Source: Escherichia coli (GTDB lineage: Bacteria > Pseudomonadota > Gammaproteobacteria > Enterobacterales > Enterobacteriaceae). Taken from it: a DNA stretch of 64,000 nt. Under the pieces are notes generated by a model. It did no database searches. It was not told the origin of the DNA and was given only the letters and a program-made list of their open reading frames with translations. The DNA lies in the NCBI RefSeq assembly GCF_050320075.1, contig NZ_CP190018.1. One strand, 5' to 3'. Both the position numbers and the translations under genes were made by a program. Positions 1-64,000 of the stretch are shown piece by piece; positions within the stretch are counted from its first letter, which is position 1; every line of letters starts with the position of its first letter.

Positions 1-771
1 TATTCGAACCACCCGGATCTGGTGCGTCCGATTGCGTCTATCAGCAAATTAATGACCGCGATGGTTGTGCTGGATGCACGACTGCCGCTGGATGAAAAAC
101 TAAAAGTGGATATCAGCCAGACGCCGGAGATGAAAGGGGTCTATTCGCGCGTACGACTGAATAGCGAAATCAGCCGTAAAGATATGCTGTTGCTGGCGCT
201 GATGTCTTCAGAAAACCGCGCGGCGGCAAGCCTTGCGCACCATTATCCCGGTGGTTACAAAGCCTTTATTAAGGCAATGAATGCGAAAGCGAAATCGCTC
301 GGAATGAACAACACGCGCTTTGTTGAACCTACCGGATTGTCGGTGCATAACGTTTCAACTGCCCGTGACTTAACCAAACTGCTCATTGCCAGCAAACAAT
401 ATCCGTTGATCGGGCAGTTAAGTACTACCCGGGAAGATATGGCAACCTTCTCTAATCCGACGTATACGCTGCCGTTCCGCAATACTAATCATCTGGTGTA
501 TCGCGATAACTGGAATATTCAGTTAACCAAAACCGGCTTTACCAATGCGGCGGGCCATTGTCTGGTGATGCGTACGGTTATCAATAATAAACCGGTGGCG
601 CTGGTAGTGATGGACGCGTTTGGCAAATATACCCATTTTGCCGATGCCAGCCGCCTGCGTACCTGGATTGAAACCGGTAAAGTGATGCCTGTGCCGGCAG
701 CAGCGTTGAGCTATAAAAAACAAAAAGCCGCCCAAATGGCGGCGGCGGGGCAGACGGCACAGAACGATTAA
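1..771 (+). CDS. pbpG: D-alanyl-D-alanine endopeptidase (PBP7), 5'-truncated by window edge
   Basis: ORF 22..771 is open back to position 1. Class C PBP motifs SEN and KTG present. Sits next to dld as in E. coli. Identity from recall. Confidence 0.85.
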
Positions 772-808
772 GTGAATTCGGATGGCGATACTCTGCCATC
801 CGTAATTT

Positions 809-2524
809 TTACTCCACTTCCTGCCAGTTTTTCCGTTTACTGGTTTTACCGATCCCCGGATTCATGCTGTTGGTCGGATCGTTCTCGCGATAGAACTTCT
901 GCAACGTCTCCGGTGCTTTATACAAATGACCGACGTTATGCTCGGCAGGGTACTGCGCGCCGCGCTGCTGTAGCAGTTCCAGCATCTGTTCTTTTAACGC
1001 ATGCACATCCACGCCTTTTTTCACTATGTAATCCTGATGGAAGACATAGCACATAAAATGGCCGTAATAGAGCTTGTGCACCAGCTGGCTGTCGATCTCC
1101 GGCGGTAAATGCTCATACCACTCGGTGTCGTTACGCCGCAGAGCGATATCCAACGCCAGAATGTCTTCGACTTCATCGGAATGCACCGCCTGATAACGAA
1201 TTGCTGCGCCCGCAGCGGCGAAACGGTGTAAAAACGCTTTGCTGCCTTCCTCCGGCGTACAGACAAAGAAATCGCCTTCGGCCTGTTTGAAATAATCCAC
1301 CAGCCACGATTTGGCTTCGCCCACGCCATCGCCCGCCATTTTTAACAGCAGATGATGCTCGTATTTATCGCGCCAGTTTTTCATGCGCGGCGGTAAATGG
1401 CTGGGGAACAGGTGACCGAATTTTTGCATCGCACGGTCAGTAAAATGCGGACGGAAGAATTTCACTTTCTCCAGCATCGCATCGGTGCGTCCCTTGAGAT
1501 TAAAGAAGAACGGCATCTTGTCGGTGCCTAACTTATCAATCATCAGGAAGGTGTCTTTGCCGTATTTTTCCGCAATATCGTAGATATCCCGGTGCATATA
1601 TTCCCCGGCAACCGGCAGATTTTCGAAGTTAGCCAGAATATGACGGCGGATTTCGGTCAGCACTTCCGGCTGGTTGGTGCCGATATAAAACACCTGCTGA
1701 TTTTTTTCCGCTTCGAAGGTATCAAGACGTACTGCAAAGACCGCCAGCTTCCCGGCGCAACCAGAAGATTCAAATAACCGATCAGGATCGGCGTTATAAC
1801 GTGCGGGCGTGTCGGCTTCAATATCACGAACGCGGTGGACATAGTCATAATCGTGGGCGTGACGACCATCGTGACGCACATCGTCATCTTTGATGCGATC
1901 ATCATCCAGCTTGCTAAGGATCTGCTCCGGCGTTTCGCCCAGATCAATCCCCAGATGGTTCACCAGCGTCAGTTTGCCGTCTTCATTTATACGCGCGAAT
2001 AACGACATTTCGGTATACGCCGGGCCACGTTGCACCAGCGAGCCGCCGGAGTTGTTACAAATACCGCCGATGACCGATGCGCCTATACACGATGATCCAA
2101 TCACTGAGTGCGGTTCGCGTCCCAGCGGTTTGAGGGCTTTTTCCAGCGAATAGAGCGTGGTGCCCGGATAGGCCAGCACCTGTTCGCCCTTGCCAAGAAC
2201 GTGCAGCTTGTCGAGACGCAGGGTGCTGATGATAACGACATCGCGATCATAATCGTTACCGTTTGGCGTCGATCCTTCGGTCAGGCCTGTATTGGCGGCC
2301 TGCATCAGAATAATTTTGTCGGCGGTGACGCAGGCTTTCAGCACCCGCCACAATTCTAGTAGTGAGCCAGGGAAAACGACAGCCAGCGCGTCGCCCTGAC
2401 CAGAACGGAAGCCCTTGCGATAGCGGGCCGTTTTTGCGGGATCGGTGAGCAGGTGTGAAGAACCCACCAGACGAGCAAGTTCATTCAAAAAGGCTTTATT
2501 ATCAGTTGTTGTCATGGAAGACAT
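809..2524 (-). CDS. dld: FAD-dependent D-lactate dehydrogenase
   Basis: ORF track 809..2557. Start placed at internal Met (MSSMTTTDNK), giving 571 aa, the length I recall for E. coli Dld. Confidence 0.9.
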   Translation of the reverse strand: MSSMTTTDNKAFLNELARLVGSSHLLTDPAKTARYRKGFRSGQGDALAVVFPGSLLELWRVLKACVTADKIILMQAANTGLTEGSTPNGNDYDRDVVIISTLRLDKLHVLGKGEQVLAYPGTTLYSLEKALKPLGREPHSVIGSSCIGASVIGGICNNSGGSLVQRGPAYTEMSLFARINEDGKLTLVNHLGIDLGETPEQILSKLDDDRIKDDDVRHDGRHAHDYDYVHRVRDIEADTPARYNADPDRLFESSGCAGKLAVFAVRLDTFEAEKNQQVFYIGTNQPEVLTEIRRHILANFENLPVAGEYMHRDIYDIAEKYGKDTFLMIDKLGTDKMPFFFNLKGRTDAMLEKVKFFRPHFTDRAMQKFGHLFPSHLPPRMKNWRDKYEHHLLLKMAGDGVGEAKSWLVDYFKQAEGDFFVCTPEEGSKAFLHRFAAAGAAIRYQAVHSDEVEDILALDIALRRNDTEWYEHLPPEIDSQLVHKLYYGHFMCYVFHQDYIVKKGVDVHALKEQMLELLQQRGAQYPAEHNVGHLYKAPETLQKFYRENDPTNSMNPGIGKTSKRKNWQEVE

Positions 2525-2719
2525 TTTCCACTCCTTGTGGTGGCGAAAAAATATCACAAACTAGAATAGCGCCTTGTATAACAATTCAGCGAGTGAATAT
2601 TTTGAAAATTCAGACAATAAACTGAGCATTCTTTTTCTCTCTCCATCATGCTTATGGCAAACTACGGTTTTTGCACCATTTTCGCTGCCACGTCGGGCAA
2701 CAAAGGAAGAAAAATCCAT

Positions 2720-5017
2720 ATGAAATGGCTATGTTCAGTAGGAGTCGCGGTGAGTCTGGCCCTGCAGCCAGCACTGGCGGATGATTTATTCGGCAACCAT
2801 CCATTAACGCCCGAAGCGCGGGATGCGTTCGTCACCGAACTGCTTAAGAAAATGACAGTTGATGAGAAAATTGGTCAGCTGCGCTTAATCAGCGTCGGCC
2901 CGGATAACCCGAAAGAGGCGATCCGCGAGATGATCAAAGACGGTCAGGTTGGGGCGATTTTCAACACCGTAACCCGTCAGGATATCCGCGCCATGCAGGA
3001 TCAGGTGATGGAATTAAGCCGCCTGAAAATTCCTCTTTTCTTTGCTTACGACGTGCTGCACGGTCAGCGCACGGTGTTCCCGATTAGCCTCGGTCTGGCC
3101 TCGTCTTTTAACCTCGATGCAGTGAAAACGGTCGGACGTGTCTCTGCTTATGAAGCGGCAGATGATGGCCTGAATATGACCTGGGCACCGATGGTCGATG
3201 TCTCGCGCGATCCGCGCTGGGGACGTGCTTCCGAAGGTTTTGGCGAAGATACGTATCTCACCTCAACAATGGGTAAAACCATGGTGGAAGCGATGCAGGG
3301 TAAAAGCCCGGCAGATCGCTACTCGGTGATGACCAGCGTCAAACACTTTGCCGCATACGGCGCGGTAGAAGGCGGTAAAGAGTACAACACCGTCGATATG
3401 AGTCCGCAGCGCCTGTTTAATGATTATATGCCGCCGTACAAAGCGGGGCTGGACGCAGGCAGCGGCGCGGTGATGGTGGCGCTGAACTCGCTGAACGGCA
3501 CGCCAGCCACCTCCGATTCCTGGCTGCTGAAAGATGTTCTGCGCGACCAGTGGGGCTTTAAAGGCATCACCGTTTCCGATCACGGTGCAATCAAAGAGCT
3601 GATTAAACATGGCACGGCGACAGACCCGGAAGATGCGGTGCGCGTGGCGCTGAAATCCGGAATCAACATGAGCATGAGCGACGAGTACTACTCGAAGTAT
3701 CTGCCTGGGTTGATTAAATCCGGCAAAGTGACGATGGCAGAGCTGGACGATGCTGCCCGCCATGTACTGAACGTTAAATATGATATGGGGTTGTTTAACG
3801 ACCCATACAGCCATTTGGGGCCGAAAGAGTCTGACCCGGTGGATACCAATGCCGAAAGCCGCCTGCACCGTAAAGAAGCGCGTGAAGTGGCGCGCGAAAG
3901 CTTGGTGTTGCTGAAAAACCGTCTCGAAACGTTACCGCTGAAAAAATCGGCCACCATTGCGGTGGTTGGGCCACTGGCGGACAGTAAACGTGACGTGATG
4001 GGCAGCTGGTCCGCAGCCGGTGTTGCCGATCAATCCGTGACCGTACTGACCGGGATTAAAAATGCCGTCGGTGAAAACGGTAAAGTGCTGTATGCCAAAG
4101 GGGCGAACGTTACCAGTGACAAAGGCATTATCGATTTCCTGAATCAGTATGAAGAAGCGGTCAAAGTCGATCCGCGTTCGCCGCAAGAGATGATTGATGA
4201 AGCGGTGCAGACGGCGAAACAATCTGATGTGGTGGTGGCTGTAGTCGGTGAAGCACAGGGGATGGCGCACGAAGCCTCCAGCCGGACCGATATCACTATT
4301 CCGCAAAGCCAACGTGACTTGATTGCGGCGCTGAAAGCCACCGGTAAACCGCTGGTGCTGGTGCTGATGAACGGGCGTCCGCTGGCGCTGGTGAAAGAAG
4401 ATCAGCAGGCTGATGCGATTCTGGAAACCTGGTTTGCGGGGACTGAAGGCGGTAATGCAATTGCCGATGTATTGTTTGGCGATTACAACCCGTCCGGCAA
4501 GCTGCCAATGTCCTTCCCGCGTTCTGTCGGGCAGATCCCGGTGTACTACAGCCATCTGAATACCGGTCGCCCGTATAATGCCGACAAGCCGAACAAATAC
4601 ACTTCGCGTTATTTTGATGAAGCTAACGGGGCGTTGTATCCGTTCGGCTATGGGCTGAGCTACACCACTTTCACCGTCTCTGATGTGAAACTTTCTGCGC
4701 CGACCATGAAGCGTGACGGCAAAGTGACTGCCAGCGTGCAGGTGACGAACACCGGTAAGCGCGAGGGTGCCACGGTAGTGCAGATGTACTTGCAGGATGT
4801 GACGGCTTCCATGAGTCGCCCTGTGAAACAGCTGAAAGGCTTTGAGAAAATCACCCTGAAACCGGGCGAAACTCAGACTGTCAGCTTCCCGATCGATATT
4901 GAGGCGCTGAAGTTCTGGAATCAACAGATGAAATATGACGCCGAGCCTGGCAAGTTCAATGTCTTTATCGGCACTGATTCCGCACGCGTTAAGAAAGGCG
5001 AGTTTGAGTTGCTGTAA
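2720..5017 (+). CDS. bglX: Periplasmic beta-glucosidase (GH3)
   Basis: ORF 2648..5017. Start moved to MKWLCSVGVAVSLALQPALA signal peptide, giving 765 aa. GH3 family sequence. Confidence 0.9.
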   Translation: MKWLCSVGVAVSLALQPALADDLFGNHPLTPEARDAFVTELLKKMTVDEKIGQLRLISVGPDNPKEAIREMIKDGQVGAIFNTVTRQDIRAMQDQVMELSRLKIPLFFAYDVLHGQRTVFPISLGLASSFNLDAVKTVGRVSAYEAADDGLNMTWAPMVDVSRDPRWGRASEGFGEDTYLTSTMGKTMVEAMQGKSPADRYSVMTSVKHFAAYGAVEGGKEYNTVDMSPQRLFNDYMPPYKAGLDAGSGAVMVALNSLNGTPATSDSWLLKDVLRDQWGFKGITVSDHGAIKELIKHGTATDPEDAVRVALKSGINMSMSDEYYSKYLPGLIKSGKVTMAELDDAARHVLNVKYDMGLFNDPYSHLGPKESDPVDTNAESRLHRKEAREVARESLVLLKNRLETLPLKKSATIAVVGPLADSKRDVMGSWSAAGVADQSVTVLTGIKNAVGENGKVLYAKGANVTSDKGIIDFLNQYEEAVKVDPRSPQEMIDEAVQTAKQSDVVVAVVGEAQGMAHEASSRTDITIPQSQRDLIAALKATGKPLVLVLMNGRPLALVKEDQQADAILETWFAGTEGGNAIADVLFGDYNPSGKLPMSFPRSVGQIPVYYSHLNTGRPYNADKPNKYTSRYFDEANGALYPFGYGLSYTTFTVSDVKLSAPTMKRDGKVTASVQVTNTGKREGATVVQMYLQDVTASMSRPVKQLKGFEKITLKPGETQTVSFPIDIEALKFWNQQMKYDAEPGKFNVFIGTDSARVKKGEFELL

Positions 5018-5034
5018 TGCTTTAGTAAGGGCGC

Positions 5035-5100
5035 GACGTTTGCGCCCTTTGTAGGCCGGATAAGGCGCTCGCGCCGCATCCGGCAGGAAACGCCGGACCG
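5035..5100. repeat. REP (repetitive extragenic palindrome) element
   Basis: gtaggccggataaggcgctcgcgccgcatccggca downstream of bglX is a typical REP consensus-like palindrome. Confidence 0.7.
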
Positions 5101-5227
5101 AATATGCCTCTTAAGTATTTATCTGATTCTGCAACTGAATCCTTCCGCTCAAGCTAACCCCGCCATTATCAACTATGCTTTTCTCTTAATTCGCTGAAAA
5201 CAACAGTAAAAGAATGAGGAAAGCATC

Positions 5228-6145
5228 ATGCCACTCTTAAAGCTCTGGGCAGGTTCACTGGTTATGTTGGCAGCCGTGAGCCTGCCGCTACAGGCGGCTT
5301 CCCCCGTTAAAGTCGGTTCAAAAATCGATACCGAAGGTGCGCTACTCGGCAATATCATTTTGCAGGTGCTGGAAAGCCACGGCGTACCGACGGTGAATAA
5401 AGTGCAACTCGGAACGACTCCTGTGGTGCGCGGGGCGATTACTTCCGGTGAACTGGATATCTATCCGGAATATACCGGCAATGGCGCTTTCTTCTTTAAA
5501 GATGAAAACGATGCAGCGTGGAAAAACGCGCAGCAAGGTTACGAGAAAGTCAAAAAGCTCGATTCGGAGCACAACAAGTTAATCTGGCTGACGCCCGCGC
5601 CTGCAAATAACACCTGGACTATCGCCGTGCGTCAGGATGTGGCAGAGAAAAATAAACTCACTTCGCTTGCCGACCTGAGTCGTTATCTGCAAGAGGGCGG
5701 CACCTTCAAACTGGCAGCCTCGGCAGAGTTTATCGAACGCGCCGATGCGTTACCCGCGTTTGAAAAAGCCTATGGCTTTAAGCTCGGTCAGGATCAGTTG
5801 CTGTCACTGGCTGGTGGCGACACGGCGGTGACGATCAAAGCCGCTGCCCAGCAAATCTCTGGCGTTAATGCTGCAATGGCTTACGGCACTGACGGCCCGG
5901 TAGCGGCGCTGGGGCTGCAAACCTTAAGCGATCCGCAAGGTGTGCAACCTATCTACGCGCCTGCACCAGTGGTGCGTGAGTCGGTGTTGAGGGAGTATCC
6001 GCAAATGGCACAGTGGCTACAGCCAGTCTTCGCCAGCCTCGATGCAAAAACATTGCAGCAACTGAATGCCAGCATTGCTGTGGAAGGACTGGATGCCAAA
6101 AAAGTGGCTGCCGACTACCTGAAACAAAAAGGGTGGACGAAGTAA
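5228..6145 (+). CDS. osmF: Osmoprotectant ABC transporter periplasmic binding protein
   Basis: 305 aa with signal peptide. First gene of a four-gene ABC transporter block (yehZYXW). Identity from recall. Confidence 0.85.
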   Translation: MPLLKLWAGSLVMLAAVSLPLQAASPVKVGSKIDTEGALLGNIILQVLESHGVPTVNKVQLGTTPVVRGAITSGELDIYPEYTGNGAFFFKDENDAAWKNAQQGYEKVKKLDSEHNKLIWLTPAPANNTWTIAVRQDVAEKNKLTSLADLSRYLQEGGTFKLAASAEFIERADALPAFEKAYGFKLGQDQLLSLAGGDTAVTIKAAAQQISGVNAAMAYGTDGPVAALGLQTLSDPQGVQPIYAPAPVVRESVLREYPQMAQWLQPVFASLDAKTLQQLNASIAVEGLDAKKVAADYLKQKGWTK

Positions 6146-6151
6146 TTTCCC

Positions 6152-7309
6152 GTGACTTATTTCCGTATTAATCCTGTTCTGGCGCTGCTGCTGTTGCTGA
6201 CGGCAATCGCAGCGGCGCTGCCGTTTATCAGTTACGCGCCTAATCGTTTAGTTTCGGGTGAGGGGCGTCATCTCTGGCAGCTGTGGCCGCAAACGATCTG
6301 GATGCTGGTGGGCGTTGGTTGCGCCTGGCTGACGGCCTGTTTTATTCCCGGTAAAAAAGGCAGCATTTGTGCACTCATTCTGGCGCAATTCGTCTTCGTA
6401 TTGCTGGTGTGGGGAGCTGGAAAGGCGGCGACCCAACTGGCGCAAAATGGCAGTGCGCTGGCGCGTACCAGCCTCGGCAGTGGTTTCTGGCTGGCTGCGG
6501 CGCTGGCATTGCTGGCCTGTAGCGATGCCATCCGCCGAATCTCCACGCATCCGCTGTGGCGCTGGTTGTTGCATATGCAGATTGCCATTATTCCGCTGTG
6601 GTTGCTGTACTCCGGCACGCTTAACGATCTCTCACTAATGAAAGAATACGCCAACCGTCAGGATGTGTTTGACGACGCGCTGGCACAACATCTGACGTTG
6701 CTGTTTGGTGCGGTGCTGCCTGCGTTAGTGATTGGTGTGCCGTTGGGCATCTGGTGCTACTTTTCCACTGCTCGGCAGGGGGCAATTTTTTCTCTGCTCA
6801 ATGTGATTCAGACCGTGCCTTCGGTGGCGCTCTTTGGCCTGTTGATTGCGCCGCTTGCCGCGCTGGTTACGGCCTTTCCGTGGCTGGGGACGCTCGGCAT
6901 AGCAGGAACCGGAATGACACCCGCACTGATTGCGCTGGTGCTCTATGCCTTGCTGCCGCTGGTGCGCGGCGTGGTAGTCGGTTTGAACCAGATCCCGCGC
7001 GATGTGCTGGAAAGCGCCAGAGCGATGGGGATGAGCGGGGCGCAGCGTTTCCTGCATGTTCAGTTACCGCTGGCGTTACCGGTATTTCTGCGCAGCCTGC
7101 GGGTGGTGATGGTGCAAACTGTAGGTATGGCGGTGATTGCGGCGTTAATCGGCGCAGGCGGTTTTGGTGCGCTGGTTTTCCAGGGGCTGCTAAGCAGTGC
7201 CATTGATTTAGTGTTGCTGGGGGTGATCCCGGTAATTGTTCTGGCGGTGCTGATCGATGCGCTGTTCGATTTGCTTATCGCACTGCTGAAGGTGAAACGT
7301 AATGATTGA
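6152..7309 (+). CDS. yehY: Osmoprotectant ABC transporter permease
   Basis: 385 aa polytopic membrane protein, 7 nt after osmF. Confidence 0.85.
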
Positions 7310-8228
7310 ATTTAGCCATGTCAGCAAACTGTTCGGCGCACAAAAAGCCGTTAACGATCTCAATCTCAATTTTCAGGAGGGGAGTTTTTCGGTGCTGATT
7401 GGTACATCAGGCTCCGGTAAATCCACCACCCTGAAAATGATTAACCGCCTGGTGGAGCATGACAGCGGCGTGATCCGCTTTGCCGGAGAAGAAATTCGCT
7501 CGCTGCCAGTGCTGGAGTTGCGCCGCCGGATGGGCTATGCCATTCAATCTATTGGCCTGTTTCCCCACTGGAGCGTGGCGCAAAATATTGCCACCGTGCC
7601 GCAATTACAAAAATGGTCGCGGGCGCGGATTGACGATCGTATCGACGAATTAATGGCGCTACTGGGGCTGGAGCCAAATTTGCGTGAGCGTTATCCGCAT
7701 CAGCTTTCTGGCGGTCAGCAGCAACGTGTGGGAGTGGCGCGCGCACTGGCTGCCGATCCGCAAGTCTTACTGATGGATGAACCTTTTGGCGCGCTGGACC
7801 CGGTAACGCGCGGCGCGTTGCAACAAGAGATGACGCGCATACACCGTTTGCTGGGGCGTACCATTGTGCTGGTCACTCATGATATTGATGAGGCGCTACG
7901 ACTGGCAGAACATCTGGTGTTGATGGATCACGGTGAAGTGGTGCAGCAGGGCAATCCGCTGACGATGCTGACTCGTCCGGCGAATGATTTTGTCCGCCAG
8001 TTTTTTGGGCATAGTGAACTGGGTGTCCGCCTGCTTTCGTTACGTAGCGTGGCGGATTACGTGCGTCGCGAAGAACGGGCAGAAGGTGAGGCGCTGGCAG
8101 AAGAGATGACTCTACGCGATGCGCTCTCCCTGTTTGTCGCGCGGGGATGCGAGGTGCTGCCGGTGGTGAACACGCAGGGCCAGCCTTGCGGCACGCTGCA
8201 TTTTCAGGATCTGCTGGTGGAGGCGTAA
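7302..8228 (+). CDS. yehX: Osmoprotectant ABC transporter ATP-binding protein
   Basis: Walker [10 protein letters not shown] and ABC signature LSGGQQQR. Overlaps yehY by 8 nt. Confidence 0.9.
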
Positions 8229-8232
8229 ACGT

Positions 8233-8964
8233 ATGAAGATGTTGCGCGATCCGCTGTTCTGGCTCATTGCTCTGTTTGTGGCGCTGATTTTCTGGCTGCC
8301 TTACAGCCAGCCGCTGTTTGCTGCCTTGTTCCCACAACTGCCACGACCCGTTTATCAGCAAGAAAGTTTTGCTGCTCTGGCACTGGCTCATTTCTGGCTG
8401 GTGGGAATTTCGAGTTTGTTTGCGGTGATCATTGGCACTGGTGCAGGAATTATTGTTACTCGCCCGTGGGGCGCGGAATTTCGCCCACTGGTGGAAACTA
8501 TTGCCGCCGTTGGACAGACTTTTCCGCCCGTCGCGGTGCTGGCGATTGCCGTTCCGGTGATTGGGTTTGGTCTGCAACCCGCGATTATCGCCTTGATCCT
8601 TTATGGTGTGCTGCCCGTCCTGCAGGCAACACTTGCCGGGCTGGGAGCGATTGATGCCAGCGTGACAGAAGTTGCGAAAGGTATGGGAATGAGCCGTGGT
8701 CAGCGACTGCGTAAGGTCGAGCTACCGCTGGCGGCTCCGGTGATTCTGGCGGGCGTGCGAACTTCGGTGATTATCAACATTGGTACGGCGACGATCGCCT
8801 CAACGGTAGGGGCCAGCACGCTGGGTACGCCGATCATCATCGGGCTTAGCGGATTTAATACCGCGTATGTGATCCAGGGGGCGTTACTGGTGGCACTGGC
8901 GGCGATCATTGCAGACCGCCTGTTTGAAAGGCTGGTGCAGGCGCTTAGCCAGCACGCAAAATAA
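8233..8964 (+). CDS. yehW: Osmoprotectant ABC transporter permease
   Basis: 243 aa membrane protein, 4 nt after yehX. Confidence 0.85.
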
Positions 8965-9052
8965 AGGTATAACCTGCGAGCATGACGCCACCAATTCCGC
9001 CTAACGCCATAAACAGGAACAGGGCGATGACCCCAATTTTAGCTATGCGCAT
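8945..9052 (-). CDS. yohO: Small membrane protein (35 aa)
   Basis: Hand-translated minus-strand [38 protein letters not shown], below the ORF-track size cutoff. Matches recalled YohO. Its 3' end overlaps the yehW 3' end antisense. Confidence 0.7.
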
Positions 9053-9111
9053 AATGCACTCCTTATGTTAACGAAAGGATTGTACAGTAAAGCGCATTTG
9101 TTAACGAATCA

Positions 9112-9843
9112 TTAAATGCCGAGTGGGAAAATATCATGGCCTTGTTCCTGCCAACTGGTGAGTTGCTGCTGTTGGGCGGAGGTTCGATTTTCACCGCACC
9201 ACACCAGCAATGTACGGCCTTCGAACAGTTCAGGGCGTAGTTGATTGAGCGAGTGGGCGAGGACATCAATGCGCCATCCTTGTTGACTGGCAATCCAGCC
9301 CTCCAGCCACAGACGGGTGGTATCATGAATATTCCAGCCAACCACCAACGCATCTTTACCCTGTTTTTTACGTGCCGAAGCCAGGCAAATGGCGATGTAG
9401 TTGATCAGTACGCCGTCGAGGATCGCCAGCAGCGCCTGGAGAGTCGGTTGTTGGCACTGAAGTCGTCGGCGCAGAGGAATAAACAGATGTGTGGTGAGCG
9501 TCTGGGCGGGGTAATCCTGACCGCGCTCTTTGATCCACGTTCGCAGGCTATGCAGATTGCCGCTTTGCAGGTAAGTCAGTAATGTTTCTTGCTGATCGCG
9601 CCAGCCGTTCTGCACATCAACATTTTCATTACTGAGCAGCATTTTAACTTTGCTGACCTGCACGCCGTTGTCGATCCAGCGTTTGATCTCGCGGATCCGG
9701 TCAATATCGGCATCGTTGAACAGCCGATGGCCGCCGTCTGTCCGTTGCGGTTTCAGCAATCCGTAACGCCTCTGCCACGCGCGTAACGTGACAGGGTTAA
9801 TATCACAAAGCAACGCCACTTCACCAATTGTGTAAAGCGCCAT
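9112..9843 (-). CDS. mlrA: MerR-family transcriptional regulator
   Basis: 243 aa with N-terminal MerR-type HTH (YTIGEVALLCDINPVTLRAWQRRYGL). Position between yehW and btsS. Confidence 0.85.
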   Translation of the reverse strand: MALYTIGEVALLCDINPVTLRAWQRRYGLLKPQRTDGGHRLFNDADIDRIREIKRWIDNGVQVSKVKMLLSNENVDVQNGWRDQQETLLTYLQSGNLHSLRTWIKERGQDYPAQTLTTHLFIPLRRRLQCQQPTLQALLAILDGVLINYIAICLASARKKQGKDALVVGWNIHDTTRLWLEGWIASQQGWRIDVLAHSLNQLRPELFEGRTLLVWCGENRTSAQQQQLTSWQEQGHDIFPLGI

Positions 9844-10064
9844 CGTCTCACCCTTGCTCGCGAGGTCCCGGTTTAACTTTAGACGCAGTTTTGCGAACCA
9901 GGTAGTTTTGCCCGTTTTTTGTGCATCTATAGGGTGATTTTATTTTTGCCAGGCGATTTTGAGTGATCGTACTCACGAATTCTCATTTTTCTGCAAGAGT
10001 TCAAAGAAAGTTAAACGCAGGCAATGTATGTTACGCGTTTTAAAGGGAAGTGTGGTTTGCGGGT

Positions 10065-11750
10065 ATGTACGATTTTAATCTGGTGTTGCTGCTGCTTCAG
10101 CAGATGTGCGTTTTTTTAGTCATTGCGTGGTTAATGAGTAAAACGCCATTATTCATACCGTTAATGCAGGTCACGGTTCGTCTGCCGCATAAATTTCTCT
10201 GCTACATCGTCTTTTCCATCTTCTGCATCATGGGCACCTGGTTTGGGTTGCACATTGACGATTCTATTGCCAATACCCGTGCGATAGGCGCGGTAATGGG
10301 CGGCTTACTCGGCGGTCCGGTCGTCGGTGGGCTGGTTGGTCTGACCGGCGGGTTACATCGATATTCGATGGGGGGCATGACCGCGCTAAGTTGCATGATC
10401 TCGACCATCGTTGAAGGGTTGCTCGGCGGCCTGGTACACAGCATCCTGATCCGTCGCGGGCGCACTGATAAAGTCTTTAACCCCATTACCGCCGGTGCCG
10501 TCACGTTCGTCGCTGAAATGGTGCAAATGTTGATCATCCTGGCAATCGCCCGACCTTATGAAGATGCGGTGCGTCTGGTGAGTAATATTGCTGCGCCAAT
10601 GATGGTCACCAATACCGTCGGCGCGGCGCTGTTTATGCGTATATTGCTCGATAAACGCGCGATGTTTGAAAAATACACTTCGGCTTTTTCTGCCACTGCG
10701 CTAAAAGTGGCTGCCTCGACGGAAGGCATTTTGCGCCAGGGGTTTAACGAAGTGAACAGCATGAAAGTGGCACAGGTGCTGTATCAGGAGCTGGATATTG
10801 GTGCAGTCGCGATTACCGATCGAGAGAAATTGCTGGCCTTTACCGGAATTGGTGACGATCACCATTTACCCGGCAAACCGATTTCTTCGACTTACACCTT
10901 AAAAGCGATTGAAACCGGTGAAGTGGTCTACGCTGATGGCAACGAAGTACCTTATCGTTGCTCTTTGCATCCGCAATGCAAACTGGGGTCGACGCTGGTA
11001 ATTCCGTTGCGTGGTGAAAATCAGCGGGTGATGGGTACCATCAAATTGTATGAAGCCAAAAACCGTTTATTCAGTTCAATCAATCGCACGCTGGGTGAGG
11101 GGATTGCGCAACTGCTTTCGGCGCAGATCCTCGCCGGGCAATATGAGCGGCAAAAAGCGATGCTCACCCAGTCAGAGATCAAACTGCTTCACGCCCAGGT
11201 GAACCCCCATTTTTTGTTTAATGCGCTTAACACCATTAAAGCGGTGATCCGCCGCGACAGCGAACAGGCCAGCCAGCTGGTGCAGTATCTTTCCACTTTT
11301 TTCCGCAAAAACTTAAAGCGGCCTTCGGAGTTTGTTACTCTCGCCGACGAAATTGAACATGTGAACGCTTATCTGCAAATTGAAAAGGCGCGCTTCCAGT
11401 CGCGGTTGCAGGTCAACATTGCTATTCCGCAAGAATTATCCCAGCAGCAATTGCCCGCGTTTACCCTGCAACCGATAGTGGAAAACGCTATTAAACATGG
11501 GACATCACAACTGCTGGATACAGGGCGAGTGGCAATCAGCGCCCGACGTGAGGGGCAACATTTGATGCTGGAGATCGAAGACAACGCCGGTTTGTATCAA
11601 CCGGTAACCAATGCCAGTGGGCTGGGGATGAATCTGGTGGATAAGCGTTTACGTGAACGGTTTGGCGATGACTATGGGATAAGCGTCGCCTGTGAGCCTG
11701 ATAGTTACACCCGAATAACGTTACGACTACCATGGAGGGACGAGGCATGA
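10065..11750 (+). CDS. btsS: LytS-type sensor histidine kinase (pyruvate-sensing)
   Basis: ORF 10050..11750. Start at MYDFNLV gives 561 aa. Membrane N-terminal domain plus histidine kinase core ([14 protein letters not shown]). Confidence 0.85.
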
Positions 11751-21060: not shown

Positions 21061-24000
21061 TTAATGGAAAATGACGTCGGGTGCGCTTAACGCTTCACTC
21101 AAATCAAACACATCAAGTTCGGCAAAAGTGACAGATTTATTGTCACGGTATACATGAAGAGAACGGAAGCTCATTAGCGCTTTGCTATCAACATTGTAGT
21201 GGTTAAAACCGGATGAAAACTTAAGGACCAGCCGGTACTCGCCCAGGTCATAGACAAATGCATTCTCATAGCCTGACTCCCAGCCTTTGTATCGCATTCC
21301 CATAAGTTGCCCAACGGTAGCAGATTTACCTTCCCAGCGATTCAAACTATTACTGGCTGACTCGTCAGGCGTGAGCAGTACTGTGCGCCGTGCCAATTGG
21401 CGAAAAGGCGGCATAATTTCGTAATCGGCAAAAAGCTGTGCAAACTCACTGCGCATTTCTGCTGCCATTTCTAACGGGTGGGCAATGCCAATCAGAGCAT
21501 CGGCAGGCAGGTCAATTGGCTCATCTTGCTCATTGCAGAACTCCCCCTCAGCGGCCACACGAAAGGCGTTGAGTAAACGACGCGGTTCATTTGCCGGATA
21601 AACACCCCATATTAATCGCTGAGTAACCAGACGGGTAAAGGGATGATTAACAAACAGAGAATGAAAATCTGCCAGCGACCAGCGTCGGGTGGTGCGCAGG
21701 GCAGTTTCAAGACGCGGGAGCAGGTTTTTGCTCACCTGAGTGGCATCTTTTTTTAGCCCTTTTAGTCGGGCCAGTGCCTCGGGTGCTTTCAGTTGATCGT
21801 CATCGGCGCGCAACCGGGGAACGCTTTTCTGGCGAACGTTTTGCTGATCAAAGATAACCGGGTTAAGGTTTTCATCGAAGCGAACGGTAAATTGCCGTGG
21901 ACCAAAATCAAAAATCAACGCCTGCGGATCATCAAGACCCAGTGTTGGGACTAATCTGTCCGCTAACTGTTCCTGGCTTAGCCCTCGATTTTCTGCGACC
22001 ACCTGAAGAAATTCCGCCGCGTTATCACGTAAGGGGCGGGATTTCGCCCGTTGCGATATATGATGCAGCTGTATCAGTGCCATATCATTATTCATCTGAG
22101 TAAGTATGTTCAGGCCGCTGACGGCACGGGCAGATTTGCCTTCCTGTGGCCAGGCAAGGATCTGTGTCGTCAGATCCCGTGCCGTGCTTTCGTCGCCAAA
22201 GAGACTTAACGCCAGAAATGCCCAGTTGTCTTTTGCGGGAGCACCAGCTTGTTGCCACGCGGTGAAAAGATCCCAGGCAAAAGCTGCCAGCGTTTGCGGC
22301 TGGCAGAAAGTTTTCAGTTGTTCCAGTCCGCTATAAAAACGTCCGCCCTGGGTAAAGCGCAGCATTTCGCCGATAATTTCCAGTGCGTCATCGGTAACAG
22401 GCTGATTATTCGTGATAAGGCGCGGCCTGGACCACATTGCCGGCTGCCAGAAATCAGGGGCTTTTGGAATGCGTGTCGGGTAAATCTCTATTGGACTCTG
22501 TTTAAGTAAATGCTCCAGGGCAGGCCATACATCTGTACGCTGCCAGCGGTTTGCCGCGGTTTGCAGCAATTCACCATGTCCCTGTTCGTAAAGTAAACGT
22601 AGGGCAAGTAATGCAGCTTCGCTATTATCGCTGGATTTGGTGAAGACAAGAGGGATAAGTGCAGTAGCCGTATGTTCCGGCCATTGTAAAATCCACTGGC
22701 GAGCCAGATCACGCTGCGCCGCGAAACGTCGCCAGACGCGGGCAACGGGCAGGGCCAGTTCTGTTGCGCCAAAATTTAAAATTAACGGAAATGTTTCTTT
22801 TGGACGATATGAAAAAGCCAACAGCAGACCTGGTAGAGCATCCAATCCGAAGATACTGAGAAAATAGTCCTCACCCGCGAACAGATGCTTTTTCTCATTG
22901 ATACGTAGCCAGAAAGTCAAAGCTATCTCACGCGGCAACTGTGCCAATAAATACAGGTTCCAGATACTCTTTTCCCGACGATAGCGTGAGTAGCTGTCAT
23001 TTTCCCATATGTTAATTAACACTTCTACGTGACCGCTGCGAAGCGCCTGTTCTGCTAATTGTGCTTCCGGGGAGTTCCAGCCATTCAGGATCTCTTCAAC
23101 CCGCCCCTGGTAGTAATGCCACTGAACAATGAGTGAATTGCGTGCAGCATCCAGTTTTCCGGGGAGTATATAATTCAGAAACAGCCATACATCATCTCCA
23201 AAACCCAGCTCCTGTAGTACAACTCGTCCACTTTTATGTTCCATGCGTTCCGCAAGAGATTCCGTGCTGAAATAACGGGCAGACTCAGTGGCGGCAAGCC
23301 TCTCTCGTTCGCCTGGTTGCCAGTAAACTTGCGGCGTTAATTCGAACGGTGCCAAATCAAGACGTGGAACTGTCATTTTTTTCTTACTACGCCACGGTGG
23401 TGAAACGAGGATTTCAGGCATTTGGCTGTTATCGGTGCTATCAATAACCGTTTTAGGCGGTGCCGATAAATAACTATTCAGCACTGACCGGGCTTGAGTA
23501 CTTAACCACGGCATCACCTCTTCTGCCAGTTGTGGCTGCGATGCCATCAGCGTTTGTAACAGCGTACGCCAGTATTCATCACGTGCTTTTTGCTGTGCAG
23601 GCAGCTTTTTGTCTTCGATGATTGGATAACCAGGGCGCGTAGGTGGTTCTTTTAGCGCCAGCAGTTCTGCCAGTGCGGCAAGCGTCGCATGGGGGAAATT
23701 TTTACTGTATTTAGCTACACGTTGCAGGCTGGGTTTGTTTTTATCAGCAACTAACAGCAGGGTGCGGATGACCTGCGGATGGTTAATTTGTACCAGCAGA
23801 CTGCCGCAATCTTCTTTATGGGCATACATTGCCAGGCGTGGAACGGCTGCCAGTCCTTGTTCGCGCAAAAGGGCAGCGCAGGCCGCGTAGCCGAAGTGGT
23901 TTTCATGCGACATGTAGCTGGCTTCCCGATCGCTAAATATATCCTGGCTCCAGTAGCGTTCGAGTTTTCTCACCGCTCTGGGGTCAATAGCAACAACTTT

Positions 24001-24693
24001 TAACCACTCCTTAGAATGAAAATGAGTCCACGGGCATTCAAGGCTTACCAACTCATTGGCGATTTCTGGTTTTTCCGGGAGGATCAGAGCAATAAAAGGG
24101 CGGCGAACTTTGGTTATTCCTGGCAGTGCGGCAATGAGTTTGTCGGCGCAACGCTGCCAGCTGCTTTCCTCTGCCAGAGAGAGATGCTTACGCAGTCGGA
24201 GATCGAATTCGTTATAGGTTTCTGATCGATAACCATAGCCATAATCCTCGTTCTGATACTGCAATGTCACTAGCAGAGGATCACTTTCATAACATCGTGT
24301 AATAAACTGGCGTGCAATCACCACCTCAGTCGCATATTCCAGTCCCTCTTGTTGGACGATTTCGTCGAGCAACTGTTGGCTATCATTTTGCGCGATACAG
24401 GCTAGCGCCGCCATTGTCCGGGCCGGAACTGAGGGTTTGTGTTCGCCAATCAAGTTGATGGCCTGCGTAATGGCCGACTGCCACTCCAGTGAAAAATTTT
24501 CATAACGCCAGACAATGTTTTTTTTCTTCTCAGCTTTTTGTAGCAATTCATCACCCAGTGTCTGGATGAGGCTTTCAGTGATAACAGGCACCGGTTCGCC
24601 CGGCCAACTGCGATGGCTGAGCGGCGTTTTGCCTTTTTTATATTTCAGTTCCACTTGGGCGTTATCCGCCAGCCACGGTAATTCCTTGTCCAT
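21061..24693 (-). CDS. yehI: Large uncharacterised protein YehI (DUF4132-type, no WGR domain)
   Basis: 1210 aa. Shares conserved blocks with the two upstream paralogs (HLSLAEES.WQ.C..K, LIWGVY, C-terminal region) but lacks their N-terminal WGR-like domain. Confidence 0.85.
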   Translation of the reverse strand: MDKELPWLADNAQVELKYKKGKTPLSHRSWPGEPVPVITESLIQTLGDELLQKAEKKKNIVWRYENFSLEWQSAITQAINLIGEHKPSVPARTMAALACIAQNDSQQLLDEIVQQEGLEYATEVVIARQFITRCYESDPLLVTLQYQNEDYGYGYRSETYNEFDLRLRKHLSLAEESSWQRCADKLIAALPGITKVRRPFIALILPEKPEIANELVSLECPWTHFHSKEWLKVVAIDPRAVRKLERYWSQDIFSDREASYMSHENHFGYAACAALLREQGLAAVPRLAMYAHKEDCGSLLVQINHPQVIRTLLLVADKNKPSLQRVAKYSKNFPHATLAALAELLALKEPPTRPGYPIIEDKKLPAQQKARDEYWRTLLQTLMASQPQLAEEVMPWLSTQARSVLNSYLSAPPKTVIDSTDNSQMPEILVSPPWRSKKKMTVPRLDLAPFELTPQVYWQPGERERLAATESARYFSTESLAERMEHKSGRVVLQELGFGDDVWLFLNYILPGKLDAARNSLIVQWHYYQGRVEEILNGWNSPEAQLAEQALRSGHVEVLINIWENDSYSRYRREKSIWNLYLLAQLPREIALTFWLRINEKKHLFAGEDYFLSIFGLDALPGLLLAFSYRPKETFPLILNFGATELALPVARVWRRFAAQRDLARQWILQWPEHTATALIPLVFTKSSDNSEAALLALRLLYEQGHGELLQTAANRWQRTDVWPALEHLLKQSPIEIYPTRIPKAPDFWQPAMWSRPRLITNNQPVTDDALEIIGEMLRFTQGGRFYSGLEQLKTFCQPQTLAAFAWDLFTAWQQAGAPAKDNWAFLALSLFGDESTARDLTTQILAWPQEGKSARAVSGLNILTQMNNDMALIQLHHISQRAKSRPLRDNAAEFLQVVAENRGLSQEQLADRLVPTLGLDDPQALIFDFGPRQFTVRFDENLNPVIFDQQNVRQKSVPRLRADDDQLKAPEALARLKGLKKDATQVSKNLLPRLETALRTTRRWSLADFHSLFVNHPFTRLVTQRLIWGVYPANEPRRLLNAFRVAAEGEFCNEQDEPIDLPADALIGIAHPLEMAAEMRSEFAQLFADYEIMPPFRQLARRTVLLTPDESASNSLNRWEGKSATVGQLMGMRYKGWESGYENAFVYDLGEYRLVLKFSSGFNHYNVDSKALMSFRSLHVYRDNKSVTFAELDVFDLSEALSAPDVIFH

Positions 24694-24702
24694 GCTCTTT
24701 CC

Positions 24703-27700
24703 TTATTCAAACAGGGCTTCAATATCGTTAATGAGTTCGCTGGCGGTGATGTCGTCGAGCACGGAGAACTGCGCTTCCTGAGTTGAATTACTCCCCCAGC
24801 CATAGCTTTCCGCTTTGCCTTCCCATAGCCACAGCTTGCTTAAGACCTGCTCAGCGCTAAGATCGGCTGGTGACATACCCACCGCAAAACCTTCGTCGAT
24901 TTCCATGATTAACGACCAGCGACCGAGAGGTTTGATCATCCATCCGATCCAGCCTCCATCCTGTGGTTCGCCCTTTATCCAGCCTTTATTTGCCAGCCCC
25001 ATGACCCGGCCGCTCGGGCATTTTCTGCCTGCCCAGCGGGTCAGTTCGCTGGCGTTGCGCTCGGCTTCTGTCAGGGCGTAACTGTTACGTTCAAGCTGAC
25101 GGAACGGTGGTAGCAGTTCGTAGTCGGCAAAAAGCTGACCAAAGGCGACAGCATCCGTCGGTGATATTTCCAGAACGTGAGGAATGCCAACAGAGATATC
25201 GCCTTCCTGCAAGGTGAAAAGATCATCGTCAGCGGTGCTGTAGCTGTTATCTTCCGCCACCCTAAAGCACGCCTGTAGCTGGTTTTCGGCGCTATAAACG
25301 CCCCAAATCAGACGGCGGGTTAAGTGACGAACCAGCGGATGCTCAACCAGGAAGAGCTGAAAGTTTTCCGGCGACCAGCGGCGGCGCAGGCACATGGCGG
25401 ATTCCAGCCTTGCTACCTGCTGGGCGGCGACGGTACGCGCATCTTTTTTCAGCAATTTGTAGCGGTTAACAGCATCGTTTGCCTGTGATTCATCATCGCT
25501 TTTATTGGGTTTAGGTAAGTCTTTCAGGCGGCTGCCGGAAACATCGCGCACAAACGGTTTTAAGGTTTCATCAAAGCTGACGGTGAACTGCCGTGGGCCA
25601 AAATCCAGCAGCAGCGAACCGTTATCATCCAGACCGAGAGCCGGTGCTAACCGATCTTCAAGCTCCGCTACCGTCAGTTCGCGACTTTCGGCAATGTCGG
25701 CAATTTTCTCTTTCGCCCGCTCCTGTAATGCTTTGAATTTCAGTTTCTGGGCAATGCCGTTAAGCTGCATCAGGGCGATATCACTACTGATAGCGGCGAG
25801 GATATCCAGCCCGACGGTGGCGCGTTTATGCTGGGATTCACCAGGCCAGGCGCGTATTAATGGCGTCAGTTTGCGGGCGGTGTCATCGTTACCGAGAACG
25901 CCTAACGCAGTGAACGCCCAACTCTCTTTCGACGGCGCGCCAGCGGTCTGCCAGGCGGTAAACAGATCCCAGGCAAATTCAGCCAGTGAGTCGGCGGTAC
26001 AGGCATCTTTCACCTGCAATAATCCCGGATACAGCGCCTCCTCCTGATGGAAGCGGAGCATTTCACCGAGGTGCTGGAGTGCGCTATCGGGCAGTGATTG
26101 GGCATTTGCTTTTAATACCGGGCGGGTCCAGATCGATGGCTGATAAAAGGCCGGAAGAGTGGGGATTTTTGTCGGGTGATTATCTAAGGGATCGAGCGCA
26201 AGCATAGCGTTCACCGCATCTGTTACTTCCGGCTGGTTATAACGCCGGGCGATTTCTTGCAGTAATGGTTGATGACCGTTTTCGGTAAGCATACGCAATG
26301 CAGCGCGGGCGTTATCCTGTGCTTCACCGGCTTTGCCGAGCGCCGCAGACAGCAGGCCGGTAATGGCGTGTTCCGGGTATTTCAGCAGCCAGGTGCGGGC
26401 GTCTTGTCGTAGGGTTTTGAGTTTGTTGAAGGCGCGGGCGACGGCAGGTGCCAGCTCACTCGCTGCGAAGTAATTCGTTATGGGCAAGGCTTCCTGTGGA
26501 TAGCGTGCAAGTGAGTTTACTAACCCAGGTAATCCTTTGAGTCCAAAATGTAACATGGCGTATTCGGTATCGGTATGCGGAGATAGAGTAAGGGCATTCC
26601 ATGCTCTTACTGCTTTCTCCAGCGGCAATGTTGTCAAAATCCCCAAATGCCAATAATGCCCGGTAGGTGAATGAAACACCTTAAATTCACTTATTAAAGT
26701 TGAATAATCTTCATTTAGCCATGCCTCAACTACCGCTTCGGGAGCTTTAATATATGTACCAGCGATCCGTCGTTGAAAACCCATCCTTGCCAACAGATTG
26801 GCAGTACTTTCTTCATGACTAACCGTGATGTGTTTTGAATACCAGATATATTTCGCCAAAAGTTGATTACTGATTTCTTCTGTCAGATAACTGATTGGCT
26901 CAATACCTAATGGTGCTAAATCAAGCACTGGAATCGGCGATTTTTTCTTTTTCGAAAGCCATGGTGGGGAGACTACTATGGCCGGCAGTAGATCGGCGCT
27001 GGCATGGTTTGAGGGCTGTGTCAGTTGTTGCTGGCATGATTTCAGCACTGCAACTGCGGGTGTCGAAAGCCAGGGAATGACCTGTTCTGCTAGTGTCGGT
27101 TGCGAGATAAGCATCGTCATTAGCATAATGCGCCAACTATTCTCTTCTTTTTGCACTAGAAGTTCCGCCAGTGCTGCCAGTGCTGCGTGTGGGAACGCAG
27201 CGCAGGCTTTCGTCATTCGATCGTGACAGCGTTTAGTATGCCCTGCTACACGTATAAGCAGTGTTAATGCGAACGGATGATTGATATGACGCAACACATC
27301 GGCGCAGTAGTCACTTGCGACATAGGGAGCAAATCGGGGCAGGGCCGCAACACCTTGCTCCTGTAATACGGTGGCTGACCATATCGCACCACAATAGTAA
27401 TCATCAAAAATGGCATATGGCTCGTGATATTTTTCTAATGAGGCAAGAATGTGCTCATCAGTCGCCACTATTTTTAGCCACTCCAGCGAGGGTAATTTCT
27501 TTTGCCCCAGTAGACGCTGGGCAATTTCATGTGCAATTTCTGGTTTTTCGGGCAATAACAAAGCAATTAATGGTTGCCGCCATTCTGGAATATGTGGAAC
27601 TGCGGCAATAAGTTTTTGTGCACATTTTTGCCAGAGAGACTCTTCCGCCAGTGATAAATGTTTACGTAGGCGTAATTCAAAGCTGGAATATTGCTGCAAA

Positions 27701-28497
27701 TAATCAGGTGAAATGCCAGACGACAGGAAAACAATATTATTGTTGACATAATCCCATTCAATAGATATTTGTTGAAGATGTATTATTACATCAGTAGCAT
27801 ATTCCAGACCGCCTTCCTGAATAATCTGATCCATAACATCCGCACGCTCTTTATATCTCGTGCAGTGCAGTTCAAGTGCCGCGAGTACAGCCATTACCGG
27901 TGATGGTAATTTTGTCGTTTTCGGGCTGTTAATCAGATCGATCGCCTGAGCGATGAAGTTTTGCCACTCTAAAGTACAGGCGCTGAAGTCAAATGTAGCT
28001 GTTTTGTTATCCCGTTGCGACACGCCACAGGCTAAGCGACGTAACTGGGTTAATTTATCTACAGGTGTAACAGGATCTCCGGGAAAGCGGCGATGGCTTA
28101 AGGTGGTGGGTACGACTTCAAGCGGAAAAACGACAGCAATATCTTTTGCCAGCCACGGTAAAATAACGTCTGTATTTTTGTCAGCCACGTAGAATTCTGG
28201 TGTAACTGAGGGCTGTTCCTGAATGATGGTAGAAAAGTCAGATAATTCGAGAGATTTCGTTACCGTTCGAGTATGTTTCGATGTAGCATTCTCCGCATGT
28301 TCCACATACCCCTTTTTCGTTTTCTCCGCAATCAGCTTGAGTTCCGCTTTTTCCGCCGCCGCAGCATCTGCAAAGCTTTTTACCTGACTTTGCCCGTTGG
28401 TGCCGACTTTGCCCCAACTGATATTCAGTTCGTTTCCCTGCTGCTCCACCGCCCAGAATTTATGTGATTTTTCGTCCTGATAAATATAGGTTTTCAT
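24703..28497 (-). CDS. molR: WGR-domain / DUF4132 protein (MolR family), intact 1264 aa
   Basis: N-terminus MKTYIYQDEKSHKFWAVEQQGNELNISWGKVGT is WGR-like. Length equals the K-12 molR pseudogene product as I recall it. 9-nt gap to yehI. Confidence 0.8.
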   Translation of the reverse strand: MKTYIYQDEKSHKFWAVEQQGNELNISWGKVGTNGQSQVKSFADAAAAEKAELKLIAEKTKKGYVEHAENATSKHTRTVTKSLELSDFSTIIQEQPSVTPEFYVADKNTDVILPWLAKDIAVVFPLEVVPTTLSHRRFPGDPVTPVDKLTQLRRLACGVSQRDNKTATFDFSACTLEWQNFIAQAIDLINSPKTTKLPSPVMAVLAALELHCTRYKERADVMDQIIQEGGLEYATDVIIHLQQISIEWDYVNNNIVFLSSGISPDYLQQYSSFELRLRKHLSLAEESLWQKCAQKLIAAVPHIPEWRQPLIALLLPEKPEIAHEIAQRLLGQKKLPSLEWLKIVATDEHILASLEKYHEPYAIFDDYYCGAIWSATVLQEQGVAALPRFAPYVASDYCADVLRHINHPFALTLLIRVAGHTKRCHDRMTKACAAFPHAALAALAELLVQKEENSWRIMLMTMLISQPTLAEQVIPWLSTPAVAVLKSCQQQLTQPSNHASADLLPAIVVSPPWLSKKKKSPIPVLDLAPLGIEPISYLTEEISNQLLAKYIWYSKHITVSHEESTANLLARMGFQRRIAGTYIKAPEAVVEAWLNEDYSTLISEFKVFHSPTGHYWHLGILTTLPLEKAVRAWNALTLSPHTDTEYAMLHFGLKGLPGLVNSLARYPQEALPITNYFAASELAPAVARAFNKLKTLRQDARTWLLKYPEHAITGLLSAALGKAGEAQDNARAALRMLTENGHQPLLQEIARRYNQPEVTDAVNAMLALDPLDNHPTKIPTLPAFYQPSIWTRPVLKANAQSLPDSALQHLGEMLRFHQEEALYPGLLQVKDACTADSLAEFAWDLFTAWQTAGAPSKESWAFTALGVLGNDDTARKLTPLIRAWPGESQHKRATVGLDILAAISSDIALMQLNGIAQKLKFKALQERAKEKIADIAESRELTVAELEDRLAPALGLDDNGSLLLDFGPRQFTVSFDETLKPFVRDVSGSRLKDLPKPNKSDDESQANDAVNRYKLLKKDARTVAAQQVARLESAMCLRRRWSPENFQLFLVEHPLVRHLTRRLIWGVYSAENQLQACFRVAEDNSYSTADDDLFTLQEGDISVGIPHVLEISPTDAVAFGQLFADYELLPPFRQLERNSYALTEAERNASELTRWAGRKCPSGRVMGLANKGWIKGEPQDGGWIGWMIKPLGRWSLIMEIDEGFAVGMSPADLSAEQVLSKLWLWEGKAESYGWGSNSTQEAQFSVLDDITASELINDIEALFE

Positions 28498-28509
28498 TGC
28501 AAAGTCCTT

Positions 28510-31500
28510 TTAATCAAAAAGTGATTCGATGTCGTTAATGAGTTCGCTGGCGGTGATGGCATCAAGCGCGGAGAACGTGAGCGAGGGCTGTGTACTGTAG
28601 CGTTCCCCTGGTGAAGTGATTTTTACGCTTTCAACAGGTAGCAGGTCGCTATACCCCGTTTCGCCATAAATTAATGAAAAATGTTCTGTTTCAAGTTCGA
28701 GAGCGCCATAAGGGGTAGATTTGCGCATCGCATAGACGCTGCCGCTTTCTTCCAGACGTTGCCAGCCTCGACGTTCCAGCCCGACAATGCGCCCGGCCTG
28801 GCAAAGACGTCCTTGCCAGCGTATCAATTCATGGGTATCACGTTCATTATCAGTAAGGTGGTAATAACCACGATCGAGTTGGCGAAAGGGAGGAAGCTTT
28901 TCGTAATCAGCATAAATTTGCCCAAATGCAGTGGCGGATTCAGGAGATATTTCCAGCACATGCGGTATACCGATGTTTCCTGCTGGCAGCGTGAATAACT
29001 CATCCTGCGCATCGCTGTAAGTGCTGTCTTCTGCGACCCGGAAGCAGGCGATCAGCGTGTTTTCCTCAGTATATACCCCCCATAACACCCGTCGGGTTAA
29101 GTGACGTACCAGCGGATGCTCCACCAGAAACAGGCGGAACTGCTCTGCCGTCCAGCGTCTGCGCTGGCACATATCCTGCTCCAGACGATCAATCTGCTGG
29201 CTGGCAATGGCGTGCACATCTTTCTTCAATTGTTTGAAGAGGTTAACGGAGTCAGTTGCCAGTGTTTGATCATCGCTCTGATTTGGTTTGGGTAAATCTT
29301 TCAGGACTTTGCCGTTTGCATCGTGCACTACAGGTTTTAAGGTTTCGTCAAAACCAACGGTGAATTGACGTGGGCCGAAATCCAGTATCAGCGAGCCACT
29401 GTTATCAAGCCCTAAATCTGGAGCCAGGCGGTCTTCCAGTTCAGCCATAGTCAGCCCACGGTTTTCAGCAACTATGTTGATTTTCTCGCGGGCATGTTCC
29501 TGTAATGCTTTGAATTTAATTTTTCGCGCGATGCCATTAAGCAGCATTAGCGCAACATCGCTGCCAATATCAGCTAATACATCCAGCCCGTAAACCGCGC
29601 GTTTATGCTGGGATTCACCCGGCCAGGCACGGATAAGCGGGGTTAATTTACGTGCGGTGTCGTCATTGCCTAAAATCCCAAGCGAAGTAAATGCCCAGTT
29701 TTCTTTTGCGGGTGCGCCAGCTTCTGTCCATGCCGTGTAGAGATCCCAGCCAAAGTCAGCCAGTGATTCGTGGGTGAAGGTCTCTTTGATGGTCGCCAGC
29801 CCAGCGTAGGAGGTAATGTCGCGTGGAAAGCTCAACATTGTGCCCAGGTGGCGCATAGCGTCATCTGGCAGAGGCAGGTTGTTACTTTTAAGCCGTGGTC
29901 TGCGCCATAAGGTGAACTGATAAAAGCCGGGCAGTGGGGCGATTTTAGCGGGATATTCTTCCAGCGGATCGCTATCGAACAATGTTGCCAGCGCAGCTAA
30001 AACATCAGGTTGGTTGTATCTCCGGCCGATTTCTTCAATCGTTTCTCGCTGGTTTAATTTCACTAGCAGGCGGAATGCCTGGCGGGCATATTCCCGATTT
30101 TGGCACGGTTTGCCCAGCGCCAAAGGCAGTAGCCCGGCGGCGGCATGGCGCGGGTTATTTGCCAGCCAATTAATGGCATCCTTGTAAGCCATTTTTTTCT
30201 GTAACCGCTGCGCCATTGGTAAGGCTAGTTCACTGGCCCCAATAAAGAGGGTGAATATCCACAGTCGTTGATGATCTCGTTGCAAGCAGGTCATAAACGC
30301 AGGAATGGCCGTACTACCAAAAACTGCCAGAATCTCTTTCTCACCTGAATATCGCTCCTCAATGATTATTTGGTTGAGAAATGAAATCGCCTGTTGTCCC
30401 GGTAAGTAACAAAGCGCAGATAGATTCCAGCTTTTGTTGGCATTGTTGTGATATTTCGCAAACTCAGCTTTTAGTGCTGGAAAATCAAAGCGCAACAAGG
30501 CATCAACAGCGCTTTGCGGTATATATTTTTTTTCATGTAAGTCATCTTCGCAATGCAGCCATTCATTAAAACCTAATTGCCAAAGGATTTGTTGTTCTGG
30601 TGTAAAAGGAATGAAAGATGTCTCCCAGCTTTCTTTTTCAATTAGTGGCAGGTCGGTAAATAAGGTTTGCTGTGATGACTGATATTGCGCGATTTCACTG
30701 AATCTGGATATGTCAGTATGACTGATTAACTCTGTAATTCCTGGCGTGATGTCAGTGACTGCAGGGATGGGAAGCACCGGTAAATCAAATACGGGTATTA
30801 CATTCGTTTTCTTATTTATTACCCACGGTGGAGCGACAAACAGCTCCGGCAACATATCCGCAGTGGCGTATTCACATTCTTCAGCGACTAACTGAGTACG
30901 ACATTCAGATAAGATGCCTGCCGCTTTAGCATTAACCCAGGGAATGACGTCAGTGACTAAATCTGGCGTGGCGGTAATCAGTTTGACAAGCGCTTTACGC
31001 CACTGTGCATCTTCATGTATTGCCAGTAAAGTTGCATAAGCGGCAAGAGCCGCAGCGGGATGTTTTTGACAGGCTTTGCTTAAGTATTCCAGGTGCTTTT
31101 TCTTGCCAATTACACCGAGGATCAGAATTTGAATCGCATCCGGGTGATTCGTTTTCCATAGCCATTTGACAAGATCTTCAGTCTCGCTGATGCGCTCGAA
31201 GAGATAAGTGGGATTGTCAGAATGCTCTTCCGTAAACTCAAGAAGTATCCGGCTTACACCGCGCACCCCATTATTTGCCAGCAACATTGCCAGATAAGCG
31301 CGAAAATCATGATACAACGGTGGGAAGTCGTATTTTTCTGCTGTAGTCAGAGCGGCGTCATCGGTTACCACCAGTCTTAACCAGGTCATCGCCGGAACGT
31401 TTTGATCTGCATAACGTAGCGCCATAGCATTGGCAATATCCGGGCGTTCAGGGAGCAGTAACGCCGCAAAAGGTTGCCGTGCTGGGGATAGCGAGGGAAT

Positions 31501-32307
31501 AGCAGCGAGAACTTTATCTACACAGCGTTGCCACTCATCTTCTGAAGCGAGTGAAAGATGATGACATAGACGTTGATGCCAGTTCGGTAGTGATTCTGCT
31601 TTGAGATCAGGGGGAATAATGGTGGTGACGTCGGCTTTTACTGGTTTATATTTGAGTTGAAGAGCGAGAAGGGCGATTTCAACGGTAGTTTCCAGACCAC
31701 AGCGAATGACTAAGTCATCGACCAGTTCATCTGTAGAGTAAGAGTTCCATAAATTCCAGAGCAATGCCGCATCAGATTGTATACTTCCTGTTTGTTGATT
31801 ATTCAGAATTCGCCTTTGTAACTCGGCAAACGCCAGCTGCCAGTTTTCAGGATAAGAGCGGTAATTATTGTCGGGGTCATATGCCCTGGTGTTATTCGCG
31901 ATGCGCTTCCATATTTGGCCATCTTTGTACAGATAATTGATCTCTCTGGGGCGAGAGCGATGAGGAAAAGCAAATCGATTAATATCGCCAGTTACCGGAA
32001 TGACTGCATCATCAGCCACCCATGGGCGTTTGTTTTTACTCTCAGGGGAGGTTTCAACTTCAGGAGTGGCTTTGGTGATGGGGGGGATATGCACGTTTGC
32101 TAAAGCATTTTCCACATAGCCTTTTTTCGTTTTCTCTGCGATCAGCTTAAGCTCCGCTTTTGCCGCTGCCGCAGCATCCGCAAAACTTTTTACCTGGTTT
32201 TGCCCTTTGGTGCCAACTTTTCCCCAACAGATATGCAACTCGTTTCCCTGTTGCTCCACCGCCCAGAATTTATGTGATTTTTCGTCCTGAAAGATAAAGT
32301 GCCTCAT
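28510..32307 (-). CDS. Second WGR-domain / DUF4132 paralog (MolR-like), 1265 aa
   Basis: N-terminus MRHFIFQDEKSHKFWAVEQQGNELHICWGKVGT. Same architecture as molR, diverged in the middle. 12-nt gap to molR. I do not recall a second copy in K-12. Confidence 0.8.
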   Translation of the reverse strand: MRHFIFQDEKSHKFWAVEQQGNELHICWGKVGTKGQNQVKSFADAAAAAKAELKLIAEKTKKGYVENALANVHIPPITKATPEVETSPESKNKRPWVADDAVIPVTGDINRFAFPHRSRPREINYLYKDGQIWKRIANNTRAYDPDNNYRSYPENWQLAFAELQRRILNNQQTGSIQSDAALLWNLWNSYSTDELVDDLVIRCGLETTVEIALLALQLKYKPVKADVTTIIPPDLKAESLPNWHQRLCHHLSLASEDEWQRCVDKVLAAIPSLSPARQPFAALLLPERPDIANAMALRYADQNVPAMTWLRLVVTDDAALTTAEKYDFPPLYHDFRAYLAMLLANNGVRGVSRILLEFTEEHSDNPTYLFERISETEDLVKWLWKTNHPDAIQILILGVIGKKKHLEYLSKACQKHPAAALAAYATLLAIHEDAQWRKALVKLITATPDLVTDVIPWVNAKAAGILSECRTQLVAEECEYATADMLPELFVAPPWVINKKTNVIPVFDLPVLPIPAVTDITPGITELISHTDISRFSEIAQYQSSQQTLFTDLPLIEKESWETSFIPFTPEQQILWQLGFNEWLHCEDDLHEKKYIPQSAVDALLRFDFPALKAEFAKYHNNANKSWNLSALCYLPGQQAISFLNQIIIEERYSGEKEILAVFGSTAIPAFMTCLQRDHQRLWIFTLFIGASELALPMAQRLQKKMAYKDAINWLANNPRHAAAGLLPLALGKPCQNREYARQAFRLLVKLNQRETIEEIGRRYNQPDVLAALATLFDSDPLEEYPAKIAPLPGFYQFTLWRRPRLKSNNLPLPDDAMRHLGTMLSFPRDITSYAGLATIKETFTHESLADFGWDLYTAWTEAGAPAKENWAFTSLGILGNDDTARKLTPLIRAWPGESQHKRAVYGLDVLADIGSDVALMLLNGIARKIKFKALQEHAREKINIVAENRGLTMAELEDRLAPDLGLDNSGSLILDFGPRQFTVGFDETLKPVVHDANGKVLKDLPKPNQSDDQTLATDSVNLFKQLKKDVHAIASQQIDRLEQDMCQRRRWTAEQFRLFLVEHPLVRHLTRRVLWGVYTEENTLIACFRVAEDSTYSDAQDELFTLPAGNIGIPHVLEISPESATAFGQIYADYEKLPPFRQLDRGYYHLTDNERDTHELIRWQGRLCQAGRIVGLERRGWQRLEESGSVYAMRKSTPYGALELETEHFSLIYGETGYSDLLPVESVKITSPGERYSTQPSLTFSALDAITASELINDIESLFD

Positions 32308-32402
32308 TCTGCATCCCTGTAATTTTATCCAGTTGAATGCTGATGCTACCAGTATTTATGCGGGTTAGAGAGAGACAAAATCGCAAGAAAACAACTTTAG
32401 GA

Positions 32403-32437
32403 ATTTATAAAGAAAAGGCGCTGTCGATACAGCGCCT
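32403..32437 (-). terminator. Intrinsic terminator of metG
   Basis: Hairpin ggcgctgt-cgat-acagcgcc followed by a U-rich tract on the minus strand, 10-45 nt after the metG stop. Confidence 0.6.
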
Positions 32438-32447
32438 TGAAAGGAGA

Positions 32448-34481
32448 TTATTTCACCTGATGACCCGGTTTAGCACCGGCATCCGGGCTTAGCAGGAAAA
32501 TATCTTTCCCGCCAGGACCGGCAGCCATCACCATGCCTTCGGAGATACCGAAGCGCATTTTACGTGGTGCCAGGTTAGCCACCATAATGGTGTGACGACC
32601 AATCAGTGCCTGCGGATCCGGGTAAGCAGAACGAATGCCGGAGAAGACATTGCGTTTTTCACCGCCGAGATCCAGCGTCAGGCGCAGCAGTTTGTCGGAA
32701 CCTTCAACAAACTCTGCGTTTTCAATCAGTGCCACGCGCAGGTCAACTTTGGCGAAGTCATCAAAGGTGATAGTTTCCTGGATTGGATCGTCAGCCAGCG
32801 GGCCAGTTACCGGCGCGGCAGCGGCTTTTACTTCTTCTTTAGATGCTTCCACCAGTGCTTCAACCTGCTTCATATCGATGCGGTTATACAGCGCCTTGAA
32901 CGGATTCACTTTATGGCCCAACAGCGGTTGCTGGATACCATGCCAGGTCAGTTCTGTATTGAGGAATGCTTCTGCACGCTCGGTCAGTTTCGGCAGTACC
33001 GGCTTCAGGTAAGTCATCAGCACGCGGAACAGGTTGATGCCCATCGAGCAAATTGCCTGCAGGTCGGCATCGCGGCCTTCCTGTTTCGCCACCACCCACG
33101 GAGCCTGTTCATCGACATAGCGGTTAGCCAGGTCAGCCAGCGCCATAATTTCGCGTACTGCTTTACCAAATTCGCGGCTTTCCCACGCTTCACCAATCAC
33201 TTCAGCGGCATCCGTGAAGGTTTTGTACAACTGCGGGTCAGCCAGTTCGCTTGCCAGCACGCCGTCAAAACGCTTGTTGATAAAGCCAGCGTTACGGGAT
33301 GCCAGGTTAACCACTTTATTCACGATATCGGCATTCACACGCTGAACGAAATCTTCCAGGTTGAGATCGATATCATCAATGCGCGAAGAGAGTTTCGCAG
33401 TGTAGTAGTAACGCAGGCTGTCAGCATCAAAATGATTCAGCCAGGTACTGGCTTTAATAAAGGTGCCGCGAGACTTGGACATCTTCGCGCCGTTCACCGT
33501 CACATAGCCATGAACAAACAGGTTAGTCGGCTTGCGGAAGTTGCTGCCTTCCAGCATGGCAGGCCAGAACAGGCTGTGGAAGTAAACGATATCTTTACCG
33601 ATGAAGTGGTACAGCTCGGCGGTGGAATCTTTCTTCCAGTATTCATCGAAGCTGGTGGTGTTGCCGCGTTTGTCGCACAGATTCTTGAAGGAACCCATGT
33701 AGCCAATCGGTGCGTCCAGCCAGACGTAGAAATATTTGCCCGGCGCGTTCGGAATTTCAAAACCGAAGTAAGGGGCGTCGCGGGAGATATCCCACTGTTG
33801 CAGGCCGGATTCAAACCACTCCTGCATTTTGTTTGCCACCTGCTCCTGCAACGCACCGCTGCGGGTCCATGCCTGCAACATTTCGCTGAAAGAGGGCAGA
33901 TCAAAGAAGAAGTGTTCAGAATCACGCATTACCGGGGTAGCGCCAGAAACCACCGATTTCGGCTCGATCAGTTCAGTCGGGCTGTAGGTCGCACCGCAGA
34001 CTTCGCAGTTATCGCCGTATTGATCCGGGGATTTACATTTCGGGCAGGTGCCTTTTACAAAACGGTCCGGCAGGAACATGCCTTTTTCCGGATCGTAAAG
34101 CTGAGAGATGGTGCGGTTTTTAATAAAACCGTTTTCTTTCAGGCGAGAGTAGATAAGTTCTGACAACTGGCGGTTCTCTTCGCTGTGCGTCGAGTGATAG
34201 TTGTCATAGCTGATGTTAAAGCCTGCGAAATCAGTCTGATGCTCCTGACTCATTTCGCCAATCATCTGCTCCGGGGTGATACCGAGCTGCTGAGCTTTCA
34301 GCATGATCGGTGTGCCGTGGGCATCGTCGGCGCAGATGAAGTTGACCTCGTGGCCGCGCATTCGCTGGTAACGGACCCAGACATCAGCCTGGATGTGCTC
34401 CAGCATATGGCCGAGGTGGATTGAGCCGTTAGCGTACGGCAGTGCGCACGTCACCAGAATTTTCTTCGCGACTTGAGTCAT
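32448..34481 (-). CDS. metG: Methionyl-tRNA synthetase
   Basis: ORF 32448..34490. Start at [25 protein letters not shown] gives 677 aa. Class I aaRS HIGH motif and KMSKS present. Confidence 0.95.
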
Positions 34482-34612
34482 AGTAGGCATTACTTCTTAA
34501 TAGTGAAAAGGGGTTAGATAGTACCAAATGGAAAAATGTTAAGTAAGTACTTCTCTATATTCTTCAGGTAAACTATCAGCTGATGGTTTATCTATACAAA
34601 AAAGGAGTCGGG

Positions 34613-35722
34613 ATGAACGAACAATCCCAGGCCAAATCACCAGAAGCCTTGCGCGCAATGGTCGCCGGGACACTGGCCAATTTTCAGCACCCAACCCTGA
34701 AGCATAACCTCACCACGCTGAAAGCGTTGCACCATGTCGCCTGGATGGATGACACGTTGCATGTGGAACTGGTTATGCCATTCGTCTGGCATAGCGCGTT
34801 CGAAGAGTTAAAAGAGCAATGTAGCGCCGAACTGCTGCGCATCACCGGGGCGAAAGCTATCGACTGGAAACTGTCGCACAATATCGCCACCTTAAAACGC
34901 GTGAAGAATCAGCCGGGAATTAACGGCGTGAAGAACATCATTGCGGTCAGCTCCGGTAAAGGCGGCGTGGGTAAATCCTCCACGGCGGTAAACCTGGCGC
35001 TGGCACTGGCGGCGGAAGGGGCGAAAGTCGGCATTCTGGACGCCGATATCTATGGCCCATCAATACCCACCATGCTGGGTGCAGAAAATCAGCGTCCAAC
35101 TTCGCCGGACGGTACCCATATGGCACCGATTATGTCTCATGGACTGGCAACCAATTCAATTGGTTATCTGGTCACTGACGACAATGCGATGGTGTGGCGT
35201 GGTCCGATGGCGAGCAAGGCGTTAATGCAGATGTTGCAGGAAACCTTGTGGCCGGATCTCGACTATCTGGTGCTTGATATGCCGCCAGGCACCGGTGACA
35301 TTCAATTGACACTGGCACAAAACATACCAGTAACTGGCGCGGTAGTGGTCACCACTCCGCAGGACATTGCGTTGATCGATGCGAAAAAAGGCATTGTGAT
35401 GTTCGAGAAAGTCGAGGTTCCGGTGCTCGGTATTGTCGAGAACATGAGTGTGCATATTTGCAGTAACTGTGGTCACCATGAACCGATTTTCGGTACCGGT
35501 GGTGCAGAGAAACTGGCCGAGAAATATCACACGCAGTTGCTGGGGCAGATGCCGTTACACATCTCCTTACGTGAAGATCTCGATAAAGGCACGCCAACGG
35601 TTATCAGCCGTCCGGAGAGCGAATTTACCGCTATCTACCGCCAGCTGGCTGACCGCGTTGCAGCCCAGCTTTATTGGCAGGGAGAAGTCATTCCTGGCGA
35701 GATTTCCTTCCGCGCGGTCTAA
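34613..35722 (+). CDS. mrp: Fe-S cluster carrier ATPase Mrp/ApbC
   Basis: Start MNEQSQ preceded by AAGGAG. 369 aa. P-loop GKGGVGKS. Confidence 0.9.
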   Translation: MNEQSQAKSPEALRAMVAGTLANFQHPTLKHNLTTLKALHHVAWMDDTLHVELVMPFVWHSAFEELKEQCSAELLRITGAKAIDWKLSHNIATLKRVKNQPGINGVKNIIAVSSGKGGVGKSSTAVNLALALAAEGAKVGILDADIYGPSIPTMLGAENQRPTSPDGTHMAPIMSHGLATNSIGYLVTDDNAMVWRGPMASKALMQMLQETLWPDLDYLVLDMPPGTGDIQLTLAQNIPVTGAVVVTTPQDIALIDAKKGIVMFEKVEVPVLGIVENMSVHICSNCGHHEPIFGTGGAEKLAEKYHTQLLGQMPLHISLREDLDKGTPTVISRPESEFTAIYRQLADRVAAQLYWQGEVIPGEISFRAV

Positions 35723-35984
35723 CGCGTATTAACCTTTTTGGTTGTTTTTCATACACCGCAGAGATGTTACATTGATGCGGTGTATTTGTTTTTGCCGCAT
35801 TAATGAACACTTATTTAATGCTGCAAATATTCTGCGGACCTTCGTCCGAAACTCTATAAAGTCGATTGATCGTACAGGCAATGCTTCATTATCATCCTTC
35901 GTGGCTGTGTAGTGGATGTACAGCTATAGTTTGTTATGCACTCATTCTATCCAGGCATAACCTTTACTACAGGGATAACGTTCA

Positions 35985-36266
35985 ATGAATAAGTACTGGC
36001 TGTCAGGAATTATTTTTCTTGCCTATGGAATGGCTTCTCCCGCGTTCTCTTCACAGACTGCCACATTAACGATTAATGGCAGGATCAGTCCCCCAACATG
36101 CAGTATGGCTATGGTTAATGGTCAACCTCAACAGTATTGTGGTCAGTTAACGTATGATGTTGATACCCGTCATCAGGTTTCTTCGCCAGTCAAAGGTGTA
36201 ACGACAGAAGTGGTTGTTGCAGGTAGCGATAGCAAACGTCGAATCGTGTTAAATCGCTACGATTAA
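35985..36266 (+). CDS. yehE: Small secreted protein YehE
   Basis: 93 aa with signal peptide, upstream of the fimbrial genes. Confidence 0.7.
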   Translation: MNKYWLSGIIFLAYGMASPAFSSQTATLTINGRISPPTCSMAMVNGQPQQYCGQLTYDVDTRHQVSSPVKGVTTEVVVAGSDSKRRIVLNRYD

Positions 36267-36561
36267 TTTGCCACCCTGGTTTTTTAATCGGATTTAGAAA
36301 GCTGAAATCATTCGTGTGAATGATTTCAGCTTTTTTATTTATATCAATAATACCACTTACAAAAATCTGCATTAATTAATAGATGTGATAAATATTTAAT
36401 ATGCTTAAGTATTTGTTGTGTTTATATTGCAATAGTTAATTTGTTTTAAATCAATAAAACAATATGTTTACATTGCGGCAACTTTTTTGATGTGAGAAAT
36501 TTGTTTCCAAGAGATACAGACTCTTAACAACCAAAAAATAAATTTTATTAAGGAACATATT

Positions 36562-37104
36562 ATGAAACGTTCAATTATTGCTGCCGCTGTCTTTTCTTCT
36601 TTTTTTATGAGCGCTGGGGTATTTGCCGCAGACGTTGATACCGGAACATTAACCATTAAAGGGAATATTGCAGAATCTCCGTGTAAATTCGAAGCGGGTG
36701 GCGATTCAGTAAGTATTAATATGCCAACTGTACCAACCACTGTCTTTGAAGGTAAAGCTAAATACTCGACCTATGATGATGCAGTCGGTGTAACCAGCAG
36801 CATGTTAAAAATTAGCTGTCCGAAAGAAGTTGCTGGTGTAAAACTCTCGTTGATTACCAACGATAAAATAACCGGAAACGATAAGGCGATAGCCAGTAGC
36901 AACGATACCGTGGGGTACTATCTCTATTTAGGTGATAACAGCGATGTCCTGGATGTTTCTGCACCTTTTAACATTGAGAGTTATAAAACAGCGGAAGGTC
37001 AATATGCTATTCCGTTTAAAGCAAAATACCTGAAGCTGACAGATAATTCAGTGCAATCAGGTGATGTGTTATCTTCTCTGGTTATGCGTGTGGCGCAGGA
37101 TTAA
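36562..37104 (+). CDS. yehD: Chaperone-usher fimbrial major subunit
   Basis: 180 aa, signal peptide, fimbrial subunit fold. First gene of yehDCBA. Confidence 0.8.
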   Translation: MKRSIIAAAVFSSFFMSAGVFAADVDTGTLTIKGNIAESPCKFEAGGDSVSINMPTVPTTVFEGKAKYSTYDDAVGVTSSMLKISCPKEVAGVKLSLITNDKITGNDKAIASSNDTVGYYLYLGDNSDVLDVSAPFNIESYKTAEGQYAIPFKAKYLKLTDNSVQSGDVLSSLVMRVAQD

Positions 37105-37184
37105 TAAATAAAACTTCAAGTTTCTCCAGGTAATAAACATGGCCGCTATCCCCATGGCGGCCTTTTAATTTAAGAGGCATTAAG

Positions 37185-37859
37185 ATGAAAGGATTATTAG
37201 CTTTACTCATTTCTTCTATGGTCCTTCCTGCACATGCCGGTATTGTTATCTACGGGACGCGTATTATTTACCCGGCAGAAAATAAAGAAGTGATGGTGCA
37301 GTTGATGAATCAGGGAAACCGTTCTTCGCTGCTGCAGGCGTGGATTGATGATGGCGATACGTCGTTACCACCAGAAAAAATTCAGGTTCCTTTCATGTTA
37401 ACGCCACCAGTGGCAAAAATAGGGGCAAATTCCGGGCAGCAAGTAAAAATCAAAATTATGCCGAATAAACTGCCCACTAATAAAGAGAGCATTTTTTATC
37501 TGAATGTTCTGGATATTCCACCAAATAGTCCAGAGCAAGAGGGCAAGAATGCACTGAAATTTGCAATGCAAAACAGAATTAAATTGTTTTACCGGCCTGC
37601 GGGTATTGCGCCAGTAAATAAAGCGACATTTAAAAAGTTACTGGTAAATCGCAGTGGCAATGGATTGGTGATAAAAAATGACTCAGCAAATTGGGTAACG
37701 ATTTCGGATGTCAAAGCTAATAATGTCAAAGTCAATTATGAAACTATTATGATTGCCCCCTTAGAAAGTCAGAGTATTAATGTCAAAAGTAATAATGCGA
37801 ATAACTGGTATCTGACCATTATCGATGACCATGGCAACTATATTAGTGACAAAATTTAA
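37185..37859 (+). CDS. yehC: Periplasmic fimbrial chaperone (PapD-like)
   Basis: 224 aa, signal peptide. Start may differ. Confidence 0.8.
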   Translation: MKGLLALLISSMVLPAHAGIVIYGTRIIYPAENKEVMVQLMNQGNRSSLLQAWIDDGDTSLPPEKIQVPFMLTPPVAKIGANSGQQVKIKIMPNKLPTNKESIFYLNVLDIPPNSPEQEGKNALKFAMQNRIKLFYRPAGIAPVNKATFKKLLVNRSGNGLVIKNDSANWVTISDVKANNVKVNYETIMIAPLESQSINVKSNNANNWYLTIIDDHGNYISDKI

Positions 37860-37874
37860 TTGCAGGAGCTGCCT

Positions 37875-40355
37875 ATGTTGAGAATGACCCCACTTGCATC
37901 AGCAATCGTAGCGTTATTGCTCGGCATTGAAGCTTATGCAGCTGAAGAAACCTTTGATACCCATTTTATGATAGGTGGAATGAAAGACCAGCAGGTTGCA
38001 AATATTCGTCTTGATGATAATCAACCCTTGCCGGGGCAGTATGACATCGATATTTATGTCAATAAGCAATGGCGCGGGAAATATGAGATCATTGTTAAAG
38101 ACAACCCGCAAGAAACATGTATATCAAGGGAAATTATCAAGCGGTTAGGCATTAATACCGATAACTTTGCCAGCGGTAAGCAATGTTTAACATTTGAGCA
38201 ACTTGTTCAGGGTGGGAGCTATACCTGGGATATCGGAGTTTTTCGTCTCGATTTCAGTGTCCCGCAGGCGTGGGTGGAAGAACTGGAAAGTGGCTATGTT
38301 CCACCGGAAAACTGGGAGCGGGGTATTAATGCGTTTTATACCTCTTATTATGTGAGTCAGTATTACAGCGACTATAAAGCGTCGGGTAATAGCAAGAGTA
38401 CATATGTACGTTTTAACAGCGGGTTAAACTTACTGGGGTGGCAACTGCATTCTGATGCCAGTTTCAGTAAAACAAATAGCAATCCAGGGGGGTGGAAAAG
38501 CAATACCCTGTATCTGGAACGTGGATTTGCCCAACTTCTCGGCACGCTTCGCGTGGGTGATATGTACACATCAAGCGATATTTTTGATTCTGTTCGCTTC
38601 AGCGGTGTGCGGTTGTTTCGTGATATGCAGATGTTGCCTAACTCGAAACAGAATTTTACTCCACGGGTGCAGGGGATTGCTCAGAGTAACGCGCTGGTAA
38701 CTATTGAACAGAACGGTTTTGTGGTTTATCAGAAAGAGGTTCCTCCTGGCCCGTTTGCGATTACAGATTTGCAGTTGGCCGGTGGTGGAGCAGATCTTGA
38801 TGTCAGCGTGAAAGAGGCGGACGGTTCGGTAACCACCTATCTGGTGCCTTATGCAGCGGTGCCGAATATGCTGCAACCTGGCGTGTCGAAATATGATTTT
38901 GCGGCGGGTCGTAGCCATATTGAAGGGGCGAGCAAACAAAGTGATTTTGTCCAGGCGGGTTATCAGTATGGTTTTAATAACTTATTGACGCTGTATGGCG
39001 GATCGATGGTCGCGAATAATTATTACGCGTTCACTTTGGGGACTGGCTGGAATACACGCATTGGTGCCATTTCCGTCGATGCCACGAAGTCGCATAGTAA
39101 ACAAGACAACGGCGATGTGTTTGACGGGCAAAGTTATCAAATTGCCTACAACAAATTTGTGAGCCAAACGTCGACGCGTTTTGGTCTGGCGGCCTGGCGT
39201 TATTCGTCGCGTGATTACCGGACATTTAACGATCATGTTTGGGCAAACAATAAAGATAATTATCGCCGTGATGAAAACGATATCTATGACATTGCCGATT
39301 ATTACCAGAACGATTTTGGCCGTAAAAATAGCTTTTCTGCCAATATGAGCCAGTCATTGCCAGAAGGCTGGGGTTCTGTGTCCTTAAGTACGTTATGGCG
39401 AGATTACTGGGGGCGTAGCGGCAGCAGTAAGGATTATCAGTTGAGTTATTCCAACAACCTGCGACGGATAAGCTATACCCTCGCGGCAAGCCAGGCTTAT
39501 GACGAGAATCATCATGAAGAGAAACGTTTTAATATTTTTATATCGATTCCCTTTGATTGGGGTGATGACGTTACGACGCCTCGTCGGCAAATATATATGT
39601 CTAACTCAACGACGTTTGATGATCAGGGTTTTGCCTCAAATAATACGGGATTATCGGGAACCGTTGGAAGCCGGGATCAATTTAACTATGGGGTCAACCT
39701 GAGTCATCAGCATCAGGGAAATGAAACGACAGCTGGAGCGAATTTAACCTGGAACGCGCCGGTTGCGACAGTGAATGGCAGTTATAGTCAGTCGAGTACT
39801 TATCGACAGGCTGGAGCCAGTGTTTCAGGGGGCATTGTCGCCTGGTCGGAGGGCGTTAATCTGGCGAACCGTCTTTCCGAAACGTTTGCAGTGATGAATG
39901 CGCCAGGAATTAAAGATGCTTATGTCAATGGGCAAAAATATCGCACAACAAACCGTAATGGAGTGGTGGTATACGACGGAATGACACCTTATCGGGAAAA
40001 TCACCTGATGCTGGATGTGTCGCAAAGCGATAGCGAAGCAGAATTGCGCGGTAACCGGAAAATTGCCGCACCTTATCGCGGCGCGGTTGTACTGGTTAAT
40101 TTTGATACCGATCAGCGCAAGCCCTGGTTTATAAAAGCGTTAAGAACGGATGGGCAACCATTAACGTTTGGTTATGAAGTCAATGATATCCATGGTCATA
40201 ATATTGGCGTTGTCGGCCAGGGAAGCCAGTTATTTATTCGCACCAATGAAGTACCGCCGTCGGTTAATGTGGCAATTAATAAGCAACAAGGACTTTCATG
40301 CACAATCACCTTCGGTAAAGAGATTGATGAAAGTAGAAATTATATTTGCCAGTAA
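37875..40355 (+). CDS. yehB: Outer-membrane fimbrial usher
   Basis: ORF 37860..40355. Start at MLRMTPLAS gives 826 aa. Usher-family sequence. Confidence 0.85.
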   Translation: MLRMTPLASAIVALLLGIEAYAAEETFDTHFMIGGMKDQQVANIRLDDNQPLPGQYDIDIYVNKQWRGKYEIIVKDNPQETCISREIIKRLGINTDNFASGKQCLTFEQLVQGGSYTWDIGVFRLDFSVPQAWVEELESGYVPPENWERGINAFYTSYYVSQYYSDYKASGNSKSTYVRFNSGLNLLGWQLHSDASFSKTNSNPGGWKSNTLYLERGFAQLLGTLRVGDMYTSSDIFDSVRFSGVRLFRDMQMLPNSKQNFTPRVQGIAQSNALVTIEQNGFVVYQKEVPPGPFAITDLQLAGGGADLDVSVKEADGSVTTYLVPYAAVPNMLQPGVSKYDFAAGRSHIEGASKQSDFVQAGYQYGFNNLLTLYGGSMVANNYYAFTLGTGWNTRIGAISVDATKSHSKQDNGDVFDGQSYQIAYNKFVSQTSTRFGLAAWRYSSRDYRTFNDHVWANNKDNYRRDENDIYDIADYYQNDFGRKNSFSANMSQSLPEGWGSVSLSTLWRDYWGRSGSSKDYQLSYSNNLRRISYTLAASQAYDENHHEEKRFNIFISIPFDWGDDVTTPRRQIYMSNSTTFDDQGFASNNTGLSGTVGSRDQFNYGVNLSHQHQGNETTAGANLTWNAPVATVNGSYSQSSTYRQAGASVSGGIVAWSEGVNLANRLSETFAVMNAPGIKDAYVNGQKYRTTNRNGVVVYDGMTPYRENHLMLDVSQSDSEAELRGNRKIAAPYRGAVVLVNFDTDQRKPWFIKALRTDGQPLTFGYEVNDIHGHNIGVVGQGSQLFIRTNEVPPSVNVAINKQQGLSCTITFGKEIDESRNYICQ

Positions 40356-40370
40356 TAGTCAGGTGGTTCT

Positions 40371-41405
40371 ATGAAAATTCGCATAATGCTATTTATATTA
40401 ATGATGATGGTTATGCCAGTGAGCTATGCAGCATGTTATAGTGAGTTATCTGTTCAGCACAATTTGGTTGTTCAGGGGGATTTTGCACTTACTCAAACAC
40501 AAATGGCGACCTATGAGCATAATTTTAATGATTCGTCATGCGTGAGTACAAATACTATCACCCCTATGAGCCCGTCGGATATTATTGTTGGACTTTATAA
40601 CGATACCATTAAATTAAATTTACATTTTGAATGGACCAATAAAAATAACATCACGTTGTCAAATAATCAGACCAGTTTCACCAATGGTTATTCGGTAACG
40701 GTGACACCTGCAGCCAGTAATGCAAAAGTGAATGTTTCTGCGGGGGGCGGCGGTTCAGTGATGATTAATGGAGTTGCGACATTATCCAGTGCTTCATCAT
40801 CGACACGCGGGAGTGCCGCAGTACAATTTCTACTGTGTTTATTAGGTGGCAAGTCATGGGATGCATGTGTAAATAGCTACAGAAATGCATTGGCACAAAA
40901 TGCAGGTGTCTATTCCTTTAATCTGGCATTGTCATATAACCCGATAACAACGACCTGCAAACCGGACGATTTATTAATTACTTTAGAGAGTACTCCCGTT
41001 TCACAATTACCAGCCACAGGTAACAAAGCAACAATAAATAGTAAAAAAGGAGATATTATTCTGCGTTGTAAAAATTTATTAGGTCAACAAAATCAAACAT
41101 CACGAAAAATGCAGGTGTATTTATCAAGTTCTGATTTGTGGGGCAGTAGTAACACGATCCTGAAAGGTGCGGAAGATAATGGCGTAGGGTTTATTCTTGA
41201 AAGTAATGGTTCGCCAGTCACACTTTTAAATATCACTAACAGCAGTAAAGGATATACAAATTTAAAGGAAGTTGCTGCGAAGTCAAAACTTACAGATACA
41301 ACGGTTTCAATTCCGATAACTGCCAGTTACTACGTCTACGATACAAACAAAGTTAAATCTGGCGCACTGGAGGCAACCGCATTAATCAACGTGAAATACG
41401 ACTAA
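40371..41405 (+). CDS. yehA: Fimbrial adhesin-like subunit
   Basis: 344 aa, signal peptide. Last gene of the fimbrial operon. Confidence 0.8.
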   Translation: MKIRIMLFILMMMVMPVSYAACYSELSVQHNLVVQGDFALTQTQMATYEHNFNDSSCVSTNTITPMSPSDIIVGLYNDTIKLNLHFEWTNKNNITLSNNQTSFTNGYSVTVTPAASNAKVNVSAGGGGSVMINGVATLSSASSSTRGSAAVQFLLCLLGGKSWDACVNSYRNALAQNAGVYSFNLALSYNPITTTCKPDDLLITLESTPVSQLPATGNKATINSKKGDIILRCKNLLGQQNQTSRKMQVYLSSSDLWGSSNTILKGAEDNGVGFILESNGSPVTLLNITNSSKGYTNLKEVAAKSKLTDTTVSIPITASYYVYDTNKVKSGALEATALINVKYD

Positions 41406-41454
41406 TAACAAGCAAGACGAGCAAGTGGCTAATAATAAAAAATAACAAGGTGTC

Positions 41455-41487
41455 TGCATTTCCCCCTCATGATGAGGGGGCTTTTTT
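41455..41487 (+). terminator. Intrinsic terminator after yehA
   Basis: Hairpin tccccctcatgatgaggggg followed by ttttttt. Abuts the rcnB stop on the opposite strand. Confidence 0.7.
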
Positions 41488-41825
41488 TAGCGATGATAAA
41501 AAATCTCACCGTCGTAGGCTTTAATGATTTTACCGTCGGTGTCGCTGATCAACACGTACGCGCCACCCATATAGGTCCAGTGCGTCCCGGCATCAGGCGC
41601 GGGCAGGTTACGTAACTGCCACTGCTTAATGTTGTACTCATCGGTGCGGTACATCTCTGGGACGGTATCGCCTGGTTTGAAATGCTTAAAGTCAGCAATG
41701 AAACTGCTTAACTCATACTTAGAAATTCCCGAGGTATTGGTCGAACCCGCGGTGGCTGGTGCGGCCCAGGCGGCACTGGTAACCAGCAAAAGCGCACCCA
41801 GCAACATCTTATTTTTAATGGTCAT
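41487..41825 (-). CDS. rcnB: Periplasmic nickel/cobalt homeostasis protein
   Basis: ORF 41487..42005. Start at MTIKNKMLLGALLLVTSAAWA signal peptide gives 112 aa. Confidence 0.8.
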   Translation of the reverse strand: MTIKNKMLLGALLLVTSAAWAAPATAGSTNTSGISKYELSSFIADFKHFKPGDTVPEMYRTDEYNIKQWQLRNLPAPDAGTHWTYMGGAYVLISDTDGKIIKAYDGEIFYHR

Positions 41826-42043
41826 AAACTCTCCACTTTGGGGATCTGTAATATCAGTCGCATATCTTTCCTGCCATACAATATAACTGGCAAGCGATAT
41901 TTTGTTAGTGATCCCATGATTTCGTAAAAAGTGTAAATGAAAGGATGCCCTAAAAGCATCCTTAGCGAGCAGAGAGTCAGCGGAAATAGCTGATTTAAGA
42001 ATCATCCTGGGCTGAAGATAACATGCAAGCCTAAAGGATTGAG

Positions 42044-42868
42044 TTATCGCATTATGCCCATGAAGCCATGTACGCCCATATACACACCAACTAAGCCAAT
42101 CAACAGACTGGAAAAATAGGGGGCGCGTTTAGCGAGAGTGTTAAATCCGCTCCAGCGTTTTGCGACCTGCTGAACGCTGATTGCTGCGCCAACGCCTACG
42201 GTGACAAGCGTTAACGCCAGGCCAATGCTGAAACTGACGACCAGTGTTGCGCCCAGTGTCAGGGCTTTCAACTGAATGCATATCAACAGCACGGTAATTG
42301 CTGCCGGGCAGGGGATAAGGCCACCGGTTAAGCCAAATAGCAAAATTTGCCAGTTGGTGACCTCTCTACCATCAAAGCGTCGTTTAATGTCATTGGCATG
42401 GGCTCGTGCATGGGCATCCTGATACTCGCCATGTTCGTGATGGTGATGATGTCCATGGTCGTGGTGATCTTCGTGATCGTGGTGATGATGCTCATGATCA
42501 TGCTCGTGCATATTCTCCAGCCAGTTTCGTTCGCCGCGCCAGGTACGCCAGAACATCCAGAACGCGGTGCCAATAATGATCACTGCGGAAATCAACTGGA
42601 GCCACGGTTCTGCTGATTGAGCAGTAAAGCGCTTGCTGATCACCATCCCGCCAAAGGCAATCAACCAGACCACTGCGGTATGCGAAATGGTTGCTGCCAG
42701 TCCGAGCATCACCGCCTGTTTAATGGTGCCTTTGATGGCGATGATAAACGCCGCCATCATCGTTTTTGAGTGCCCTGGTTCCAGGCCATGAAGCGCACCA
42801 AGTAAGATGGCGCTGGGGATGAAGAACCAGGCGTTTCCTTGCTGAAGAAGAGTTGTAAATTCGGTCAT
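42044..42868 (-). CDS. rcnA: Nickel/cobalt efflux pump with His-rich loop
   Basis: 274 aa. Membrane protein with HEHDHEHHHHDHEDHHDHGHHHHHEH loop. Confidence 0.9.
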   Translation of the reverse strand: MTEFTTLLQQGNAWFFIPSAILLGALHGLEPGHSKTMMAAFIIAIKGTIKQAVMLGLAATISHTAVVWLIAFGGMVISKRFTAQSAEPWLQLISAVIIIGTAFWMFWRTWRGERNWLENMHEHDHEHHHHDHEDHHDHGHHHHHEHGEYQDAHARAHANDIKRRFDGREVTNWQILLFGLTGGLIPCPAAITVLLICIQLKALTLGATLVVSFSIGLALTLVTVGVGAAISVQQVAKRWSGFNTLAKRAPYFSSLLIGLVGVYMGVHGFMGIMR

Positions 42869-42905
42869 GATAATAATTCTTAGTATTAATTTGGCAATCT
42901 GATTC

Positions 42906-42940
42906 TACTCCCCCCCAGTACCTGATACTACCCCCCAGTA
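42906..42940. promoter_or_regulatory. Tandem RcnR operator sites in the rcnA-rcnR divergent region
   Basis: Two TACT-C/G tract-AGTA palindromes (tactcccccccagta and tactaccccccagta), matching the described RcnR TACT-G6-N-AGTA site. Confidence 0.75.
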
Positions 42941-42988
42941 GATTAATAGTGCTATGATTTTTCATATTCTTATTAACCAGGTGTTGCC

Positions 42989-43261
42989 ATGTCTCATACC
43001 ATCCGTGATAAACAGAAACTGAAAGCGCGTGCCAGTAAGATTCAGGGCCAGGTCGTGGCGCTCAAGAAAATGCTCGACGAGCCGCACGAATGTGCTGCAG
43101 TTTTACAACAGATTGCTGCTATCCGTGGCGCGGTAAACGGTCTGATGCGGGAAGTGATTAAAGGTCATCTGACGGAACACATCGTTCACCAGGGGGATGA
43201 GCTAAAACGTGAAGAAGATCTGGATGTCGTTCTGAAGGTGCTGGATTCTTATATCAAATAA
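42989..43261 (+). CDS. rcnR: Ni/Co-responsive repressor (CsoR/RcnR family)
   Basis: 90 aa, divergent from rcnA. Confidence 0.9.
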
Positions 43262-43359
43262 TTTATTAACGCGATTGTAAAACTGCGGTTTTTACTCGTT
43301 TACAACGCGTGCGCTGGACATTACCATCCTCCTCTGCGATTTATCATCGCAATCAAACG

Positions 43360-43483
43360 ACTCGGGGTGCCCTTCTGCGTGAAGGCTGAGAAATACCCGT
43401 ATCACCTGATCTGGATAATGCCAGCGTAGGGAAGTCACGGACCACCAGGTCATTGCTTCTTCACGTTATGGCAGGAGCAAACT
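43360..43483 (+). promoter_or_regulatory. TPP (thi-box) riboswitch in thiM leader
   Basis: ggggtgcccttctgcgtgaaggctgagaaatacccgtatcacctgatctggataatgccagcgtagggaagtc carries the conserved CUGAGA and thi-box elements. Ends at the thiM SD/start. Confidence 0.9.
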
Positions 43484-44272
43484 ATGCAAGTCGACCTGCT
43501 GAGTTCCGCGCAATCTGCGCACGCGTTACATCTTTTTCACCAACATTCCCCTCTTGTGCACTGCATGACCAACGATGTGGTGCAAACCTTTACTGCCAAT
43601 ACCTTGCTGGCGCTCGGTGCATCCCCAGCGATGGTTATCGAAACCGAAGAGGCCAGTCAGTTTGCGGCTATCGCCAGTGCGTTGCTGATTAACGTTGGCA
43701 CGCTGACGCAGCCACGCGCACAGGCGATGCGTGCCGCCATTGAACAGGCAAAACGCTCTCAAACACCCTGGACGCTTGATCCAGTAGCGGTGGGTGCACT
43801 CGATTATCGCCGCCGTTTTTGTCTGGAACTTCTGTCTCATAAGCCAACCGCCATACGTGGTAATGCTTCGGAAATCATGGCATTAGCTGGCGTTGCTAAT
43901 GGTGGACGGGGAGTGGATACCACTGACGCCGCAGCTAATGCGATACCCGCTGCACAAACACTGGCACGGGAAACTGGCGCAATCGTCGTGGTCACTGGCG
44001 AGATGGATTATGTTACCGATGGACATCGTATCATTGGTATTCACGGTGGCGATCCGTTAATGACCAAAGTGGTAGGAACTGGCTGTGCATTATCGGCGGT
44101 TGTCGCTGCCTGTTGTGCGCTACCAGGCGATACGCTGGAAAATATCGCATCTGCCTGTCACTGGATGAAACAAGCCGGAGAACGCGCAGTCGCCAGTAGC
44201 GAGGGGCCAGGCAGTTTTGTTCCACATTTCCTTGATGCGCTCTGGCAATTGACGCCGGAGGTGCAGGCATGA
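43484..44272 (+). CDS. thiM: Hydroxyethylthiazole kinase
   Basis: 262 aa, downstream of the TPP riboswitch. Confidence 0.9.
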
Positions 44273-45069
44273 AACGAATTAACGCTCTGACGATTGCCGG
44301 TACTGATCCGAGTGGTGGTGCGGGGATTCAGGCCGATCTTAAAACCTTCTCGGCACTTGGCGCTTATGGTTGCTCAGTGATTACTGCACTGGTGGCGCAA
44401 AATACCCGTGGCGTACAGTCGGTGTATCGCATTGAGCCTGATTTTGTCGCTGCCCAGCTCGATTCGGTGTTCAGCGATGTGCGAATCGACACCACTAAAA
44501 TCGGTATGTTGGCGGAAACCGATATTGTTGAAGCGGTGGCAGAACGGTTGCAACGTTATCAGATCCAAAACGTGGTACTCGACACCGTTATGCTGGCAAA
44601 AAGCGGCGACCCGCTGCTTTCACCTTCGGCGGTTGCTACGCTGCGCAGTCGATTATTGCCACAGGTTTCATTAATAACGCCAAACTTGCCCGAAGCTGCT
44701 GCCTTGCTCGACGCGCCACACGCGCGCACCGAACAGGAAATGCTGGAACAAGGGCGATCGCTGTTGGCGATGGGCTGTGGCGCAGTGCTAATGAAAGGTG
44801 GTCATCTGGATGATGAGCAAAGCCCTGACTGGCTGTTTACTCGTGAGGGGGAACAACGATTTACTGCACCGCGCATTATGACCCAAAACACCCACGGCAC
44901 TGGTTGTACGCTCTCTGCGGCGTTGGCTGCACTACGCCCGCGCCATACAAACTGGGCTGACACCGTACAGGAGGCAAAAAGCTGGCTTTCATCGGCGTTA
45001 GCCCAGGCCGACACGCTGGAAGTTGGTCACGGTATTGGTCCGGTTCACCACTTCCACGCCTGGTGGTGA
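44269..45069 (+). CDS. thiD: Hydroxymethylpyrimidine/phosphomethylpyrimidine kinase
   Basis: 266 aa. ATGA overlap with thiM. Confidence 0.9.
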
Positions 45070-45124
45070 GCACCGTACTATAGCTGCTTTGGTTATTGTC
45101 AGCCTTTGGCACTGACATTCAGGG

Positions 45125-45952
45125 ATGAAACCAATGCAGCTAAGAATCACCAGTCGAAAAAAACTCACCGCTTTATTATGCGCTCTTGGGCTAATTTCCA
45201 TCGTTGCGATTCATCCGCGTCAGACGGTGAATTTTTTCTATTCGACAGCAATTCAGATTAAAGACTACATCCACTTCTACGGTTATCGCCCGGTTAAATC
45301 TTTCGCTATTCGCATTCCTGCCAGTTACACCATTCACGGAATAGATGTTTCGCGCTGGCAGGAGCGAATCGACTGGCAGCGGGTGGCAAAAATGCGCGAT
45401 AACGGTATTCGCTTGCAATTTGCCTTTATCAAGGCGACGGAAGGCGAAAAGCTGGTGGACCCCTATTTTTCGCGTAACTGGCAACTAAGCCGCGAAAATG
45501 GCCTGCTGCGCGGGGCGTATCATTATTTTTCCCCGTCGGTATCCGCTTCAGTTCAGGCGAGATTATTTCTGCAAACGGTGGATTTCTCACAAGGCGATTT
45601 CCCTGCCGTGCTGGACGTAGAAGAACGGGGAAAATTATCGGCAAAAGAATTACGCAAGCGGGTAAGTCAGTGGCTAAAAATGGTCGAAAAAAGTACGGGG
45701 AAAAAGCCGATTATTTACTCAGGAGCCGTTTTTTATCACACGAATCTGGCGGGCTATTTCAATGAATATCCGTGGTGGGTGGCTCATTACTATCAACGTC
45801 GTCCGGACAATGACGGAATGGCCTGGCGCTTCTGGCAGCATTCCGACCGTGGACAGGTAGATGGCATCAATGGTCCGGTGGATTTTAATGTATTTAATGG
45901 CACGGTGGAGGAGTTGCAGGCATTCGTTGATGGGATTAAAGAAACGCCTTAA
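45125..45952 (+). CDS. yegX: GH25 (lysozyme-like) family hydrolase
   Basis: 275 aa. GH25-like sequence with N-terminal hydrophobic segment. Confidence 0.75.
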   Translation: MKPMQLRITSRKKLTALLCALGLISIVAIHPRQTVNFFYSTAIQIKDYIHFYGYRPVKSFAIRIPASYTIHGIDVSRWQERIDWQRVAKMRDNGIRLQFAFIKATEGEKLVDPYFSRNWQLSRENGLLRGAYHYFSPSVSASVQARLFLQTVDFSQGDFPAVLDVEERGKLSAKELRKRVSQWLKMVEKSTGKKPIIYSGAVFYHTNLAGYFNEYPWWVAHYYQRRPDNDGMAWRFWQHSDRGQVDGINGPVDFNVFNGTVEELQAFVDGIKETP

Positions 45953-46003
45953 ATAAGAAGCAGTGATATACTCCCACCAGACTCCCTGGCAGGAAAAAGA
46001 CAA

Positions 46004-46750
46004 ATGGAACAAGCGCATACCCAGCTGATTGCCCAACTGAACGAACGTATTTTAGCGGCGGATAACACGCCGCTTTATATTAAGTTTGCCGAAACGGTAA
46101 AAAATGCCGTGCGCAGCGGGGTGCTGGAGCATGGCAATATTTTGCCCGGTGAGCGTGATTTAAGTCAGTTAACCGGCGTTTCGCGCATTACGGTGCGCAA
46201 GGCGATGCAGGCGCTGGAAGAAGAGGGCGTGGTGACGCGTTCGCGTGGTTACGGTACGCAGATCAACAACATCTTCGAATACTCGTTGAAAGAAGCGCGA
46301 GGTTTTTCTCAGCAGGTGGTATTGCGCGGGAAAAAGCCCGATACACTATGGGTTAACAAGCGTGTCGTGAAATGTCCCGAAGAAGTCGCGCAGCAGCTAG
46401 CGGTCGAAGCAGGAAGTAATGTCTTTTTGCTTAAGCGTATTCGCTATGTCGATGAAGAAGCGGTATCAATTGAGGAATCGTGGGTTCCTGCGCATTTAAT
46501 TCATGATGTTGATGCCATCGGAATTTCTCTTTATGACTACTTCCGCAGCCAGCACATTTACCCACAACGTACGCGTTCCCGCGTTAGCGCCCGGATGCCG
46601 GATGCCGAGTTTCAGTCACATATTCAGTTAGATAGCAAAATACCGGTGCTGGTGATCAAGCAAGTGGCGCTTGACCAACAGCAACGGCCTATTGAGTACA
46701 GCATCAGCCACTGTCGCAGCGATCTATACGTTTTTGTGTGCGAGGAGTAG
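46004..46750 (+). CDS. yegW: GntR-family transcriptional regulator
   Basis: 248 aa. N-terminal GntR HTH with UTRA-type C-terminal domain. Confidence 0.8.
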   Translation: MEQAHTQLIAQLNERILAADNTPLYIKFAETVKNAVRSGVLEHGNILPGERDLSQLTGVSRITVRKAMQALEEEGVVTRSRGYGTQINNIFEYSLKEARGFSQQVVLRGKKPDTLWVNKRVVKCPEEVAQQLAVEAGSNVFLLKRIRYVDEEAVSIEESWVPAHLIHDVDAIGISLYDYFRSQHIYPQRTRSRVSARMPDAEFQSHIQLDSKIPVLVIKQVALDQQQRPIEYSISHCRSDLYVFVCEE

Positions 46751-47689
46751 TTCCTCGCGCGTTGGCGCACAATCACCGCCCCGATGCCCGACAACCCACG
46801 ACGCCACTGCATTGCCCAGTAATACGGCATCCGCCAGTGGCAGACCAGAGGCTAGCCCGGCAAGTACGCCACCTGCATGACTGTCGCCCGCCCCAATGGT
46901 GTCTACTACTTGCGTTGGAAATGCCGGAATGCAGCCAGAAGCGTCGTTGCTGAAATACCATGCGCCCTCTTTATCGAGACGAATGATCAACGGCGCGGCA
47001 AATTTCTCCTGCCATTGCTTGCCAAGTGTTGTTATCTCTGCGGATAAAGCAAAACGTTCGGCGGCAATCTCAGCCTCCTGACGATTGAGTGACACTAAAG
47101 GTCGACAGGCCATGATCCGCGCCAGCAATGCATCCGGGATATCGCCAATACGTGGGCCAAAATCGATAAACGGCGTCACGTCTTGCAGCTTTTCCAGCCA
47201 TTCCACTAATAATTCGCCGCAGGGCGAGGCCAGTTGATAACCGGAAAAATAGAGCAGGCTGCCAGGCGCAACGGTTAATCGCGCCAGCCACTGGCGATTC
47301 CACTGATTTTCCACACCGCTGAATGACATAAAAGTGCGTTCGCCATCCGGCTCAACCAGCGCCAGACACCAGCCGTTATCACCTTCGGCGTTATCGATCA
47401 GGCTGATTAAGCCCTCTTTTGCCATCCGGTTGCGAATAATCTCCGCCCACACGCCCTGACCGAGCGGCAAGGCGTTACCCGCTTCGATGCCGAGGCGCTT
47501 TAACGCCACGGCAATATTCAGTGCGCAGCCGCCAACGTTAACGCTCTGCTGTTTCAGTTCGATATCGCACCCACGCCAGGGGAGGGCATAAGCGTCGGCG
47601 ATCACATCAATGACCGCCGCGCCAATCACCATAACTGGCTGACGCGTGGTTAATTCAGGCAGCAGCGTGTGTAATCGAGCGCCGCTCAT
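46724..47689 (-). CDS. yegV: PfkB/ribokinase-family sugar kinase
   Basis: 321 aa. PfkB motifs (GGCALN, DTIGAGD). 3' end overlaps convergent yegW by 27 nt. Confidence 0.8.
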   Translation of the reverse strand: MSGARLHTLLPELTTRQPVMVIGAAVIDVIADAYALPWRGCDIELKQQSVNVGGCALNIAVALKRLGIEAGNALPLGQGVWAEIIRNRMAKEGLISLIDNAEGDNGWCLALVEPDGERTFMSFSGVENQWNRQWLARLTVAPGSLLYFSGYQLASPCGELLVEWLEKLQDVTPFIDFGPRIGDIPDALLARIMACRPLVSLNRQEAEIAAERFALSAEITTLGKQWQEKFAAPLIIRLDKEGAWYFSNDASGCIPAFPTQVVDTIGAGDSHAGGVLAGLASGLPLADAVLLGNAVASWVVGHRGGDCAPTREELLLAHKNV

Positions 47690-48690
47690 ACCGCCTCCCG
47701 TTGTTGACGATATTTCGCCAGCGCTGTGGCATAGCGGTTGAAATCAAGCTGATTTACCGCATCCAGCTCCGCCTTTAACGCAGGATCGATAGCGTTAATG
47801 CCATGCAACGCGCCGCAGATTGCCGTCGCCATAGCACCGATGGTGTCTGTATCGCCGCCAAGGTTAGCGCAGAGGACGGCGCAACGGTTCGGATCGGTTT
47901 GTGCCAGTTCAACCAGCGCAATGGCGCACGGAACGGACTCAATAGTGCTGGTACCTGCGCCAACGACCTGGTAAAGCTGTTCGCTGGCGGATTCGGTGCC
48001 GTCGGCATTGCGCACAATTTTCAGCGCAATCTCCAGCCGCGCCGCCAGTGAGGCGCTGAAGGTGGTGATGCGTTTTTGCTGTGCATGTCGCGCAATCGAG
48101 GGTAGAGAATCAACAATCGCTGACCAGCTTTCTCCGTCAATGGCACGGGAAATCGCCCATGCGATGACTACCGCACCTGCAACCGCCAGATCGGATTTAT
48201 GGGTCGGGCTGGACGCCAGCGCCACATCATCAATAAAGGAATCAACATCGCGCGCCGGAAGCAAACAACCTAATGGCGAGACGCGCATCGCTGCGCCGTT
48301 GGTCACGCCATTGTTTTCCAGTTCAGCAACGGGTTTACCGTCGCGAATGGCGTTAAGCGCAATCTTCGAGGTCGGACCTAGTACGTTTTTGTTAAAGGCG
48401 TCGAAACGCAGCGCCCAGTCGAGAATATTACGCCCAATCAGATCCGGATCGATCTTGCCTTTACGTTCCAGTAACGCATCCGCCAGACACAGCGCCATCG
48501 AGGTATCGTCGGTGAATTCGGCGCGGTTAAAATAACAGGCCGCGTTATTCTCCTTTGGTCCAGGCAGAAAACGGTCAATACAGCCAAAGTGTGCTTTAAC
48601 GCGGCTGCGTGGCCAAAGCTCGGAGGGCATCCCCATCGCATCCCCTAACGCCTGCCCATAAAGAGCACCGAGAATACGTTCTGTTTTCAT
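47686..48690 (-). CDS. yegU: ADP-ribosylglycohydrolase family protein
   Basis: 334 aa. DraG/ARH-like sequence. ATGA overlap with yegV. Confidence 0.8.
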   Translation of the reverse strand: MKTERILGALYGQALGDAMGMPSELWPRSRVKAHFGCIDRFLPGPKENNAACYFNRAEFTDDTSMALCLADALLERKGKIDPDLIGRNILDWALRFDAFNKNVLGPTSKIALNAIRDGKPVAELENNGVTNGAAMRVSPLGCLLPARDVDSFIDDVALASSPTHKSDLAVAGAVVIAWAISRAIDGESWSAIVDSLPSIARHAQQKRITTFSASLAARLEIALKIVRNADGTESASEQLYQVVGAGTSTIESVPCAIALVELAQTDPNRCAVLCANLGGDTDTIGAMATAICGALHGINAIDPALKAELDAVNQLDFNRYATALAKYRQQREAV

Positions 48691-49964
48691 TTAACTTCCC
48701 CTTGTGTCAACGCAATATCGCGATCATCGACCTTGATAGCCGTAATTTCGTTGTCGGATTCGCGGAAAAAAATCATGAACAGCACGGCGATAATGGCAAT
48801 CATCACCGCGCCAAAAGTCCACATCCCGGCCCAGTTGAAAGTCAGTCCGTTTACCGGTTCCTGATAAGCGAACATCTTTTCCATCATCACACCGCCAAGA
48901 CGATAGCCGAGCAAACTGCCGAAGCCCTGGCAGCAGAGCGTGATCAGCCCCTGCGCGGCGGTACGCATATGCACGGGGGCTTTTTTATCGACATAGATGT
49001 AAGCGGTAACGTAGTAAAAATCGTAACTTACGCCGTGAAGCAAAATGCCGAGGAACAGTAACGCGTAGGTGAAATATTCATCCGCACTACCGTAAATAAA
49101 GAAGCCATAGCGGATCGCAGCGGTGACCAGACCAAGTAATAATACCTTTTTGATACCAAAGCGTTTGGTAAAAAACGGCAATGCCAGCATAAAGAAGATT
49201 TCAGAGAACTGGCCGAGCGTCATCCAGCCAGTGGCGTTTTTCATGCCAACTTCGGTCAGATAACCGTTGGCAAAGATGTAATAGAACGCCAGTGGCATCG
49301 CAAACAGAAATGAACAGAAGAAAAAGACGAGGAAGTTTTTATCGCGCAGCAGGATCAGCGCATCCAGGCCGAGCATGACTTTAATGTCCATTTTGCCGGT
49401 GCTTTTTGGCGGCGTGTCGGGCAGGAAAAACGCAAACACACCGAGCAGAGCAGAACTTCCGGCGGTAATCAGCAGCGGGATGTTAGTCGGAGAGATATCG
49501 GCATAACCCAGCATTTGCGGCAAAAATCCACATGCCAGACCGGAGGCAATCCAGCCGATAGTGCCCATCACACGAATGCGTGGGAAATCACGCTCCACAT
49601 CCGGCACGTTGGCAAAAGCGATACTGTTAGTCAGCGCAATGGTCGGCATATAGGTTAGCGAGTAGGCCAGCAGTAACGGGAAGAACCCGGCAAAAGTGGT
49701 CTGTTGCGCAGCGAAATACATCAGCGCCGCACCAGCGAACATCAATACCGCCAGCACTTTCTGCGCCGAGAAAAAGCGGTCAGTGATGGAGCCAACCAGA
49801 ATTGGCGACAGGATCGCCGCAATGGCGGTACAGGCATACGACCAGCCAATTTCTCCGGCACTAAAACCGCTTTTACTTAACCACAACCACAATGGCACAA
49901 ACCACGCGCCCCAGATAAACCATTCAACAAACATCATGAACGACAGCTTTGCTGTTGTTTTCAT
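48687..49964 (-). CDS. yegT: Nucleoside:H+ symporter family transporter (MFS)
   Basis: 425 aa polytopic membrane protein. ATGA overlap with yegU. Confidence 0.8.
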   Translation of the reverse strand: MKTTAKLSFMMFVEWFIWGAWFVPLWLWLSKSGFSAGEIGWSYACTAIAAILSPILVGSITDRFFSAQKVLAVLMFAGAALMYFAAQQTTFAGFFPLLLAYSLTYMPTIALTNSIAFANVPDVERDFPRIRVMGTIGWIASGLACGFLPQMLGYADISPTNIPLLITAGSSALLGVFAFFLPDTPPKSTGKMDIKVMLGLDALILLRDKNFLVFFFCSFLFAMPLAFYYIFANGYLTEVGMKNATGWMTLGQFSEIFFMLALPFFTKRFGIKKVLLLGLVTAAIRYGFFIYGSADEYFTYALLFLGILLHGVSYDFYYVTAYIYVDKKAPVHMRTAAQGLITLCCQGFGSLLGYRLGGVMMEKMFAYQEPVNGLTFNWAGMWTFGAVMIAIIAVLFMIFFRESDNEITAIKVDDRDIALTQGEVK

Positions 49965-50219
49965 CTTTTAATTCCTTCATGACAGGTAATGTAAGGTACG
50001 CGATGACAATACCATTTAATAATACCTTTTAAATACCTTTGCGGTGAAAACTTGACCGCGATAACATTTTTTCTGATGAATCGAGCCAACAGAAAACGCT
50101 GAAAAACATCCAAAAGATGGAAAAACTCGCCTGTAACGACCAGGATTATGATTGCCCGCAAAAGGCGGGCCAGGACAATCCATAGCCGATATCCAATCGG
50201 AATTTACGGGAGCATAGTA

Positions 50220-51272
50220 ATGACAGATATTGCGCAGTTGCTTGGCAAAGACGCCGACAACCTTTTACAGCACCGTTGTATGACTATTCCTTCTGACCAG
50301 CTTTATCTCCCCGGGCATGACTACGTAGACCGCGTGATGATTGACAATAATCGCCCGCCAGCGGTGTTACGTAATATGCAGACGTTGTACAACACTGGGC
50401 GTCTGGCTGGCACAGGATATCTTTCTATTCTGCCGGTTGACCAGGGCGTTGAGCACTCTGCCGGAGCTTCATTTGCTGCTAACCCGCTCTACTTTGACCC
50501 GAAAAACATTGTTGAACTGGCGATCGAAGCGGGCTGTAACTGTGTGGCGTCAACTTACGGCGTGCTGGCATCGGTATCGCGGCGTTACGCGCATCGCATT
50601 CCATTCCTCGTCAAACTTAATCACAACGAGACGCTAAGTTACCCGAATACCTACGATCAAACGCTGTATGCAAGCGTGGAGCAGGCCTTCAACATGGGCG
50701 CGGTGGCGGTTGGTGCGACTATCTATTTTGGTTCGGAAGAGTCACGTCGCCAGATTGAAGAAATTTCTGCGGCTTTTGAACGTGCGCACGAGCTGGGCAT
50801 GGTGACAGTGCTGTGGGCCTATTTGCGTAACTCCGCCTTTAAGAAAGATGGCGTTGATTACCATGTTTCCGCCGACCTGACCGGTCAGGCAAACCATCTG
50901 GCGGCGACCATAGGTGCAGATATCGTTAAACAAAAAATGGCGGAAAATAACGGCGGCTATAAAGCGATTAATTACGGTTATACCGACGATCGCGTGTACA
51001 GCAAGTTGACCAGCGAAAACCCGATTGATCTGGTGCGTTATCAGTTAGCTAACTGCTATATGGGCCGCGCAGGGTTGATAAACTCCGGCGGTGCTGCAGG
51101 CGGTGAAACTGACCTCAGCGATGCAGTGCGTACTGCGGTTATCAACAAACGCGCTGGCGGAATGGGGCTGATTCTTGGACGTAAGGCGTTCAAGAAATCG
51201 ATGGCTGACGGCGTGAAACTGATTAACGCCGTGCAGGACGTTTATCTCGATAGCAAAATTACTATCGCCTGA
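50220..51272 (+). CDS. fbaB: Class I fructose-bisphosphate aldolase
   Basis: ORF 50148..51272. Start at [10 protein letters not shown] gives 350 aa. Confidence 0.9.
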
Positions 51273-51279
51273 TACGCCT

Positions 51280-51350
51280 TATACGAACAGCACTACCCCG
51301 TATGACGGAAAAGGCGTTTACGTCGCATCCGGCATAAAAACACGCGCACT
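51280..51350. repeat. REP-like element downstream of fbaB
   Basis: gcctgatacgccttatacg ... cgtcgcatccggcat resembles REP palindromes. Confidence 0.5.
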
Positions 51351-51354
51351 TTGC

Positions 51355-51387
51355 TACGGCTTCCCTATCGGGAGGCCGTTTTTTTGT
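51355..51387 (+). terminator. Intrinsic terminator (fbaB)
   Basis: Hairpin ggcttccc-tatc-gggaggcc followed by gttttttt. Confidence 0.6.
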
Positions 51388-51389
51388 GC

Positions 51390-52095
51390 ACAGAAAACCC
51401 CCAGCTAGGCTGGGGGTTCCGGAAAGCTTTCAGCTTTGAGCCAGTTATTCAAACCCCTTTTGATTTGTTAAAACACCTTGCGGTCTGGCAACTGCAAGTG
51501 TCAAACAAGAAATCAAAAGGGGGTCCCAATGGGGGACGAAAAGAGCTTAGCGCACACCCGCTGGAACTGTAAATATCACATAGTTTTTGCGCCGAAATAC
51601 CGAAGACTGGCGTTTTACGGAGAGAAGCGTAGGGCGATAGGCAGTATTTTGAGAAAGCTGTGTGAGTGGAAAAGCGTACGGATTCTGGAAGCAGAGTGCC
51701 GCGCAGATCATATCCATATGCTTGTGGAAATCCCACCCAAAATGAGCGTATCCGGCTTTATGGGATATCTGAAAGGGAAAAGCAGTCTGATGCTTTACGA
51801 GCAGTTTGGGGATTTGAAATTCAAATACAGAAACAGGGAGTTCTGGTGCCGAGGGTACTATGTCGATACGGTGGGTAAGAACACGGCGAAGATACAGGAC
51901 TACATAAAGCACCAGCTTGAAGAGGATAAAATGGGGGAGCAGTTATCGATTCCATATCCGGGCAGCCCGTTTACGGGCCGTAAGTAACGAAGTTGAATGC
52001 AAATGTCAGATCGTATGCGCCTGTTAGGGCGCGGCTGGTAACAGAGCCTTACAGGCGCATTTGAAAAACCTCCGGCTATGCCGGAGGATATTTAT
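51390..52095 (+). mobile_element. IS200-family insertion sequence (boundaries approximate)
   Basis: Contains an IS200 TnpA gene. Left-end perfect hairpin aacccccagc-tag-gctgggggtt (51396-51418) and subterminal hairpins 52015-52060 and 52069-52090. About 0.7 kb, as expected for IS200. Confidence 0.75.
51529..51987 (+). CDS. tnpA: IS200 transposase TnpA (HUH/Y1 family)
   Basis: MGDEKSLAHTRWNCKYHIVFAPKYRR ... HIHMLVEIPPK (HuH motif), 152 aa. Near-identical to recalled Salmonella/E. coli IS200 TnpA. Confidence 0.9.
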   Translation: MGDEKSLAHTRWNCKYHIVFAPKYRRLAFYGEKRRAIGSILRKLCEWKSVRILEAECRADHIHMLVEIPPKMSVSGFMGYLKGKSSLMLYEQFGDLKFKYRNREFWCRGYYVDTVGKNTAKIQDYIKHQLEEDKMGEQLSIPYPGSPFTGRK

Positions 52096-52156
52096 TGCCT
52101 GTCATTCTGATTAATTTTCGAATTGTCGTTTTTGTGATCGTTATCTCGACATTTAA

Positions 52157-54356
<2,200 letters not shown>

Positions 54357-54365
54357 GGACGGTAT

Positions 54366-54818
54366 ATGACTAACCTGTTTGTTCGTAGCGGAATTTCTTT
54401 TGTCGATCGTAGCGAAGTTTTAACCCATATCGGTAATGAGATGCTCGCGAAAGGTGTGGTTCATGATACCTGGCCACAGGCATTAATTGCCAGAGAAGCA
54501 GAATTCCCTACCGGGATAATGCTTGAGCAGCACGCCATTGCAATACCGCATTGTGAGGCGATTCATGCTAAGTCGTCAGCCATTTATCTGTTAAGGCCAA
54601 CAAATAAAGTTCATTTTCAGCAAGCGGATGATGATAACGACGTGGCGGTATCGTTGGTTATTGCGTTAATTGTGGAAAATCCGCAGCAGCAATTGAAACT
54701 TTTACGCTGTTTATTTGGCAAGTTACAACAGCCCGAGATCGTCGAGACACTAATCACTCTTCCTGAAACCCAGTTAAAGGAATACTTCACAAAGTATGTT
54801 TTAGATTCAGACGAATAA
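54366..54818 (+). CDS. gatA: Galactitol PTS EIIA
   Basis: 150 aa PTS EIIA-type. Confidence 0.85.
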   Translation: MTNLFVRSGISFVDRSEVLTHIGNEMLAKGVVHDTWPQALIAREAEFPTGIMLEQHAIAIPHCEAIHAKSSAIYLLRPTNKVHFQQADDDNDVAVSLVIALIVENPQQQLKLLRCLFGKLQQPEIVETLITLPETQLKEYFTKYVLDSDE

Positions 54819-54848
54819 ATCCCTCTGTAACAATAAAAAGGACTATTT

Positions 54849-55133
54849 ATGAAACGCAAGATTATTGTCGCTTGCGGAGGCGCGGTTGCGACCTCCACGA
54901 TGGCGGCGGAAGAAATTAAAGAGTTGTGTCAGAGTCATAATATTCCTGTTGAATTAATCCAGTGTCGGGTTAATGAAATAGAAACCTATATGGATGGCGT
55001 GCATTTGATATGTACTACCGCCAAAGTTGACCGTAGTTTTGGCGATATTCCGTTAGTTCACGGCATGCCTTTTGTTTCTGGTGTCGGTATCGAAGCATTA
55101 CAAAATAAAATTCTGACTATCTTACAGGGGTGA
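54849..55133 (+). CDS. gatB: Galactitol PTS EIIB
   Basis: 94 aa with Cys near N-terminus ([11 protein letters not shown]). Confidence 0.85.
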
Positions 55134-55136
55134 CCT

Positions 55137-56492
55137 ATGTTTTCAGAAGTCATGCGTTATATTCTCGACCTCGGCCCTACGGTGATGCTGCCGATTGTCA
55201 TCATTATTTTTTCTAAAATATTAGGCATGAAGGCAGGCGATTGCTTTAAAGCGGGTCTGCATATCGGGATTGGCTTTGTTGGCATTGGCCTTGTGATTGG
55301 CTTAATGCTGGATTCCATTGGCCCGGCGGCGAAAGCGATGGCGGAAAATTTCGACCTGAATCTGCATGTGGTCGATGTCGGTTGGCCGGGCTCTTCACCA
55401 ATGACCTGGGCGTCGCAAATTGCGCTGGTGGCGATTCCGATTGCGATTCTGGTTAACGTGGCGATGCTACTGACCCGTATGACGCGGGTGGTAAATGTTG
55501 ATATCTGGAATATCTGGCATATGACCTTCACCGGCGCGTTGCTGCATCTGGCAACCGGTTCATGGATGATAGGGATGGCGGGTGTGGTAATTCACGCGGC
55601 GTTTGTTTATAAGCTCGGCGACTGGTTTGCCCACGATACCCGAAATTTCTTTGAGCTGGAAGGCATTGCTATTCCGCACGGTACGTCGGCGTATCTGGGG
55701 CCAATTGCGGTGCTGGTGGATGCTATCATCGAGAAAATCCCAGGCGTTAACCGTATTAAATTTAGCGCCGACGATATTCAGCGCAAATTTGGCCCATTTG
55801 GCGAACCTGTCACCGTGGGCTTTGTGATGGGGCTGATTATCGGCATCCTCGCGGGTTACGATGTCAAAGGTGTATTGCAGCTGGCGGTAAAAACGGCGGC
55901 AGTTATGCTGCTGATGCCACGGGTGATTAAACCTATCATGGATGGTTTAACGCCCATCGCTAAGCAGGCCCGTAGTCGTTTACAGGCGAAGTTCGGCGGT
56001 CAGGAGTTCCTGATTGGCCTTGATCCGGCGTTGCTGCTGGGGCATACGGCGGTGGTATCGGCAAGCCTGATTTTTATCCCGCTCACCATTTTAATTGCTG
56101 TTTGTGTTCCGGGTAATCAGGTACTGCCGTTTGGCGATCTTGCCACCATCGGCTTCTTTGTGGCGATGGCAGTTGCCGTGCATCGTGGAAATCTGTTCCG
56201 CACCTTAATCTCGGGTGTCATCATTATGAGCATCACCCTGTGGATCGCGACGCAAACTATTGGTTTGCACACCCAACTGGCGGCTAATGCTGGGGCGTTA
56301 AAAGCCGGGGGTATGGTGGCTTCAATGGATCAGGGCGGTTCTCCCATTACCTGGTTACTGATTCAGGTTTTCTCCCCGCAAAATATTCCCGGTTTCATTA
56401 TTATCGGCGCAATTTATCTGACCGGTATTTTCATGACCTGGCGTAGAGCGCGCGGCTTTATTAAACAAGAGAAAGCCGTTCTCGCAGAATAA
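55137..56492 (+). CDS. gatC: Galactitol PTS EIIC permease
   Basis: 451 aa polytopic membrane protein. Confidence 0.9.
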   Translation: MFSEVMRYILDLGPTVMLPIVIIIFSKILGMKAGDCFKAGLHIGIGFVGIGLVIGLMLDSIGPAAKAMAENFDLNLHVVDVGWPGSSPMTWASQIALVAIPIAILVNVAMLLTRMTRVVNVDIWNIWHMTFTGALLHLATGSWMIGMAGVVIHAAFVYKLGDWFAHDTRNFFELEGIAIPHGTSAYLGPIAVLVDAIIEKIPGVNRIKFSADDIQRKFGPFGEPVTVGFVMGLIIGILAGYDVKGVLQLAVKTAAVMLLMPRVIKPIMDGLTPIAKQARSRLQAKFGGQEFLIGLDPALLLGHTAVVSASLIFIPLTILIAVCVPGNQVLPFGDLATIGFFVAMAVAVHRGNLFRTLISGVIIMSITLWIATQTIGLHTQLAANAGALKAGGMVASMDQGGSPITWLLIQVFSPQNIPGFIIIGAIYLTGIFMTWRRARGFIKQEKAVLAE

Positions 56493-56539
56493 TTTTTACC
56501 TGAGGGGGAGGTAATCCCCCTTAACAATCAGGAGTTTTT

Positions 56540-57580
56540 ATGAAATCAGTGGTGAATGATACTGATGGTATCGTGCGCATTGCAGAAAGCGTCATTCCTG
56601 AAATTAAACATCAGGATGAGGTACGGGTAAAAATTGCCAGCTCGGGCTTATGTGGTTCCGATTTACCCAGGATATTTAAAAATGGTGCACATTATTATCC
56701 AATAACGTTAGGCCATGAATTTAGCGGCTATATTGATGCGGTGGGATCCGGTGTTGATGATTTACACCCTGGCGATGCGGTTGCCTGTGTGCCGTTATTA
56801 CCCTGTTTTACTTGTCCAGAGTGTTTGAAAGGGTTTTATTCCCAGTGCGCAAAATATGATTTTATTGGCTCGCGGCGTGATGGTGGATTTGCTGAATATA
56901 TTGTCGTTAAGCGAAAAAATGTCTTTGCTCTACCCACGGATATGTCTATTGAGGATGGGGCTTTTATTGAGCCGATTACCGTTGGCCTGCATGCTTTTCA
57001 TTTAGCGCAAGGTTGTGAGAATAAAAACGTTATTATTATTGGTGCCGGAACCATTGGCCTGCTGGCTATTCAGTGCGCTGTCGCGCTGGGAGCAAAGAGT
57101 GTGACGGCTATCGACATTAGCTCAGAAAAACTGGCACTGGCAAAATCTTTCGGGGCGATGCTAACATTTAACAGCCTTGAAATGAGCGCGCCGCAAATGC
57201 AGGGCGTTTTACGCGAGCTGCGCTTTAATCAGCTTATCCTCGAGACGGCTGGTGTCCCGAAAACCGTCGAACTGGCGGTAGAGATTGCCGGGCCTCATGC
57301 CCAGCTGGCGCTGGTGGGCACGTTGCATCAGGATCTGCATTTAACATCGACAACGTTTGGCAAAATATTACGTAAAGAGCTGACGGTTATCGGCAGCTGG
57401 ATGAACTACTCCAGCCCTTGGCCGGGGCAGGAGTGGGAAACGGCGAGCCGGTTGCTGACAGAACGTAAGTTAAGCCTGGAGCCATTAATCGCTCACCGTG
57501 GAAGCTTTGAAAGCTTCGCCCAGGCGGTGCGTGACATCGCTCGTAATGCTATGCCGGGCAAAGTGTTGCTCATTCCCTGA
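56540..57580 (+). CDS. gatD: Galactitol-1-phosphate 5-dehydrogenase (Zn-dependent MDR)
   Basis: 346 aa. Zn-ADH motifs (GHEFSG, GAGTIG). Confidence 0.9.
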   Translation: MKSVVNDTDGIVRIAESVIPEIKHQDEVRVKIASSGLCGSDLPRIFKNGAHYYPITLGHEFSGYIDAVGSGVDDLHPGDAVACVPLLPCFTCPECLKGFYSQCAKYDFIGSRRDGGFAEYIVVKRKNVFALPTDMSIEDGAFIEPITVGLHAFHLAQGCENKNVIIIGAGTIGLLAIQCAVALGAKSVTAIDISSEKLALAKSFGAMLTFNSLEMSAPQMQGVLRELRFNQLILETAGVPKTVELAVEIAGPHAQLALVGTLHQDLHLTSTTFGKILRKELTVIGSWMNYSSPWPGQEWETASRLLTERKLSLEPLIAHRGSFESFAQAVRDIARNAMPGKVLLIP

Positions 57581-57679
57581 AACCGCGGGCCAGCGTGATG
57601 CTGGCCCGGTATTGTGCAAAACAGATCATTCACCAATGGTCCCCCTTCGTTTACACTAGCCACAATTGAATATGGGTAA

Positions 57680-58459
57680 ATGACGATGAATTCATTCGAG
57701 CGAAGGAATAAGATCATCCAATTAGTGAATGAACAGGGAACCGTGCTTGTTCAGGATCTGGCGGGAGTATTTGCTGCCTCGGAAGCGACAATCCGTGCCG
57801 ATTTGCGCTTTCTCGAACAAAAAGGCGTGGTTACGCGCTTTCATGGCGGTGCGGCGAAAATAATGTCCGGTAATAGTGAAACCGAGACCCAGGAAGTTGG
57901 GTTTAAAGAGCGATTTCAGCTCGCCAGCGCGCCAAAAAACAGAATAGCGCAGGCGGCAGTCAAAATGATCCACGAAGGGATGACCGTTATTCTCGACAGC
58001 GGAAGTACGACAATGCTTATCGCCGAAGGATTAATGACCGCCAAAAATATCACGGTGATTACCAACAGTCTCCCGGCAGCATTTGCCCTTTCCGAAAATA
58101 AAGACATTACTCTGGTCGTCTGTGGTGGGACCGTCCGCCATAAAACACGCTCGATGCATGGTTCCATTGCCGAGCGTTCATTGCAGGATATTAATGCCGA
58201 TTTAATGTTTGTCGGTGCTGATGGTATTGATGCGGTTAATGGTATTACGACCTTTAATGAAGGTTATTCGATTAGCGGGGCGATGGTTACAGCCGCAAAT
58301 AAAGTGATTGCCGTTCTCGATTCATCGAAATTTAATCGTCGCGGTTTTAATCAGGTACTGCCAATCGAAAAAATTGACATTATTATTACCGATGATGCCG
58401 TGTCAGAGGTGGATAAACTGGCATTGCAGAAGACACGGGTGAAATTAATTACGGTGTAG
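57680..58459 (+). CDS. gatR: DeoR-family repressor of the gat operon, apparently intact
   Basis: 259 aa uninterrupted ORF with DeoR HTH and sugar-binding domain. In K-12, as I recall, this gene is split by an IS element. Confidence 0.8.
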   Translation: MTMNSFERRNKIIQLVNEQGTVLVQDLAGVFAASEATIRADLRFLEQKGVVTRFHGGAAKIMSGNSETETQEVGFKERFQLASAPKNRIAQAAVKMIHEGMTVILDSGSTTMLIAEGLMTAKNITVITNSLPAAFALSENKDITLVVCGGTVRHKTRSMHGSIAERSLQDINADLMFVGADGIDAVNGITTFNEGYSISGAMVTAANKVIAVLDSSKFNRRGFNQVLPIEKIDIIITDDAVSEVDKLALQKTRVKLITV

Positions 58460-58464
58460 TATTG

Positions 58465-58510
58465 CTCTGTATGCCGGATAAAGTTTTTACACCGCATCCG
58501 GCATTACGGA
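58465..58510. repeat. REP-like palindrome between gatR and yegS
   Basis: atgccggataaag...acaccgcatccggcat inverted repeat. Confidence 0.5.
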
Positions 58511-58540
58511 TTCTCCCTGGTTCAAGAGAGAATAGTGTGA

Positions 58541-59440
58541 TTAACGCAACAATGGGCAATCTGGTGGTAATCGACAACGCAACGCCGCCGGAAGTATTTC
58601 AATATGAAAGTTTTGTCCGCTCAACGGTTCGCCATCAAGATTAAAAGTGATTTCGTGTGGGGCTTGTATATCAAACCACGACGAAGCGCCTTCGATAATA
58701 TTCGGGTTATCTTCGTCAGATTTTAATGTTGATACGAGAGCCGGAAGAATTTCATCGCCGGTAAAAATGCGCAGTTGCAGCAAGCCATCGTTAATTAACG
58801 CGTTCGGGCACAATTGCTGACCGCCACCGGCCTGACGCCCGTTACCAATACCAATGACCAGGGCGTCACCTTGCCAGTGAAAGTTTTCACCGCGGATTTC
58901 ACAACGGTCCGGTTGCAGAGTATCCATACGCATTAAGCCATGAATGATGTAAGAGACGCTACCCAGCGCGGCTTTTAATTTTTCCGGCGTTTCTGTGGTA
59001 ATACGCGTCCCAAATCCGCCTGTCGCCATATTAATAAAACAGGTTTGTTTGTTGACCTGCGCCATATCTATCGCAATGGCGTCACCGGCAATTGCCAGTT
59101 TCAGCGCCTTATCCAGTGCCTCAGGAATCCCTACACTGGTGGCAAAATCATTGGCGGTTCCTAATGGCAAAATTCCCAGCGCGGGTATGTCATCCCCCTC
59201 ACACTGAATCAACGCCGTAGAAACTTCATTAATGGTGCCATCGCCACCACCGGCAATCACCGTTGCGACGCCCAACTTCCGGGCCTCCTCTACATATCGT
59301 GCGGCATCGCCTTTCTCCCAGGTGACCCGCACATGGATCGTCATTCCTTCCTCACGCAACAGCATAATTGCTTCGCGCAAGGGTAGATTGTCAGTACTTT
59401 TGCCATTAAGAATCAGTAAGCTGGCGGGAAATTCTGCCAT
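58541..59440 (-). CDS. yegS: Lipid kinase (DAGK_cat family)
   Basis: 299 aa. Diacylglycerol-kinase catalytic domain motifs (GGDGT). Confidence 0.85.
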
Positions 59441-59845
59441 GATCGTATGTGCCTTTATGATTGGTCTGTAGATAGTGTAGAGCAGAAAACAAAAGGTGGA
59501 GTCAGAACAGGATGAAAGTCGGAGGATAAAAAGTCAGTTCAAGTATGGAGGATTCAGTGGTTACCACCAGGAGCTTGCAATGGGGACAGCGAATACTAAC
59601 GGCTGCCACCGATAAATTTCAAAAAAGAGCATATACCTAATATTCAACTAAACAGTGGCATCTTCAATATAATATATTAAAGCCCCCATGGAGTTACCCT
59701 GAAGGGCCTCAATGTCCGTAATTCCTACTTATGTAGGAAATGTTGTACAGAACATTTATTATAATCCTATTCAATTATAATAATCATGCCATTATTATAT
59801 TTAAACACTAGAGAGTGTCGTTGGTATTTAATGGGGGAAGGTGAG

Positions 59846-60163
59846 ATGAAAAAGATAGCTGCTATATCATTAATTAGTATTTTTATTATGTCTGGTTGTG
59901 CTGTGCATAATGATGAGACAAGTATCGGTAAATTTGGTCTTGCATATAAAAGTAATATTCAGCGTAAACTCGATAACCAATACTACACCGAAGCCGAAGC
60001 TTCTTTAGCCAGGGGTAGAATATCTGGTGCAGAAAATATAGTAAAAAATGATGCAACTCATTTCTGTGTTACTCAGGGCAAAAAAATGCAAATAGTTGAG
60101 CTGAAGACAGAAGGTGTAGGATTACATGGTGTCGCTCGTCTGACATTCAAATGTGGAGAGTGA
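59846..60163 (+). CDS. yegR: Small lipoprotein YegR
   Basis: ORF 59786..60163. Start at MKKIAAISLISIFIMSGC (lipobox) gives 105 aa. Confidence 0.7.
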   Translation: MKKIAAISLISIFIMSGCAVHNDETSIGKFGLAYKSNIQRKLDNQYYTEAEASLARGRISGAENIVKNDATHFCVTQGKKMQIVELKTEGVGLHGVARLTFKCGE

Positions 60164-60322
60164 GAATATTTTTTGGTAAGCGTCAAATATGCGCGTTCTG
60201 GCTGTGCGTAGCCGGAACCTGTGGGAGCACGATGCCGATAAGTGAAAGGCATCGTGCTATGAAGGAGGATTCTATCGATGTGGTCAATGGAAGACGGTTA
60301 CCAGAGATAGGGCTTATGCATA

Positions 60323-60349
60323 AAAAAATAAGCCCGTGTAAGGGAGATT
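60323..60349. repeat. P2-type attachment-site core (attL)
   Basis: aaaaaataagcccgtgtaagggagatt matches the 27-bp P2 att core as I recall it. Lies ~80 bp from the integrase stop. Confidence 0.65.
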
Positions 60350-60428
60350 TAGGGTGTCACCAGTAGGGGCTTTCAACGGTACAATGCGGGTTTGAGCGGC
60401 ATAAATTACCACTGAAAGCCCTTAAACG

Positions 60429-61442
60429 TTACTCTACTGTGGACACTGTGTGGACACTCTCGACCTCAGTACCACCTCTTAGCGGATTAAGAGAAATGGC
60501 GTCCTGAAGGTACTCTGGCGCAAAATGAGCGTAAACCATAGTTTGCTCAATCCGCGTGTGACCTAGTATCCGTTGTAGCGTGATAATACTTCCTCCATTA
60601 ATCATGAAATGAGTGGCAAAGCTGTGCCTTAGTGCATGTGTAGCTTGCCCCATTGGCAAATCCGGTTTTATTGCTTTCATTGTTCGTCTGAAGCGAGGGT
60701 AATCAGCATCAGGGAATAAAAAACCTCGTTTGTTATCCGCGATCATTTTGGCAACAGCCTCTGAGATCGGGACGGTGCGTGGTTTGTTTGTTTTCGTTTT
60801 AACAAACGTGACGCGGTTATGGATGATATTTTCTGCTTTCAAACGAGCTGCTTCTCCCCAACGTGCTCCAGTACTCAGGCAAAGAATCGCAATCTTTTTG
60901 TTGTCGCCGTCAAGAGCAGCAAGCAGTAAGGCAATTTCTTCCTGCGTGAGATAGCCTGTGTCTGGTTTTTCCTCCTTAAGCCTTTTTGTCCCTCTGATAG
61001 GGTGCTCACCAAAGAATAACTCCGCTTCAATCAGGGCTGTAAACATGCCGCTAATACATGTTAAATCACGATTGATACTCGAAGGTTTAATACCCTGACT
61101 TCTTCGGGTGGCGCAGTACTGGCTGATAAGCGATTTCGTAATTTGAAATGCGCATGGGTCATTCGTTATTTTTGTGAAGATTTCAATTTTCCCAAGATTA
61201 GATTTCCCATGCTCTTCGTGTTTACCCTTTAAATCCCACCAGATCTGTGTCAGCTCCGACAGACGTCGCTTGTCTGTTGGTTTTGATAGCCATTCTTTAT
61301 TGTGGTGGTTGTACAACGTGTATTTCTCGAAAGCGACAGCTTCGCTTTTCTTATCAAACTTCCTACGGATGCGTTTTCCATTACGTCCAGTAGGGCGGAT
61401 GTCCACTTCATATCGACCATCATCGAGTTTTTTGATTGCCAT
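60429..61442 (-). CDS. int: P2-type tyrosine integrase
   Basis: 337 aa. Catalytic R..HxxR..Y region (HALRHSFATHF, MVYAHF). Confidence 0.9.
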   Translation of the reverse strand: MAIKKLDDGRYEVDIRPTGRNGKRIRRKFDKKSEAVAFEKYTLYNHHNKEWLSKPTDKRRLSELTQIWWDLKGKHEEHGKSNLGKIEIFTKITNDPCAFQITKSLISQYCATRRSQGIKPSSINRDLTCISGMFTALIEAELFFGEHPIRGTKRLKEEKPDTGYLTQEEIALLLAALDGDNKKIAILCLSTGARWGEAARLKAENIIHNRVTFVKTKTNKPRTVPISEAVAKMIADNKRGFLFPDADYPRFRRTMKAIKPDLPMGQATHALRHSFATHFMINGGSIITLQRILGHTRIEQTMVYAHFAPEYLQDAISLNPLRGGTEVESVHTVSTVE

Positions 61443-61557
61443 CAGAAAACCCTCCGAGTGGTGTGTTTTTTTGCGACTACTAATCGCTTTTTTCGTGGTG
61501 GCTGAAATTTAGCCACCAATAGTAGGCACTTGTGATGAATATATTCACGATGAATTG

Positions 61558-61857
61558 TTAACCAGTCTTTTGACCGGAGTGGGGCGACGTTGTTTCGTTT
61601 TGCCCAAAGTGTGCGAGAGCGGGCGCAATTTGCCCGGACTCAGGAGCGATCTGATTGGTCATGAACCATAAAGTGTATTTGGTGAATTGTGGGGTCTGCA
61701 GGATGTTCATCATGACATCTGTTGGAGGTGTTGAACGACCACTTTCATAGTAACTCAGCGTGCCATACGGAACCCCTGTTAAATCAGCAAGTTGTTGTCT
61801 GCTCAAATACTCTGATTTTCGCATTAAGACTATCTTCTCGCTTATCGTGTTTGACAT
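61558..61857 (-). CDS. C: P2-type immunity repressor C
   Basis: 99 aa. HTH (LSRQQLADLTGVPYGTLSYYESG). Divergent from cox. Confidence 0.85.
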   Translation of the reverse strand: MSNTISEKIVLMRKSEYLSRQQLADLTGVPYGTLSYYESGRSTPPTDVMMNILQTPQFTKYTLWFMTNQIAPESGQIAPALAHFGQNETTSPHSGQKTG

Positions 61858-61971
61858 GGTGTTTAGATCTCAATAGTATTTAGTTTAGATGTAGATTGTT
61901 TAGTGCTTGGATGTGGGCACTAAAAGGCATTATAAGACATTAAACGCAATTCATGAGGGCTAGAGGACGAC
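61858..61971. promoter_or_regulatory. Pe/Pc lysis-lysogeny switch region with direct-repeat operators
   Basis: Intergenic region between divergent C and cox with direct repeats tttagat (61862, 61884) and face-to-face promoters expected for P2. Confidence 0.55.
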
Positions 61972-62247
61972 ATGAGCAAGCAAGTAACACTCATGACTGA
62001 TGCGATTCCTTATCAGGAGTTCGCAAAACTAATAGGAAAATCGACAGGAGCGGTTCGTCGGATGATCGATAAAGGAAAGCTGCCTGTAATTAATATGACC
62101 GATCCACAATCAGCTTCAGGTCGTGCAGGTGAATATTGGGTATACCTTCCGGCATGGAATAACGGACTAAAACTGGCTTATGAAAGCCGCCCTAAAGAGA
62201 TTCGTGACGGCTGGTTGATGTGGTTAGGTCTCGGTGAACCACGTTAA
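61972..62247 (+). CDS. cox: P2-type Cox excisionase/repressor
   Basis: 91 aa, first gene of the early operon. Confidence 0.85.
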   Translation: MSKQVTLMTDAIPYQEFAKLIGKSTGAVRRMIDKGKLPVINMTDPQSASGRAGEYWVYLPAWNNGLKLAYESRPKEIRDGWLMWLGLGEPR

Positions 62248-62428
62248 GGAGAACCGTATGAATGAGCCTCGTTGTATTGCTCAGTTACTGCGTAACGAAA
62301 GCCCCAGGGCGATTGACTTCACCATCACCCACGGTAAGGGGCGTAAGGGAATCATTATCCGCACCAAAAAACAGAGTCCGTTAAAAAAGGCTCTGACCTT
62401 TCTGAAAAGCCGGAGGGTATGGAAATGA
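62234..62428 (+). CDS. P2 early small protein (orf78-like)
   Basis: 64-aa ORF overlapping the cox end. Position in early operon. Confidence 0.5.
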   Translation: MNHVKENRMNEPRCIAQLLRNESPRAIDFTITHGKGRKGIIIRTKKQSPLKKALTFLKSRRVWK

Positions 62429-62925
62429 CAGTGATGACGCTCAATCTCGTTGAAAAACAGCCAGCAGCTATGCGCCGGATAATTGGCAAGCATCTTGCCG
62501 TCCCTCGCTGGCAGGATACATGTGATTATTATAATCAGATGATGGAGCGCGAACGGCTAACGGTTTGCTTTCATGCACAGTTAAAACAGCGTCACGCAAC
62601 GATGCGTTTTGAAGAAATGAACGACGTCGAACGTGAACGGCTGGTTTGTGCAATTGATGAATTGCGTGGGGCATTCTCAAAACGCCGTCAGGTCGGTGCA
62701 AGTGAGTATGCATATATTAGTTTTTTAACAGTCAGCCAGCGACGTACTTTATTTATGCACGCACGACTGACAGAAAAAGAATTCAACCAGCCGTACTGGC
62801 GAATTAATGAAGAATCATGTTACTGGCGTGATGCTTTATTCCGTGCATTACGTGAATTATTCAGTCTGTTTGAGTATGCACCGACAATTCTGACGTCGGT
62901 AAAACCAGAGCAATATCTGCATTAA
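62419..62925 (+). CDS. B: P2-type replication protein B
   Basis: 168 aa. Position and size match P2 B. Confidence 0.75.
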   Translation: MEMTVMTLNLVEKQPAAMRRIIGKHLAVPRWQDTCDYYNQMMERERLTVCFHAQLKQRHATMRFEEMNDVERERLVCAIDELRGAFSKRRQVGASEYAYISFLTVSQRRTLFMHARLTEKEFNQPYWRINEESCYWRDALFRALRELFSLFEYAPTILTSVKPEQYLH

Positions 62926-62988
62926 ATAATTAACCAGATTTTTTAACGCACTTAATCGTGCGGGGCTTCTTTTTGCCTGGAGAAAGTC

Positions 62989-63213
62989 ATGCATACAGTT
63001 TCTGAAAATCAGTGCGGTAAATACGCATTACTGCTGCAACAGGCCAGAACCGAAGCACAGGCCGACGCTGCGACGCGCTTTTCTTCTCATCTTGACGCCA
63101 TGATTCGCCATATCACAAAGGCGGAGTTATCCCGCGTGGAGATAGTCGAGCTGCTCAGTCAGGAGTCGGAAAAATTTCACAATATCGGATTGTCTCGCGG
63201 GGAGGTGCTTTGA
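62989..63213 (+). CDS. P2 early small protein (orf80-like)
   Basis: 74-aa ORF in the early operon. Confidence 0.5.
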
Positions 63214-63515
63214 TGTCCTGTTCTCATTCAGTTGTATTACTGAATAACGCCTTAAAAATCGCCGTTATGGAAAATGGTGATTTATCTCTTATTCAACTTT
63301 GTCTTGATAAAGAAAAACGCGACATAACTGAATCTGTTATCGCGATTTATCAGAATGAATTAAACCTCCTGTCTGATGTGGTCAATTTACTTGTTAAACG
63401 CGCGGTATTCCACAAGCAAATTTCCTCCGTGGATGAACTGACAAAATTAACGACAGAAATCGTCAGCTATTGCGCTGATGAATTTAAGAAACTGAACGAC
63501 AAAAGGAACTGGTAA
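63210..63515 (+). CDS. P2 early small protein (orf81-like)
   Basis: 101 aa. ATGA overlap with the previous ORF. Confidence 0.5.
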
Positions 63516-63739
63516 TGCCGGACAACGTAGATTTCATTCAGGAACAACAGGCTGAATTACTGGAGCGCCAGATTAACGCGGCAAGGGTAAAACATTGCGG
63601 TGTTTCTGCGCTGGTTTGCGAAGAGTGTGACGTGCCAATACCTGCTGCCCGTCGTGCGGCTTATCCGTCAGCCACGCGTTGTGTTTCCTGTCAGTCAGTC
63701 TTTGAAGCAAAAAACAAACATTACCGGAGAACGGCATGA
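63515..63739 (+). CDS. DksA/TraR-type C4 zinc-finger protein (orf82-like)
   Basis: 74 aa with CxxC...CxxC (CEECDV...CVSCQ). Confidence 0.65.
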   Translation: MPDNVDFIQEQQAELLERQINAARVKHCGVSALVCEECDVPIPAARRAAYPSATRCVSCQSVFEAKNKHYRRTA

Positions 63740-64000
63740 GTATTCGTATTGAAATTGGCGAACGTTATGTCGTTACCAGTGACAGCTTTCAGTTTATTCT
63801 CCACGAGAAAAAGAGAGCGGAAAGCGGTAAAAACGCCGGTCAGGAATGGCTGTCGGTGGTTGGTTATTACCCGAAATTAAGCCAGCTCGTTTCCGGCCTG
63901 ATGCATCACGATATTCTGACCGGAAGCGCAAAGTCTTTTGCTGATTTAAACGCGCAGGTTGAGCAACTCAGCAAGCGTTGTTCAGAGGCTTTTGGCTCAT
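63736..64000 (+). CDS. P2 early protein (orf83-like), 3'-truncated by window edge
   Basis: ATG at 63736 with ATGA overlap. Open to the window end. Confidence 0.5.
   Translation, partial: MSIRIEIGERYVVTSDSFQFILHEKKRAESGKNAGQEWLSVVGYYPKLSQLVSGLMHHDILTGSAKSFADLNAQVEQLSKRCSEAFGS

Follow-up and report, generated by a model that had tools for sequence, protein, structure and literature searches.

The yegTUV operon of Escherichia coli and its repressor YegW (GgaR): a putative module for scavenging a non-canonical riboside

What compound do the products of yegT, yegU and yegV take up and process, and do the neighbouring genes yegW and yegX belong with them? The question was addressed in a 64,000-nt stretch of the Escherichia coli contig NZ_CP190018.1 (the window), for which an earlier note, made from the letters alone, had proposed a cryptic nucleoside or ADP-ribosyl catabolic module. 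ORF coordinates confirmed the five genes that the note listed, yegX, yegW, yegV, yegU and yegT (Table 1); the start of yegX is at 45134 in RefSeq and at 45125 in the ORF list. The 4.84-kb stretch was found at an identity of at least 95% in 5420 of 5426 complete E. coli genomes, with the annotation yegT/U/V/W/X. Repression by GgaR, its two bound regions and the exclusion of canonical nucleosides are already in print; new here are the cross-phylum linkage of the ARH and PfkB genes, their fusions, the swapping of transporters, the residue conservation, the candidate operator array and the setting apart of yegX.

Both junctions within yegTUV were legible in the sequence as ATGA overlaps, yegT/yegU (...GTT AAATGAAAACA, 48687-48690) and yegU/yegV (...GCG GTATGAGCGGC, 47686-47689), each with a Shine-Dalgarno-like GGGGAAG or GGGAGG on its 5' side, and the coupling of transporter, ARH-family and PfkB genes described in the note was thereby borne out. 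So was their convergence on a GntR regulator: yegV and yegW have 27 bp in common at their 3' ends, the overlap was of exactly this length in 20 enterobacterial loci, and the pair is among the convergent overlaps supported by RNA-seq (PMC12288877). The word cryptic is also apt, since yegTUV is co-transcribed and normally silent, one 3.3-kb mRNA being detected only without YegW, with approximately 30-fold derepression in the yegW mutant (PMC10819704).

Table 1. Coordinates of genes and predicted or candidate regulatory features in the window
Feature	Coordinates	Strand	Description
yegX	45134..45952	+	GH25 muramidase, membrane-anchored; adjacent, outside the module
yegW = ggaR	46004..46750	+	GntR/HutC-type repressor, wHTH + UTRA; convergent with yegV
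yegV	46724..47689	-	PfkB-family kinase, 321 aa; predicted riboside 5'-kinase
yegU	47686..48690	-	ADP-ribosylglycohydrolase-fold di-metal hydrolase, 334 aa
yegT	48687..49964	-	H+ symporter of the NHS family (MFS), 425 aa; heads the operon
yegV/yegW 3'-end overlap, 27 bp	46724..46750	.	Convergent, excludon-like; from ORF coordinates
Candidate primary GgaR operator	49985..50040	-	AAAGGTATTTAAAAGGTATTATTAAATGGTATT-N9-GTACC-N5-TTACC; inside EMSA-positive probe 2 (PMC10819704)
Second, weaker operator-like copy in yegT	49131..49157 (ORF nt 808-834)	-	GGTATCAAAAAGGTATTATTACTTGGT; within EMSA-positive probe 5 (PMC10819704)
Predicted sigma-70 promoter of yegTUV	50019..50048	-	-35 TTCACC 50048-50043, 18-nt spacer, -10 TATTAT 50024-50019
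CRP-like site, candidate	50051..50066	-	TGTTA-N6-TCAAG, just 5' of the -35; read from sequence

Profile searches matched YegT to PF03825 (609.6 bits) and TIGR00889 (652.6 bits against a cut-off of 446), YegU to PF03747 (222.9 bits), YegV to PF00294 (191 bits) and YegW to PF00392 plus PF07702, i.e., GntR and UTRA. A crystal structure of YegT has been published; the protein did not bind U, A, C or G and did not transport uridine, cytidine, xanthosine or gemcitabine (PMC11979927, PMC11241209), and it carries neither PsuT-type nor standard nucleosides (PMC11241209). Canonical nucleosides as its cargo are thus experimentally excluded in published work.

The surroundings of YegU relatives (35-97% identity) were compared in 71 loci with a called relative. 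A PfkB gene adjoined the relative in 61 of them, including 30 of the 37 outside the gamma-proteobacterial set, and a GntR/UTRA regulator was found in 51; the ARH-PfkB pair, usually with such a regulator, ranged from Enterobacterales through Firmicutes and Chloroflexi. Fusions of ARH and PfkB, in both domain orders, accounted for 9 of the 10 relatives of 600-760 aa examined. Four unrelated types of transporter accompany the pair: NHS (29 loci), NCS1 (17), PnuC-like (11, with members exceeding the TIGR01528 cut-off) and, with one fused form, ECF. Conservation across phyla, fusion and swapping among these nucleoside/vitamin-type families uphold the suggestion of uptake and processing of a ribosylated compound, and support the view that transporter, PfkB kinase, ARH-fold hydrolase and GntR regulator genuinely work together on a ribosylated small molecule. 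No further enzyme recurred beside the pair in the neighbourhoods examined, so the module appears self-contained. The other half of the earlier proposal, literal ADP-ribosyl catabolism, is unlikely because these transporter types do not import such compounds; a riboside phosphorylated after uptake fits better.

We lean towards a reading in which yegTUV and yegW form a repressor-controlled system that scavenges a non-canonical riboside by uptake, 5'-phosphorylation and hydrolysis, with yegX unrelated. YegT would bring the riboside in by proton symport, and YegV would place a phosphate on the 5'-OH of its ribose, trapping it in the cell and providing the 5-phosphoribosyl handle recognised by ARH-fold enzymes. 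The di-metal centre of YegU would then hydrolyse the bond at ribose C1 to give free aglycone and ribose-5-phosphate, the latter entering the pentose-phosphate pathway. We infer the kinase-then-hydrolase order and the products; the same holds for the operator motif of GgaR, its true inducer and the antisense feedback considered below. Candidate substrates are pyridinium ribosides (nicotinamide or nicotinate riboside), imidazole ribosides, 2'-O-ribosyladenosine and alpha-ribosides, e.g., alpha-ribazole-type cobamide fragments.

Several points argue for the kinase acting first. YegV scored 82.9 bits with the ribokinase equivalog TIGR02152, for which the cut-off is 299.65. In 62 ARH-linked kinases, the equivalents of GG, NxxE, GAGD, D16 and N46 were conserved, N14 of RbsK was replaced by V, F, I or M, and K43 was replaced by C in 55; in this family the ribose-diol and catalytic Asp residues are retained, and two ribokinase residues with a presumed place on the anomeric side of the pocket have been lost. 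To our knowledge, all characterised ARH substrates bear a 5''-phosphoester, and PnuC-type facilitators rely on a kinase to trap their substrate. The ARH-linked PfkB protein of Salmonella acts on a riboside (PMC3161100). The reverse order, with YegU splitting the imported riboside into free ribose and aglycone and YegV serving as a pathway-dedicated ribokinase, is possible because the nearest solved relatives of YegV are ribokinases, as are its best NCBIfam relatives. Such a scheme has been proposed for the ribose-utilisation (Rus) loci of Bacteroidetes, in which ARH-family genes lie next to ribokinases and ribose permeases (bioRxiv 10.1101/574913). Fusion and adjacency are compatible with either order. 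This order nevertheless seems rather unlikely to us in view of the low equivalog score, the family-wide exchange of N14 and K43 for hydrophobic residues and Cys, the 5''-phosphate on ARH substrates, the Salmonella kinase and the presence of RbsK in E. coli already.

The AlphaFold model of YegU (pLDDT 97.6) matched DraG, ARH3 and MJ1187 (1t5j, TM 0.82/0.90), the last being the closest solved structure. Residues D17, E24, T60-D61-D62, H164, D280, D282 and T283 were kept across 40 diverse relatives and align with E41, T76-D77-D78, D314, D316 and T317 of ARH3; the di-metal catalytic residues are thus intact, and these ligands, with the confident ARH-fold model, suggest that the enzyme is competent. 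The ARH/DraG family (ARH1, ARH3, DraG, Tri1 and the neighbour MJ1187) shares with YegU the all-alpha fold, the acidic/Thr metal ligands and presumably the chemistry at ribose C1, but the genomic context of YegU points to small-molecule catabolism rather than to signalling or immunity. YegU fell far under the equivalog cut-offs for DraG (79.8 against 337) and Tri1 (69 against 490), and has E123 and V129 where ARH3 has the adenine-stacking F143 and Y149, in a loop of uncertain alignment. Pfam and fold membership, intact catalytic residues and the weak DraG and Tri1 matches would suit a macromolecular de-ADP-ribosylase (DraG/ARH1/ARH3/Tri1-like) acting on protein or nucleic acid, with incidental neighbours. 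We consider this highly improbable, given those scores and the absence of an ADP-ribosyltransferase partner from the locus; moreover, yegU is translationally coupled to the permease and kinase genes, its product occurs elsewhere as a fusion with the kinase, and its repressor is of a catabolic type. A counterpoint to riboside salvage is that characterised ARH enzymes cleave alpha-linked ADP-ribosyl groups, not riboside monophosphates.

The psuKGT operon of E. coli (yeiC-yeiN-yeiM), which serves pseudouridine catabolism, resembles yegTUV in its three components: a permease of a nucleoside family, a nucleoside 5'-kinase of the PfkB family and a glycosidase. Its glycosidase takes the 5'-phosphate of a non-canonical nucleoside, pseudouridine, to ribose-5-phosphate and base. 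The two systems differ in enzyme and permease, psuKGT having a YeiN-family C-glycosidase and a CNT permease, and yegTUV an ARH-fold hydrolase and an NHS permease; pseudouridine kinase was a weak match to YegV. A similar set in Salmonella, STM4065-STM4066-STM4067, is adjoined by STM4068, which we take to be a GntR regulator. The set comprises a permease, a PfkB kinase shown experimentally to be an aminoimidazole riboside (AIRs) kinase and an ARH-family protein, and an STM4067 mutant showed attenuation in the intestine of pigs (PMC3161100). This module is paralogous and separate, however, and the match of YegV to 1tyy, a structure of the AIRs kinase, reached only E = 2.8e-5. In Rus loci, too, ARH-family genes, proposed as alternative 'nucleoside-cleaving enzymes', are grouped with genes for a permease, a regulator and kinases of the ribokinase family, and these loci are believed to release ribose from varied ribosylated gut nutrients (bioRxiv 10.1101/574913); unlike yegTUV, they belong to the PUL type, contain SusC/D and true ribokinases, and are induced by ribose.

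YegW was described in 2024 as GgaR, which represses yegTUV as its single target; it bound two EMSA probes, the 190-bp probe 2 and probe 5 (yegT ORF nt 571-869), and was freed from DNA by ADP-glucose at 10-100 μM, not by ADP or glucose (PMC10819704). The operator and inducer, listed as open in the earlier note, have to this extent been overtaken by publication of GgaR, its two bound regions and an in vitro effector; a binding motif is not reported in that paper (PMC10819704). The candidate primary operator consists of direct GGTATT half-sites at 50037-50032, 50026-50021 and 50013-50008 followed by inverted (G)TACC, and overlaps the predicted yegT promoter. In phylogenetic footprinting, the GGTAT array was kept in genera ranging from Escherichia to Pectobacterium and Budvicia, and in variant form in Vibrio, while the flanks diverged. 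A 27-nt operator pattern had only two matches in the window, 50011-50037 and 49131-49157, and these coincide with the sole two EMSA-positive probes (probes from PMC10819704); the array is therefore proposed, from sequence, as the putative GgaR operator. Conservation of the copy inside yegT may be no more than coding constraint imposes. The predicted promoter had 9 of 12 consensus matches in the scan, a level no commoner than in shuffled sequence. A TGTTA-N6-TCA core was present in most enterobacterial orthologous spacers, and a CRP SELEX site has been located in the fbaB/yegT spacer (PMC3105977), which we count in favour of a catabolic character of yegTUV. The CRP-like site is a candidate only, because its spacing to the predicted start (approximately -46) is non-canonical.

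Like YegW, the HutC/UTRA single-target repressors (NagR/DasR, TreR, PhnF, MngR/FarR) combine a wHTH with UTRA, have the adjacent operon as sole target and are released by a sugar-phosphate or nucleotide-like ligand; they use a single short palindrome, in contrast to the three direct GGTAT half-sites plus inverted TACC proposed for YegW. GgaR would silence the operon by binding the array over -35 to +25 of the yegT promoter and the weaker internal copy. A phosphorylated sugar or nucleotide-like ligand would release it, as ADP-glucose does in vitro; in the cell, the inducer is probably the substrate of the pathway or the 5'-phosphate of that substrate. In the induced operon, antisense transcription through the 27-bp overlap into yegW could strengthen induction.

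The published model holds that yegTUV acts on ADP-glucose or feeds glycogen synthesis, with GgaR as an ADP-glucose sensor tuning storage. Besides the selective release by ADP-glucose, it draws on a yegW mutant with approximately twice the glycogen (PMC10819704) and a yegV mutant that was glycogen-deficient on ADP-glucose medium (PMC6195507). Neither the effector nor these phenotypes are directly explained by riboside salvage. We still judge the glycogen model quite improbable. ADP-glucose carries ADP on C1 of the sugar rather than C5, a misfit with ARH substrate chemistry. By the Keio deletion design, a yegV or yegW deletion of this type would be expected to take away the stop codon of the other gene, which the 27-bp overlap puts in the deletion; such alleles would then not be clean. 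The effector test covered three compounds in all, and induction by glucose was approximately 3-fold against the approximately 30-fold in the mutant (PMC10819704). The module is spread over different phyla, where PnuC, NCS1 and ECF transporters accompany it, and glg genes were not recurrent companions in the neighbourhoods examined.

The GH25 gene stands beside the module, as the note had stated, but is not part of it. YegX matched PF01183 (186 bits), its best PDB relatives were lysozymes, cellosyl and endolysins, and its PHROG matches were endolysin families. Among 79 related loci, yegX was found only in Escherichia (tblastn, fetched loci), where it fills a 934-bp gap between thiD and yegW; in other genera thiD lies 35-77 bp from yegW. 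Specific to Escherichia, this gene for a GH25 peptidoglycan muramidase was inserted between the two and has no role in the module. Two minor clues to small-molecule riboside uptake came from other genes accompanying the ARH-PfkB module: a DeoD phosphorylase was seen in its context, and an isochorismatase-family amidase was translationally coupled to an ARH+PfkB fusion protein.

Gene order around yegTUV was established from the ORF list and the RefSeq annotation of an identical strain, and the features are collected in the table. Profile matches placed the five genes unambiguously, in agreement with the earlier note: a GH25 hydrolase (yegX), a GntR regulator, here with a UTRA domain (yegW), a PfkB kinase (yegV), a protein of the ADP-ribosylglycohydrolase (ARH) family (yegU) and an NHS permease (yegT). 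As had also been described, ATGA overlaps were found at the yegT/yegU and yegU/yegV junctions, yegTUV converges on yegW, and yegX adjoins yegW. A Shine-Dalgarno-like sequence lies upstream of each junction, and the coding ends of yegV and yegW overlap by 27 bp. The 4.84-kb yegT-yegX stretch was found at identities of at least 95% in 5420 of 5426 complete E. coli genomes. Some of what the note proposed had been overtaken by a 2024 study of the regulator (PMC10819704).

Features of the yegTUV region and its surroundings (window coordinates)
Feature	Position	Strand	Remarks
rcnA	42044-42868	-	histidine-rich Ni/Co efflux
rcnR	42989-43261	+
TPP riboswitch	43353-43449	+	RF00059, 71.8 bits; 5′ of thiM-thiD
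thiM	43484-44272	+
thiD	44269-45069	+
yegX	45134-45952	+	longest ORF from 45125
yegW	46004-46750	+	PF00392 and PF07702
yegV/yegW overlap	46724-46750		27 bp, convergent
yegV	46724-47689	-	PF00294
yegU	47686-48690	-	PF03747
yegT	48687-49964	-	PF03825
27-nt pattern, internal	49131-49157		yegT ORF nt 808-834
27-nt pattern, promoter array	50011-50037
GGTAT array	50040-49985	yegT strand	AAAGGTATTTAAAAGGTATTATTAAATGGTATTGTCATCGCGTACCTTACATTACC; 3′ of predicted -35; half-sites at 50037-50032, 50026-50021, 50013-50008 and 49999-49995
Predicted -10	50024-50019	yegT strand	TATTAT
Predicted -35	50048-50043	yegT strand	TTCACC
CRP-like element	50066-50051	yegT strand	TGTTA-N6-TCAAG; candidate for the SELEX site, non-canonical spacing
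fbaB	from 50220	+	RefSeq start; longest ORF from 50148
IS200/IS605 element	51396-51987	+	with tnpA ORF
STnc490 match	51396-51519		143.9 bits; Hfq-binding RNA

YegX matched PF01183 over all 180 model positions (186 bits), and its relatives include cellosyl (1jfx), autolysins and phage endolysins (endolysin PHROGs). It is a membrane-anchored muramidase, and its substrate, peptidoglycan, has no connection with ribosides. The earlier note had counted yegX as part of the module; however, tblastn of YegX against all loci fetched gave matches in E. coli loci only, with no co-occurrence with the module outside them, and that part of the claim is given up. The synteny is shared by 12 other enterobacterial species, and in these at most 166 bp separate thiD from yegW (35–77 bp in nine). 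The gap is 934 bp in E. coli, where it holds yegX, and 866 bp in Superficieibacter (locus L010), where it holds an unrelated ORF. Origin as a prophage remnant or by recent transfer was considered and set aside, the base composition being unremarkable and the gene being present in nearly all E. coli. yegX is a lineage-specific insertion outside the module. In genera without yegX, where thiD is close and on the same strand, read-through from thiMD, which the riboswitch controls, may reach yegW.

Among 1.84 billion representatives, a full HMMER scan returned 233 relatives of YegU at E ≤ 1e-30. Many of these were 600–760 aa long, and in 9 of the 10 long relatives examined an ARH domain was joined to a PfkB domain, in either order; a fusion of this kind classically ties together two reactions belonging to the same pathway. 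Scanning of one genome per species gave 79 loci with 35–97% identity to YegU, distributed among Enterobacterales, Vibrio, Aeromonas, Lachnospiraceae and other Clostridia, Bacillaceae, Lactobacillaceae, Dialister, Parasutterella, Succinivibrionaceae, Actinobacteria and Chloroflexi. ORFs were called and clustered in the fetched loci, 71 of which had an ARH ORF. A PfkB gene was adjacent to ARH in 61 of the 71, among them 30 of the 37 loci that lie outside the gamma-proteobacterial set, mostly directly after it, and a GntR/UTRA regulator was present in 51. The transporters varied with lineage: they were of the NHS (YegT-type) family in 29 loci, gamma-proteobacterial without exception; NCS1 permeases in 17; and PnuC-family facilitators, passing TIGR01528 (96 vs 42 bits), in 11. 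In a metagenomic form with fused ARH and PfkB, an ECF transporter lay behind a GntR/UTRA gene. Nucleosides, nucleobases or vitamin ribosides are the known cargo of each of the NHS, NCS1, PnuC and ECF importers. That four unrelated importer families accompany the same invariant pair of enzymes is a strong indication that the module substrate is a small riboside taken up by the cell. Comparison of the loci shows yegTUV/yegW to be the E. coli version of a four-part module spread across bacterial phyla, the enzymes of which are sometimes fused. Targeted literature searches returned no paper giving a reaction to the ARH-PfkB pair. New here are its cross-phylum pairing and fusion; GgaR repression and the YegT structure, considered below, were already published. 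Transporter variety is widened by Vibrio, which has an extra MFS-like permease between kinase and regulator besides YegT, and by Loigolactobacillus, with a different MFS-like permease after the ARH gene (fetched loci L028 12047-13324, L029, and L082 10968-12197).

When aglycone-processing enzymes were sought in the clustered loci, no enzyme family beyond the kinase, regulator and transporters recurred outside local synteny. Two neighbours were seen in single cases and are hints only as to aglycone processing: a DeoD purine-nucleoside phosphorylase and, in translational coupling with a fusion protein, an amidase of the isochorismatase family; the amidase was not accepted as a clear nicotinamidase (25.6 vs 174 bits). 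As the class of a riboswitch would have identified the ligand, 14 loci without a GntR gene were searched with Rfam; no riboswitch was found 5′ of the ARH-PfkB operon, and matches elsewhere in these loci were to unrelated SRP RNA, guanidine-I riboswitch and TPP riboswitch.

YegU matched PF03747 at 222.9 bits (cut-off 26.2) over 285 of 287 model positions, and its AlphaFold2 model (pLDDT 97.6) has the all-alpha ARH fold. The best structural neighbour in Foldseek was MJ1187 (1t5j; TM 0.82/0.90), followed by a Thermus ARH-related protein, DraG and ARH3 (TM 0.72–0.78 to DraG and ARH3). The ARH3 metal ligands E41, T76, D77, D78, D314, D316 and T317 align to YegU E24, T60, D61, D62, D280, D282 and T283, and the residues of the binuclear metal site, together with H164, were invariant or nearly so among 40 relatives. 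Because these ligands are kept across relatives, YegU is very probably an active glycohydrolase. The adenine-stacking residues F143 and Y149 of ARH3 align to YegU E123 and V129, in a loop region where the alignment is uncertain. YegU was far below the equivalog cut-offs of DraG (79.8 vs 337 bits) and Tri1 (69 vs 490 bits). Two variants were seen in the family: a 692-aa protein (P0160) with two tandem ARH domains and, at 1815-3209 of locus L090, a second ARH paralogue of 464 aa, divergent from a GntR-PfkB-ARH operon.

YegV matched PF00294 (191 bits), and its PfkB motifs G53-G54, N202/E205 and G266-A-G-D269 were kept in 58–62 of 62 ARH-linked kinases. It did not reach the ribokinase equivalogs TIGR02152 (82.9 vs 299.65 bits) and NF008353 (62.1 vs 341 bits). 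In E. coli ribokinase (RbsK), ribose is bound by N14, D16, K43, N46 and E143. Among the 62 kinases, the equivalents of D16 and N46 were kept, N14 was replaced by V, F, I or M, Cys stood in place of K43 in 55 and of A98 in 50, and the E143 position was variable; the full ribose-binding set was not kept. N14 and K43 presumably lie where the ribose pocket meets the anomeric carbon and ring oxygen; with an aglycone on the substrate, one would expect both to be replaced throughout the family. A 2025 survey still lists YegV as an 'uncharacterised sugar kinase'.

YegT matched PF03825 (609.6 bits) and exceeded the cut-off of the NHS-family model TIGR00889 (652.6 vs 446.1 bits). In its structure, solved at 3.1 Å, the uridine-contact residues of NupG are not kept, and no binding of U, A, C or G was seen by isothermal titration calorimetry (PMC11979927). 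Transport of uridine, cytidine, xanthosine or gemcitabine by YegT was not observed (PMC11241209).

The best-supported mechanism is uptake, 5′-phosphorylation and ARH-type hydrolysis of a non-canonical riboside. The riboside would be taken up by YegT and converted by YegV to the riboside-5′-phosphate, and we infer that the YegU glycosidase acts on this 5′-phosphate, releasing ribose-5-phosphate and the aglycone; the pathway would be under GgaR control, and probably that of CRP also. Placing the kinase before the hydrolase is favoured because, to our knowledge, all known ARH substrates carry a phosphoester on C5 of the cleaved ribose, because PnuC-type facilitators depend on kinase trapping of their substrate, and because the YegV pocket is unlike that of ribokinase. 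The same order is indicated by the paralogous Salmonella operon STM4065-67, in which an ARH is paired with a PfkB kinase phosphorylating a riboside, aminoimidazole riboside (AIRs), and an ARH mutant of which was attenuated in pig gut (PMC3161100). Hydrolysis followed by phosphorylation of ribose is a serious rival, the nearest solved relatives of YegV being ribokinases and ARH genes being paired with true ribokinases in Bacteroidetes ribose-utilisation loci (bioRxiv 10.1101/574913). By analogy with the Salmonella module, which aids gut persistence, the yegTUV substrate would probably be a gut-available metabolite. The kinase-first pathway resembles the psuKGT-type design, in that a permease, a PfkB kinase and a hydrolase are likewise encoded in one operon with a local regulator; it differs from the known kinase-plus-glycosidase design of nucleoside catabolism in that the fold of its hydrolase had not been linked to nutrient metabolism before.

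YegW has a GntR winged helix-turn-helix domain (PF00392, 59.2 bits) and a UTRA domain (PF07702, 125.5 bits), the architecture of the HutC subfamily. Saito et al. (2024) found a single genomic target by ChIP-chip and renamed the protein GgaR; it bound strongly to the fbaB/yegT spacer (190-bp probe) and weakly inside yegT (ORF nt 571-869), and yegTUV was detected as one 3.3-kb mRNA only in the yegW mutant, with approximately 30-fold derepression (PMC10819704). No operator motif was given in that paper. An array of three GGTAT(T) half-sites with a downstream GTACC was kept in Escherichia, Citrobacter, Enterobacter, Kluyvera, Pectobacterium and Budvicia when 29 orthologous spacers were aligned, while the sequence flanking it diverged; the Vibrio variant contains TGGTATT...AATACCA. 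A 27-nt pattern drawn from the array, and derived from its own two matching sites, matches nowhere else in the 64-kb window; one site is in the promoter array and the other inside yegT, and both fall in the sole two EMSA-positive GgaR probes of PMC10819704. On the spacer conservation and this coincidence, the GGTAT array is proposed as the GgaR operator. Third-position identity in the internal copy was not clearly above the yegT average, so that its conservation does not demonstrably exceed what coding constraint would give.

The scan of the region for promoters and terminators gave matches no commoner than in shuffled sequence, and the yegT promoter call from the scan alone is weak. The array would span the promoter spacer to about +25, so that repression would act by occlusion. 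A CRP SELEX site has been reported for the fbaB/yegT spacer (PMC3105977), and the TGTTA-N6-TCA element is conserved in yegT spacers. GGTATT occurs 55 times in the window versus 25 expected from dinucleotide shuffles, an approximately 2-fold excess that is probably a GGT-ATT codon-pair effect; single half-sites are therefore no evidence of GgaR binding, the hexamer being too common, and only the array is informative. From the RefSeq start of fbaB, the true yegT-fbaB spacer is approximately 255 bp rather than the 183 bp given by the longest ORF.

The yegV/yegW overlap had the same length in 20 loci, and the terminator scan gave no convincing terminator between the two genes. The pair is among the RNA-seq-supported overlaps of ExcludonFinder (PMC12288877), and it has the convergent genes and overlapping transcripts that define an excludon. 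Because of this convergent overlap, induced yegTUV transcription would continue into yegW in antisense, which may act as positive feedback. The overlap also bears on mutant alleles. The Keio design reportedly leaves 21 nt at the 3′ end of a deleted gene; as 27 bp exceeds this length, a Keio-type deletion of yegW or of yegV would also take away the partner's last codon and its stop codon. Published phenotypes of yegW and yegV mutants may thus be more than single-gene effects.

These phenotypes underlie the published model in which yegTUV serves ADP-glucose and glycogen metabolism. The yegW mutant stored approximately twice as much glycogen, and GgaR was released from DNA in vitro by ADP-glucose (10–100 μM), not by ADP or glucose, these three being the only effectors tried (PMC10819704); on ADP-glucose medium, a yegV mutant was deficient in glycogen (PMC6195507). 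We nevertheless consider this model improbable. It rests on the three ligands tried, ADP sits on the sugar C1, unlike in any ARH substrate, and induction by glucose was 3-fold versus the 30-fold derepression; moreover, no recurrent link to glycogen genes was seen in the cross-phylum module context, and the deletion alleles probably damage the overlapping partner gene. We think that the glycogen effects are secondary to a derepressed transporter, kinase and phosphoribosyl hydrolase.

In its broadest form, the riboside reading is held tentatively, with slightly more doubt than belief: the YegU family would be an unrecognised class of small-molecule ARH-fold glycosidase hydrolysing the riboside 5′-phosphate made by YegV, and with its interchangeable NHS, NCS1, PnuC and ECF importers would form a widespread orphan pathway of riboside salvage or catabolism in gut and soil bacteria, acting perhaps on alpha-linked or pyridinium/imidazolium ribosides beyond the reach of ordinary nucleoside hydrolases. 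If this is true, the effects on glycogen and ADP-glucose in E. coli are secondary. Confirmation would extend the ARH fold from de-ADP-ribosylation of proteins and nucleic acids to nutrient metabolism. A specialist is unlikely to find the reading of yegTUV very surprising. The vague annotation 'sugar kinase / ADP-ribosylglycohydrolase' is replaced by a specific, testable pathway from riboside through riboside-5′-phosphate to ribose-5-phosphate and aglycone. In E. coli, the bacterium studied best, yegTUV becomes a tractable 'unknome' target, with a concrete hypothesis and a proposed operator motif as a direct handle for reporter screens.

Among the flanking features, rcnA and rcnR, 5′ of thiMD, are ordinary and have no tie to yegTUV. 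In this strain, an IS200/IS605 element lies between fbaB and gatY, and the match to STnc490 falls within it.

Follow-up and report, generated by a model that had tools for sequence, protein, structure and literature searches.

Among the autonomous insertion sequences of the IS200/IS605 family, IS200 is the smallest. The mechanistic paradigms of this family are IS608 of Helicobacter pylori and ISDra2, both of which encode a Y1 HUH transposase, carry subterminal hairpins and no inverted repeats, insert 3' of a target that lies on the left side only, leave that target unduplicated, and have their active strand on the lagging-strand template. The same orientation was put forward as a rule for the whole IS200/IS605 family, in which the active (top) strand lies on the lagging-strand template (PMC5027513). 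In the IS200 of Salmonella, which is 707 bp long and has tnpA as its single gene, Ellis et al. (2015) described a hairpin at the left end (nt 12-34) as a bidirectional rho-independent terminator that shields tnpA from impinging transcription, and in the same work a stem-loop in the 5'UTR was assigned the role of sequestering the Shine-Dalgarno sequence, while STnc490/art200 was described as antisense to tnpA (PMC4513863). IS1541 of Yersinia is a close relative of IS200 that is likewise present in many copies, and one copy was reported between the pheL attenuator and pheA (PMC3082878), a position that would fit insertion after a terminator hairpin. An association of IS200 with terminators is therefore not new in itself, as an enrichment was already reported in a preprint of 2025-26, where it was read as persistence (10.1101/2025.07.22.666184); in the literature that we searched, this preprint and the anecdotal pheL-pheA case of IS1541 were the only explicit earlier mentions of terminator targeting by IS200 or IS1541. 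[quoted passage not shown]

The DNA analysed here is a 64,000-nt stretch of an Escherichia coli genome (contig NZ_CP190018.1), hereafter the window. Between fbaB and gatY it carries an intact copy of an IS200-group element, an isoform about 96% identical at the nucleotide level to IS200C, the RefSeq name of an E. coli element found for example in CFT073. The features of the region are collected in Table 1. The window copy has the same 711-bp length, ends, hairpins and gene layout as IS200C, and IS200C occupies the identical fbaB-gatY site in CFT073, TST3, ETEC4068 and EC-107, but 29-30 of 711 nt differ between the two (identity 95.8-95.9%). The window copy is not a new element, as RefSeq annotates the identical form as "IS200/IS605 family transposase" (WP_001550737.1). 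Copies that are 100% identical over a 706-nt stretch were found at different loci in many E. coli strains, which is indirect evidence of transposition. Near-identical copies run into the thousands, and of 5,426 complete genomes of the species 2,063 contain 80% or more of an IS200; a second copy is absent from the 64-kb window.

Table 1. Features of the fbaB-gatY region and its surroundings (positions are those of the window)
Feature	Position	Strand	Evidence
fbaB (class I fructose-bisphosphate aldolase)	50220..51272	+	Pfam DeoC, E=1.5e-72; RefSeq annotation of the 100% identical YZLc1-3 region
fbaB intrinsic terminator, target of IS200	51356..51385	+	10-bp GC-rich stem 51356-51379, T7 run 51379-51385
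IS200-group insertion sequence, 711 bp	51386..52096	+	Empty-site comparison at two independent loci; 711-bp length the same in five lineages
Left-end perfect hairpin, 10-bp stem and 3-nt loop (AACCCCCAGC-TAG-GCTGGGGGTT)	51396..51418	+	Inverted repeats, folding
IS200 left-end / tnpA 5'UTR RNA structure	51396..51519	+	Rfam STnc490 (RF01405), full length 1-124
Long 5'UTR stem-loop	51454..51522	+	Inverted repeat I1, 16 nt, 94% complementary
tnpA, intact, 152-aa Y1 (HUH) transposase	51529..51987	+	Pfam Y1_Tnp
Right-end long imperfect hairpin, downstream of the tnpA stop	52015..52060	+	Inverted repeat I2
Right-end terminal hairpin (CCTCCGGC-TAT-GCCGGAGG) with the 9-nt tail ATATTTATT that ends the element	52069..52096	+	Terminator scan, inverted repeats, folds
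Native gat regulatory region, 114 bp	52097..52210	+	Same sequence as in IS-free strains
gatY, first gene of gatYZABCD	52211..53065	+	Pfam F_bP_aldolase; annotation
gatR, intact ORF	57680..58459		ORF list

The exact boundaries and target of this copy, which are a by-product of the analysis, were obtained by comparing occupied with empty sites at two unrelated loci. At fbaB-gatY the empty site reads ...GGGAGGCCGTTTTTTT^GCCTGTCATTC... in K-12, in IHE3034 and in SW070910, the closest IS-free strain, and the alignments with SW070910 and K-12 put the insertion point at the final T of the intrinsic terminator of fbaB (...GGCCGTTTTTTT^GCCTGTC). In the window the left junction is formed by ...GCCGTTTTTTT followed by GTGCACAGAAAACCCCC and the right junction by ...GCCGGAGGATATTTATT followed by GCCTGTCATTC, and precise removal of the element would restore GTTTTTTTGCCTGTC. 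IHE3034 has a T8 run where CFT073 has T7, the element and one further T. With T's closing the left flank and TT closing the element, the boundaries can slide by up to 2 nt, and the frames 51385-52095 and 51384-52094 fit equally well. At the second locus, fdhF-yjcO, the empty site of K-12 is GGAGGCTGTTTTTTT^ATCCATTCG (in short, GGCTGTTTTTTT^ATCC) and the occupied site of EC2257 is T7-GTGCACAG...ATATTTATT-ATCCATTCG, a comparison that assigns the G at the junction to the element; a start at TGCACAG with TTG as flank fails, as the empty fdhF-yjcO site is without that G. Zero bases are duplicated at either locus, and GTGCACAG and ATATTTATT, with which the element begins and ends, do not form terminal inverted repeats. 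Alignment with IS-free strains was the check suggested by the first-pass annotation, which had drawn the element at 51390-52095: its right end holds to within 1 nt, whereas its left end lay 4-6 nt too far in. That annotation was correct in placing an IS200-family element between the fbaB stop and the gatY ATG, ahead of the gat promoter, and in giving it strong hairpins at its ends (the right one at 52069-52087), as borne out by the Pfam and Rfam matches, the hairpins themselves and the many identical copies.

The element lies in the same orientation as fbaB and gatY. GC skew on the + strand of the window is positive in 14 of 16 4-kb bins, with one bin at zero and one negative, and the locus corresponds to position 2.17 Mb on the K-12 map, where gat is on the minus strand. 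Taken together, the skew and the map position put the tnpA-sense strand on the lagging-strand template, as the family rule has it.

The tnpA ORF is of full length and free of frameshifts, and its product matches the Pfam profile Y1_Tnp ("Transposase IS200 like") with E=7.9e-37 over 120 of 121 profile positions. TnpA could be aligned to the solved IS200/IS608 transposases 2EC2, 2F4F, 2A6M and 2XM3, with E=2.9e-23 for 2EC2 and 2.6e-19 for 2A6M, the TnpA of IS608. The HUH motif DHIHM aligns to DHIHL of 2EC2, and the catalytic tyrosine lies in RGYYVDTVG, which aligns to RSYFVSTSG of the same structure. Compared with the TnpA of IS200C from CFT073, 147 of 152 residues are identical (97%), leaving five amino-acid changes. 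The remaining ORFs listed inside the element all overlap tnpA, and there is no separate tnpB, for which 711 bp leaves no room. The features of the IS200 group are thus found together in this copy: a Y1/HUH TnpA with its catalytic residues, tnpA as the only gene, a size near 0.7 kb, hairpins close to both ends with no inverted repeats, insertion without duplication beside a target confined to the left side, an active strand on the lagging template and the left-end RNA architecture. In outline the element works as IS608 and ISDra2 do. IS608, however, has tnpB and recognises the bare tetranucleotide TTAC by base pairing, whereas the window element is without tnpB and follows a hairpin and T-run, suggesting a structured target.

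All hairpins of the element fold far better than shuffled controls. The left-end hairpin (-18.7 kcal/mol, with no shuffle folding as well) corresponds to the nt 12-34 terminator of the Salmonella element (PMC4513863); judged by the sequence alone, its T-tail is poor on the + strand (TTCCGGAA) and better on the - strand. The STnc490 match, by which the STnc490/art200 region is predicted here over its full length, scores 143.9 bits (E=1.6e-30) against a gathering score of 56. Since this match lies on the tnpA-sense strand and the RNA was described as antisense (PMC4513863), it marks the left end of the element and not which strand is expressed. An idea that art200 might end at the left-end hairpin was dropped. 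The 5'UTR stem-loop, also shared with Salmonella IS200, folds with -43.8 kcal/mol (z=-4.8), and its 3' arm (AAGAAATCAAAAGGGG) covers the Shine-Dalgarno region directly before the tnpA ATG. On the right, the region 52005-52097 folds with -44.7 kcal/mol (z=-5.9), and the terminal hairpin was found by the terminator scan to be terminator-like on both strands. At 711 bp the window element is a few bases longer than that of Salmonella, whose very low activity and multiple copies per genome may apply here as well.

The terminator of fbaB was found by the same kind of scan and folds with -18.8 kcal/mol as RNA (z=-4.1) and -9.6 kcal/mol as DNA. It is also present in the IS-free SW070910, K-12 and IHE3034, and it is unchanged in the window, since IS200 sits exactly at the end of its T-run. 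Downstream of the element, a consensus scan of 51200-52300 returned a sole sigma-70-like site, TCGACA-18-CATTAT at 52146-52175, which is native sequence and which is overlapped by a better alternative -10, TATATT, at 52173-52178; we regard this -35/-10 assignment as a candidate gat promoter. A CRP-like half-palindrome, TGTGA-N6-TCTCG at 52134-52149, is a candidate CRP site, and the inverted repeats at 52115-52131 and 52182-52200, which flank the promoter, may be GatR operators; the literature search gave no usable published gatY transcription start or GatR operator. Indirect support for the promoter assignment comes from a mouse-gut isolate of K-12, PG20180058, in which an IS1 with the 9-bp duplication TAATTTCAT lies immediately 5' of TATATT. 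From the end of IS200 it is about 75 nt downstream to this IS1 and about 88 nt to the predicted start of gat transcription. The operon continues with gatZABCD, followed by the intact gatR.

Two claims of the first-pass annotation concern the effect on gat, namely that the insertion may alter the architecture of the gat promoter and that the left-end hairpin would insulate gat from upstream read-through. The first is unsupported, because the complete native gat upstream region of 114 bp, as judged by comparison with IS-free strains, remains to the right of the element. The second is plausible in so far as the hairpin is a terminator in the literature (PMC4513863), but such insulation would be redundant, since the terminator of fbaB itself and two further hairpins of the element are present. 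The consensus scan returned no outward-facing, hybrid or junction promoter in the right end of the element, and neither disruption or replacement of the promoter or operators nor supply of an outward promoter was found.

The fbaB-gatY site is occupied by IS200 in 19 of 5,426 complete E. coli genomes, which fall into five flank backgrounds and carry two variants of the element. These are the clade of the window, with eight genomes including YZLc1-3 (100% identical over 1.8 kb); ETEC4068 and ETEC4075; TST3 and TBE6; CFT073, in four assemblies; and EC-107, HCP4S3_I4 and HCP6S3_I1. The element of the window and that of ETEC4068 differ at 29 of 711 positions while their flanks are 98.8-99.4% identical, and conversely the IS200C elements of ETEC4068, CFT073 and EC-107 are 0-1 nt apart in spite of flank differences of 2-3% or more. 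CFT073 carries the element, yet its close relatives Nissle 1917, ABU 83972 and ATCC 25922 are empty, with flanks 99.8% identical to those of CFT073, which points to recurrent independent insertions. From the discordance between elements and flanks, and from the empty relatives of CFT073, at least two independent insertions are deduced, and the comparison suggests that the same nucleotide was probably entered as many as five times, although gene conversion between copies of the element could mimic independent insertions. Because IS200 has landed there repeatedly, this nucleotide is ill suited as a phylogenetic marker and offers a natural case in which to test how targets are chosen.

The same kind of junction was found elsewhere. 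Three unrelated E. coli loci, namely fbaB-gatY, fdhF-yjcO and a site downstream of an afaD-linked gene on plasmid pLKSZ01, share a hairpin and T-run that lead directly into GTGCACAG; their GC-rich hairpins differ, and the T-run always ends in TT before GTGCACAG. We then scanned one genome per species for the core of the left-end hairpin, CCCCAGCTAGGCTGGGG, and used the matches listed, which form an arbitrary sample and came from Vibrio, Mailhella/Desulfovibrio, Bacillota and Peptococcaceae MAGs, Oxalobacter, Brenneria, Edwardsiella, Pluralibacter, Dickeya and others. By a strict test, which required a hairpin without bulge plus T, ending within 10 nt of the element, 75 of the 92 unique left flanks among the matches listed were positive, as against 12 of 1,748 random positions from the same loci. 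A fold-based test (dG of -8 kcal/mol or lower over the final 45 nt, a last paired base no more than 9 nt away, and at least 5 T among the final 8) was passed by 83 of these 92 flanks and by 5 of 872 control positions, on account of which IS200 appears to target terminators. The mean folding energy of the left flanks among the matches listed was -19.7 kcal/mol, versus -8.9 kcal/mol at random positions. In 89 of 92 flanks among the same matches, the distance from the last paired base to the insertion point was 0-6 nt, and in every case the tnpA-sense strand carried the hairpin and T-run, 5' of the left end, while the right flanks were unconstrained, with the same right end standing before unrelated flanks in 23 elements. 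At several loci the element occurs in head-to-tail tandem copies, the second of which starts exactly after the ...GGAGGATATTTATT of the first, which shows that the right end, with its hairpin and 9-nt T-rich tail, can itself be a target.

The reading that we favour, at a probability of roughly 0.87, is that the window holds an intact IS200 passenger at the fbaB terminator, which landed there by a preference for terminators and is neutral for its neighbours. The element would have arrived by TnpA-mediated single-strand "peel and paste" transposition, entering the lagging-strand template immediately 3' of the T-run that closes the fbaB terminator. IS200-type elements would land by preference at a GC-rich hairpin with a T-rich tail, a structure that looks like the right end of the element itself, with its hairpin followed by ATATTTATT. 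The insertion added 711 bp, duplicated nothing and left both the fbaB terminator and the gat promoter/operator region intact, and the hairpins of the element would seal it against transcription on either side. With the element sealed and the flanks intact, the most likely effect on the expression of fbaB and gat is none or a very small one. The insertion would be a "safe-haven" passenger, at a site that IS200 has repeatedly entered in different lineages of E. coli. Neutrality for gat expression is what the sequence leads one to expect, and the gat operon (gatYZABCD, together with a gatR that is intact) would be expected to work as it does in strains without the element; even so, 711 bp of new DNA may touch activator contacts, DNA bending, H-NS binding or residual read-through.

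As to how the site is chosen, IS200-type transposases would recognise a terminator-like hairpin and T-tail in single-stranded DNA as a lookalike of their own right end, and at the present locus TnpA may have recognised the structure of the terminator directly. Stated for the group as a whole, we lean, by a modest amount, towards IS200-group elements being structure-specific integrators whose landing pad is terminator DNA, with a GC hairpin and a T-tail of 6-7 nt on the lagging template, that mimics the right end. If true, this would explain the near-harmlessness of IS200, its presence behind terminators across Proteobacteria, Bacillota and Desulfovibrionaceae, and the independent entry of two IS200 variants into the fbaB terminator up to five times. 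It would also amount to a testable rule, by which the element enters where the T-tract of a co-directional intrinsic terminator has its 3' end, and for which we found no defined counterpart in the literature searched; nor did that search return the nucleotide-precise junction, the mimicry of the right end or the evidence for a recurrent hotspot.

It could instead be argued that IS200 has no real preference for terminators, that it inserts at short T-rich motifs anywhere, and that harmless insertions behind terminators are the ones that survive. Intergenic positions after a terminator are the least harmful ones, the classical hisD984::IS200 lies inside a gene (cited in PMC4513863), and persistence is also how the preprint interprets the association (10.1101/2025.07.22.666184). 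Selection, however, would fix neither a point within a few nucleotides of the foot of the hairpin, as seen in 89 of the 92 flanks among the matches listed, nor the constant orientation of hairpin and T-run relative to tnpA; the same nucleotide has been entered independently, and the tandem junctions use the right end of one element as the target of the next. We therefore think it unlikely that survival accounts for the pattern as a whole, though the association could in part reflect the survival of harmless insertions. Less probable again is a single ancient insertion at fbaB-gatY that was inherited or recombined, was precisely excised in most strains, and had its copies homogenised by gene conversion. 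Such a history has in its favour the identical insertion point and 711-bp length in all five backgrounds, as well as the precise excision known for the IS200/IS605 family (PMC5027513), but it has to accommodate the rarity of occupied sites, the empty sites in near-identical relatives of CFT073, a divergence between elements and flanks that is discordant in both directions, and the fact that the insertion of CFT073 follows T7 of a T8 run and that of the window a T7 run. Widespread precise loss combined with gene conversion is much less likely than independent insertions, and of the readings considered here we hold it to be the most improbable.

A regulatory role, in which the hairpins insulate gat from fbaB read-through or the insertion changes the output of the gat promoter, deserves consideration, as no more than 114 bp separate the element from the gatY ATG, the hairpin at its left end has been documented as a terminator (PMC4513863), the one at its right end looks like a terminator on either strand, and insertion sequences in the gatY region alter the gat phenotype of gut-evolved K-12 (PMC3945185; IS1 in PG20180058). 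Against this stands the strong fbaB terminator, which adjoins upstream in occupied and empty sites alike, so that there is little read-through to insulate against, and all native sequence from the terminator to gatY is kept, with no outward or hybrid promoter in the scan. Moreover, the IS1 that changes the phenotype sits inside the -35/-10 spacer, well downstream of IS200. We consider a regulatory role quite unlikely, and return to the passenger at the fbaB terminator as the better description. As a common, annotated mobile element in a harmless position, the locus is of little importance in itself, and the terminator targeting and the hotspot are the only observations that might repay further work.

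Two minor observations concern the left flank. A megablast search with the left junction gave matches on plasmids and at fdhF-yjcO that, unexpectedly, ran on for about 30 nt into the flank, and this gave rise to the idea that the element carries the upstream hairpin with it; this was rejected, as the hairpins differ in sequence and are present in the empty sites. A weak Rfam match to Phe_leader at 51333-51385 (24.9 bits against a gathering score of 55, E=0.49) was likewise set aside, and is the fbaB terminator hairpin matching the terminator part of that model.

We compared the IS200 copy in the window (51386-52096), which lies between fbaB and gatY at the end of the T-run of the fbaB terminator, with those at the same site in E. 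coli CFT073, TST3, EC-107 and ETEC4068. One identical fbaB terminator nucleotide was found to hold IS200 in five flank backgrounds, and two IS variants were found at that nucleotide. In Nissle 1917, ABU 83972 and ATCC 25922, strains close to CFT073, the fbaB-gatY site is empty. The fbaB terminator nucleotide is thus a recurrent IS200 insertion hotspot. The 3' region of fbaB itself varies, as K-12 carries, downstream of the fbaB stop and ahead of the terminator, about 78 bp of additional sequence resembling REP/BIME, which is missing in the window (51316-51320) and in the closest IS-free strain, SW070910. EC-107 also differs in this region, its left flank being only 83% identical.

A similar setting was found outside E. 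coli. Left flanks were taken from window 51356-51386 and from comparison loci L004, L005, L006, L007 and L010-L129, and among the matches listed 83 of the 92 unique flanks had a locus-specific GC hairpin followed by a T-run up to the left end of the IS, compared with 5 of 872 control positions chosen randomly in the same loci. Among these matches, a GC hairpin plus T-run precedes IS200-type elements almost always, across many bacterial groups. In Yersinia, the close IS200 relative IS1541 was reported to lie between the pheL attenuator and pheA (PMC3082878), a position that would fit insertion past the terminator hairpin of the attenuator.

The right end of IS200, a hairpin plus ATATTTATT, is arranged like the hairpin and T-run of the left flanks. 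In head-to-tail IS200 tandems the second copy starts exactly past the ...GGAGGATATTTATT of the first, which could reflect a right end serving as insertion target, or else a tandem dimer. In other, mostly Bacillota-like, relatives (L095-L103, L029, L030, L090) the hairpin core known from the left end, CCCCAGCTAGGCTGGGGG, is found at the right end, followed by a 9-nt tail, AT(G/A)(C/T)TTATT, and then by unrelated flanks; therefore one hairpin sequence forms a left or a right end, depending on the element. In Dickeya undicola (L089, ~2133, minus strand) an extended inverted repeat surrounds the left-end hairpin, with GTCTATAGAAAAC before it and GTTTTCTATAGAC after it; an A-run follows, and there is no IS body. 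The structure may represent either a solo remnant of the left end or a derivative resembling a MITE.

The Rfam STnc490 model matches window 51396-51519 on the tnpA-sense (+) strand, while the STnc490/art200 RNA was reported to be antisense to the tnpA 5'UTR (PMC4513863). The Rfam seed and the RNA thus appear to conflict in strand.

Coordinates of IS200 tandem junctions and gat-associated features
Feature	Location	Remarks
Tandem IS200 junctions	L115 349; L116 2406, 3116; L118 1333, 2043	minus-strand coordinates
IS1A	L130 943-1710	corresponds to window ~52164-52172; mouse-gut E. coli O16:H48 PG20180058
gatR	window 57680-58459	intact 259-aa ORF

In PG20180058 the predicted gatY promoter contains an IS1A directly 5' of the candidate -10 hexamer TATATT; the insertion shows a 9-bp duplication, TAATTTCAT. 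IS insertions in the gat regulatory region that give a gat-negative phenotype were described in gut-evolved K-12 (PMC3945185), and this IS1A fits that class. The gatR gene is interrupted by IS3E in K-12; judging from its intact gatR, the window strain should have a repressible and inducible gat operon, unlike K-12.

Follow-up and report, generated by a model that had tools for sequence, protein, structure and literature searches.

The gatR gene in the gat locus

The window, a stretch of 64,000 nucleotides of Escherichia coli DNA, contains a complete gat gene cluster with gatR as its last member (Table 1). Behind yegU and yegT, the genes follow in the order fbaB (+), IS200, gatY-gatZ-gatA-gatB-gatC-gatD-gatR (all +), yegS (-) and yegR (+), after which a P2-like prophage begins. 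K-12 has this arrangement on the opposite strand, except for the IS200 element and the prophage, and the position of gatR between gatD and the convergent yegS is kept in K-12, HS, M217 and CFT073. The window and the chromosome of Ec-U3, isolated from urine in Burkina Faso, share 100% identity over 10.3 kb that include the gat region.

Table 1. Positions of genes, domains and regulatory features of the gat region in the window.
Feature	Position	Strand	Description and basis
yegU, yegT	5' of fbaB	-	gene order in the window
fbaB intrinsic terminator	51356..51385	+	hairpin and T-run; 10-pair stem with 7 G-C pairs
IS200 element	51386..52095	+ (gat orientation)	710 bp, ends uncertain by ~2 bp; between fbaB terminator and gatY promoter
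STnc490 Hfq-binding sRNA	51396..51519	+	5' leader of IS200 tnpA; Rfam RF01405, 143.9 bits against a gathering score of 56, E 4e-30
IS200 tnpA	51529-51987	+	PGAP in Ec-U3, 152 aa; NCBIfam NF033573 transpos_IS200, 143.9 bits against a cutoff of 55
Predicted gatY promoter region	52133..52182	+	promoter scan and sequence reading
CRP-like site	52133-52148	+	TGTGA-N6-TCTCG, read from the sequence
-35-like hexamer	52146-52151	+	TCGACA, promoter scan
-10-like hexamer	52170-52175	+	CATTAT, promoter scan
gatYZABCD	52211..57580	+	six structural genes, all full length
gatY	52211-53065	+	ORF list
gatZ	53094-54356	+	ORF list
gatA	54366-54818	+	ORF list
gatB	54849-55133	+	ORF list
gatC	55137-56492	+	ORF list; PTS IIC, 451 aa, full length
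gatD	56540-57580	+	ORF list
gatD-gatR intergenic region	57581..57685	+	sequence reading and alignment
gatR, maximal ORF	57680..58459	+	259 aa, ATG start, uninterrupted (ORF list)
gatR, annotated CDS	57686..58459	+	257 aa and stop, WP_001295426.1; PGAP and K-12 annotation
DeoR-type HTH DNA-binding domain (N-terminal)	57701..57859	+	residues 8-60 of the 259-aa ORF; PF08220 HTH_DeoR, E 1.3e-16, 60.5 bits against a cutoff of 21
DeoRC sensor/oligomerisation domain (C-terminal)	57932..58393	+	residues 85-238 of the 259-aa ORF; PF00455 DeoRC, E 2.5e-51, 174 bits against a cutoff of 31.8
Intact GAC site	57982..57984	+	matches the 3-bp target duplicated by IS3E in MG1655; MG1655 annotation and flank reconstruction; insertion absent here

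The structural genes have the lengths annotated in HS, CFT073 and Ec-U3. In MG1655, by contrast, gatC is a pseudogene, so that this strain differs from the window at two points of the gat system, gatR and gatC.

The maximal gatR ORF opens 99 bp past the gatD stop codon. The initial annotation had described an uninterrupted 259-aa DeoR-family ORF following gatD, and both the ORF list and the Pfam domains agree with it; the annotated start is the second in-frame ATG, two codons 3' of the first, which gives the 257-aa form. A weak Shine-Dalgarno-like GGG at 57674-57676 lies 9 nt from the ATG at 57686 and only 3 nt from that at 57680, and thus appears better spaced for the annotated start. Both the 259-aa and the 257-aa forms are found in public databases, and the two additional N-terminal residues have no bearing on function.

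The product has an N-terminal HTH_DeoR domain and a C-terminal DeoRC domain, as is characteristic of the DeoR/GlpR family. Both matches exceed the gathering scores of their profiles, that to DeoRC spanning profile positions 5-159 of 160, and their presence indicates a real gene rather than a chance ORF. The sole relative found by sequence in the PDB is the DeoR C-terminal domain (7l6l). AgaR, SrlR, GlpR and DeoR share this architecture at a length of about 250-260 aa and are likewise repressors released by a metabolite of their pathway, but each has its own genomic context and target operon, and the window protein scores below the equivalog cutoff for each of these models. Its location directly 3' of gatD in the gatYZABCD cluster, its convergence with yegS and its identity to reference sequences mark it as the orthologue of GatR, and some public sources name the exact sequence 'DeoR family galactitol utilization operon repressor'.

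GatR in K-12 and other strains

For comparison with K-12, the two gatR fragments of MG1655 were rejoined after removal of IS3E and aligned with window positions 57686-58459. The genes differ at 16 nucleotides over 774 positions, and all 16 differences are synonymous, with no non-synonymous change, indicating purifying selection; the proteins are identical at 257/257 residues. Inactivating substitutions in the HTH or effector domain, which had been named beforehand as the finding that would speak against a functional repressor, were sought in this alignment and are absent (0 amino-acid differences). The protein is also identical in E. coli HS (WP_001295426.1), M217 and Ec-U3, and that of CFT073 departs from it by a single change, I196V.

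In MG1655, gatR (b4498) occupies the same locus, between gatD and yegS, and is a pseudogene whose two fragments measure 299 and 475 bp. A 1258-bp IS3E element (insE5/insF5), flanked by a 3-bp duplication, follows codon 99/100 and splits the HTH from the sensor domain, with constitutive gat expression as the outcome. The disruption of the K-12 gene by an IS element that the initial annotation had mentioned is the one recorded in the MG1655 annotation. The insertion point maps to window position 57984/57985, at codon 100 of the 257-aa form, 3' of the HTH, where the sensor domain begins, and the window sequence is unbroken there. The disruption is a trait of the MG1655 lineage and not of all K-12, since K-12 NCM3722 has an intact gatR (PMC3045373).

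Among 5426 complete E. coli genomes, gatR is present in 5109, and in 4756 at least 80% of it lies in a single piece. Full-length matches sampled across the ranking were without exception annotated as ordinary DeoR/GlpR regulators, and the exact 257-aa and 259-aa sequences each occur on at least 1000 contigs. Split copies belong largely to laboratory strains of the K-12 type, together with occasional rearrangements such as that of BL21(RP). E. coli therefore normally carries gatR intact, and the IS3E-disrupted MG1655 allele is the exception. In BL21(RP) (NZ_CP084683.1), gatR is truncated at its 5' end and adjoins a truncated tynA; considered as a second example of a disrupted gatR, this proved to be a strain-specific rearrangement rather than an insertion of the IS3E type, and it is uninformative here.

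Regulatory DNA and the IS200 element upstream of gatY

A promoter scan of 51250-52260 returned a single sigma-70-like site, TCGACA-18-CATTAT at 52146-52175. Together with the CRP-like site that overlaps its -35-like hexamer, it suggests a gatY transcript starting near 52182, with the CRP-like site centred at about -41.5 in a class II arrangement. From 52122 to the gatY ATG, the region differs from those of K-12 and HS by one nucleotide. This is position 52150, in the -35-like hexamer, which is C in the window, M217 and CFT073 (TCGACA) and T in K-12 and HS (TCGATA); the C allele is one step nearer the TTGACA consensus.

The gatD-gatR spacer (115 bp compared) is 100% identical to those of K-12, HS and M217 and differs from that of CFT073 by one nucleotide. 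By our own reading, a hairpin at 57587-57607, not followed by a T-run, and a weak promoter-like pair, TTCACC-17-TACACT at 57629-57657, lie in this spacer; the pair matches at 8/12 positions and falls below the threshold of the scan, which itself listed no site in 57581..57685.

The literature was searched for E. coli GatR operators that had been mapped, with no usable result, and a search for internal repeats and for motifs common to the regions upstream of gatY and gatR yielded nothing significant. One candidate was a 12-mer match with 2 mismatches, of which 2 were found against 0.6 expected in shuffled sequences. A conserved 8-bp inverted pair, TGTCGTTT / AAACGACA, at 52124-52131 and 52193-52200, has its arms 69 bp apart and brackets the CRP-like site and the core promoter. 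These arms are possible GatR operator halves, although statistically unconvincing when taken alone, and a 10-mer partner, TTTTCGAATT, varies between strains. As GatR operators, the 12-mer, the inverted pair and the 10-mer are all too weak to call.

The initial annotation had also placed an IS200 upstream of the gat operon, and both alignment and the transposase profile confirm a real element at 51386-52095. Aligned with M217 and K-12, both of which lack it, it appears as a 710-bp insert with no evident duplication of its flanks. A Y1 (HUH) TnpA of about 150 aa, a length of about 700-710 bp, an STnc490 leader, terminal hairpins and the lack of a target duplication place it in the IS200/IS605 family. 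The element was inserted directly behind the T-run of the fbaB terminator, and its right end carries terminator-like hairpins on both strands (52069-52087). It ends about 37 bp from the CRP-like site and about 87 bp from the predicted gatY start, leaving both the promoter and the CRP-like site intact. STnc490 and the gatY promoter are on one strand, with STnc490 about 660 bp upstream. The fbaB-gatY spacer measures 307 bp in K-12, 230 bp in M217 and, with the element, 938 bp in the window; an additional REP-like sequence of 78 bp in the 3' region of fbaB is present in K-12 and missing from both the window and M217.

The full IS200 junction occurs in 19 of the 5426 complete genomes, among them the reference uropathogen CFT073, and in all of these the gat genes and gatR are intact and the 10-kb gat regions share 96.4-100% identity with the window. 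CFT073 has the same order, fbaB - IS200C - gatYZABCD - gatR, and both the junctions and the orientation of its element agree exactly with those in the window, as does its promoter-proximal haplotype; the strain differs in that its IS200 copy is about 4-5% diverged, its 10-kb region being 96.4% identical to that of the window. The junctions common to the two strains go back either to an old insertion that both share or to repeated insertion at the site behind the fbaB T-run.

No part of the region varies more across E. coli than the 26 bp between the element and position 52122 (52096-52121); in many genomes the match begins only at 52113, and overall matches are 88-97%. The window haplotype here is that of CFT073, and similar sequence without the IS appears to occur in ST131-type genomes such as JJ2434, whose matches of 95-98% start at the IS boundary and were taken as matches rather than aligned base by base. 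We therefore rejected the insertion as the cause of the differences beside its right end; since the haplotype is present in CFT073 and in apparently IS-free ST131-type genomes, these are ordinary polymorphism and not insertion damage.

Predicted repression and inducibility of the gat operon

The activity of this repressor has been studied in other strains. When the native HS gatR sequence was put into MG1655 derivatives, regulated gat expression was restored, and the resulting gat-regulated K-12 derivatives were galactitol-positive, with galactitol phenotyping at 30 °C; constitutive gat mutants then arose from the restored strain in mice, and targeted PCR pointed to possible new IS insertions in gatR (Sousa et al., 2017, PMC5850726). 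As the window protein is identical to HS GatR, the repressor activity of the encoded protein has been shown directly in that work (PMC5850726). HS further resembles the window in having an identical gatD-gatR spacer and a gatY promoter region that is the same save for one nucleotide; it differs in lacking IS200 between fbaB and gatY and in having another haplotype in the ~26 bp upstream of the CRP-like site. Two further studies bear on GatR function. Expression of gat is higher in MG1655 than in K-12 NCM3722, which Lyons et al. (2011, PMC3045373) attribute to disruption of gatR 'only in this strain'; other publications say likewise of K-12. In a CRISPRi screen of CFT073, silencing of gatR was beneficial in the mouse gut, which the authors read as GatR keeping gat repressed (preprint, bioRxiv 10.64898/2026.01.05.697630). 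The latter result indicates that repression works with IS200 in place.

We suggest that window positions 57686-58459 are very probably a wild-type, functional allele of gatR, which codes for the DeoR/GlpR-family repressor of the operon for galactitol PTS uptake and catabolism (gatYZABCD), and that the gat operon of this strain would be repressed by GatR and inducible. This reading is the best supported because GatR is identical to the HS allele, the cis regions are conserved and gatYZABCD are full length. The expectation in the initial annotation of functional repression, with gat inducible rather than constitutive, is in keeping with the identity to the HS allele and the conserved cis DNA, from which the behaviour of the strain is predicted.

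In the mechanism that we envisage, GatR would be made from a weak promoter of its own and/or by read-through from gatD, and its N-terminal HTH would bind operators whose positions are presumed to lie in the gatY promoter region. Bound GatR would block a CRP-dependent gatY promoter, with CRP supplying the catabolite control of gat. Galactitol taken up and phosphorylated by the GatABC PTS would give rise to an effector that lifts repression by binding to the DeoRC domain; other repressors of the DeoR family suggest by analogy that this effector is most likely a phosphorylated intermediate of the pathway, e.g., galactitol-1-phosphate.

An unlikely alternative is that gatR is intact and the operon is nevertheless not usefully inducible, the strain being Gat-negative or only conditionally positive, for example temperature-sensitive or poorly de-repressed. 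Gat phenotypes of many wild isolates are temperature-sensitive, a property that fits galactitol phenotyping at 30 °C. Such a temperature was used by Sousa et al. (PMC5850726), and the CRISPRi preprint remarks that clinical strains 'fail to de-repress' the operon, suggesting that in the mouse gut CFT073 and LF82 hold gat repressed even under conditions in which its de-repression would benefit them (bioRxiv 10.64898/2026.01.05.697630). Against this alternative, the gat structural genes are all full length, and the same repressor allele gave regulated, galactitol-positive derivatives of K-12 (PMC5850726). In view of the hint of poor de-repression in vivo in clinical strains, the inducibility of gat may still be weaker in practice than in principle.

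Somewhat less probable again is that GatR is functional and the IS200 at about -87 alters the control of gat. The insertion could have displaced or separated an upstream operator or UP-like DNA, resulting in partial de-repression or lower maximal expression, or the terminators at its end could insulate the promoter. The short distances from the element to the CRP-like site and the predicted start speak for such an effect, as do the terminator-like hairpins on both strands at its right end. Some DeoR-family repressors, DeoR itself included, use distant auxiliary operators, which also counts in its favour. On the other side, the neighbouring upstream DNA that the element replaced is only the fbaB terminator, the 26 bp beside it are the most polymorphic of the region, which argues against a conserved operator there, and the insertion is found with intact gat genes and gatR in at least 19 complete genomes, CFT073 included. 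The authors of the preprint, moreover, read their CFT073 result as GatR still repressing gat. Most likely, then, the IS200 is neutral for gat regulation, and we consider it improbable that in the window, CFT073 and about 17 other genomes it alters basal or induced gat expression or control by GatR and CRP, for which loss of native upstream DNA, insulation of the promoter or the Hfq-binding STnc490 leader RNA could be the means. If it did, this would go some way towards accounting for the behaviour of clinical strains, CFT073 among them, that 'fail to de-repress' gat in the gut. Formally, a GatR operator may lie within the polymorphic 52096-52121, or native upstream DNA may be needed; the element lies 20-30 bp from that stretch.

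Finally, the idea that the ORF encodes another DeoR-family regulator, an AgaR or SrlR paralogue, arises from its best NCBIfam matches, AgaR (232.9 bits) and SrlR (226.3 bits), among which there is no GatR-specific model, but both scores fall below the curated cutoffs (260 and 350, respectively), the ORF is syntenic with K-12 gatR (b4498) with a 100% identical protein, and databases name that exact protein the galactitol utilization operon repressor, so that we regard such a misassignment as excluded.

The gatR of the window is the widespread wild-type form of an already known repressor at its known place and holds nothing new in itself; its contrast with K-12 belongs to textbook knowledge of K-12, and the architecture of the locus, IS200 included, is already present in CFT073. 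The intact gene says something about K-12 and nothing unusual about the window strain: the constitutive gat expression of MG1655 is a peculiarity of a laboratory lineage. This bears on the extrapolation to natural isolates of gut-colonisation results obtained with K-12, in which gat is a hotspot of selection.

The P2-like prophage begins directly 3' of yegR and occupies window positions 60429-64000, with its integrase at 60429..61442 (-). In Ec-U3 its annotated genes include the site-specific integrase, a cox-family regulator, repB and DUF2732/DUF5405 proteins. In K-12 this chromosomal site is occupied by PR-X (ogrK, yegZ), a cryptic remnant of P2, and so it looks like a P2 attachment site in recurrent use.

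Follow-up and report, generated by a model that had tools for sequence, protein, structure and literature searches.

What is the phage sequence that begins beside the host gene yegR and runs to the end of this Escherichia coli DNA, and is it the edge of a whole prophage or what is left of one? The preliminary description of the window (the whole stretch of 64,000 nucleotides that was analysed) had read it as the arm of a P2-like prophage next to yegR, and this reading is supported by alignment to phage P2 and by the position of yegR, 159 bp to the left of the att core. Positions 60323-64000 correspond to P2 (NC_001895) 24356-28033 in a single megablast block of 98.4% identity, which starts exactly at 60323; compared base by base over the same interval, the two differ at 60 of 3,678 positions, and there are no gaps. 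The att core, int, C, the Pe/Pc switch, cox, orf78, B, orf80, orf81, orf82 and most of orf83 follow one another as in P2, with gene order and reading frames unchanged as far as the window end; the att core, int, C, cox, B and the small early orfs lie where the preliminary description had put them, in canonical order. Judged from this alignment, the arm is homologous to one specific phage genome, and a chance pattern is excluded. We consider it highly probable (about 93%) that the element is the int-proximal junction (attL) of a Peduovirus prophage inserted at cyaR, together with its arm for integration, immunity and early replication.

The coordinates of the features of the arm (table 1) were transferred from the P2 annotation; Pe, the terminator after B and the P′ arm repeats were each also recovered independently of it. 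Every in-window gene has Pfam and PHROG domain matches, and no internal stops were found in the arm ORFs within 60323-64000. The Cox-binding region and orf78 are 100% identical to P2, and so are the core, C, O1, O2, Pe and Pc. Therefore, the earlier term P2-like is correct as to family and too weak as to wording: the att-int-C-cox module is P2's own, and this identity of repressor, operators, promoters and core predicts P2 immunity and P2 integration specificity. The features of that class present in the window are the 27-bp core, an integrase with its P′ sites, the C/O1/O2/Pe/Pc unit and a cox-led early operon.

Table 1. Features of the prophage arm and its host flank in window coordinates, with the evidence for each.
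Feature	Position	Strand	Evidence and comparison with P2
yegR, intact host flanking gene	59846..60163	+	RefSeq annotation of Ec-U3, sequence identical here, converted to window coordinates
P-arm-like relic, resembling the P2 P-arm Int-binding region	60270..60309		local alignment to P2 24287-24327
attL core, 27-bp crossover region	60323..60349		27/27 identical to P2 attP core (P2 24356-24382)
Cox-binding region of attP/attL	60366..60439		P2 annotation; 0/74 bases differ
int, P2 tyrosine integrase, 337 aa	60429..61442	-	99.4% aa identity to P2 Int
Int P′ arm-type binding sites, inside int 3′ end	60437..60463		P2 annotation; 1/27 bases differs
C, P2 immunity repressor, 99 aa	61558..61857	-	300/300 nt and 99/99 aa identical to P2 C; Pfam HTH_3
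Early promoter Pe region	61851..61890	+	identical to P2; -35 at 61851-61856, -10 at 61874-61879
C operator half-sites O1 / O2	61861-61868 / 61883-61890	+	both GTTTAGAT, 22 bp apart, identical to P2
Lysogenic promoter Pc, driving C and int	61929..61954	-	P2 annotation; -10 at 61929-61934, -35 at 61949-61954
cox, 91 aa	61972..62247	+	Pfam Phage_Cox 9.5e-48, full length; 98.9% identical to P2 Cox
orf78, 56 aa	62258..62428	+	identical to P2 Orf78; phrog_273 full length, 7e-41
B, replication protein, 166 aa	62425..62925	+	98.8% aa identity to P2 gpB; phrog_235 full length
Putative rho-independent terminator after B	62947..62974	+	P2 annotation; 1/28 bases differs; terminator scan 62947-62962
orf80, DUF2732, 74 aa	62989..63213	+	one substitution vs P2 Orf80; Pfam DUF2732 4e-10; phrog_128
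orf81, DUF5405, 100 aa	63213..63515	+	92% aa identity to P2 Orf81, 8 substitutions; Pfam 5e-33; phrog_265
orf82, TraR/DksA-type C4 zinc-finger protein, 74 aa	63515..63739	+	2 substitutions vs P2; zf-dskA_traR 7e-11
orf83, DUF5405, orf81 paralogue	63736..64000	+	2 substitutions in the 88 aa present; Pfam DUF5405 2.8e-14

Reverse-complemented, the attL core equals the last 27 nt of K-12 cyaR, that is, the 3′ half of its terminator and the U-tract. By this match integration has targeted the sRNA gene cyaR at its 3′ end, yegR being a neighbour only, and the prophage is located between yegR and trhP/yegQ. The identity of the core with cyaR had been overlooked in the preliminary description. In the near-identical E. 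coli Ec-U3, which shows no mismatch to window positions 56651-64000, an intact CyaR is present at the far junction (Rfam 100.7 bits), and an empty site rebuilt in silico from the flank, one core and cyaR matches a real genome at 100%. As these junctions show, P2 Int joined the attP core to the end of cyaR, whose last 27 bp have the same sequence; the core was thereby duplicated, so that cyaR is whole again at the far junction, and 60323-60349 retains a partial copy of 27 bp. A query consisting of yegS-yegR plus the P2 arm is contiguous over at least 80% of its length in 736 of 5,426 complete genomes, and a P2-type arm occupies the cyaR site in ~14% of complete E. coli genomes; cyaR is a common chromosomal attachment site of P2-family prophages.

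The integrase differs from P2 Int by two substitutions, E161D and A327V, and carries both expected domains (Int_N 1.3e-24, Phage_integrase 8.7e-22); its exact sequence occurs on at least 1000 contigs. The P′ sites in its 3′ end are two direct repeats of TGTGGACACT, at 60438-60447 and 60449-60458, which were also found independently. [quoted passage not shown]

Cox acts as a repressor of Pc, as the directionality factor of excision and as an activator of the satellite P4 (PMC5009727, PMC3936717). Here it differs from P2 Cox by a single substitution, D41N, an allele carried by none of the 10 records of P2-type phages compared, which represent 5 distinct phages, some of them deposited in duplicate. 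The residue adjoining D41 is the one altered by the cox2 mutation, M42T, which abolishes spontaneous phage release. Given this position beside M42 and the absence of the allele from all 10 records, excision competence is not guaranteed. The B protein, named 'phage replication protein B' in RefSeq, carries C61R and G114R relative to P2 gpB, which is required for lagging-strand synthesis. The most diverged gene in the window is orf81, and its exact sequence is present on at least 1000 contigs. The profile match of orf82 to TIGR02419 (77.8 bits) exceeds the cut-off of that model, and the stop codon of orf83 is missed by 11 nt at the window end. The earlier opinion that orf78-83 are only partly assignable does not hold, as each pairs one-to-one with a P2 ORF at 92-100% amino acid identity and belongs end-to-end to a PHROG family; by these pairings the P2 assignment is full, and the gaps concern functions.

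On the basis of the identity with P2 and of published P2 biology, a life cycle can be proposed. C, co-expressed with int from Pc, would bind the O1/O2 half-sites flanking the Pe -10, and this binding would silence the rightward early operon cox-orf78-B-orf80-81-82-83-A. In rare cases of escape Cox would turn off Pc; it would next coat the boxes beside the core and, together with Int and IHF, direct excision, after which replication would depend on B and A and begin from the ori inside A. The antirepressor of the satellite P4 could also derepress the prophage.

How far the phage extends beyond the window was approached through Ec-U3, which differs from the complete window at 2 of 64,000 bases. 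All statements on the DNA past base 64000 derive from that genome (2 SNPs in 64 kb), and the right part of the source could differ. The Ec-U3 prophage measures 34.4 kb, and the 27-bp core recurs in a second perfect copy 34,434 bp downstream. All 37 of 37 P2 backbone proteins are matched at full length, all P2 late genes are present, cos is a perfect 19-nt match to P2, and there are no pseudogene flags within the prophage; in Ec-U3 the region beyond the window comprises the Q-P, O-S, V-G and FI-D operons, ogr, cos and the second att site. The preliminary description had proposed extension to the right att site and had named the lack of a second core or of late genes as the sign of a remnant; in Ec-U3 the extension finds the second core, the late genes and cos, so that sign is not seen. 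By way of Ec-U3, with its 2 differing bases in 64,000, the prophage is inferred to be complete (34.4 kb) and mosaic.

Could the left arm nevertheless be all that survives, the late genes having been deleted as in the cryptic K-12 element PR-X (ogrK-yegZ)? The window ends at orf83 and by itself does not show completeness; moreover, decay at this very site is documented by the 629-bp K-12 remnant, the product of a deletion with one end inside the attL core and the other in gene D. PR-X lies between cyaR and yegR, and its yegR-side flank is 100% identical over 177 nt, a stretch that reaches 18 nt into the attL core; on the other side, ogr-P arm-core-cyaR, its identity to the right end of the Ec-U3 prophage is 97.5%. 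However, PR-X keeps only those 629 bp, whereas the window keeps the full left arm and Ec-U3 the whole phage with attR. The nine in-window genes are all intact, with 0-8 substitutions each, and the contiguous arm in 736 genomes also speaks against decay, which makes a remnant very unlikely here. Many RefSeq records stop at the same base as the window, their position 1 being the start of gene A. P2 orf83 occupies 27769-28044 and A starts at 28034, placing the ATG of gene A at window position 64001. Since so many records share the end base, the boundary was made by software: records rotated to start at P2 gene A account for the abrupt end, and a prophage can thus be split over the two ends of a record. 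An end of the arm right before the gene A ATG, at a base where many records break, might instead be taken for an assembly or rotation artefact with no physical continuity with a prophage body, but we give this practically no weight. Those records are circular, orf83 running across their origin and being followed by gene A at base 1, so the break is a mere coordinate convention; gene A directly follows orf83 in Ec-U3 and CP067311, in Ec-U3 uninterrupted in the middle of the record.

The third alternative is a heteroimmune or SOS-inducible relative (186-, Wphi- or E. coli HS-like) that mitomycin C would induce. Several immunity classes exist among P2-like phages (PMC2995052), some of these phages are SOS-inducible through Tum (PMC11195241), and the Ec-U3 prophage from orf78 rightward is nearer to phage P2_AC1, whose int/C/cox module differs. 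Coliphage 186 and the P2-like prophage of E. coli HS share the P2-family genome plan and late genes, yet these relatives have a LexA-controlled Tum antirepressor, and the CI of 186 is larger and unrelated (PMC2995052, PMC11195241), whereas the repressor here is the 99-aa P2 C with operators 100% identical to P2. P2-type C repressors are outside SOS control, and SOS induction in the family needs a LexA-controlled tum (PMC11195241). A pattern search for the LexA box CTGT-N8-ACAG found none in the 34.4-kb Ec-U3 prophage, and a Pfam scan of the annotated proteins in its replaced slots finds TIR_2 and weak coiled-coil matches only; as judged from the LexA-box pattern and this Pfam scan, tum appears to be absent. 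No cargo protein of Ec-U3 has a match outside TIR and the PADLOC TIR-system models. An inducible relative of this kind is accordingly hard to credit. With a P2-type C and neither tum nor LexA box evident, the prophage should not be SOS- or mitomycin-inducible; induction by mitomycin C, which had been suggested as a check, is not expected, and the drug is a poor test for a P2-type prophage.

The P2 prophage so identified can be compared with its closest relatives. P2 itself (NC_001895 / AF063097, the Peduovirus type member) has the same int-C-cox-orf78-B-orf80-83-A order and 98.4% in-window DNA identity. In the Ec-U3 prophage, segments replaced or divergent relative to P2 are confined to the tin/old slot, the fun(Z) slot and the tail-fibre tip: orf91-tin-old and fun(Z) have given way to other genes, and the C-terminus of the tail fibre H is divergent (73% amino acid identity). 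This affects ~6.7 kb, and aligned identity multiplied by coverage amounts to about 78-80%. By ICTV convention, species are delimited at ≥95% and genera at 70% nucleotide identity over the full genome. The 95% threshold for the species Peduovirus P2 is not reached, and by these values the Ec-U3 prophage would belong to the same genus as P2 and, formally, to another species. To P2_AC1 (NC_070903) it is 94.5-98.5% identical over orf78-A, the hotspot cargo, cos and the late genes, which points to P2_AC1 as its closest relative from orf78 onward. P2_AC1 differs in having its own integrase (326 aa), repressor and cox, its matches to window positions 60323-62256 being confined to two short int segments of 72-79% identity; the fun(Z)-slot gene encodes 433 aa in Ec-U3 as against a 181-aa ORF in P2_AC1.

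Variable cargo had been predicted past position 64000, and in Ec-U3 two slots, gpA-gpQ and fun(Z), hold such cargo. In the gpA-gpQ hotspot a three-gene TIR plus transmembrane system stands in place of tin/old: three adjacent genes match the PADLOC models 2TM-TIR, 1TM-TIR and TIR-TM at full length (2e-58, 3e-75 and 2e-118), Pfam TIR_2 is present, and the cargo DNA is 99.7% identical to that of P2_AC1, in which the TIR+TM locus confers protection from lambda, LF82_P8 and P2 relatives (Rousset 2022, PMC9122126). By this match the cargo corresponds to an already published and tested anti-phage system. Beside it lie genes for 94-aa and 305-aa proteins, and the fun(Z) slot holds a gene for a 433-aa coiled-coil protein.

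The host flank contains a further feature, 14-53 bp left of the core, which is common to lysogens, K-12 and empty sites. This P-arm-like segment includes a 15-nt exact match to P2 (60275-60289), with one arm-type repeat intact and the second degenerate; its alignment score of 21 was attained by none of 2000 shuffles (mean 8.1, maximum 14). The flank that bears it is 100% identical in K-12 and in an empty-site genome. It is possible, though we hold this tentatively and would sooner bet against it, that the "empty" cyaR site of P2 is the fossil of an older P2-like prophage; separately, and just as tentatively, the unassigned 94-aa, 305-aa and 433-aa cargo proteins of Ec-U3 may have defence or counter-defence functions. 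If the former is true, an ancient deletion would have left the main P2 site of E. coli as a relic attR, made up of the P-arm relic, the core and cyaR; modern lysogens would then all have an attL of partly attP-like character, and a bias in the directionality of Int and Cox could follow.

Taken as a whole, the element is the left end of an ordinary P2-family prophage, and P2 is among the best-characterised temperate phages. A P2-type arm is found at exactly this site in about one in seven complete E. coli genomes, and the type of cargo found in Ec-U3 has previously been cloned and shown to be antiviral. The value for annotation is that labels can be taken from P2 gene by gene and that the integration target is to be recorded as cyaR, not yegR. 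From its sequence, the lysogen is expected to be immune to P2, not inducible by the SOS response and able to help P4.

The right edge of the window is occupied by DNA of phage P2 (NC_001895). Open reading frames between 59500 and 64000 comprise a leftward gene for a 337-aa integrase and a leftward gene for a 99-aa HTH protein, followed by small rightward genes, and a megablast search against sequenced phages aligned window positions 60323-64000 with P2 24356-28033 in a single piece at 98.4% identity. The P2-like arm reported in the preliminary description is therefore confirmed, and the alignment starts at exactly the base given there. Compared base by base, the arm differs from P2 by 60 mismatches and no gaps over 3,678 bases, and no internal stop was found in any of its genes in the comparison with P2. 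Features were assigned with the curated annotation of P2 as the reference (see table), and each gene assignment is backed by Pfam, PHROG and NCBIfam scans. Unsupervised scans, independent of the P2 annotation, ranked Pe first among promoter matches and also picked up the terminator that follows B and the Int P′ arm direct repeats (TGTGGACACT). A search for the exact Cox-box consensus TTAAASNCM across the window was uninformative (12 matches against 9.3 expected), and the Cox-binding region was for this reason taken from its identity to P2. The earlier view that orf78-83 are only partly assignable was too cautious, as each of them has a one-to-one counterpart among the P2 ORFs. Both orf81 and orf83 belong to Pfam DUF5405 and are therefore paralogues; no evidence was found in support of the label "replication initiation protein", which PHROG and RefSeq phage records attach to these two genes.

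Features of the P2 arm in the window, and P2 parts replaced in the sister prophage of Ec-U3, compared with P2
Feature	Window position	Extent or sequence	Relation to P2
att core	60323-60349	27 bp	no difference
Cox-binding region		74 bp	74/74 identical to the footprinted P2 region
Int			2 substitutions (E161D, A327V)
C			no difference
Pe and Pc hexamers			identical
O1/O2 operator half-sites		GTTTAGAT, 22 bp apart	both identical
Cox	61972-62247		1 substitution (D41N)
orf78			no difference
B			2 substitutions
orf80			1 substitution
orf81	63213-63515		8 substitutions
orf82			2 substitutions
orf83	63736-64000	88 codons inside the window	2 substitutions
orf91-tin-old slot between A and Q	past 64000	4.2 kb	replaced in Ec-U3
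Tail fibre H tip	past 64000		replaced in Ec-U3
fun(Z) slot	past 64000		replaced in Ec-U3

For everything to the right of 64000 we infer from the sister genome Ec-U3 (NZ_CM192149.1), the best available extension, rather than read from the source itself. Ec-U3 has 2 mismatches and 0 gaps against all 64,000 window bases, and over its last 25 kb the window is about 100% identical to it, the next genome reaching 98.6%. In Ec-U3 a second perfect core (AAAAAATAAGCCCGTGTAAGGGAGATT) follows 34,434 bp further right, where it adjoins cyaR and trhP. Each of the 37 P2 backbone proteins is matched over its full length by a single HSP in the Ec-U3 prophage, the 19-nt cos is exact, and none of the prophage genes carries a pseudogene flag. 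Apart from the three replacements the Ec-U3 prophage is collinear with P2 at 96.5-97.6% identity. The arm could have belonged to a cryptic remnant, but with the second core, the full set of backbone proteins and the exact cos in Ec-U3 this hypothesis was rejected; the late genes and the second att core that distinguish a prophage from a remnant are both present in Ec-U3 and, by extension, can be expected in the source of the window.

In the annotation of K-12 MG1655 the locus is ordered trhP (yegQ), cyaR, the cryptic prophage PR-X (ogrK, yegZ) and yegR. The core corresponds, as its reverse complement, to the final 27 nt of cyaR, made up of the 3′ half of the terminator and the U-tract, and therefore the integration target is the sRNA gene cyaR. 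The location next to yegR that had been proposed for the arm is correct in that yegR adjoins it at a distance of 159 bp, but yegR is a neighbour and not the target. In an Rfam scan (E≤1) of positions 59000-64000 no RNA family was found. The window holds only a 27-nt piece of cyaR, less than Rfam can score; an intact cyaR is present at the far junction of the Ec-U3 prophage (Rfam CyaR_RyeE, 100.7 bits). A synthetic empty site, in which a single core joins the left to the right flank, matches a real genome at 100%, which proves a conservative, core-duplicating insertion. The site is presumably locI, the classical preferred P2 attachment site of E. coli C; a literature search gave no usable source for cyaR/RyeE as a phage attachment site, nor for locI/locH. 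Window 60310-60335 holds a perfect inverted repeat of 8 bp (GGGCTTAT / ATAAGCCC) that spans from the host flank into the att core; in the empty site this repeat comes directly after the cyaR terminator, where it faces the 3′ end of yegR.

At 60270-60309 the host flank is similar to the P-arm region that Int binds in P2 itself, with 15 consecutive identical nucleotides at 60275-60289. The local alignment score is 21, against a shuffle mean of 8.1 and a maximum of 14, and none of 2000 shuffles reaches it. One arm-type repeat is intact and a second is degenerate, and the whole lies 13 bp nearer to the core than in attP. As the same relic is also found in K-12 and in empty sites, the simplest reading of the sequence suggests that the "bacterial" attB goes back to an older P2-like attR, of which it would be the scar. 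The likeness could also be read in reverse, with the phage having captured the host flank. When phages were searched for distant matches to the 159-bp host flank, every record returned contained host DNA, and among these phages none explains the relic better than P2. Of the records returned, "Phage TP" (AY639599), whose flank is 100% identical to that of the window, is really a chromosomal remnant composed of the yegR flank, a D fragment, ogr and yegQ ("putative protease"), and the vB_EcoM-720R8 record includes host flank. In K-12 MG1655 the same site (2167183-2167989; window counterpart 60164-60340) still has the initial 18 nt of the attL core, joined directly to a truncated D (yegZ), and PR-X therefore came from a full P2-type prophage at cyaR through loss of internal DNA. 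Barreiro and Haggard-Ljungquist reportedly described this K-12 remnant in 1992.

Anti-phage cargo had been proposed to lie in a variable slot past 64000, and such cargo is indeed found in Ec-U3. Its A-Q slot contains three genes with full-length matches to the PADLOC models 2TM-TIR, 1TM-TIR and TIR-TM, and with Pfam TIR_2. The whole slot is 99.7% identical to that of phage P2_AC1 (AC1), in which the TIR-plus-transmembrane locus confers protection from lambda, LF82_P8 and P2 relatives, the gpA-gpQ locus being a defence hotspot with 1,650 arrangements (Rousset et al. 2022, PMC9122126). A literature search on the system name "2TM-1TM-TIR" gave no usable source. AC1 has an integrase, a repressor and a cox all other than those of the window, and the att-int-C-cox region of the window matches AC1 in two short int segments only (72-79%), whereas from orf78 rightward the element is 94.5-98.5% AC1-like. 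The element is thus a mosaic, in which a P2 integration and immunity module is set on an AC1-like body. The genome CP067311 has the same arm with a different cargo, a single gene, which illustrates the turnover of the A-Q slot. Ec-U3 also carries genes for a 94-aa and a 305-aa protein, flanked by the TIR system on one side and the portal gene on the other (32232-33436 of the Ec-U3 stretch analysed), and a 433-aa coiled-coil protein is encoded in the fun(Z) slot (15110-16411 of that stretch). For these three proteins the searches (Pfam, NCBIfam, PADLOC, PDB) yielded no more than PHROGs without known function and weak coiled-coil similarity of SMC/Rad50 type, and neither PADLOC nor PDB had a match.

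Judged by sequence, the core is duplicated at cyaR and the int/C/cox switch is intact and identical to that of P2. By analogy with published P2 biology, C, expressed from Pc together with int, would bind O1/O2 over the −10 element of Pe and keep cox-B-A silent (PMC2995052). Cox would repress Pc and coat its core-adjacent boxes as a filament, leading to excision, and would also activate satellite P4, these being its known roles in P2 (PMC5009727, PMC3936717); B and A, with gene A starting at window position 64001, would then replicate the excised genome. SOS induction among P2-family phages proceeds via the LexA-controlled antirepressor Tum (PMC11195241). No LexA-box pattern was found anywhere in the Ec-U3 sister prophage, and a Pfam scan of the Ec-U3 cargo proteins turned up no Tum-like protein. 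P2 is the textbook "non-inducible" phage. The hypothesis of an SOS-inducible prophage was rejected, since the repressor is that of P2 and the sister prophage is without a LexA-box pattern. On these grounds the mitomycin C test is expected to be negative, an outcome that would have no power to separate an active prophage from a defective one. The substitution D41N in Cox adjoins M42; the cox2 mutation (M42T) at that residue is excision-defective and abolishes spontaneous phage release. The 10 P2-type phage records, which cover 5 distinct phages with some of these deposited twice, all lack the D41N allele, but the exact D41N Cox protein is found on 83 E. coli contigs.

With an arm counted where at least 80% of the query (yegS-yegR plus the P2 arm) is contiguous, a P2 arm is present at the site in 736 of 5,426 complete E. 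coli genomes (13.6%); in 4,565 (84%) the site is empty or holds only a small remnant. The exact Int, B and orf81 proteins are each found on at least 1,000 contigs. The right edge of the window falls one base before the ATG of gene A, and 10 of the 25 best E. coli records matching 59000-64000 stop at that same base; in NZ_CP067311.1, gene A is at position 1 and orf83 runs across the origin. It looks as if start-gene rotation software mistakes gene A of P2, labelled a "replication gene", for the initiator of a replicon, which would probably explain the window end, and records rotated in this way apparently split the prophage across their ends. Elsewhere in the window, gatR (57680-58459), encoding the DeoR-family galactitol repressor, is intact here and split by IS3E in K-12 MG1655. 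The Ec-U3 annotation gives a frameshifted yehL and a yehM with an internal stop at about 16737-20104, and an IS200/IS605 tnpA between gatY and fbaB at about 51529-51987.

Taken overall, the finding of the preliminary description is real and its interpretation correct. The phage is known, its attachment site is very commonly occupied, and the cargo in the closest genome is already published. Room for novelty is left in a possible fossil-attR origin of the site and in the candidate cargo genes, which would be of modest interest even if true. A P2-type arm at cyaR is a routine feature of the species.
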